Shown here: piece by piece, positions 1 through 38,536 of the stretch | Position numbering within the stretch: the first letter of the stretch is position 1 | Layout: each line of letters begins with the position of its first letter | Source: Macrostomum lignano | Lineage: Eukaryota | Reading direction: 5' to 3' | NCBI GenBank assembly: GCA_002269645.1 | Contig: NIVC01004669.1 | Span: forward strand, 1 to 38,536 | DNA length: 38,536 nt | Made by a program: the position numbers and the translations under genes | The notes under the pieces: model-generated | Seen by the model: only the letters and a program-made list of their open reading frames with translations | The model's database searches: none | Told to the model about the DNA's origin: nothing

Positions 1-952
1 GAATGTACATAGGCTAGCCAATAAAGGATATGTACATAGGCTAGCCAATATATAAGAATGTACATAGGCTAGCAAATATTAGAATAGTACATAGGCTAAT
101 CACACAAAGAATGTACATATTGGCTAGCCAAATATAAGGATGTACATAGGCTAGCCAAGTAGAAGAAGGTAGGTAGAACTATCAAAATAAGAATGTAAAT
201 ATAGGCTATCCAAATATAAGAATGTACAGAGGCTAGCCGATATAAAGAATGTACATTTTTTTATTAGAGGCAGGGGGGTTGTGTGCACCCTGGCGCACTT
301 TAAGCGGCATAGGCACAAACCGGCGAGAGGCATTACTGCCCATTCCGCCGACTCCCCTGAGCAGGCATACAACCGCGCGGATACGTACGCAGGCACACAA
401 AATCACAGGAGTGTACAGCGCGCCCTAACTTTATATTATCGTTAGGCATGTACACTTCACTGCGCCTTGTGGGGGTTTGGCTCTCAAGGCCGTTAATTGC
501 ACGAGCAGAGCCAAGCCGAGATTCCAATTCAGCCCCAAATTAATGTGACTGCACTTGGAATCGAGCCTGGGTCGCTCGCACACCAGAGTCTGCGCTAGAC
601 CGCGGCTACGGCCCCCTTTAAATAATGTACATAGGCTAGCCAATAAAAGAATGTACATAGGCTAGCGAATAAAAGAATGTACATAGGCTAGCCAATAAAA
701 GAATGTACATAGGCTAGCCAATAAAATAATGTACGTAGGCTAGCCAATAAAAGAATGTACATAGGCTAGCCATATAAAGAATGTACATAGGCTAGCCAAT
801 GAAAGAATGTGCATAGGCTAGCCAATAAAAGAATGTACATAGGCTAGCAATAAAAGAATGTACATAGGCTAGCCAATAAAAGAATGTACATAGGCTAGCC
901 AATAAAAGAATGTACATAGGCTAGCCAATAAAAGAATTTACATAGGCTAGAT
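1..952. repeat. Minisatellite, ~26-bp unit GAATGTACATAGGCTAGCCAATAAAA, interrupted by a SINE at 256-616
   Basis: Directly visible tandem units at 1-255 (more diverged) and 625-952 (near identical). Confidence 0.95.
256..616 (-). mobile_element. tRNA-derived SINE
   Basis: Minus strand starts GGGGGCCGTAGCCGCGGTC (A-box-like, 598-608), has B-box GGCTCGATTCC (557-567), a unique body and an AATAAAAAAA tail. Flanks TATAAAGAATGTACAT (241-256) and TTTAAATAATGTACAT (617-632) resemble a target-site duplication, though both derive from the host repeat. Confidence 0.65.
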
Positions 953-1029
953 AGACAAGAGAAATGAGACTGGCTGGCCGATAAAAGCAAACGTACATTT
1001 AACGCAGGCTTAACTTACGGAATAAAGAT

Positions 1030-1035
1030 TTTATT
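1030..1035 (-). terminator. Putative polyadenylation signal AATAAA of the KY/hillarin-like gene
   Basis: AATAAA on the minus strand about 65 nt downstream of the inferred TGA at 1100-1098. Confidence 0.4.
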
Positions 1036-1097
1036 ACCTTTAGGCTGGCAGAGAAAAAGCTAAGAGCCTATGAATGGCCTCGAGAGCACAGCATGAA

Positions 1098-13144
<12,047 letters not shown>

Positions 13145-13207
13145 TTTCAGCTGTTGTCGCTGAAATGTATATGTTGGCCTTGACAGGTGAAATGGTAAAC
13201 TGGCCAC

Positions 13208-13560
13208 AGGCAACACTGTCCATATTCCTTGTTGCCATAGGCAACACTGTCCATATTCCCGGTTGCCATAGACAACACTGTCCATATCCCCGGTTGCCAT
13301 AGACAACACTGTCCATATTCCCGGTTGCCATAGGCAACACTGTCCATATTCCCTGTTGCCATAGGCAACACTGTCCATATTCCCTGTTGCCATAGACAAC
13401 ACTGTCCATATTCCCGGTTGCCATAGACAACACTGTCCATATTCCCGGTTGCCATAGGCAACACTGTCCATATTCCCGGTTGCCATAGGCAACACTGTCC
13501 ATATTCCCTGTTGCCATAGGCAACACTGTCCATATTCCCTGTTGCCATAGACAACACTGT
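13208..13560. repeat. 31-bp minisatellite, 11 copies, each junction forming GTTGCC-ATA-G(G/A)CAAC
   Basis: Period 31 (13211, 13242, 13273 ...); 6 junctions are perfect GTTGCCATAGGCAAC inverted arms and 5 are GTTGCCATAGACAAC. Confidence 0.95.
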
Positions 13561-14161
13561 CAATATTCTCCGCTGCAGAAGTTATATAGGAAAAACTCCT
13601 GTGAGCCCTGTACCACAATAGAACATATTTACAAACAAACAGCAAAAAAATGCATAAAAATAATATATCGATAAGCTTACCTTGCAACAATGCTCTAACC
13701 AAGCCTCTTGACAATAACTGTTGCAGAGTTTAAAAAGTCAAAGCACAAGATAAGGAGAACCTGCTGTCAGACTGATATAGCTGGCAGACTATTATTTTTG
13801 ACGTCAATCAAATGCCAGTCAATTAGTGTTCATCAAAAACAATTCTTCCTCATATCTATAATTAAAATATTTCTGAACGACGCAAAGCATCCGTACATGC
13901 CTCAAACTCTTCCACTATTTGACTGCAGTCACCGCCTCTGAGCGTGCATGGGATATCCGCAGCCACATCTCCTAAGCTCTCTATCCCATCAACCCAATCA
14001 TGCAGCCTCTTCTAGACCGTCTCTTGCTACTCCTGCGCCTGCACAGCAAACTGGCTTTTGGGGCTTTGGGTTTTTTGTTTCATTTAGGGCTCAAGATTAA
14101 TACAACAATTGTGCAGTACGGCCGCGGGGCGTTACCAACCCCCCGCAATCTCATCCCCCAG

Positions 14162-14175
14162 GTTGCCATCGCAAC
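14162..14175. promoter_or_regulatory. RFX X-box-like motif GTTGCCATCGCAAC upstream of the KY-like gene
   Basis: One mismatch to the canonical GTTGCCATGGCAAC, about 1 kb upstream of the ATG. Function untested. Confidence 0.35.
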
Positions 14176-14316
14176 GGCCCACTGTCGGAAAAGGCAAGAG
14201 GGGATAGCGCGAAGAGAGGATAGAGAGGGGTTGGAGGAAGCGAGAAAACGGAAAAGCGGGACAAAGAGAAGCGTAGCTTTGCAAAATGGAATTCGGGTGG
14301 ATTCAGGGTGGGAATC

Positions 14317-14945
<629 letters not shown>

Positions 14946-15447
14946 GCCGCACACACACACACGAAGTTTAGCACAAGCCGGACATCTAGAGGGGTGTCAT
15001 CTGTTGGACAGCTCCATACCATCTGTAATTCTGACGAGTATCACCTGTCATAGTGCATTCTGTTAGTTAAAGTATCTAATTGCTTGGACATTCATAAACT
15101 GAGGCGAACAGGAACTCTGCTAGTTAAAAGTGACGCTTACGGGTGCACAGCGTCGGGTTTTATCCTGTGAGCTCTCATAATGACGCTTCGGAATAGTAAT
15201 ATTGACTGTTAAAGCTGAATGTTACGCTCCAAATCCAAACGTAAAATAGCTCGTAAATAAGTGCATGTAAAACTCTCATTGCTAATACTGTTAGTAGAGC
15301 CAGACGAGTAAAAATTAAATATTATATTTTAACTGCTAGACAGATTTTTAATTCCCAACGTCGTGAACTAGGCCGGGGCGTACAAATTTCCTATTAGAAG
15401 CAGATTACTGGTAAATTCATATTTGATGAAAATACGCATACTTTTCA

Positions 15448-16313
15448 CTATAGCATCAAATTCGCAGCAACTTCAGAGTCGCTCAGAGCTCTCTCTGACA
15501 CTCCGAAGCATCTCATGAAGCCCTCGAAGACGCGGTTGTGACCGGAACTGCGGCTGATGGCTCCGATCTGCACGCTGCTGCCGAAGTCCGCGCACGAGGT
15601 CGAAGCGGTGGCCGAGCCGCTGGTGGCCTGTCGAGTTCCGTTGACGAGGATCCTGACTTCCGGTTTCTGCCTGTCGTACACCGCGGCAATGTGGGTCCAA
15701 CCGCTGGCCGTGTCGGTGGGTCCTGACACTCGGACCTTGAATGCAACGGTGAACTCGACGTCGGTAGTTGTAGGATAAAGCCACAATCGAGTGTGGTATG
15801 AAGAAGGCATGGTGAGGCCCTCCAGCAGAGGCATCGAACCTCTCGCTGGGTTGGTGACCTTGACCCACACTGACATGGTGAAGCTGGTGAGACACACCGA
15901 AGTCAGCTGGTCAATGTTGAACCTCTCTGACACACCCGACTGACCAGTGAAGTTGACGGCGCTGTCCGTGTACTGCATCGGGATGTTCTCCTGCAGGTCG
16001 AGATGGCCGCTGTTCGAGACCGCATTGCGAGTCCGAGTGGCGTTGCTCATGGGCCAGAAGGCGACGAGGCCGAGCTGGCGCAGGGCGCTCCACGCCTGGC
16101 AGTCGGTGTCGTTCGTCAGACTGACGGTCTGGAGGCTGTCCGACATGTTGCAGACGCCTGCGCGGTGGCTCCAGGCGATGCAGGGACGACGGAGCTGAGA
16201 GCACAGGAAGGCGCACATGCGGGCGCTCGAGGCCGCCAGCGAGTGCTGTGCAGCTCGGCGTTCGCACCGATGCAGAAAAGCAGGCCGAGAAGCAGCGGCA
16301 GAAGCAGAAGCAT
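15448..16313 (-). pseudogene. Secreted PAN-like + LamG/ConA-like (Laminin_G_3) protein, copy 1, frameshifted
   Basis: The signal peptide MLLLLPLLLGLLFCIGANA (ATG 16313) is out of frame with the body because of a 43-bp deletion relative to copy 2. The body has CAFLC..C..C and FTMSVWV..WTHIAAVYD..ILVNG..QIGA..FEG..RALSDSEV. An upstream ATG (16368) gives the 306-aa ORF. Confidence 0.75.
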
Positions 16314-18555
16314 CGCAATCCAAACAAACATCGAAGAGGCAAAGTGAGACTGAGATTGTAGTCAGCAAATTTATCTTGGCTGCCTGTCAACATGCAGAAC
16401 TTTATTAACCATGCTCCACTCTTGTGCCCAGTTCTGGTAAATTGAACTACAGAATTTTTTCATGAAATCACTGAGCATGCAGAGTGCAATTTGCGCGGGT
16501 TTTTTATACTTAAAATGAGCCATAATGGATGGATTTAGAAAACATGGCTCGTATACTTTTTCTAAGGTCATGGATGATGCATGGCGGCAAAAGTGTTGCT
16601 AAGAAGCAAAAATATTTTTGGATGACAGCTGATCTACTTTCAGTAGCAAGATCGTGTTATGCCTTGTCAAAAACTAAAAACCTAAAGAGTTTCTATGTAT
16701 ATGTACGAACTTACTTAATATACCTTTAATATTATATGCTAGATAAGAACTCCACTGTAAGTGTATACACAAATAACTGAGTGAGAAAAGTGAAACCCAT
16801 CACCAAATTAGGTTGGCTAACACTTAGACAACTGTTTAATAATGATAACAGTTTATGGATTTGCTACACCATATTTTATTTAGTTATTAAGAATTTAATA
16901 AGAATTATTTCTTTACTTATTAAAAGATGCATAGTCAGTAAAATTATTGTACAGTTATAAAAATGTGAATGAACAAAGTTTTTCAAAATCAAAAGTTTAC
17001 TTTAATTCATAAATAAATGTTCCATTTTATTTTAATATTTTCTGTTACTAAAGAAGTTCAATGAGGTAAAAATGACAAATAGAATTCATAATGATAAAAT
17101 ATATCCAAGTTTTATCCTGCTTATATATTTTTTCCTATAAAAACAACTATATAATAACCATGAATAAAAGGAAATAATTAAGATGTTATCATTAGTAATG
17201 CGCAATTCATGTGATATAAAAATCGCCACAAAAAAATTTAAATAAAAAACCAACTAATCATTAGTCTAATGCTATAAAAACAACTTCTGTGAGTATAAAA
17301 ACAAGAAAGGTTAAGTTAGCAACGAACAAACCTTGAGTAGTGATACTGTAGTTAAAGGTCATTTAGAAACTTCTAAATAAAAACGTACATGTACATGCAG
17401 TGCAACTCTTGTCTTGGAGATGGGGGCGACAAAAACTTAGTTCAATCAGTGACAAATCATGGGATTGAATTCTCTCTAGTAAGAATTATTCCATATGCTT
17501 CTTTCATAACTGAATTATTTTAGTCAGCCATTTGCCTATTGGGTACATGAAAGCTATGGACCAATAAAAATTATCACGACGCGATAACTTTTAAAATTCA
17601 ATCTGCGACCTGCAAAATTAAACGTTTGTTGACATTGGCTCGTTGCGTTTAAACAAATGGAAGGATTTCATACATATTAAAAGAATTAATTGCACCTTAT
17701 ATGTTAGAAATATCGCTTTTTTATTTTAAATAGAGGAGTAAAAACATCATTAAAAATTAACGAGAGTACCAATCAACTTGTTTCTGAAATCGTCATAGCC
17801 AGCAGTCGCAAAGGCGCGCTGGCCTGCACCTACTTCAAAATCAACGAGCACCATAAGGATTGTCTTGCACTAAGGGCAGTTAGCCTGCTTGAGGCTCATT
17901 CACACAAATTAAGCCAATAATTTTGTGATCACACCTGCCTACATGTACATATTTTCATCCCTAGGGCTGTGAAAACGCAGTGGCGCGGTAGCTGTTTAGC
18001 ACCAGCCAGGCATCTATTTAGGGGGGGGGGGGTCACCTGTTAGGCAGCTGGTGCAAATCTTTCCTTCACGGATGCCACATGTTTGAGCGCATTCTGTTAT
18101 TACTCGTAGTAAAGTCTCTTTGCTTGGATATGTTGTACATGTGATATGTATATTATAAACTGAGGCAATATTGCTTACTGAACTTCTGCAAGGGAAAAAA
18201 ATGACAGTAACGCTTCTGATTGGTATAGTTGTATTTTAGTCCTTCAAATCTGAACTGTTTATTTAAAATCCAAAAAATATCGCGTCAATTGCACGTTAAT
18301 GTAGATGTAGATGTTTACTATGTAGATAGTAAAAATATCTGGAAATCTGCAGACAGCCGAAGTGACCGCGAAACAGACCGTACGTTATAGTGAAACACCC
18401 CTTGAATGCTGGTTCTGTAGCCAGCTGCTTACAGCAATGTAACTGACTTGCATTCAGATGGATAAGCTGTTGGTAGGAATGTTTAGAGACCTGATCGAGT
18501 ACATTGGACGTCTAACATTAGATTGAATCGTTTTCTAAGTCTGCTGGCACCCAGC

Positions 18556-19482
18556 TTAGCACAGCTGGTTTAAAGCGGCAATTTCAGAGTCGCTCAGAGC
18601 TCTCTCTGACACTCCGAAGCATCTCATGAAGCCTTGGAACACGCGGTTGTGATCGGCATTGCGGCTGACGGCTCCGATCTGCACGCTGCTGCCGAAGTCC
18701 GCGCACGAGGTCAAAGCGGTGGCCGAGCCGCTGGTGGCCTGTCGAGTTCCGTTGACGAGGATCCTGACTTCCGGTGTCTGCTTGTCGTACACCGCGGCGA
18801 TGTGGGTCCAACCGCTGGCCGTGTCGGTGGGTCCGGACACTCGGACCTTGAATGCAACGGTGAACTCGATGTCGGTAGTTGTAGGATGAAGCCAAAACCG
18901 AGTGTGGTATTAAGAAGGCATTGTGAGGCCCTCCAGCAGAGGCATCGAACCTCTCGCTGGGTTGGTGACCTTGACCCACACTGACATGGTGAGGCTGGTG
19001 AGACACACCGAAGTCAGCTCGTCAATGTTGAACCGCTCTGACACACCCGACTGACCAGTGAAGTTGACGGCGCTGTCCGTGTACTGCATCGGGATGTTCT
19101 CCTGCAGGTCGAGATGGCCGCTGTTCGAGACCGCATTGCGAGTCCGAGTGGCGTTGCTCATGGGCCAGAAGGCGACGAGGCCGAGCTGGCGCAGGGCGCT
19201 CCACGCCTGGCAGTCGGTGTCGTTCGTCAGACTGGCGGTCTGGAGGCTGTCCGACATTTTGCAGACGCCTGCGCGGTGGCTCCAGGCGATGCAGGGACGA
19301 CGGAGCTGAGAGCACAGGAAGGCGCACATGCGGGCGCTCGAGGCCGCCAGCGAGTGCTGCGGAGTCTGCGGCACCACGCAGCCGCCGAGCGAGATGCTGC
19401 TGTGCATGGTTCCATTGCCGCAGTGCACCAGGAGTGGCAGCAGCATCGCCGCAGTCAGTCCAGTTAAGATGCTGGAACTCAT
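18556..19482 (-). pseudogene. Secreted PAN-like + LamG/ConA-like protein, copy 2, premature stop
   Basis: 927-bp single frame with signal-peptide-like MSSSILTGLTAAMLLPLLVHCG. TAA at 18912-18910 where copy 1 has TCA (Ser). Body nearly identical to copy 1. Confidence 0.8.
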
Positions 19483-19946
19483 GCCTTGGTGACGCTGTAG
19501 ACTCGTTCTTGCTTTTAAATCAGTTTTGACAATTGCAATGCAGCTGCAGACTGAAGCTTCTCAGCAGCTTTTTGTATTTTAATGCTTTCCCTCCGCTCTT
19601 GTGTTGCTCTAGTTGGCTAAGGCTGCCTTTTTGAGCCTGAATCTCCCATTGGAGAAAAATGAGGAAGAAAATGAGCCAGCCTCCCAATTGAGTTGCTTGG
19701 CGAGTTCAAACTCGCTGTCTGAATGACAGAAATTTCGTCTGAAGACAGTGGCCGGCTACCATGACACAGCGAATGCAGTAATAGTGAAATTCTGGTCAGG
19801 ACCCAGAGTCCTGCTCGAATTCTTAAGCCCAAGAATAAATGCATAACTGTTCTGTCGCCACCCTTTGTCAAAATTAGCTCGTAGCATGTAGCATGTAGGA
19901 AAGTATTTTAGCCTGTCGCAAACAATTCACCCTCAGATTAGCATTG

Positions 19947-20425
19947 ATTCACCCACTATTCACTCCCTGATTCATTCATGATTCACCCACTATTCACCCC
20001 CTGATTCATCCATGATTCACCCACTATTCACCGCCTGATTCATCCATGATTCACCCACTATTCACCGCCTGATTCATCCATGATTCACCCACTATTCACC
20101 GCCTGATTCATCCATGATTCACCCACTATTCACCGCCTGATTCATCCATGATTCACCCACTATTCACCCCAGATTGATCCATGATTCACCCACTATTGAC
20201 CCCTGATTAATCCATGATTCACCCACTATCCACCCCCTGATTCATCCATGATTCACCCACTATTCACCGCCTGATTCATCCATGATTCACCCACTATTCA
20301 CCGCCTGATTCATCCATGATTCACCTACTATTCACCGCCAATTCATCCATGGTTCACCCACTATTCACCCCCTGATTCATCCATGATTCACCTACTATTC
20401 ACCGCCAATTCATCCATGATTCACC
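19947..20425. repeat. 34-bp minisatellite ATTCACCCACTATTCACCGCCTGATTCATCCATG, ~14 copies
   Basis: Period 34 (19947, 19981, 20015 ...). Confidence 0.95.
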
Positions 20426-20789
20426 TTTTAATTTTCACCTCAATAATTTTCTTTCAAATTCCATTCGTACAGTGAGTGTCTGATTGCTCACACACAGCAG
20501 ACAATGTGAGACCGACAGGGACACTTCCCAGCAACACCAATGCAGCCAGGACTCACGTCCCACGATGCATAGGGGCTGCTGAGCACCGTCTCGTGGGATG
20601 AAGACCAGCAGCTGGTGAGCGAGCAGGTCCTTGGCAGCCAGTGCAGCGCAATGCAGCACATCGCTGGCTTGGCTGATGGAGGAGACGAAGAATTGCCGGA
20701 CTCGACCTCACGACTATAGCTTTTCGATCTACTTGACAGTACTACTGGCCTTACCTGCCCGACACTGGGATTTTACAGTCAAAATTTTG

Positions 20790-20965
20790 CTTGTCCCCGT
20801 CCCAGTCCCTGTCCTAGTCCCTGTCCCAGTCTCTGTCCCCAGTCCCAGTCCCAGTCCCAGTCCCAGTCCCAGTCCCAGTCCCTGTCCCTGTCCTAGTCCC
20901 TGTCCCAGTCTCTGTCCCCAGTCCCAGTCCCTGTCCCTGTCCCAGTCCCAGTCCCTGTCCCCAGT

Positions 20966-20998
<33 letters not shown>

Positions 20999-21505
20999 TG
21001 TCCCCAGTCCCAGTCCCAGTCCCAGTCCCTGTCCCAGTCCCTGTCCCTGTCCCAGCCCCAGTCCCAGTCCCAGTCCCTGTCCCAGTCTCTGTCCCCAGTC
21101 CCAGTCTCAGTCCCTGTCCCAGTCTCAGTCCCTGTCCCAGTCCCAGTCCCTGTCCCCAGTCCCAGTCCCAGTCTCAGTCCCTGTCCCCAGTCCCAGTCCC
21201 AGTCCCAGTCCCTGTCCCAGTCCCTGTCCCTGTCCCAGCCCCAGTCCCAGTCCCTGTCCCAGTCTCTGTCCCCAGTCCCAGTCTCAGTCCCTGTCCCAGT
21301 CTCAGTCCCTGTCCCAGTCTCAGTCCCAGTCTCAGTCCCAGTCCCAGTCTCAGTCCCAGTCCCTGTCCCAGCCCCAGTCCCAGTCCCAGTCCCTGGTCCC
21401 TGTCCCCAGTCCCAGTCCCAGTCCCTGTCCCAGCCCCAGTCCCAGTCCCAGTCCCAGTCCCTGGTCCCAGTCCCTGTCCCCAGTCCCAGTCCCAGTCTCA
21501 GTCAC
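20790..21505. repeat. (CCCAGT/CCCTGT)n hexamer repeat
   Basis: Direct; the minus strand reads GGGACT/GGGACA runs. Confidence 0.95.
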
Positions 21506-23088
21506 TGGCTTTTTTCCTTATACTCCTTGTACGAAAGTGTAATCTTTGTCAAACATTCTCCATATGGTGATAAATGAGATAAATTATAGTATTATGAAAT
21601 TAGGGGACTAGTGCTCGATATAACTTTCTCATCCCCATCACGATTGTAGGTTCAATTTAATAGTATTGATGAAGAAAGATCACTGTGAATGGAATTAACG
21701 AGACTGAGTTATTCTATTTGTACAGCCTTTGCGAATCCTACAAAAATAAAGTTGACGCGGACAGACAAAAATCCATGTGTTGATGGACAAACACAAGTAG
21801 GATTAAAGGTGATAAAGCTTTTAACACTTATTACTAGTGCAATAACGAATCAATCTAGGCAGTTTCATTATTTGGTAAAATCACATATAAATAATTTTAT
21901 TGGGTTAGCATAAAAGTTGAGTCAAAGTACTTACTATATAGGGCTTAGAGATTCGGCAGAATAAACTTAAATAGAAACTAAAGCTTAGAGACAGAAAGAA
22001 ATGCAAGGTTAAAGGAAATTTGAGCGTTCGTTGTGCCTAAGAATAAAAACAATAGTATCCAACACAATTGTGCCCAGCAGCGCAAGACGAAGCTCTTGGG
22101 GAGGAGCTGCGGGCACGCCCAGGACCGACGCCCAACCCCGAGTGGCGTGGCAACCGAGGGATGGACGCGCGGACCGCGGGCCGCACAAGAGAACAGCAAA
22201 AGAACTTGGACTGAACCTCTCCCAGATACTCCAACGCAACTAGAGTACTGTAAAACTGAGGAGCCTAACCGCCTAACCCTCGCCCCCCCCCGTAGCAACC
22301 ATATGCAGGTCTAGAGTTAGTTCTCATGCTCTGTTTGTATAAACCCTGCCATTGTTAACCATGTGGGATCCCACACCATAGACGGCATGGGACGAAATTC
22401 GATCTCTTCTACGATCCTTTTTTCTCAGGTTGCTTACACAATTCAGTCTGCAAGTTTTTTGAGTTCAAGTTTAATTACAGAAAATAGAGCCAACCGCGGC
22501 GATCTCAATTGTGAGACTACAGAGCACGGCAGAAGACATCGATTTAGTGGTAGACTGATATTAGTTCTTCTCATTTATCGGATTACTCGTATAAGTACAT
22601 ATAGTAAGCAGATTTACTTTTACTTTTACTAGTTAAAGGTACCGATGCATGCATGTACCGATGTACTGCGGCAATTTTTTTGTAATAAAATTTTCGAAAT
22701 GCTGTTATGAATCAGTGATTTTACGGGCATTCAATTCTGTAACGAGTGTCTAAAATACTATACAGCCTGCCGATCTGCCATTTATTACAAGACTGGATGA
22801 CACATTCGCTTCATTGCTGCGATACATGCCTGCTGTTTACTTTAATTCAGCTTTTTAGAAGCGTCTATATGACATGACAAGTTATACCACAAGATTTGTA
22901 CCTCTGTATCAAATACGCTCGTAATTAAGACTGGATAACTAACACGTCATTAAATATTTGTAGTTGAAATATTTTACACAGTAAAACATCTTACTAATAC
23001 CCGTCAATTAAGGCTTATCTTAAATAATTATATTTCTGAGCTTCCAAGTTAACACGATATGAGTAGGGGAAAAAGCGCAAATGAAAAT

Positions 23089-23637
23089 CTACTTGACAGA
23101 ACGCAGCCGCCACAGGCCGTCATTTAAACAGTGCACAGTCTCGATGCCAACTCCTTTGTTCTTGCTGGCAATCTCGTCCGCGCTCATCGCCGTCAAGCCG
23201 ATTGCTAACGCGTGCTGTTTGCCTTCGGCCATGACGGCAACAACTGTGCTAGCTGGCACCTGGGACAGCCGGCCGCCAGGCGTGGTCAGGCCCGGGCACA
23301 TCACATTGGACCCGTTCAGCAGGAATTTGATAGCGCCCTTGTCCGCCTGCATGTGCGGCAGCATGAACGGATATCTGTGCAGCAGTTTCAAGCTGGGATA
23401 CAGCGGCGAGTCGCGCTGCCTGAAGAACAGCACCTCGCCAGCCGGGTTGGCGTACAGCTCGATGTGCTCGTGGCATTTGACAACGCTGAGCGTTTCCTTC
23501 TTGGGTAGAATCTGGTCAACGTAATCTGCGCATCCCGGATACTGCGTCAGGATGGTGTTTCTGATACCCTTCTGGACACTGTTCTTGGCGTTGTTTACGG
23601 ACGAGATGTTCTCTTTGTCGTCGAATTTGCGAAACAT
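23089..23637 (-). CDS. MCTS1: Malignant T-cell-amplified sequence 1 / Tma20 (PUA-domain translation reinitiation and ribosome recycling factor), intronless CDS
   Basis: 182 aa: MFRKFD..SVQKGIR..KCHEHIE..LFFRQRD..YPSLKLLHRYPF..DKGAIKF..GSNVMCPGLT..AEGKQHALAIG..NKGVGIE.VH.LNDGLW. Preceded by CCTTCCCACAG|CC ATG. Confidence 0.97.
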   Translation of the reverse strand: MFRKFDDKENISSVNNAKNSVQKGIRNTILTQYPGCADYVDQILPKKETLSVVKCHEHIELYANPAGEVLFFRQRDSPLYPSLKLLHRYPFMLPHMQADKGAIKFLLNGSNVMCPGLTTPGGRLSQVPASTVVAVMAEGKQHALAIGLTAMSADEIASKNKGVGIETVHCLNDGLWRLRSVK

Positions 23638-23723
23638 GGCTGTGGGAAGGTTGCAGTGATTTGTTTAAATTATTATCAAGCAAGACTGAATATAAGTAGA
23701 AACGAAAGTAGTAAGTTCGTAGC

Positions 23724-23885
23724 TCTTAACGCTGCTACCTACACCTGCCTCCCTTTACACTGCTACCTACACCTGCCTCCCTTCACGCTGCTACCCTACA
23801 CCTGCCTCCCTTTACACTGCTACATACACCTGCCTCCCTTTACACTGCTACATACACCTGCCTCCCTTTACACTGCTACCCTAAA
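23724..23885. repeat. 28-bp minisatellite ACACTGCTACCTACACCTGCCTCCCTTT, ~5-6 copies
   Basis: Direct. Confidence 0.9.
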
Positions 23886-23916
23886 CCTGCGTCTTTAACA
23901 CTACTACCATGCTTGG

Positions 23917-24068
23917 GCGCAACCTAGGGATTCACCCGGCCGTTTCTATTGGCAACACACACATGTAAGCCGCTATTGGACGGAATAGTAGTCACGCGAC
24001 TGCTCTCAGCCAATAGCGACTTACATGTGTTGCCAATAGAAACGGCCGAGTGATTCCCAAGGTTGCGC
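23917..24068. mobile_element. 152-bp foldback/MITE-like element
   Basis: ~60-bp inverted arms GCGCAACCTAGGGATTCACCCGGCCGTTTCTATTGGCAACAC..CTATTGG / CCAATAG..GTGTTGCCAATAGAAACGGCCGAGTGATTCCCAAGGTTGCGC; no clear TSD. Confidence 0.65.
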
Positions 24069-24614
24069 ATGTATGACTACTAACCTACATTTTCCACCCT
24101 TACTACCTACTACCCGACTACAGCTCCCTCACACACTAGCTTTCAGAACTGCACAATCCTTCACGTTCTGTACATATCTAGTTTCTGTTACGGGCCTTGC
24201 ATTTTTCTATCCTCTATCCTAATATGCCTTAAATTTATTGAAAGTGACAGAATGTTCTCAGGGTGTAATCAAATCACGAATATCATGATTTCAAGATCAT
24301 ATTACGTATTTGTATTTAATAAACTCTTTAAATGCATGAAACAGCGAAAACAGAGAAAGACCGTTTGTTAGCAAGCGTATAGGCTCAGTAAATAAATATA
24401 TTATAACAGAAATTAGTTACAATTTGCCGTCAAAATTTGACTTTAATCAAATCAAATAAAATAAAATGTCTATCACAATTGTTTTGTAGAGCCGGACAAT
24501 ATAAAAAGGGAAATCTCCAGAAGCAATTTCGAGGCTCTGAAATGTAAAGAGAAGCAAGTGACTTAAAAGTTACCCAGCTTAATCCTGTAGTAACAGACCT
24601 AGTAGATATTTGCT

Positions 24615-24703
24615 ATCATTCAGAGAGAAGATTAGGCACCATTCATAGACCCAACAATAGTCAGGCTCATATGGTTGATCCAGGAAATGTCTCATCATTG
24701 ATG
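24615..24703 (-). ncRNA. SNORD7: Box C/D snoRNA, mgU6-47-like (U6 Am47) with a second guide to the 18S 5' end
   Basis: C ATGATGA 24698-24692. D guide CTAATCTTCTCT+CTGA pairs 12 nt with U6 AGAGAAGAUUAG, and D+5 falls on A47. D' guide GGATCAACCA pairs with 18S UGGUUGAUCC. Confidence 0.85.
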
Positions 24704-24736
24704 TACAGCTGGTTAGTAGGATATTGGAAAGGGGCA

Positions 24737-24828
24737 ATAAATCAGAGAGAAGTTTAAAAAACGCAATTCATTTAGCCAATAGTTACATTGACTCATATGG
24801 TTGATCCAAAAATGTCTTATTATTTTAC
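24737..24828 (-). pseudogene. Degenerate copy of the mgU6-47-like snoRNA
   Basis: Shares GGATCAACCATATGA and CTTCTCTCTGA, but box C reads ATAATAA and the U6 guide is mutated. Confidence 0.6.
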
Positions 24829-25008
24829 AACATGAACTCCTGATTTATTGGGTTAGAAATAGCATTGTCTCACCTCAAAGCTGCAGATCTTAACGCACAA
24901 ACTGGAGTTGATTGAACTCCTGCAAAAATAAAATGGTAAATTAACAATCAGACAATAAAAGGTCTGGCACACTACTTAAATGAGCTAATTTGCATAGTTA
25001 TAATTGAC

Positions 25009-25082
25009 AGTAGTCAGATAGGGGCGCTTGTCTGCACATTTGAGAACTAAGAAAGACTAATCCATATAAATCATCATTACAT
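25009..25082 (-). ncRNA. Box C/D snoRNA, U80/snR60-like D guide (28S AUAG[G]GGCG) plus adjacent D' guide
   Basis: C ATGATGA 25077-25071; D guide CGCCCCTAT+CTGA; D' guide GATTAGTCTTT+CTTA pairs with 28S AAAGACUAAUC. Confidence 0.75.
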
Positions 25083-25267
25083 GTGGTAGAGTAGCTTGCT
25101 TAAGAGTTCAGAATCAAACAACTGATAAGAGACGCTTACCTGCGAAAAAAAATTGAATTCGACATATTTTGAAGCAATCAGCCGCATTCGCTGCTGAAAA
25201 GATTTAATTGATTGACTTAAACAATAGTAGCTTATTATTTGCGCATTTTACTAGAGTCCTAGAAAGT

Positions 25268-25353
25268 ATTTCTCAGGTATATCTAATAACAGTCCGCATT
25301 TATGTTATTTACATCGGACAAGAGGTGTCAAATTGTTTTTGTCATCATTTAGC
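25268..25353 (-). ncRNA. Box C/D snoRNA, 28S CAA[G]AGGUGUCA guide with a degenerate U44-like D guide
   Basis: C 25348-25342; TGACACCTCTTGT+CCGA; D CTGA 25276-25273; paralog of 28224-28305. Confidence 0.7.
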
Positions 25354-25403
25354 TAATAAAAAAGCAATCTGATTTAAAAAACTAGAGGCTAGTTATATTA
25401 AAA

Positions 25404-25482
25404 ACAAATCAGAACCCAGTGCTATCATCACATTGTCAATAATCAGGTCAAAGTGAAGAATTCTGAGTTATCATCACGGATT
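25404..25482 (-). ncRNA. SNORD37: Box C/D snoRNA, U37-like D' guide plus SNORD88/snR76-like D guide
   Basis: Perfect C GTGATGA, D' CTGA, C' GTGATGA and D CTGA. TTCTTCACTTTGAC pairs 14 nt with 28S GUCAAAGUGAAGAA; AGCACTGGG pairs with 28S CCCAGUGCU. Confidence 0.88.
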
Positions 25483-25655
25483 CTTAATATAACATAAGCC
25501 TCTACAGAAGGTCCTACTGATCTTACCTTGCTAAATTAGTTGCAGCACTAGCCAGCCAAGCAAGAATATGTACTAAAATTTTGAGAGGAAAGTGACTACT
25601 TAAAGTAATTGAAAAAAATGCCTAAGATAGCAGCGTAAAATACTATAATTAGTAA

Positions 25656-25742
25656 TAAAGTCAGATTAGGGATATTTGTTAATCACAACTGGAGTTTTCT
25701 AAAACATTATCATAGTAGGTAAGGAATTATTCATCACTAGTT
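25656..25742 (-). ncRNA. Box C/D snoRNA, paralog of the U50-like RNA at 29750
   Basis: C GTGATGA 25737-25731; D' guide CCTTACCTAC pairs with 28S GUAGGUAAGG; D guide ATATCCCTAAT+CTGA is degenerate. Confidence 0.65.
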
Positions 25743-25947
25743 AGTTTCTGGTACGAGTATACAAATTATATATTTATTTAATTATATTACGAGCATATTG
25801 GCAGTCACTTACAAGTAAACTGAATCATGCAGCATCAGGTGCGTCACATAATCTGAGGATTTTAGGGAGGCACTAACGTAAAATGAGGAAGATACGTTAA
25901 GCAAAACACTTAGGCCTCGAATAGGAGCTAAAATACCAGCTTTATCT

Positions 25948-26029
25948 AGACGACAGAGCGCTGTAGTGCTTTATATTGTATCCAATACACTGATAAGGTT
26001 GATACTAAATTGCTGGATCGTCATGATAA
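25948..26029 (-). ncRNA. Box C/D snoRNA, U48-like, degenerate boxes
   Basis: C ATGACGA, D CTGT; guide CACTACAGCGCT identical to the copy at 30010. Confidence 0.55.
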
Positions 26030-26224
26030 AAATATCCAAGCATGTATCCTATCTGATAGATAAGCTTTATTACACCATTGCCAGCTTATTTGCTTAACTA
26101 TCGGTTTATAAGTTACACGATAAGAAGAAACTTAGAAATTCGTCTTAGAACACACGCAGTCAAACCAGCTATCTACAAGTATAATTTTCTTAAATATGCT
26201 ATAAGACCATATGTACACCGTAGA

Positions 26225-26313
26225 GCATCCATCTCAGCTGCCAATATGGTTAAATTTCATTATTGAAATCAAACAGCATGACGGTGTAAAATGAAATCAT
26301 CATTAATGGATGC
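26225..26313 (-). ncRNA. Box C/D snoRNA, ACCGTCATG family copy 1
   Basis: C 26303-26297, D 26237-26234, 8-bp terminal stem GCATCCAT/ATGGATGC; D' guide CACCGTCATGCTGT+TTGA. Confidence 0.8.
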
Positions 26314-26474
26314 TGAACTGTATATGGGATGTTAGAAACTAAAACAATGTCAGTTTTACCTGTTTTAACTCTTGTTTGAAATTTGAACGGGCAAACTGGA
26401 ATGCAGAGTAGAGATGGAGAATTTCTGGACACATAAAGAGTTGGCATTGGCTGATTTTGGTAAATGTTAGAAAA

Positions 26475-26559
26475 ATTTCTTAGATGGTGATGCATGGTAG
26501 ATAATTTTCATTTAAAGAAACCTATCAAAAGCCAAAGGTGATCAATATCATCATAACAG
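26475..26559 (-). ncRNA. Box C/D snoRNA, U33/snR55-like, D box variant CTAA
   Basis: C 26554-26548; guide CCATGCATCACCAT. Confidence 0.6.
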
Positions 26560-26763
26560 TAAGCATAGGCAAAAATATAAAAATAATTCTGGCTATTAAC
26601 TCACCTGTTGGCTCTGTAGACTTGTTGAACCAGTGCCATTTTGCCATAAAAACGAATCGGATTCTAAAACAGTGTTAAAACAAAGAATGGATGAATTTCT
26701 TAAGACGGGTGTCTTATGAAATACTTCAATACCATATGAAAGTTTCAACTAACACTTTCTGAT

Positions 26764-26868
26764 TCACATCAGATAGGGGCGTTAGTCAGCAGTTTTGTAA
26801 TTGGTTAAAATGTTTATTAACTAATTATAAAGCTCAGAAAGACTAATCAATAGAGATCATCATGTAAA
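26764..26868 (-). ncRNA. Box C/D snoRNA, U80/snR60-like D guide plus adjacent D' guide (copy 2)
   Basis: C 26863-26857; GATTAGTCTTT+CTGA; CGCCCCTAT+CTGA. Confidence 0.8.
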
Positions 26869-27029
26869 TAGAAAGTGAAAATTATACTACTAATAGTAGA
26901 TAAAAAAGACGCCTTACCCCTCAAAGCCCCGAGATGACATTGGTCGGTAGAAGACATCTGAAATAAAAAATAACATGAAAATTGCAATTAAAGATGCAAA
27001 AACTCACTTAAATAACAAAACAACTGTTT

Positions 27030-27117
27030 AATCATCAGGTAGAGCTAATAATAGTCCGCATCTAATCAAGCATTATCGGACGATTGAACTGTGGAAATTA
27101 AAATTTCATCATAATTA
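27030..27117 (-). ncRNA. SNORD44: Box C/D snoRNA, U44-like (18S UAG[A]GCUAAUA)
   Basis: C 27112-27106; D guide TATTAGCTCTAC+CTGA; D+5 matches the U44 site (human Am166 as recalled). Confidence 0.78.
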
Positions 27118-27157
27118 ACAAGAATCTAAACAAATATAGGTGGCAGCCATGATTATG

Positions 27158-27236
27158 ATAGTTCAGAACCCAGTGCTAACATCAGTTGGTTTTTGTTCAG
27201 TTCAAAGTGAAGAATTATGGGTTATCATCATTATTT
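27158..27236 (-). ncRNA. SNORD37: Box C/D snoRNA, U37-like plus SNORD88-like guides (copy 2)
   Basis: C 27231-27225; TTCTTCACTTTGAA+CTGA; AGCACTGGGTT+CTGA. Confidence 0.82.
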
Positions 27237-27636
27237 ATAACATTGCGTGCCATTTCTGCCATTATAAAAAGGGCGGTTTTGTTAAATACTACTATTAATA
27301 GTAATGTAATCCGCGCTCATCAAAAGCAGACACTTTGGGAGATAAACAAAAGATCTCTACTCTGCTTCTGGATTTTATGCGGTTGTCAGCGTGATCTAGC
27401 GACTAAATGAATCAGTCACCAATAAGATATTTTTTGCGTGTCGGTGATTGAAACGAGAAAGTCGCAACTAACAAAAACACAAGTTCAACAGTGCAAGCCT
27501 ACCTGACTTTGCAAGTTAACACTTGACTTGATATCCAACCAGGAAAAATGCACTAAAATGGGCAAGTGAAAATATGGCTACAGTAGAAACGAGTTTTTTA
27601 AAAGCACATATTTTTTTTATTAATACCAATAAAAAA

Positions 27637-27713
27637 GCAAATCAGATGGTGATGCATGGAAATTATATATCATGACCAAATCAAACACGGATGTGTTATT
27701 TTCATCACTTATC
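27637..27713 (-). ncRNA. SNORD33: Box C/D snoRNA, U33/snR55-like (18S GUGG[U]GGUGCAUGG)
   Basis: C GTGATGA 27708-27702; CCATGCATCACCAT+CTGA forms 14 bp including 2 G.U with 18S. Confidence 0.82.
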
Positions 27714-27717
27714 TATA

Positions 27718-27788
27718 CACTGTCGGATCCAGAAGGGGGGTCAAAGGGGTCGGCTGACCTCACGGAAAAAATCCCGGATCCGCCACTG
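27718..27788. mobile_element. 71-bp MITE-like element
   Basis: Imperfect 13-bp TIRs CACTGTCGGATCC / GGATCCGCCACTG; a GC-rich island in AT-rich context. Confidence 0.5.
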
Positions 27789-27966
27789 CATTTATAGATA
27801 TGTTATACATTTAAATAGAGCTGAGCAATAAAAATTACCTTGGATGGATGTAGCAGTGAAACTTCATTGACGCGGCAAACTGGAAAGAAATTAAAAAAAT
27901 ATGACTTGTAAAAAAGATGTAGTTTTATCAAATAGGTACAACTAATAGGTAGCTAATAGGTAGATA

Positions 27967-28050
27967 AAATATCAGGCTTGAAAATTCTGTACATGCCGTA
28001 CACTGGGTACAGTTCATATGAACTATGCTATAATTAATTCATCATTGTAA
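27967..28050 (-). ncRNA. Box C/D snoRNA, U77/snR60-D'-like (28S GGUGA[A]CUAUGC)
   Basis: C 28045-28039; GCATAGTTCAT+ATGA; D CTGA 27975-27972. Confidence 0.78.
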
Positions 28051-28223
28051 AAAGTAAAATAAGGGTGGGGAAAAATACTTAAGCATTGCTAACTGACCTG
28101 AAGCACTGTTAAGAAGGCTTACAATTTTCCAGCTGGATTTTAGCGTCCTCTAAAATGAAATAAGTGAATATGAAAACTTGCATCGATTCTTAACGATTTC
28201 TATTAGGACAAAAGAGCTTAATA

Positions 28224-28305
28224 CTTGATCAGATAGAGCTAATAAACTCCGCATTTACTTAGTAAATATCAGACAAGAGGTGTCAATATTCTATCATCAT
28301 TTATA
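28224..28305 (-). ncRNA. SNORD44: Box C/D snoRNA, double guide: 28S CAA[G]AGGUGUCA (D') and U44-like 18S site (D)
   Basis: C 28300-28294; TGACACCTCTTGT+CTGA; TATTAGCTCTAT+CTGA. Confidence 0.85.
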
Positions 28306-28869
28306 CCTAAAATCTGTAAACTGTGTGTCTGTGGCCAATTTTGTTCGCTATGGACTCTCAAACCGCTCAACCAAATGACACCGTTTTGCACCCCCCCAAC
28401 CTCACTACGGAGAGCGTCTTCCCAGTATTCCCACCTTAAAGTGCAAAAAGTTGCTGCAAAGAAAGCGGGATTTTTTTTACTTAATCCTCTATAGCGGCGC
28501 TCCACCTTTATCAAACCTACTCAAATTTGACACAAACAATCTCTAACTATTTCGACACAAGCGTGTAAAATGTCGAGTCATAAAGTCAATCCTGTACGGA
28601 GCTGTGCACGTTTAAAGTTAGTCTGCTTTTTGTCAGCGTAGCAACCACCCCAATCGTTTGGCTGCCGTAACTTTGCTTAACGCTAGCATGAAATTTGTTG
28701 CCGAACGATCAGTCGCTCATTCCCTCCTCCAACATCTGGCGGTCTCAAACTGGTTGGGTTGGCGTCCGGATGGCGGGTGGCTTAGAGAAGTCAGGTTCAC
28801 CATCACGATAATGTCTTGCCTCGTGCTGCTCGGGTTTGATTAGTATTAGAATTTGATTAATGTATTTTT

Positions 28870-29142
28870 TCTATTGACCTGCTAACCTACCTGAAATTCT
28901 ATTGACCTGCCACCCTACCTTAAATTCTGTTGACCTGCCACCCTACCTGAAATTCTATTGACCTGCCACCCTACCTTAAATTCTATTGACCTGCCACCCT
29001 ACCTTAAATTCTATTGACCTGCCACCCTACCTTAAATTCTATTGACCTGCCACCCTACCTTAAATTCTATTGACCTGCAACCTACCAGAGATTTTATTGA
29101 CCTGCCACCCTACCTGAAATTCTATTGACTTGCCACCCTACC
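28870..29142. repeat. 28-bp minisatellite TTCTATTGACCTGCCACCCTACCTTAAA, ~10 copies
   Basis: Period 28 (28981, 29009 ...). Confidence 0.95.
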
Positions 29143-29484
29143 ATTCTTTAGACTTATTTTCTGTCTCGATATCAAGTCTCAACTCTGTAACTCAATCAGG
29201 ACAGTAACTGTAAGCATGTGAAGTTTGTCTGCTTTTTCTGGTGTTTGTGCCGCTCATTAATCTCTCATCTCATCGCTTAGTCAGATCAATCAATGCTTGT
29301 CTCAAATCTTTATTTAACACGAATTTACTACATTCATCAAACCTCTATCCTAACTTTAAAGTTTTTGTTTCAGTATGACTTTAAATTTAAGGATGTATGC
29401 AATAAAGAGTTCCGGGGATTGGAATTCTGTGGGTTTAAAATCCGGGGGTTTTAAAGAGTTTGTAAGGTATTAATAAAGGCTTTA

Positions 29485-29561
29485 AAACTCAGAGACAAAT
29501 AGAACTAAACTCATGCGAGATCATACAACATGACGGTATAAAATCTGAGTCATCATGAATG
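29485..29561 (-). ncRNA. Box C/D snoRNA, ACCGTCATG family copy 2
   Basis: C 29556-29550; ACCGTCATGTTGT+ATGA; D 29492-29489. Confidence 0.7.
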
Positions 29562-29749
29562 AAGCCAATCTATTGCTTGTAACAAAGATTATACATAAAC
29601 CCAAGTAATATGAAAAAAAGTGAATTGAAGCTTACCTTAAATTTAGATCAGAGTCACACTGGATCGCTAAATCTGAAAATAATTAGTGACAAAATTTATT
29701 TTTTGATTTACTTCTAAAAATTTAAGCTTACATATATGTAATTTAGACT

Positions 29750-29826
29750 AGCATTTCAGATTCGGGAAATATTGCATTCACATTATTAATAAATCATAGT
29801 AGATAAGGAAATAGTCATCATTAAAA
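29750..29826 (-). ncRNA. Box C/D snoRNA, U50-like D guide (28S CUUC[G]GGA) plus a neighbouring D' guide
   Basis: C 29821-29815; TCCCGAAT+CTGA; D' guide CCTTATCTAC pairs with 28S GUAGAUAAGG. Confidence 0.7.
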
Positions 29827-30009
29827 ACATAATAGTAGAGCTTATTACTGAAAAAATTGAGTTGGTTATTGGTTTTGAATTCACTTACTTTTTATATTGA
29901 TTTTAAAAGGCCCCAGGACAGCTTAGACCTGTAGTAATAAAGAGAAAGTGGCATTGTTAGAGAAATTAAAAAATATTCTACAATATAAAAACACTTCTGA
30001 TCAATATAT

Positions 30010-30093
30010 ATACATCAGAGCGCTGTAGTGTCTTATCACGTCCCTTTAAGAGATCACAGATAAGGTAAGCAAACGTATTTATCATCATAAAAA
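30010..30093 (-). ncRNA. Box C/D snoRNA, U48-like
   Basis: C 30088-30082; CACTACAGCGCT+CTGA resembles human U48 CACCGCAGCGCU-CUGA as recalled. Confidence 0.7.
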
Positions 30094-30151
30094 GTAGGCT
30101 TATACGCAAGGCTATCTACACTATAGTATATAGGCATAAAAATGGCAAATC

Positions 30152-30243
30152 AAGGGCTCAGACAGCAAATTTTCTTCAAAGAATCGCCAGCGTACACAAA
30201 TTGGTACACCAACTTCCGACGGTAATTCCAATCATCATTGAAA
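30152..30243 (-). ncRNA. SNORD65: Box C/D snoRNA, SNORD65/snR77-like (18S GCGG[U]AAUUCCA)
   Basis: C 30238-30232; TGGAATTACCG-T+CGGA (variant D'); D 30161-30158 preceded by TTTGCTGT (possible U24-like site). Confidence 0.75.
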
Positions 30244-30355
30244 ACGCCCAAGTTGCAGTTAATAGACCTAGTCCTAAGTATTAGTAAAAAAGTATATATT
30301 GTCCTAATTAAAAATCGAATACCAAAAAAGCAGCAAGTGTCGTATGTATACAGAA

Positions 30356-30443
30356 CTGTAATCAGCAGCCATTGAAGTTGGCATAAAGTATTTACTACAT
30401 AGAGCTTATTGCACTAAGCCAGGGATAACAAACATCATATTAC
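30356..30443 (-). ncRNA. Box C/D snoRNA, snR38/SNORD1-like (28S CACAG[G]GAUAAC)
   Basis: C ATGATGT 30438-30432; GTTATCCCTG-G+CTTA; D 30365-30362. Confidence 0.7.
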
Positions 30444-30642
30444 ATTTCTGAGGACACGTTGCTTGCTTGCTACTGACTTCTACTCGTACTAAAGAGAACA
30501 GAACTATTTGCTTCGGATTTTTTCAGACTGCTTTTAATTAGAAGATCGATTTAAGAACAAATACTTTCGTTAGTAAAATGGAGATAAACGATGATTCTGA
30601 ATGATGATGAGCAGCAAAGGTGTTAAGGGAAATGCCTATTGT

Positions 30643-30727
30643 ATTCACCTCAGCTGCCATTGTTTTTAATTATCAAAAGTGTGTCAAACAGCATGACGGT
30701 GTATAAAAATTGGTCATCATTTTTGGT
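30643..30727 (-). ncRNA. Box C/D snoRNA, ACCGTCATG family copy 3
   Basis: C 30720-30714, D 30653-30650, terminal stem ATTCACC/GGTGAAT. Confidence 0.8.
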
Positions 30728-30975
30728 GAATACAAGCGACGTACATGCTTAAATGAAAATTTCAGGCTATGTTTATGTATGATCACAAAAAGCAAAATAC
30801 AGTCAAAACCAATAATTACCTTAAATTTAGAAAATGAAACACTGGACCGGTAGACTGAGAACTTGTTAATGATCTACTACCAGTACCTATGAAAGTAGAG
30901 TTTTTGGGCGACAGGTTGTACTTTTTATAAAATGGCAAGCATAGCTTACATGTTCATTAAAATGTACTCAATAAA

Positions 30976-31053
30976 CTACATCAGATGGTGATGCATGTGA
31001 AATTGTCATGTTAACTCAAAACAAACAGTTGTGAATAATTATCATCATTTTTG
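30976..31053 (-). ncRNA. SNORD33: Box C/D snoRNA, U33/snR55-like (copy 3)
   Basis: C 31048-31042; CATGCATCACCAT+CTGA. Confidence 0.8.
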
Positions 31054-31170
31054 ACAGCCAGTTTTTTAAACCAAGCCACAACCTAACCTTATCTCTAAGG
31101 ATTCTGAATCTGATATAAAACTTAAAATCGATATTCTAGATTTTAAATAGTGTCATAAGGACATTGATAG

Positions 31171-31251
31171 CATCCACATCAGCTGCCATAGTTTTATTAT
31201 CAGGCGTATCAAACAGCATGACGGTGTAAAATTGATCATCATTTGTGGATG
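31171..31251 (-). ncRNA. Box C/D snoRNA, ACCGTCATG family copy 4
   Basis: C 31242-31236, D 31182-31179, 8-bp terminal stem CATCCACA/TGTGGATG. Confidence 0.8.
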
Positions 31252-31301
31252 ACAAACTGGTGCGTTAATTAGGCTATAAAAACTAACCATATACTAATAA
31301 T

Positions 31302-31687
31302 CGCTGTCAGAGAACGCTCAGAACCATAATTTACATCCAAACGGCTCTGCAAAAAAGAAGTGCAAGCACTCGCTTTTCGGGTCACGCTTCTATAGTGCTC
31401 ACTAACAAGTCAAAGGCGGTATAATAAATAATCAGTCTTCGACTATAAAAAGGAATTTAGCGAGCACCCTTGAAGCAAACCCTAAAGTGACAATAATAGT
31501 CAGCACTTCACTAAGAGAGCCTGTTCAAGCCAGCTGGCGCGCACACCAGCAAATCAAATTTGTGCCTGAAAGAAAAGGTTAACAAATAGAGGCAAAAAAA
31601 ACCCCCAATTTGGAAGACCTTTCATAACTATTCAAGCACATTTGAAAAGCTCAGTCAGAGAATGGATTAAAGCATTCATCATCGTTT
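31302..31687 (-). ncRNA. Long box C/D RNA with a guide for 28S UGAA[U]GGAUUAA (SNORD17/snR65-like site); 3' end uncertain
   Basis: C 31682-31676; TTAATCCATTCT+CTGA; candidate D 31310-31307; paralog at 32316-32629. Confidence 0.55.
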
Positions 31688-31860
31688 CTCTGACAAATGT
31701 TTCACAGTTTCGAAGAAAAACTCACCGAATAAATGTTGTAAGACTTTGTAGGCGATTTTTGTATGCCAGCTCCTAAAATTTGCAAAAGTTAGTTGAAATA
31801 AAATTCGCCAATGCCATACATGAGACAGCGCCAATGCCTAAAAGTTGATTGAATAAATTT

Positions 31861-31941
31861 AAAATTCAGAATGAAAATAGTATCTACAGAAAGCACAAGA
31901 GTGCATTCCGACATATGCTTGTCAAGTATTCATCATTAAAT
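31861..31941 (-). ncRNA. SNORD27: Box C/D snoRNA, U27/snR74-like (18S CAU[A]UGCUUGUC)
   Basis: C 31936-31930; GACAAGCATATG-T+CGGA (12-nt match); D 31869-31866. Confidence 0.8.
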
Positions 31942-32132
31942 TAAAAAAGCAAATTGTTAAAGTACCAGATGTTTCAGAACTTACATTTTCAGAAGCAGAT
32001 TTGCTTTTGTTAATTGCTCGTGACAAGGGAAAAACAGCAAGTCTGCAAATGTGTGTAAACAAAGAACGATATTTAGAGGGACATAGGTGCAAATATTGAT
32101 TAAGTAAGTTGTAAATAAGCACACAAAAGTAA

Positions 32133-32207
32133 ATTGATCAGTTATCGTTTCTTTTTATTAATTCATAGTCATTGTGACTCAAAACACGTTGGGTAGCATC
32201 ATTTATA
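32133..32207 (-). ncRNA. Candidate box C/D snoRNA
   Basis: C variant ATGATGC 32202-32196; D 32141-32138; AAACGATAA could pair with 18S UUAUCGUUU. Confidence 0.4.
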
Positions 32208-32315
32208 CATTCAAATAGGCTGGGGTTTTTTGATAATTAAACAAGCATTTTTGATAATTAGTTTGATAATATTGTTTAATACAACTGCAATATGAAAATT
32301 TACAGATACTATCAA

Positions 32316-32629
32316 GTTTATCAGAGTCATTCAGATCCAAATTTAACATCTTGACAGCAATCTCCAAGTATGCATGCAGTCATATTGGATTATCAGGCAT
32401 ACAAAACAGGTGTTTCTGTTTAAAAAGGACAGAAAACTAACAACCTGTAATGCTAGAATAGGTTGCCAGATATCCAAGTGACAATAAATTAGCAGCACAA
32501 ATAGAGAAGCCTTCCAAGGTGGCGCGCACACCAACTTAGTGCAAAAGACAAGACTTATATAATAGATGATAAGCCAGTCTTTACACATAAACTTGGTCAG
32601 AGAATGGATTAATACTATCATCATAATAC
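32316..32629 (-). ncRNA. Long box C/D RNA, copy 2 (SNORD17/snR65-like site); 3' end uncertain
   Basis: C 32624-32618; TTAATCCATTCT+CTGA; shares GGTGTGCGCGCCA and TTATTGTCACTT with copy 1; candidate D 32324-32321. Confidence 0.55.
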
Positions 32630-32982
32630 TCTGATATTTTTATTTTGCAATCATGACTGTTGCATCTTATCTTACATTGGTACTTTAAGTAGCTACAAAT
32701 TTGCCTAAAATGAGTTTCCTTAAGCTTTTTATTCAAAATTTAGTTAATTTTGGTTTGCAATAGAGACTAATACAAGTAATAAGATAGGAATGAGATTTTT
32801 TTAATTATATACAATAAAAAAAGTCAAAAATTTGAGCTTTTAAAAATTAGCAAATTTTGATTTATGACAAAAAATGCTCTTTTGGAACATCATTTAATAA
32901 TGCTAAAGGTGTACAGTGCAATATATTATATAATAAATTGACACTATTTTCAAGCACACATCTGTAGGTTTTCACCCTTGGC

Positions 32983-33621
32983 AATTGTTATTTGTTTGGT
33001 GACCAGACAAATAGCAATGTGGTTAGGGCCTATTTGTCTGGTTACTGGATAATAGCCATCTTTCTTTATTCATCTAGTTAATACTGGACAAATAGGCATT
33101 TTGTTATTTGTCTAGTTAAATTGATATTCTATTTTATAGAAACTCCAAGGGTGAATATTCCAAGATTTTAAAGACTTTTACTTGTATACCAAATTATGCC
33201 AAATTGCATATATGCATTACATATATCTGCTTTGCTTGCACTAGTATAACAAAATATTAATCAGGATACTAGAAAAGGTCTTAAAAATCTAGAATATTTA
33301 TCACTAAACAAATAGATATTCATGTTAGCAATTTAACTAGACAAATAGCAACTAGGTTTATTTTTGTGCATAGAATGTATGCACCTTAAATCAAAAAATT
33401 GCACCCTGAAATTGAAACGTAACTGTGGTCTCAACCTATTATTTTTCTATTAAAACCTTATTTGCACTGCTTTAAAATAAGAAAAAGAGAAATTGCACTT
33501 TGAGCCCTAAAATTGCATATTGAAAATGAGTAAAGCCTAAGGTGCGATTTTGCATCTTGTCTTTAACAAAAAACCGAAATAGCAAAAGGTTATTTGTCTA
33601 GTCACTAGACAAATAACAACT
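32983..33621. mobile_element. Foldback/MITE-like element with palindromic TATTTGTCTAGTCACTAGACAAATA motifs
   Basis: ~32-bp inverted termini (32983-33014 vs 33590-33621), each itself a hairpin, with degenerate internal copies. Confidence 0.5.
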
Positions 33622-36594
33622 ACTTTCACCCTTTGAACTTGAAGTAGAGCCTATCTTTCGTAATGCTCAATGCAGCGTTTACAGGCTTTGCTAATTCTAT
33701 TCCAATAGGGATAAATATAATTTTAAAAAGCTACATATAATTGAAAGTTAGGCTAAAGTAGTAAAAAATCACAAGATTATATATTAGGCCTAAATACTAA
33801 GTCCAGTTTGCCTAGGTAGGTTACTAGGCTATTTCTAGTACTAAGATAGGCCCTTATAACATGGTATAACTTATAAGACCAAGACTACCACATACCAAGA
33901 TGGCCACACTTGAGGAGCTAAGGGAGGAATTTGGCGCACAATATATTATTGGATAGTGCTAAAGAGATGAGTTAATGAGTAGGTAGGAGAGCCAGTAAGA
34001 CAAGGCTGCAAAAGAGGAACCTAGGTCTAGGAGAGGAATAGCAATGCTAGCGCCTAGAAGATTGGTAGCTCTTCTCAATACCAGTAGCCAGTAATAGCTG
34101 TGGCAGTCTTAGTCATGTACCCTAACCCTAGTAGGCCCCTAGTACATTTAAAATTGAAACTAGGCCTAGCCCTAGTTTAGAGTTAGGCCTCACCTAATAC
34201 TACAACAAGAACTAGGCCTAGCCAGCTCACTTAGGCCTACTTTAACTTTACTGCAGCTTAAACCATTTGCCCTATAACTCTTAAGACATGTAGTCATAGG
34301 CCCGTAGTCAAAGGATGTTTGCTAGGCTGCCTAGCCTAGGATACTTACATTTAACATTTCAATCTGATCTGATATAGATTAGGGCTAGTGCCGGCTTGCG
34401 GTATACTAGCCCTAGCAGTGTCCATGGGAACTCCATGCCTCTGTTAGAAGTAGGCCCTATACTAAAGACAAAGCATTGCTCTTCTTTGCTAAGGGCCAGG
34501 CAGGTCTAGGAAATTAGCTATGGGCAGGCCGAGCATAGACAAAGTAGGCCTAAGGCAAGCTAGGCTAGGCTAGACTAAAATAAAAAAAACAGATTTAGAC
34601 ATAGATCATAGGGCTAGGTGGTGGGGAGTTACAATTAAAAGGGAAGCGAAGCCAAACAAGGCAGAAAAACTTTTTTCCACAGATACACAGTTGTTTAAGT
34701 AGACGAAGTAGGCTGTACTAAGGTTAGGCCTAGTGATCACGCTCTCCTGCCTCTCAGTGCCAGTTTATGGAGCGGGCTTGAGGGAGAACATCTTTTAAAA
34801 ATGCGTAAATTTTTTGTCAATGCAATTTAACTTTACGAATTTGAACAAATGTTACAAGCAATTTTGCCAAGAAGACTAGGAAAGCCATGCGGTACAAAAT
34901 TAATAGGGTAAAATTATATGTAGCATGATATTTTTGATAGTCTTGTATAACTAATTTTTTGCCATTATTTATTTTGAATTTACATAACTAATTTATACGG
35001 CCCGGCCCGTGAGAAGCTCTCACAATGGCTACATTGGAGCCGACGTACAATATTTCTTTTACCTTTTTCAAGCAGGATAACCCTCATCCGTCAAAACAAT
35101 GCATCCCATAAATTGCGCCCCATTATTGCCTAATATAGTTTCCTGCAAGCCCCGATGTACAATACCATGCAATTTTCCGTAAATTGCGCCCGCCCAAACG
35201 AAAGGGAAAAATTCACCACGAAAGCTCGATATGAATAACAGTAAAATGGCCATGTATCCCACGTACTGTACCTTCCTTGTATGCAGTTTCAGCCAACTAC
35301 AAGGCATCGCGTGGAAATACCTACTGAGAGAGGGAGACGATGGCGCCCAAACTTAGAGACCAGGCCAGGGGGCCGGGGCGCTTCTGGGAGACAGATACTG
35401 TTAGAGAGCGATGCCGAGAGAGAGTTATTTAATTTTGCGTCGTGTTGAGCTTTAAACTAATTGTACATGTATAGGCTTTGTGATATCGATTAATATAAGT
35501 TTATTTACTAGCGACCATGCAGTTAAAAATGCGTATACAATTCTAACACTGCACTATTATAAGCATATAAATGTGAGGTTCAAGCATAATTTGGATTGTA
35601 CATGTACATTGCAAAATATAAAACACCAGAAGTAAAATCATCATTGTCACGCAAGCACTAGGAAGCAGGCGCCTTCAGATAACTACCAAATTAAATTTTA
35701 CATGTACATTTAGATGACGCGCTTAACCCTGCATATAAAAATTTATAAATATAATAAAAAAGTACTTCACTGGCTCAAATAATACATACATGCACAAGTG
35801 TATGGCTACTACTACAGCTACACCGAAAGTCTTCTTTTGTAGCAGTATTTGAAATGGATAGATCCGAGACATAATTGCAACATGTGTGCTTCTTATCTAT
35901 AGTCATCGATCCTACCTAGCTGCACCTTTACTGTACCTCTTTACTTTGAGCTCTACATGTACATACCAAGTAAAGTACATGTATGTAAATGTACATGTGT
36001 GTACTTCTCGATCATTCTACTCTCATTTCAATGATTGCTTCGAAGGGTGGCAGATTCAGAAAAAGATATTTTTAATAACTCCCAAAAACAGTTGTGATCC
36101 ACGTAAACTGCCTGTTTGAATTTTATTTCACATCGACATTCGACAAACGCGCGTGAAAGGCAAATAAAAGCCTACTAGTATAGTACATGTATGTGCGAAG
36201 AACAAGCAGCCAGCATAATATGCATTTACTATACATGTACATACTCGTATATTTCGTACTATAGTAACAAACAGTACAAATTAGTCCAAATACATGTACA
36301 TGAAAATGTTAGATCTTATAGTTATAACTCCTATACTGTACTCGTATATAAATTAATAAAACAAAAATTTGTGACCGTTTAGTAAATCTGTGATAAGTGT
36401 ATCCAGTAAAGCCCAGTAATCAGCTACCTGTATATTTTTCTATGGAATTTTGGCTGATAGAAACAACAACGCGGCAATTTAAACTTTTTTCTTCTGTGAA
36501 TACGAAGAATGGAAATTGAAACTATAAGTACTCGTAGATGCAATAAATACGCAAAAAAGGCAAAAGTGAATCCGTGATAACGCTCGCATTTGTC

Positions 36595-37235
36595 ATAGGG
36601 GCGCTGAAGGTGTGGCGCCATAGGGGTGCTGAAGAGGTTCTATAGGGGTGTTGTGGGGTGCGCCATAGAGGGCGCTGAGGGGGTGCCATAGTGGGGGTGC
36701 CATAGGGTGCTGGGGGGTGCCATAGGGTGCTGTGGGGTGCCATAGGGGTGCGGGGTGCCATAGGGGTGCTGTGGGGGTGCCATAGGGGTGCTGTGGGTGC
36801 CACAGGGATGCTGTGGGGGGTGTCATAGGGTGCTGTGGGGGTGCCACAGGGGTGCTGTGGGGGGTGCCATACGGTGCTGGGGGGCGCCATAGGGGTGCTG
36901 TGGGGGGCGCCATAGAGGGTGCTGAAGAGGTGCTATAGGGGTGCTGTGGGGTGCGCCATAGAGGGCGCTGTGGGGGTGCCACAGGGGTGCTGTGGGGGTG
37001 CCACAGGGTGCTGTGGGGGGTGTCATACGGTGCTGTGGGGGGCGCCATAGGGGTTGCTGTGGGGGGCGCCATAGAGGGTGCTGAAGAGGTGCTTTAGGGG
37101 TGCTGAGGGTGCGCCATAAAGGGCACTGAGGGGCGCCATAGATGTGCTGGGGTGAGCCGTGGAGGGCGCTGAGGGGGTGCCATAGGGGTGCTGAGGGTGC
37201 GCCAAAGAGGGCGCTGAGGGGGCGCCATAGGGGGC
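36595..37235. repeat. G-rich ~21-bp minisatellite (GGGGTGCCATAGGGTGCTGTG-like)
   Basis: Direct. Confidence 0.92.
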
Positions 37236-37414
37236 GATGACAGGCTGTCTTAGAGGCGCTTTATAGGCTACCAAATCGTGGGTTTTCAATCGGGGCGAGG
37301 CCGGCCATACCCCGCGTACGCGCAGTCACTGGTGTAGTGCAGAGAAGCCGCGCGCGTGACAGAGAAAGCAGAAATATCAATTCACTTGAAGTAGTGGCCA
37401 CTAATTGACTTATT

Positions 37415-38536
37415 CTATAGGATTCGCCAGGGTTCAAAAGTGCACGGTGTACGCGCTTTCAGCCGGAGATGAGGCTCGTTCGAGATTGTGTCTGCAACCG
37501 AAAGCAGCGTCTCGGCTCCGGAGAAATTCTCATTGAACACCGATCGGGCCTCGTCGCTTGATAGTCGCTGTTCGAGCATTTCTTTGAGCCGCCGTAGCGA
37601 CCTTTCCAGCGCTCCGCTTCAAGGATTCTTGGCTTGGCTGAGCCCTGGTGCAGGTACTGGTGATAATAGCGGGCCTTTGATAACGGGATGGGAGAATATC
37701 GGGGATTTCGATTAGTTGCGTCAGAGAATTCGAATTACGATTTTGGAAGATTAGTTGTGAATTTCCAGGAATTCCATTTCATTTCTAAGAAAACTACATT
37801 CGTTTCTAGGGTTACTTTCAATTCTAGGAATCGTGGATTCCATTCTAGAAATTAAAGATTCGTTTCTAGGAATAAGGGATTCGATTCTAGGAATCGGGAT
37901 AATTTCGATTCTAGAATCGGGATAAATTCGATTCTAGGAATTGGGATTCGATTCTAGGAATCGGGGATGAATTCGATTCTAGGAATTGGGGATTCGATTC
38001 TAGGAATTGGGAATTCGATTCTAGGAATTGGGATTCGATTCTAGGAAGTAGGGATTCGATTCTAGGAATTGGGGATTCGATTCTAGGAATTGGGGATTCG
38101 ATTCTAGGAATTGGCGAATCGATTCTAGGAATTGGGGATTCGATTCTAGGAATTGGGGATTCGATTCTAGGAATTGGCGATTCGATTCTAGAATTGGGAT
38201 TCGATTCTAGGAATTGGGATTTGATTCTAGAAATTGGCGAATCGATTCTAGGAATTGGGATTCGATTCTAGGAATTGGGGATTCGATTCTAGGAATTGGG
38301 ATTCGATTCTAGGAATTGGCGATTCGATTCTAGGAATTGGGATTCGATTCTAGGAATTGGGGATTCGATTCTAGGAATTGGGATTCGATTCTAGGAATTG
38401 CAGATTGGATTCAGGGGACACATTTTGCTAATGAATTCGCACCTGCCGACTATGAACAGCCCATGGCGGCAGCTCGCAAATCCAGAATTTATTGAGCAGC
38501 CTGTCGCGCTCCTCAGCATAGAACTGGATTCCGCCA
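37415..38536 (-). CDS. Possible 3' part of an unknown protein-coding gene (two exons, runs off the window)
   Basis: Exon >38536-38443 (GGIQFYAEERDRLLNKFWICELPPWAVHSRQ, donor GTGCGA) and exon 37644-37415 (GSAKPRILEAE / ALERSLRRLKEMLEQRLSSDEARSVF..., requiring one 1-nt correction). No family recognised. Confidence 0.35.
37800..38402. repeat. 20-21-bp minisatellite GATTCGATTCTAGGAATTGGG
   Basis: Direct. Confidence 0.95.

What the first reader, a model, noticed from the sequence alone, without database searches (positions are those of the whole stretch)
23089..24600. MCTS1 may be the coding end of the snoRNA host, or the downstream gene of an SL-resolved operon
Seen: the intronless MCTS1 CDS has a pyrimidine-rich acceptor (CCTTCCCACAG) ending 2 nt before the ATG and lies ~0.9 kb downstream, same strand, of the last host exon (starts 24536). 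A possible donor GTAACT lies near 24419 and an AATAAA near 24233-24238. Established: snoRNA hosts are often translation-related genes, and acceptors next to the ATG are typical of SL trans-spliced flatworm genes. Inference: either a 5' UTR of more than 10 micro-exons couples ribosome methylation guides to a ribosome-recycling factor, or a snoRNA-host/MCTS1 polycistron is cut by trans-splicing.
Basis: inference. Interest (0 to 1): 0.7.

Follow-up and report, generated by a model that had tools for sequence, protein, structure and literature searches.

The report
MCTS1 gene beside a snoRNA host
In the flatworm Macrostomum lignano an intronless MCTS1 translation-factor gene lies 0.9 kb downstream of a non-coding gene that carries about 28 snoRNAs in its introns; the sequence argues against the two being one spliced gene, and an ordinary spliced-leader arrangement is more likely, though no RNA data could be reached to prove it.

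Summary
The window is contig NIVC01004669.1 of the Macrostomum lignano Mlig_3_7 assembly. On the minus strand a 182-aa MCTS1 ORF (23637-23089) has CCTTCCCACAG ending at 23640, 2 nt before the ATG. It lies 899 nt downstream of the last acceptor (exon start 24536) of a non-coding host with at least 17 micro-exons and about 28 intronic C/D snoRNAs.

The "coding end of the host" reading is disfavoured:
- GTAACT at 24420 scores 0.0 bits against the host's own donors (4.1-12.2).
- The would-be last intron holds no snoRNA.
- Every cis model gives a leader of at least 842 nt with at least 14 upstream AUGs.
- The terminal exon carries three poly(A) hexamers.

The operon reading is allowed but unproven. 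The gap is 595-785 nt, or about 260-450 nt after removing repeats. That is under the 1 kb limit published for this species, but only if MCTS1 is SL trans-spliced. A promoter of its own in the spacer is equally possible: a GC-richer block there holds a 152-nt CCAAT-bearing palindrome.

No transcript data were reachable. I rate this a new member of a known kind, of modest interest.

The parts
23089..23637 (-). Intronless MCTS1/Tma20 coding sequence, 182 aa including the stop codon
   Evidence: ORF. Pfam Pre-PUA 9.8e-25 and PUA 4.9e-15. 60-66% identity to mollusc and trematode MCTS1. Human MCTS1 structures 5ons/3r90 at E 1e-73 over residues 1-181.
23640..23650 (-). Acceptor candidate A: ccttcccacAG, exon would start at 23639, 2 nt before the ATG
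   Evidence: Read. The AG is kept in all haplotypes. It matches the NCAG part of the published trans-splice motif YTNCAG, but has C instead of T at -5. It scores poorly (-8.3) with the T-rich host-acceptor matrix because it is C-rich.
23686..23705 (-). Acceptor candidate B: tcgtttctacttatattcAG, exon would start at 23685, giving a 48-nt leader
   Evidence: Best-scoring acceptor (7.3 bits) between 24400 and 23560. Kept in all haplotypes.
23641..23724 (-). AT-rich (33% GC) proximal spacer with branch-point-like TTGAT and CTTAC
23725..23908 (-). 28-bp minisatellite, 6.5 copies here and about 11 in haplotype L001/L002
   Evidence: TRF; alignment.
23917..24068 (.). 152-nt near-perfect palindrome with 2 CCAAT and 2 ATTGG and a donor-like CAT|GTAAGT at 24024. 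It could be a promoter element or a small foldback/MITE insertion.
   Evidence: Inverted repeat. Fold of -113 kcal/mol, z -12. CCAAT count. Donor score 9.8. No other copy in the window or loci. 0/152 substitutions between haplotypes.
24234..24239 (-).
   Evidence: Replaced by CACTA----AAGG in L001/L002.
24315..24320 (-). ATTAAA, a candidate host poly(A) signal present in all haplotypes
24442..24447 (-). ATTAAA, a candidate host poly(A) signal present in all haplotypes. Cleavage would fall near 24425, giving a terminal exon of about 110 nt.
   Evidence: The cleavage position is inferred.
24415..24420 (-).
   Evidence: 0.0 bits with the matrix built from 17 host donors, whose leave-one-out range is 4.1-12.2.
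24421..24536 (-). Minimal terminal exon of the snoRNA host. The acceptor AG is at 24538-24537; the 3' end is not mapped.
   Evidence: Acceptor scores 11.9 bits. A D box ends 83 nt upstream. The exon contains no ATG.
24537..24873 (-). Last host intron with twin C/D snoRNAs at about 24828-24738 and 24701-24616
   Evidence: In the window the first twin has its C box mutated.
24874..32042 (-). Body of the non-coding host: at least 17 micro-exons (840 nt in total, no ORF over 60 aa) and about 26 more intronic C/D snoRNAs
22781..22846 (-). Candidate MCTS1 poly(A) signals: ATTAAA at 22846-22841 and AATAAA at 22786-22781, implying a 3' UTR of about 250-310 nt
   Evidence: Usage is inferred.

Best explanation
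MCTS1 is a separate cistron, not the coding last exon of the snoRNA host.

The host is a GAS5/UHG-type non-coding gene. Each of its introns releases C/D snoRNAs, and it ends in a short terminal exon that starts at 24536 and is polyadenylated somewhere between about 24425 and 24215.

The MCTS1 mRNA most likely gets its 5' end by addition of the 35-nt M. lignano spliced leader. The acceptor is an orphan one, at 23640 (2-nt leader) or 23686 (48-nt leader), because no usable donor lies upstream of it in the same RNA.

Where the pre-mRNA starts is not resolved. I give about 0.34 to a promoter inside the 0.6-0.8 kb spacer, where the GC-richer block with the CCAAT palindrome is the candidate. I give about 0.28 to read-through from the host promoter, which would make it an operon in the published sense.

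Shown here: gene identities, geometry, splice-signal strengths, haplotype differences, absence of coding capacity in the host, and the uAUG load of cis models. Inferred: SL addition, choice of poly(A) site, and the origin of the pre-mRNA.
For: - Species and SL biology: the contig belongs to NIVC01, M. lignano. 45.3% of conserved genes there are SL trans-spliced, and the rule is an acceptor near the 5' end with no upstream donor in cis.
- Two well-formed acceptors lie within 50 nt of the ATG and are kept in all three haplotypes.
- No consensus donor ends the terminal host exon: GTAACT scores 0.0 bits against 4.1-12.2 for the 17 real donors.
- The terminal exon has three AWTAAA hexamers. Every other host exon is 36-67 nt and ends in GT[AG]AG-like donors.
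- Nearly every host acceptor has a snoRNA D box 77-105 nt upstream. The MCTS1 acceptors have none, and no snoRNA-like hit lies between 24536 and 23640.
- All cis-spliced models give leaders of 842-1400 nt with 14-21 uAUGs.
- GenBank-derived CDS calls for the window and L003 begin at codon 3. This would fit a transcript model cut next to the start codon, but I could not verify how it arose.
Against: - No RNA evidence of any kind was reachable: no transcript contig holds the protein, no supplementary table lists it, and the metagenome scan was empty.
- Acceptor A lacks the T at -5 of YTNCAG and doubles as a fair Kozak context (G at -3).
- Acceptor-like sites are common, at 3.8 per kb per strand.
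- 55% of conserved genes in this species are not trans-spliced.
- With acceptor A, the AUG at the end of the SL would open a 15-codon out-of-frame uORF overlapping the start.
Confidence: 0.62

Rival explanations
1. Operon (a sub-case of the best explanation, scored on its own). Pol II starting at the host promoter reads through the host poly(A) site. The downstream MCTS1 cistron is then released by SL trans-splicing at 23640/23686, so snoRNA output and MCTS1 share one promoter.
For: - The genes are on the same strand with nothing credible between them: only repeat-borne ORFs and hairpin hits.
- The gap from the three candidate poly(A) signals to the acceptor is 595-785 nt. It is about 260-450 nt after subtracting the minisatellite (184 nt) and the palindrome (152 nt).
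- That is under the repeat-adjusted 1 kb threshold used for M. lignano, where 40% of trans-spliced genes are placed in operons and some operons start with a non-trans-spliced gene.
- That paper notes that repeats inflate intercistronic gaps. A foldback element inserted in the same host gene in another haplotype shows such insertions happen here.
Against: - The modal intercistronic distance is about 100 bp, and distances for non-trans-spliced to trans-spliced pairs are unimodal, so the 1 kb rule is permissive.
- The raw gap exceeds the 300 bp limit used for parasitic flatworms.
- The spacer holds strong donor-like sites: 24024 at 9.8 bits and 24088 at 7.5 bits. In a read-through RNA these would compete with the SL.
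- The GC-richer CCAAT palindrome is placed where a promoter could be.
- There is no snoRNA linkage at trematode MCTS1 loci.
Confidence: 0.28
2. Ordinary monocistronic gene with no splicing at all. MCTS1 has its own transcription start inside 23641-24200 and an unspliced capped leader, and CACAGCC before the ATG is simply start-codon context.
For: - 55% of conserved M. lignano genes are not trans-spliced.
- A purine at -3 and CC at -2/-1 fit a Kozak-like context.
- The chance of an acceptor-like site so close to the ATG is about 4%.
- TATATT at about 23692 and the CCAAT palindrome 280-430 nt upstream could be promoter parts.
Against: - Two acceptor-like sites with branch-point-like motifs sit in an intron-like, 33% GC tract right at the ATG.
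- Housekeeping and neoblast-enriched conserved genes are preferentially trans-spliced in this species.
- The annotated CDS starts at codon 3 in two copies.
Confidence: 0.25
3. Coding end of the host. The host's micro-exons form the 5' UTR of the main MCTS1 mRNA by cis-splicing. The route could be GTAACT at 24420, the GTAAGT at 24024, or skipping the 24536 exon so that donor 24873 joins acceptor 23640.
For: - Same strand and close. The penultimate donor GAG|GTGAGA is strong, so skipping the terminal exon needs no new donor.
- In parasitic flatworms the same acceptor is often used both in cis and by the SL, so minor chimeric isoforms are plausible.
- Many snoRNA hosts in other animals are translation-related genes (established knowledge).
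Against: - GTAACT scores 0.0 bits.
- The 24024 donor sits in a -113 kcal/mol hairpin.
- The proximal acceptor at 24537 is strong (11.9 bits) while 23640 is weak by the same matrix.
- The connecting intron would be the only one without a correctly spaced snoRNA.
- Leaders would be 842-1400 nt with 14-21 uAUGs.
- There are three poly(A) hexamers in the terminal exon.
- Cis-splicing is reported to be strongly avoided at operon-resolving acceptors.
Confidence: 0.07

Closest known systems
M. lignano SL-resolved operons and monocistronic SL trans-spliced genes (Wudarski et al. 2017, PMC5730564; Ustyantsev & Berezikov 2021, PMC8629364)
   Same: Same species. A single 35-nt SL ending in ATG. A CAG acceptor just upstream of the start codon of a conserved gene. 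A same-strand neighbour within the repeat-adjusted 1 kb limit, with repeats filling the gap.
   Different: The upstream partner would be a non-coding multi-snoRNA host rather than a protein gene. The gap is several times the modal 100 bp. SL usage is not shown for this gene.
Non-coding multi-snoRNA host genes of vertebrates (UHG/SNHG1, GAS5 type; from my own knowledge)
   Same: Many short exons without an ORF. One or two C/D snoRNAs per intron at a fixed distance from the 3' splice site. A terminal exon with poly(A) signals.
   Different: This one is in a flatworm, with about 28 snoRNAs. Its 5' end and any TOP-type start were not determined. A protein gene follows within 0.9 kb in an organism that can resolve polycistrons.
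Protein-coding snoRNA hosts among translation genes (ribosomal protein, eIF4A and EEF-type hosts; from my own knowledge)
   Same: A thematic link between rRNA-modification guides and a translation factor on one strand.
   Different: In those genes the snoRNAs sit in introns between coding exons. Here the CDS is intronless, no donor connects it to the host, and the leader would be loaded with uAUGs.
C. elegans operons (Blumenthal; cited in PMC8629364)
   Same: Read-through past an upstream poly(A) site, coupled to trans-splicing of the downstream cistron.
   Different: About 100-nt intercistronic regions and a dedicated SL2. M. lignano has one SL, and the gap here is 0.6-0.8 kb.

Membership tests
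MCTS1/Tma20 (PUA-domain reinitiation and recycling factor) | N-terminal Pre-PUA domain followed by a PUA domain in a protein of about 181 aa | tested here: met
   Pfam PF17832 at residues 5-90 and PF01472 at 96-171, both far above cut-off. Length 182 aa.
MCTS1/Tma20 (PUA-domain reinitiation and recycling factor) | Full-length collinear similarity to experimentally characterised MCTS1, better than to eIF2D | tested here: met
   Human MCTS1 5ons/3r90 at E 1.4e-73 over residues 1-181. eIF2D only 1.2e-18. Best database relatives are named MCTS1.
MCTS1/Tma20 (PUA-domain reinitiation and recycling factor) | Binds DENR and the 40S subunit, and promotes reinitiation or recycling | not testable with these tools
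   Biochemical property.
SL-resolved operon as defined for M. lignano (PMC8629364) | Adjacent genes on the same strand with no opposite-strand gene between them | tested here: met
   Only repeat-borne ORFs of 80 aa or less and hairpin hits lie between 24536 and 23640.
SL-resolved operon as defined for M. lignano (PMC8629364) | Repeat-adjusted intergenic distance below 1 kb | tested here: met
   595-785 nt raw, and about 260-450 nt after removing the minisatellite and palindrome. The host 3' end is inferred from hexamers only.
SL-resolved operon as defined for M. lignano (PMC8629364) | The downstream gene carries the SL at its 5' end | not testable with these tools
   No transcript or read data reachable.
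SL-resolved operon as defined for M. lignano (PMC8629364) | A polycistronic precursor spanning both genes | not testable with these tools
   Needs RNA data.
Flatworm operon by the stricter criterion of PMC12582326 | Intergenic distance of 300 bp or less | tested here: not met
   The raw gap is at least 595 nt. That paper itself calls its threshold conservative.
Non-coding multi-snoRNA host gene (UHG/GAS5 type) | C/D snoRNAs inside introns, on the same strand as the exons | tested here: met
   About 27 C/D-type Rfam hits, all on the minus strand and all below the gathering score. Canonical C and D boxes with terminal stems. They are flanked by consensus splice sites.
Non-coding multi-snoRNA host gene (UHG/GAS5 type) | Stereotyped distance from the snoRNA to the 3' splice site | tested here: met
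   A D box ends 77-105 nt upstream of 13 of 18 acceptors.
Non-coding multi-snoRNA host gene (UHG/GAS5 type) | The spliced exons have no meaningful ORF | tested here: met
   Longest ATG ORF is 60 aa, with 20-22 stops per frame in 1162 nt.
Non-coding multi-snoRNA host gene (UHG/GAS5 type) | A 5' TOP-type transcription start | tested here: inconclusive
   The 5' end was not located. TATATAAT near 32812 and pyrimidine-rich stretches were seen by eye only.
Protein-coding snoRNA host (MCTS1 as the host's coding exon) | A consensus donor that joins the last non-coding exon to the coding exon | tested here: not met
   GTAACT scores 0.0 bits. The only strong donor-like site, at 24024, lies inside a very stable hairpin.
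Protein-coding snoRNA host (MCTS1 as the host's coding exon) | A leader compatible with translation of the main ORF | tested here: not met
   14-21 uAUGs in 842-1400 nt in the four added cis models, and 14 in 958 nt for the GTAACT model.
Protein-coding snoRNA host (MCTS1 as the host's coding exon) | Junction reads between host exons and the coding exon | not testable with these tools
   Needs RNA data.

The most novel reading that the evidence does not exclude
A non-coding snoRNA host gene is the promoter-bearing first unit of an SL-resolved operon whose second cistron is MCTS1. One promoter would then set the output both of about 28 rRNA-methylation guides (from the introns) and of a ribosome recycling and reinitiation factor (from the trans-spliced downstream cistron). 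Minor cis-spliced host-MCTS1 chimeras might form at the same acceptor.
Probability: 0.28. Interest if true: 0.5.

Novelty: new member of a known kind. Interest (0 to 1): 0.3.

Why it matters
If the operon reading held, it would be an example of a non-coding snoRNA host acting as the first unit of a metazoan operon. It would tie ribosome modification to a translation-reinitiation factor under a single promoter. That factor may matter especially in flatworms, where every spliced leader ends in an AUG and can open a short upstream ORF.

As it stands, the locus is most simply an ordinary closely spaced gene pair in a genome where trans-splicing and operons are already documented genome-wide. The authors' public SL-read and poly(A) tracks probably already answer the question.

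The practical value lies elsewhere. The host's terminal exon, the two acceptor candidates and the specific junctions to test are now defined.

Tried and rejected
- Rfam at gathering threshold found nothing. Only the E-value scan revealed the snoRNA series. Its miRNA hits at 23925-24060 are just the palindrome and I disregard them.
- I looked for transcripts carrying the exact protein or its 180-aa and 128-aa variants. Only five genomic contigs of the same assembly came back.
- I searched supplementary tables of three M. lignano papers for MCTS1, snoRNA and operon entries and found none. Full-text searches found no paper on M. lignano MCTS1 or on flatworm snoRNA hosts.
- A metagenome scan with the first 30 nt of the CDS found nothing.
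- No SL RNA gene is in the window.
- I compared the five assembly copies hoping for conservation contrast. They collapse to three haplotypes only 0-3% apart, too close to separate constrained from neutral sequence. The only useful differences were the loss of AATAAA and the repeat copy number.
- I tested for conserved linkage at trematode MCTS1 loci. There was no snoRNA-like hit in Fasciola (10 kb upstream plus a 19.8 kb gene) or Echinostoma.
- The sigma-70 and terminator scan is irrelevant to a eukaryote and I ignored it.
- I considered reading the codon-3 start of the annotated CDS as proof of a trans-splice cut. I rejected it as proof because its origin cannot be checked, and the L005 call is truncated by assembly indels.
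Full report
**Identity of the sequence.** The window is the whole 38,536-bp contig NIVC01004669.1 of assembly GCA_002269645.1. [quoted passage not shown] 2017, PMC5730564). Everything in the finding lies on the minus strand.

**Checking the observation.**
- The ORF at 23637-23089 encodes 182 aa. It has a Pre-PUA and a PUA domain. It is 60-66% identical to mollusc and trematode MCTS1. It aligns end to end with human MCTS1 crystal structures at E 1.4e-73. It is an intact MCTS1/Tma20 orthologue.
- The sequence ccttcccacag occupies 23650-23640 and is followed by 'cc' and the ATG.
- The last host acceptor is ...catttcag|agcctc, so that exon starts at 24536, 899 nt upstream of the ATG.
- GTAACT is at 24420-24415.
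- All stated features are therefore present.

**The host is real.**
- An E-value Rfam scan gives about 27 C/D-box snoRNA matches between 24616 and 32631. All are on the minus strand and all are below gathering score.
- Many have canonical C and D boxes with terminal stems.
- Between them lie at least 17 micro-exons of 36-67 nt with consensus acceptors and GT[AG]AG-type donors.
- A D box ends 77-105 nt upstream of 13 of 18 host acceptors, including the one at 24537. This spacing is typical of intron-processed snoRNAs.
- The spliced exons (840 nt, or 1162 nt with a long terminal exon) have no ORF over 60 aa and 20-22 stops in each frame. The host is a non-coding, GAS5/UHG-like gene.

**How much is chance.**
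- Pyrimidine-rich CAG sites occur 3.8 times per kb per strand in this window. One ending within 10 nt of a given ATG has roughly a 4% chance. That is suggestive, not compelling.
- AWTAAA occurs 140 times in the window, so the three minus-strand hexamers after 24536 are about what the composition gives.
- GTAACT has no donor value (see below).

**Is MCTS1 the coding end of the host?** I built donor and acceptor matrices from the 17 host exons.
- Real donors score 4.1-12.2 bits in leave-one-out. ATT|GTAACT scores 0.0.
- The strongest donor-like sites between 24536 and 23641 are CAT|GTAAGT at 24024 (9.8 bits) and AAT|GTAGGT at 24088 (7.5). The first lies in one arm of a 152-nt palindrome that folds at -113 kcal/mol (z = -12).
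It must, however, beat the strong proximal acceptor at 24537 (11.9 bits).
- Whatever the route, the leader would be 842-1400 nt with 14-21 upstream AUGs.
- The connecting intron would be the only host intron without a properly spaced snoRNA.
- The terminal exon carries ATTAAA at 24447-24442 and 24320-24315, and AATAAA at 24239-24234.
- Together these make a cis-spliced MCTS1 mRNA unlikely as the main product. I put it at about 0.07. Minor chimeric isoforms remain possible, because flatworm acceptors are often used both in cis and by the SL (PMC12582326).

**What the other copies say.**
- The assembly holds five copies of the locus. They collapse into three haplotypes: the window; L003 = L005; and L001 = L002 over the aligned 25860-22700 segment (upstream, L001 lacks a stretch that L002 has). 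They are only 0-3% apart. That is too little divergence for a conservation test.
- Three differences are useful. The 28-bp minisatellite between palindrome and ATG has 6.5 copies in the window and about 11 in L001/L002, so spacing there is not constrained. Both acceptor AGs are kept everywhere.

**Trans-splicing and the operon reading.** The published facts for this species are as follows (Ustyantsev & Berezikov 2021, PMC8629364).
- There is one 35-nt SL, CGGTCTCTTACTGCGAAGACTCAATTTATTGCATG.
- 30% of genes and 45.3% of conserved genes are trans-spliced.
- The acceptor motif is YTNCAG.
- An operon is called when a trans-spliced gene follows a same-strand neighbour within 1 kb after subtracting repeats. 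The modal gap is about 100 bp, and some operons begin with a non-trans-spliced gene.

Here the gap from the three candidate poly(A) signals to 23640 is 595-785 nt. It is about 260-450 nt without the minisatellite and palindrome. The pair would therefore be called an operon if MCTS1 carries the SL.

Several points argue for caution:
- Distances for non-trans-spliced to trans-spliced pairs are unimodal in that study, so the criterion is permissive.
- The raw gap exceeds the 300 bp limit used for parasitic flatworms.
- A read-through RNA would contain strong donor-like sites that compete with the SL.
- The 400-nt GC-richer block (51% GC against 32-33% on either side) contains a palindrome with four CCAAT/ATTGG pentamers, where 0.35 are expected. 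It sits 280-430 nt upstream of the ATG, a position where a promoter could be.
- The palindrome could equally be a small foldback or MITE insertion. A 2.9-kb ORF-less foldback element has inserted into the same host gene in haplotype L001/L002. I could not search the rest of the genome for further copies.

**Indirect hint.** The GenBank-derived CDS of the window and of L003 starts at codon 3 (RKFDD..., 180 aa), whereas L001/L002 have the full 182 aa. A transcript model that begins within a few bases of the start codon is what a cut at a trans-splice peak would produce. It is not what a long leader would produce. I cannot verify how the call arose, and the L005 call (128 aa) is truncated by assembly indels. 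I count this only as weak support.

**Consequences of SL addition (inference).** Joined at 23639, the mRNA would read ...UUGCAUG|CCAUGUUU. The SL's AUG then opens a 15-codon out-of-frame uORF overlapping the start. The SL AUG sits in a weak context (U at -3), while the native AUG gains a G at -3. Joined at 23685, the SL's AUG opens a 7-codon uORF that ends before the main AUG. Both are compatible with translation by leaky scanning or reinitiation.

**Conservation elsewhere.** Trematode MCTS1 genes are intron-bearing: Fasciola spans 19.8 kb and Echinostoma 5.7 kb. They show no snoRNA-like Rfam hit inside, or in the 10 kb upstream in Fasciola. The linkage is therefore not an old flatworm feature, as far as this small test goes.

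**Verdict.**
The operon one is allowed by the published criterion but unproven.
- My best explanation, at 0.62, is a separate cistron whose 5' end is made by SL trans-splicing at 23640 or 23686. That splits almost evenly between an own promoter in the spacer (0.34) and read-through from the host (0.28).
- A plain unspliced gene has 0.25, and cis-splicing to the host has 0.07.
- This is a new member of known kinds: an SL-type gene or operon candidate next to a GAS5-like snoRNA host. It is of modest interest.
- The answer probably already exists in the authors' SL-read and poly(A) tracks, which I could not reach.

Noticed in passing
window 24828-24738 and 24701-24616 (minus strand): The last host intron holds two paralogous C/D snoRNAs with the same guide (GGATCAACCATATGAG). 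In the window the first one has its C box changed to ATAATAA, whereas all other haplotypes have ATGATGA, so this allele is probably dead.
   Followed up: partly
window 23917-24068: A 152-nt near-perfect palindrome (-113 kcal/mol, z -12) with 2 CCAAT and 2 ATTGG and a GTAAGT donor-like site. It has no substitutions between the three haplotypes (one 2-nt indel) and is embedded in G-rich 28-bp repeats. It produces spurious miRNA-family hits in Rfam. Whether it is a promoter element, a MITE or a hairpin-RNA source is undecided.
   Followed up: partly
L001 and L002 about 4766-7633, inserted at window 25865-25872: Haplotype L001/L002 carries a 2.9-kb ORF-less foldback element (inverted arms of at least 470 nt, 96-98% complementary). 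It sits exactly at the acceptor of host exon 25872-25813, with an 8-nt alignment overlap that looks like a target-site duplication. It may disrupt that exon in this haplotype.
   Followed up: partly
window 28197-31536 versus L001 2224-2430: L001 lacks about 3.3 kb of the host gene that the window and L002 have. That stretch includes several snoRNAs, so the snoRNA complement differs between copies.
   Followed up: no
window 23725-23908, 28869-29142, 19925-20400, 20800-21500, 13203-13576: There are many G-rich minisatellites (28-bp, 34-bp and 31-bp units, and GGGACT hexamers) on the minus strand. The one upstream of MCTS1 varies from 6.5 to about 11 copies between haplotypes.
   Followed up: partly
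window 23631-23637; loci L003/L004: The database CDS for this copy and for L003 starts at codon 3 (180 aa, RKFDD...), although the ATG is intact. L001/L002 are called at full length. The cause is unknown; it may be a transcript model cut next to the trans-splice site.
   Followed up: partly
window about 26030-25950 versus 30090-30020 (minus strand): A degenerate snoRNA copy (C box CATGACGA, D box CTGT) shares the guide AAGACACTACAGCGCTCTG with an intact snoRNA 4 kb upstream. This looks like a decaying duplicate inside the host.
   Followed up: no
window 32631-32480 and 31688-31500 (minus strand): A duplicated module: an sn2417-like snoRNA with guide TTAATCCATTCTCTGAC, followed by a GGTGTGCGCGCC... 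segment. The true 5' end and promoter of the host were not located. TATATAAT lies near 32812.
   Followed up: no
window 32980-33660: A cluster of short inverted repeats of the form CTATTTGTCTAG / CTAGACAAATAG upstream of the host. They may be MITE-like.
   Followed up: no
window 31941-31882 (minus strand): A SNORD27-like snoRNA whose guide ACAAGCATATG is complementary to the universally conserved 18S 5' region CATATGCTTGT. The 18S sequence is recalled from memory; no M. lignano rRNA was available to check it.
   Followed up: no
L006 (Fasciola hepatica) and L007 (Echinostoma caproni): Trematode MCTS1 genes span 19.8 kb and 5.7 kb with introns, whereas the M. lignano gene is intronless. That points to intron loss or a retrocopy origin in Macrostomum.
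   Followed up: no
window 8988-10511 and 15448-16368 (minus strand): ORFs with KY-like Ig (PF23265) and Laminin_G_3 (PF13385) domains mark other genes downstream on the same strand. The region 2-12 kb is GC-rich with extreme strand skew.
   Followed up: no

What the first reader, a model, noticed from the sequence alone, without database searches (positions are those of the whole stretch)
24615..32629. Hidden cluster of ~27 box C/D snoRNAs in an ORF-free AT-rich block
Seen: RTGATGA ... CTGA pairs 70-100 nt apart recur every 100-400 bp, all on the minus strand, several with 7-8-bp terminal stems, separated by 25-59-nt AG/GT-bounded exons. Established: 9-14-nt elements next to D/D' boxes are complementary to conserved 18S, 28S and U6 segments, and the D+5 rule lands on sites I recall for U27, U33, U37, U44, U50, U77/U80, SNORD65, snR38, SNORD88 and mgU6-47. 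Inference: one UHG/GAS5-like host collects guides that vertebrates spread over many hosts (UHG, GAS5, RPL13A, EEF2). A standard gene annotation would probably leave it blank.
Basis: partly seen in the sequence, partly recalled or inferred. Interest (0 to 1): 0.9.

Follow-up and report, generated by a model that had tools for sequence, protein, structure and literature searches.

The report
Flatworm multi-snoRNA host gene cluster
This AT-rich, ORF-free 8-kb stretch of a Macrostomum lignano-type flatworm genome is a non-coding gene whose introns carry about 27 box C/D methylation-guide snoRNAs; it is a real feature that routine annotation misses, but of a well-known kind.

Summary
In 24400-32900 the C-box motif RTGATGA occurs 24 times on the minus strand, 2 on the plus strand, and 1.6 times in shuffles.

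I delimited 27 C...D units (24613-32633, minus strand). Twenty-two have canonical boxes. Five are variant or degenerate: sno02, 08, 19, 21 and 26.

Rfam gives no hit at gathering score. All 31 sub-threshold hits lie on the minus strand, and 29 are C/D families. Their guide elements match the family consensus for SNORD37, SNORD33/snR55, SNORD27, Z102/R77, snoZ30 (U6-A47), sn2417, snoR38 and snoR77Y.

Guides next to D/D' boxes pair with conserved rRNA far above control levels. The D+5 rule lands on known sites: 18S A27, A166, U627 and U1326; LSU A817, G908, C2197, G2791 and G2815; and U6 A47.

AG...GT exon-like units alternate with the snoRNAs. Acceptors sit 77-94 nt after the preceding D box in 10 of 14 cases. 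The joined exons have no ORF over 50 aa.

The units diverge less between genome copies than their flanks (2.0% vs 3.3%).

It is a UHG/GAS5/Drosophila-Uhg-type host gene: a new member of a known kind. Unusual points are 2-3 snoRNAs in some introns, two 312-385-nt C/D RNAs, and a possible H/ACA snoRNA. No expression data were available.

The parts
32322..32633 (-). sno01: long (312 nt) box C/D RNA. The 5' guide UAAUCCAUUCU|CUGA targets the LSU U in GAAU*GGAUUAA (yeast numbering U2314).
   Evidence: C and D boxes plus a CAGAGU/ACUCUG terminal stem. The guide is identical to the Rfam sn2417 consensus. The target is conserved in 6/9 rDNAs. Fold z = -4.97. Only 3 differences in 312 nt against L001.
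32131..32208 (-). sno02: doubtful C/D unit (C = ATGATGC, no terminal stem). Its only pairing is 7 bp at the U18 site region (25S A649).
   Evidence: no Rfam hit
31858..31944 (-). sno03: SNORD27/snR74-type guide, D' = CGGA, predicted target 18S A27.
   Evidence: Rfam SNORD27 28.3 bits with identical guide UGACAAGCAUAUGUC. 12-bp Watson-Crick match in 7/9 rDNAs. Maps to A27. 0 differences against L001.
31308..31692 (-). sno04: second long (385 nt) copy of the sno01 type, with the same guide.
   Evidence: Alignment with sno01 shows shared blocks. Rfam sn2417 24.5 bits. Terminal stem CAGAGAA(A)CG/CGUUCUCUG. The interior diverges faster (9 differences in 157 nt).
31171..31251 (-). sno05: canonical C/D with an 8-bp terminal stem. 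Member of the sno05/07/12/20 paralogue family; target not assigned.
   Evidence: weak Rfam SNORD34 hit
30976..31056 (-). sno06: SNORD33/snR55-type, D guide targeting 18S U1326.
   Evidence: Rfam SNORD33 36.1 bits, E = 0.0012. Target conserved in 9/9 rDNAs. Maps to U1326.
30643..30731 (-). sno07: paralogue of sno05 with a 7-bp terminal stem of different sequence.
   Evidence: 0 differences against L002
30356..30444 (-). sno08: snR38/snoR38-type (C = ATGATGT), D' guide GUUAUCCCUG targeting LSU G2815 (yeast numbering).
   Evidence: Rfam snoR38 23.7 bits with identical guide. Target conserved in 9/9 rDNAs. Maps to G2815.
30154..30249 (-). sno09: SNORD65/snR77/snoR77Y-type, D' = CGGA, targeting 18S U627.
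   Evidence: Rfam snoR77Y 23.2 bits with identical guide GGAAUUACCGUC. Conserved in 8/9 rDNAs. Maps to U627. 0 differences.
30009..30094 (-). sno10: canonical C/D, target unassigned. Lies 60 nt after sno09 in the same putative intron.
   Evidence: 0 differences
29751..29828 (-). sno11: C/D unit. The D' guide targets the LSU G in GUAG*(G/A)UAAGG (yeast G1892). The 9-bp D guide targets CUUCG*GG (human G2863 / U50 site equivalent).
29478..29566 (-). sno12: diverged member of the sno05 family. Its two guide changes are both C>U.
28224..28307 (-). sno13: the D' guide targets LSU G2791 (yeast numbering, snR48 site). The D guide targets 18S A166 (SNORD44 / Z102-R77 type).
   Evidence: Rfam snoZ102_R77 28.2 bits with identical guide UAUUAGCUCUAUCUGA; 0 differences
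27966..28053 (-). sno14: the D' guide targets LSU A817 (yeast numbering; snR60 site, human U77/U80 site).
   Evidence: Rfam snR60_Z15 22.9 bits; 0 differences
27637..27715 (-). sno15: snR55/SNORD33-type, D guide targeting 18S U1326.
   Evidence: Rfam snosnR55 35.6 bits, E = 0.005, with identical guide CAUGCAUCACCAUCUGAUU
27302..27465 (-). Tentative H/ACA snoRNA: hairpin, H box AGAUCA, hairpin, then ACA 3 nt from the end. Lies in the same putative intron as sno16/17.
   Evidence: The only candidate on either strand in a hairpin-H-hairpin-ACA scan. Fold z is only -1.83. No canonical rRNA pocket match was found.
27157..27239 (-). sno16: the D' guide is SNORD37-type (LSU A, yeast A2214 = human A3697). 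The D guide targets LSU C2197 (snR76/SNORD88 site).
   Evidence: Rfam SNORD37 30.1 bits, E = 0.012; weak SNORD88 hit
27028..27119 (-). sno17: the D guide targets 18S A166 (SNORD44 type). The D' guide has only a weak match.
   Evidence: Rfam snoZ102_R77 25.1 bits; 6-bp terminal stem
26762..26871 (-). sno18: the D' guide targets the LSU A in AAAGA*CUAAUCG (yeast A917). The D guide targets LSU G908 (snR60 / human U80 site).
26475..26560 (-). sno19: third 18S U1326 guide. The D box is CTAA in this copy and CTGA in L002.
26225..26313 (-). sno20: paralogue of sno05/07 with an 8-9-bp terminal stem.
   Evidence: 0 differences
25946..26032 (-). sno21: degenerate paralogue of sno10 (C = ATGACGA, D = CTGT).
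25655..25744 (-). sno22: paralogue of sno11, with D' guide UUCCUUACCUACU targeting the LSU G in GUAG*GUAAGG.
25405..25484 (-). sno23: best SNORD37-type copy (A3697 equivalent), which also carries the C2197 guide.
   Evidence: Rfam SNORD37 38.2 bits, E = 1e-4, with 21 nt identical to the consensus. Score 14 in the rDNA panel..
25268..25355 (-). sno24: paralogue of sno13 that keeps the LSU G2791 guide (D' = CCGA). Its 3' guide has decayed.
   Evidence: 0 differences
25008..25084 (-). sno25: paralogue of sno18 with the same two guides (D' = CTTA).
24736..24824 (-). sno26: decaying paralogue of sno27. The C box is ATAATAA here and ATGATGA in L002, and the U6 guide is eroded.
   Evidence: (8 differences in 89 nt)
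24613..24706 (-). sno27: mgU6-47/Z30 (SNORD7)-type. The D guide CUAAUCUUCUCU|CUGA targets U6 A47. The 5' guide GGAUCAACCA targets the 18S 5' end (U8), as in Tetrahymena TtnuCD24.
   Evidence: Rfam snoZ30a 18.2 bits, snoZ30 17.7 bits and TtnuCD24 21.4 bits, all with identical guide elements. U6 mapping uses the U6 sequence from memory.
31726..31837 (-). Putative host exon (an alternative acceptor lies at 31775).
   Evidence: acceptor/donor scores 3.0/9.5
31985..32042 (-). Putative host exon (tttgcag|ACTTGC...GAAAAT|gtaagt).
   Evidence: read from the sequence
30820..30886 (-). Putative host exon (the automatic call gave 30820-30841).
29889..29928 (-). Putative host exon
   Evidence: acceptor 86 nt after the sno10 D box
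29636..29672 (-). Putative host exon
   Evidence: acceptor 83 nt after the sno11 D box
28460..29470 (.). Repeat or transposon-like insert inside an intron. It includes a 28-nt tandem array at 28869-29142.
   Evidence: present in L002 as well
28435..28453 (-). Putative host micro-exon
28098..28149 (-). Putative host exon
   Evidence: acceptor 79 nt after the sno13 D box
27839..27879 (-). Putative host exon
   Evidence: acceptor 92 nt after sno14
27503..27552 (-). Putative host exon
   Evidence: acceptor 89 nt after sno15
26918..26957 (-). Putative host exon
   Evidence: acceptor 77 nt after sno17
26605..26663 (-). Putative host exon (ttttag|AATCCG...CAACAG|gtgagt).
   Evidence: read from the sequence
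26360..26395 (-). Putative host exon
   Evidence: acceptor 84 nt after sno19
25813..25872 (-). Putative host exon. It is interrupted by a 2.9-kb transposon in L001/L002.
25527..25621 (-). Putative host exon (an alternative acceptor lies at 25573).
25140..25193 (-). Putative host exon
   Evidence: acceptor 79 nt after sno24
24874..24919 (-). Putative host exon
   Evidence: acceptor 94 nt after sno25
24430..24584 (-). Putative terminal exon (acceptor at 24584 or 24537), with an ATTAAA signal near 24445.
   Evidence: read from the sequence; inference only
33896..33935 (-). Possible first exon and promoter: CCAAT, then TATATT, then a pyrimidine-rich start (CCTCCCTTAGCTCCTC), then GCCATCTTG|gtatgt.
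   Evidence: read from the sequence; inference only, not covered by L001/L002

Best explanation
The block is a non-coding, multi-intron snoRNA host gene on the minus strand of a Macrostomum lignano-type genome.

Inferred mechanism. RNA polymerase II transcribes about 9 kb, possibly from a TOP-like start near 33.9 kb to a poly(A) signal near 24.4 kb. Splicing joins roughly 20 short exons into an RNA with no usable ORF. The excised introns are trimmed down to 22-27 box C/D snoRNPs. Each snoRNA pairs a 9-15-nt element just upstream of its D or D' box with rRNA, or with U6 snRNA in the case of sno27. Fibrillarin then 2'-O-methylates the nucleotide paired to the fifth position upstream of the box.

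Shown here:
- the boxes, their strand bias and the terminal stems;
- guide complementarity above chance, and its register on known methylation sites;
- splice-signal alternation, and a 77-94-nt spacing between snoRNA and acceptor;
- the absence of an ORF;
- lower divergence of the snoRNA units between genome copies.

Inferred, not shown: transcription, splicing, RNA accumulation and methylation.

The cluster grew by internal segmental duplication (sno10~21, 11~22, 16~23, 13~24, 18~25, 26~27, 05~07~20~12, 06~15~19). Redundant copies are decaying: sno19 has a D-box mutation and sno26 has lost its C box in this copy.

Introns that hold 2-3 snoRNAs separated by only 30-60 nt imply an extra endonucleolytic step, or undetected alternative splicing. 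The rest of the pathway would be the usual debranching followed by exonuclease trimming.
For: Strand-specific C-box excess: 24 against 2, with 1.6 in shuffles.

Rfam: 31 of 31 sub-threshold hits are on the minus strand and 29 are C/D families. Four have E <= 0.012. Guide elements are identical to family consensus for SNORD37, SNORD33/snR55, SNORD27, Z102/R77, sn2417, snoZ30, TtnuCD24, snoR38 and snoR77Y.

Guide complementarity: guides adjacent to D/D' boxes were compared with 9 independent eukaryotic rDNAs. At a score of at least 12, 9 guides pass against 0/0/0 in controls.

D+5 register: sites fall on 18S A27, A166, U627 and U1326 and on U6 A47, and on LSU A817, G908, C2197, G2791 and G2815. 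Overall 15 of 101 predictions hit known Nm positions, against 1 of 77 with reversed targets.

Host architecture: acceptor...donor units number 21 on the minus strand and 5 on the plus strand. Ten of 14 acceptors lie 77-94 nt after the preceding D box. That matches the spacing optimum known for intronic C/D snoRNAs (established knowledge: Hirose and Steitz 2001). Joined exons have 18-25 stops per frame and a longest ORF of 50 aa.

Constraint: snoRNA units differ from the L001/L002 copies at 2.0% of positions, against 3.3-3.4% outside (Fisher p = 0.0005 to 0.0014). Four paralogues share a guide but have different, self-complementary terminal stems.
Against: No RNA-seq, small-RNA or methylation data could be consulted.

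Every Rfam hit is below its gathering score.

The rRNA panel comes from unrelated eukaryotes, not from this species. The site numbering rests on human 18S, yeast 25S, U6 and site lists recalled from memory. These were checked only internally: the recalled lengths were 1869 and 3396 nt, and 37 of 37 recalled Nm positions had the expected base.

Exons were predicted with a simple hand-made splice score. The 5' and 3' ends of the host are guesses.

Guides in about 10 units still have no convincing target. These are sno02 and the sno05/07/12/20 and sno10/21 families; sno11/22 have no known-site D' target.

Several putative introns hold 2-3 snoRNAs. The simple model of one snoRNA per intron trimmed by exonucleases does not explain this.

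A transposon sits inside one putative exon in the other genome copies.
Confidence: 0.82

Rival explanations
1. The same genuine C/D snoRNAs are made from a polycistronic precursor that endonucleases cut apart, in the plant, yeast or trypanosome style. Splicing plays no part, and the 'exons' are just spacers.
For: Several units are only 30-60 nt apart with no exon-like unit between them: sno09-10, sno16-17, sno23-24 and sno26-27. This needs endonucleolytic separation in any case. No spliced RNA has been seen.
Against: Strong donor and acceptor signals alternate with the snoRNAs on the coding strand only (21 against 5). Ten of 14 acceptors sit 77-94 nt after a D box. That regularity has no reason to exist without splicing-coupled processing.
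Confidence: 0.1
2. The cluster is not a free-standing non-coding gene. It is the upstream part (outron or 5' cistron) of one transcription unit with the MCTS1-like gene 1 kb downstream on the same strand, and the two are resolved by spliced-leader trans-splicing.
For: The MCTS1-like ORF (23089-23637, minus strand) lies directly downstream on the same strand. It has a pyrimidine tract plus AG acceptor 2 nt before its ATG. In M. lignano 38.8% of genes are trans-spliced, and about 7% of transcription units carry several trans-splice sites (PMC5730564).
Against: An ATTAAA signal and about 800 nt of repeat and palindrome sequence lie between the two genes. There are no SL or read-through data. The acceptor could serve an ordinary 5'-UTR intron.
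Confidence: 0.12
3. Most units are dead copies (retroposed or duplicated pseudogenes), and only a few are expressed. The array is a decaying duplication rather than a working 27-guide gene.
For: Internal segmental duplication is evident. Five units have defective boxes, and sno19 and sno26 differ from the other genome copy exactly in a box. sno26 has 8 differences in 89 nt.
Against: Twenty-two units keep perfect C and D boxes. Nine units show zero differences against the other copy, while flanks differ at 3.3%. Paralogues keep guides and compensated terminal stems.
Confidence: 0.08

Closest known systems
Drosophila Uhg1-Uhg8 non-coding snoRNA host genes
   Same: A non-coding spliced host carries many box C/D snoRNAs in its introns, all in one orientation, including duplicated isoforms. 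Uhg1 encodes 16 snoRNAs and no other transcript (PMC4430873).
   Different: Here there are 27 units (22 canonical) from about 14 guide families. There are up to three per putative intron, a U6 guide, two 312-385-nt C/D RNAs and a possible H/ACA unit. The organism is a flatworm, and expression is untested.
Vertebrate UHG (SNHG1) and GAS5
   Same: Both are short-exon, ORF-poor, 5'TOP-type hosts whose introns encode C/D guides. The snoRNA lies about 70-80 nt upstream of the 3' splice site (established knowledge). Guides equivalent to U27 (SNHG1) and U44/U77/U80 (GAS5) are present here.
   Different: Vertebrates follow one snoRNA per intron and carry about 8-10 per host. Here guides are combined that vertebrates keep in several hosts, such as RPL13A for U33 and EEF2 for U37 (host assignments from memory). 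A TOP start could not be verified here.
Plant and yeast polycistronic snoRNA clusters, and plant intronic clusters
   Same: Several snoRNAs sit tens of nucleotides apart on one precursor, which needs endonucleolytic separation.
   Different: Those clusters are usually independent of splicing. Here the splice-signal pattern and spacing indicate intron hosting.
Rfam families SNORD37, SNORD33/snosnR55, SNORD27, snoZ102_R77, snoZ30/snoZ30a (mgU6-47), sn2417, snoR38, snoR77Y, TtnuCD24
   Same: Guide elements are identical or nearly identical to the family consensus, with the same box register.
   Different: All scores are below gathering (best 38.2 against 45). Outside the guides and boxes the sequences are unrelated. 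Some units combine guides that sit on separate snoRNAs elsewhere, such as SNORD37 plus SNORD88 on sno16/23.
Human SNORD116/SNORD115 arrays in SNHG14
   Same: Dozens of tandemly duplicated C/D snoRNAs lie in the introns of one non-coding host.
   Different: Those are orphan, imprinted, near-identical copies. Here most units are canonical rRNA or snRNA guides of different specificities.

Membership tests
Box C/D snoRNA (class) | C box RUGAUGA near the 5' end and D box CUGA near the 3' end, on one strand. | tested here: met
   22 of 27 units have exact boxes. The strand bias is 24 against 2, with 1.6 in shuffles.
Box C/D snoRNA (class) | Terminal stem that brings the C and D boxes together. | tested here: met
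   8 units have a stem of at least 4 contiguous bp in strict register, against 0.15 in shuffles. Stems of 7-9 bp occur in sno01, 04, 05, 07 and 20, with compensated differences among paralogues. Stems are weak or AU-only in several others.
Box C/D snoRNA (class) | An antisense element of at least 9-10 nt directly upstream of D/D', with the target nucleotide opposite position 5. | tested here: met
   At a score of at least 12 in at least 5 of 9 rDNAs: 9 guides against 0/0/0 in controls. 15 of 101 predicted sites fall on known Nm positions, against 1 of 77 in the control.
Box C/D snoRNA (class) | Accumulates as a stable small RNA bound by fibrillarin, Nop56, Nop58 and Snu13. | not testable with these tools
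   No expression or IP data were available.
Specific Rfam families (SNORD37, SNORD33, snosnR55, SNORD27, snoZ102_R77, snoZ30, sn2417, snoR38, snoR77Y) | Bit score at or above the curated gathering threshold. | tested here: not met
   0 hits at gathering. The best are 38.2 against 45 (SNORD37), 36.1 against 44 (SNORD33) and 35.6 against 50 (snR55).
Specific Rfam families (same list) | Same guide element in the same register relative to the D/D' box, i.e. the same target nucleotide. | tested here: met
   Alignments show consensus-identical guides, for example 21 nt for SNORD37, 19 nt for snR55 and 15 of 16 for snoZ30.
Non-coding multi-snoRNA host gene (UHG/GAS5/Uhg type) | snoRNAs lie in introns, all in the sense orientation, between short exons with AG/GT boundaries. 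| tested here: met
   Acceptor...donor units number 21 on the minus strand and 5 on the plus strand, interleaved with the snoRNAs. This is an in-silico result only.
Non-coding multi-snoRNA host gene (UHG/GAS5/Uhg type) | The snoRNA is positioned about 70-90 nt upstream of the 3' splice site. | tested here: met
   10 of 14 automatically predicted acceptors lie 77-94 nt after the preceding D box.
Non-coding multi-snoRNA host gene (UHG/GAS5/Uhg type) | The spliced RNA lacks a significant ORF. | tested here: met
   About 1.2 kb of joined exons has 18-25 stops per frame and a longest ORF of 50 aa. No ORF of at least 90 aa lies in the block except one that starts in a C box.
Non-coding multi-snoRNA host gene (UHG/GAS5/Uhg type) | 5'-terminal oligopyrimidine (TOP) transcription start. 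| tested here: inconclusive
   A CCAAT/TATA-like/pyrimidine-rich candidate lies at about 33.90-33.95 kb, but there are no TSS data.
Non-coding multi-snoRNA host gene (UHG/GAS5/Uhg type) | One snoRNA per intron (the vertebrate rule). | tested here: not met
   sno08-10, sno16-17 (plus the H/ACA candidate), sno20-21, sno23-24 and sno26-27 share putative introns.
Non-coding multi-snoRNA host gene (UHG/GAS5/Uhg type) | Existence of a spliced, polyadenylated host transcript. | not testable with these tools
   No transcriptome access was available.
H/ACA snoRNA (candidate at 27302-27465) | Hairpin, H box (ANANNA), hairpin, then ACA 3 nt from the 3' end. | tested here: met
   It was the only such arrangement found on either strand.
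H/ACA snoRNA (candidate at 27302-27465) | A pseudouridylation pocket complementary to rRNA around an unpaired U-N, about 14-16 nt from the box. | tested here: inconclusive
   The box distances fit at 14 and 16 nt. The pocket arms, however, match LSU AUGAA...AACGAGA with 6 intervening nt rather than 2 (reading). Fold z is only -1.83.

The most novel reading that the evidence does not exclude
The locus may be more than a Uhg-like host.

(a) Its primary transcript may continue into the adjacent MCTS1-like translation-reinitiation-factor gene. The two would be resolved by spliced-leader trans-splicing, so that about two dozen ribosome-modification guides and a translation factor come from one flatworm 'operon'.

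(b) The two 312-385-nt C/D RNAs (sno01/sno04) carry a conserved, stably folded internal domain of 230-300 nt. They may represent a new composite snoRNA type rather than simple lineage-specific expansions.
Probability: 0.12. Interest if true: 0.55.

Novelty: new member of a known kind. Interest (0 to 1): 0.35.

Why it matters
Flatworm snoRNAs are almost uncharted. A homology survey of Schistosoma genomes found no unambiguous homologue of any known snoRNA except U3 (PMC2770079). Planarian rRNA methylation sites were mapped only recently, and without guide assignments (PMC11649923).

This locus supplies identifiable guides, in a transgenesis-capable flatworm model, for at least 11 conserved modification sites:
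- 18S A27, A166, U627 and U1326;
- LSU A817, G908, C2197, A3697 (human numbering), G2791 and G2815;
- U6 A47.

All of them sit in one 8-kb gene, so a single deletion could test their joint role in ribosome function, stem cells and regeneration.

The locus also shows that Rfam gathering thresholds miss every one of these genes. That is a practical warning for annotating non-model invertebrate genomes. As biology it is an expected kind of locus, not a new mechanism.

Tried and rejected
- Rfam at gathering thresholds gave nothing. The permissive mode was needed.
- A loose complementarity search had too much background to be useful. It required 10 bp, allowed up to 2 G-U pairs, and accepted a match anywhere in the unit. 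It gave 37 real hits against 23-30 in controls.
- A box-anchored search at a score of at least 9 was little better, at 63 against 29-42. Only stricter scores separate signal from noise.
- The species' own rRNA could not be obtained, because the collections hold no M. lignano rDNA. I used 120 metagenomic eukaryotic rDNA loci plus human 18S, yeast 25S and U6 from memory, with internal checks.
- The conserved 5' guide of the sno05/07/12/20 family was tentatively matched to LSU ACAGC*AGGACGGUGG. That pairing has an A.G mismatch at guide position 7, and the rRNA segment is invariant in 52 rDNAs. The target is left unassigned.
- Guides of sno10/21 and several 3' guides gave only chance-level hits.
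- My first recollection that the sno01/04 target is yeast U2421 was wrong. It maps to U2314.
- A 16-nt 'micro-exon' at 31288-31303 was rejected because its acceptor would lie 4 nt after sno04.
- The H/ACA candidate's pocket does not fit a canonical target.
- The sigma-70 promoter and terminator scan is not applicable to a eukaryote.
- One search was an empty script.
- Protein-level tools were used only to identify the organism and the neighbouring genes.

Full report
**Observation.** Between 24400 and 32900 the C-box motif RTGATGA occurs 24 times on the minus strand and twice on the plus strand. Two hundred dinucleotide-preserving shuffles gave 1.62 +/- 1.17 (maximum 5). The remaining 30 kb of the window contains 0 and 1. 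The block has 32-36% GC, against 50-60% in the coding flanks. It contains no ORF of at least 90 aa except one that begins in a C box. I delimited 27 C...D units, sno01-sno27, from 32633 down to 24613, all on the minus strand. Twenty-two have exact C and D boxes. The other five are sno02 (ATGATGC), sno08 (ATGATGT), sno19 (D = CTAA), sno21 (ATGACGA / CTGT) and sno26 (C box lost).

**Organism and context.** The intronless MCTS1-like ORF just downstream (23089-23637, minus strand; Pre-PUA plus PUA domains) is encoded with an identical protein sequence on two contigs of GCA_002269645.1 (NIVC01...). That is the Mlig_3_7 assembly of the flatworm Macrostomum lignano (PMC5730564). The window is 96-97% identical to those contigs, L001 and L002. 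It is therefore another copy or haplotype of a genome known to contain 180 Mb of duplicated blocks at 95% identity or more. No gene other than MCTS1 is called on the matching contig stretch. The GenBank annotation deliberately excluded non-coding transcripts.

**Are they snoRNAs?** Rfam gives no hit at gathering score. In the permissive mode, all 31 hits in 24-34 kb are on the minus strand and 29 are box C/D families. Four have E <= 0.012: SNORD37 (twice), SNORD33 and snR55. The alignments show that the guide elements are what match:
- 21 nt identical to the SNORD37 consensus;
- CAUGCAUCACCAUCUGAUU for snR55;
- UGACAAGCAUAUGUC for SNORD27;
- UAUUAGCUCUAUCUGA for Z102/R77;
- UAAUCCAUUCUCUGA for sn2417;
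- CUAAUCUUCUCUCUGA for snoZ30 (the U6-A47 guide);
- GUUAUCCCUG for snoR38;
- GGAAUUACCGUC for snoR77Y;
- UGGAUCAACCA for Tetrahymena TtnuCD24.

**Guide complementarity against chance.** The species' rRNA was not available. I fetched 120 eukaryotic rDNA loci from metagenomes and used nine complete units as a panel. Conserved rRNA 11-mers are antisense to the minus-strand RNA 29 times in 24-34 kb, and antisense to the plus-strand RNA twice. A loose search had high background. I therefore anchored guides to D/D'-like boxes and compared real rRNA with reversed, antisense and complemented rRNA. At a score of at least 11 in at least 5 of 9 rDNAs there are 15 guides, against 5/1/1 in the controls. 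At a score of at least 12 there are 9, against 0/0/0.

**The D+5 register.** For numbering I used human 18S, yeast 25S and U6 written from memory. The recalled sequences have the reference lengths (1869 and 3396 nt). All 37 yeast 25S Nm positions I recalled carry the expected base. These are internal checks, not database look-ups. The predicted sites are:

| Unit(s) | Predicted site | Known counterpart |
|---|---|---|
| sno03 | 18S A27 | SNORD27 |
| sno13, sno17 | 18S A166 | SNORD44 type |
| sno09 | 18S U627 | SNORD65/snR77 type |
| sno06, sno15, sno19 | 18S U1326 | SNORD33/snR55 |
| sno27 | U6 A47 | mgU6-47/Z30 |
| sno14 | LSU A817 | snR60 site |
| sno18, sno25 | LSU G908 | snR60 / human U80 site |
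| sno16, sno23 | LSU C2197 | snR76/SNORD88 site |
| sno16, sno23 | LSU A2214 (= human A3697) | SNORD37 |
| sno13, sno24 | LSU G2791 | snR48 site |
| sno08 | LSU G2815 | snR38 |

Weaker or unmatched predictions are U2314 (sno01/04), G1892 (sno11/22), A917 (sno18/25) and the human G2863 equivalent (sno11). Systematically, 15 of 101 predictions at a score of at least 9 fall on known Nm positions, against 1 of 77 with reversed targets.

**Host-gene architecture.** A simple acceptor/donor score finds 21 non-overlapping AG...GT units on the minus strand and 5 on the plus strand. They interleave with the snoRNAs. Ten of 14 automatically chosen acceptors lie 77-94 nt after the D box of the preceding snoRNA. 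Three of the four exceptions have an alternative acceptor at 87-94 nt. This matches the known optimum for splicing-coupled processing of intronic C/D snoRNAs (established knowledge). About 1.2 kb of joined exons has 18-25 stops per frame and a longest ORF of 50 aa. A CCAAT/TATA-like/pyrimidine-rich segment ending in GCCATCTTG|gtatgt at about 33.9 kb is a candidate TOP-type first exon. An ATTAAA near 24445 is a candidate 3' end. Both are inferences.

**Comparative evidence.** Against L001/L002, snoRNA units differ at 2.0% of positions (50 of 2477). Positions outside differ at 3.3-3.4% (Fisher p = 0.0005 to 0.0014). Nine units have no difference at all. The differences are informative. sno19 has D = CTAA here but CTGA in L002. 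sno26 has ATAATAA here but an intact ATGATGA in L002. Both units are redundant paralogues. The four paralogues sno05/07/20/12 share a guide but have different, self-complementary terminal stems.

**Departures from the textbook picture.**
1. Some putative introns hold two or three snoRNAs 30-60 nt apart: sno08-10, sno16-17, sno20-21, sno23-24 and sno26-27. This needs an endonucleolytic step or undetected splicing.
2. sno01 and sno04 are 312 and 385 nt long. They have C/D ends, 6-9-bp terminal stems and shared internal blocks. sno01 folds far better than shuffles (z = -4.97) and has only 3 differences in 312 nt.
3. One hairpin-H-hairpin-ACA arrangement at 27302-27465 may be an H/ACA snoRNA. Its fold z is -1.83 and no canonical target was found.
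4. The cluster contains an internal segmental duplication and a repeat or transposon insert at 28460-29470.
5. The other genome copies carry a 2.9-kb inverted-repeat transposon inside a putative exon.

**Comparison and novelty.** The closest known systems are the Drosophila Uhg genes (Uhg1 hosts 16 snoRNAs; PMC4430873) and vertebrate UHG/GAS5. The individual snoRNAs work like SNORD27, 33, 37, 44, 65 and 88, snR38, snR60 and mgU6-47. They fail Rfam's gathering thresholds, so formal family membership is not met even though guide identity is. I found no paper in the searchable library that describes snoRNAs of Macrostomum. Schistosome surveys found no snoRNA homologue but U3, and planarian Nm sites were mapped without guides. 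The locus is therefore a new member of a known kind. It is useful for annotation and for flatworm ribosome biology, but it is not mechanistically surprising. I score interest at 0.35.

**Limits.** There are no expression, splicing or methylation data. rRNA from the species itself was unavailable. Reference sequences and site lists come from memory, with internal checks only. Exon and transcript ends are predictions.

Noticed in passing
window 23089-23637 (-), acceptor at about 23640: An intronless MCTS1/Tma20-like gene (Pre-PUA plus PUA domains) lies about 1 kb downstream of the snoRNA host on the same strand. A pyrimidine tract plus AG sits 2 nt before its ATG. This could be a spliced-leader trans-splice site or a 5'-UTR intron acceptor.
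   Followed up: partly
window 23925-24075: A long, near-perfect palindrome containing CCAAT/ATTGG boxes lies between the host 3' end and MCTS1. It is followed by a 28-nt tandem array (23725-23908). It may be a MITE or a promoter element.
   Followed up: no
L001 4766-7633 and L002 4763-7633, equivalent to window ~25865-25872: A 2.9-kb element with terminal and long internal inverted repeats is inserted in the other genome copies and absent from the window. The insertion point lies inside a putative host exon.
   Followed up: partly
L001 2225-2429: An assembly gap (a run of N) replaces the equivalent of window 28197-31536. The public contig NIVC01000218.1 therefore lacks sno04(part)-sno12.
   Followed up: yes
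window 26475-26560 and 24736-24824: Box mutations are specific to this copy in redundant paralogues. The sno19 D box is CTAA here (CTGA in L002). The sno26 C box is ATAATAA here (ATGATGA in L002).
   Followed up: yes
window 33000-33620 (-): Repeated palindromic 'CTAGACAAATAAC / GTTATTTGTCTAG' units (MITE-like) lie in what would be the first intron of the host.
   Followed up: no
window 15448-16368 and 18556-19482 (-): There are two tandem paralogous ORFs with a Laminin_G_3 / concanavalin-A-like lectin domain, about 95% identical to each other.
   Followed up: no
window 6210-8400 (+) and 8988-10511 (-): A reverse-transcriptase (RVT_1) fragment from a retroelement lies next to a 507-aa ORF with KY-like Ig domains.
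   Followed up: no
window 1728-1975, 12250-12527, 14317-14946, 3175-4504, 10704-11787, 20793-21503, 36594-37243, 37817-38412: The window has a very high density of micro- and minisatellites: (GACA)n, (TCTCTCC)n, and 15-, 6-, 22- and 21-nt arrays. This fits the repeat-rich M. lignano genome. They produce many spurious long ORFs.
   Followed up: no
window 35320-35400 (-): A second promoter-like segment (GGCGCCATCGTCTCCCTCTCTCAGTAG|gtat) lies 1.4 kb upstream of the candidate host first exon. It could be an alternative first exon or belong to another gene.
   Followed up: no
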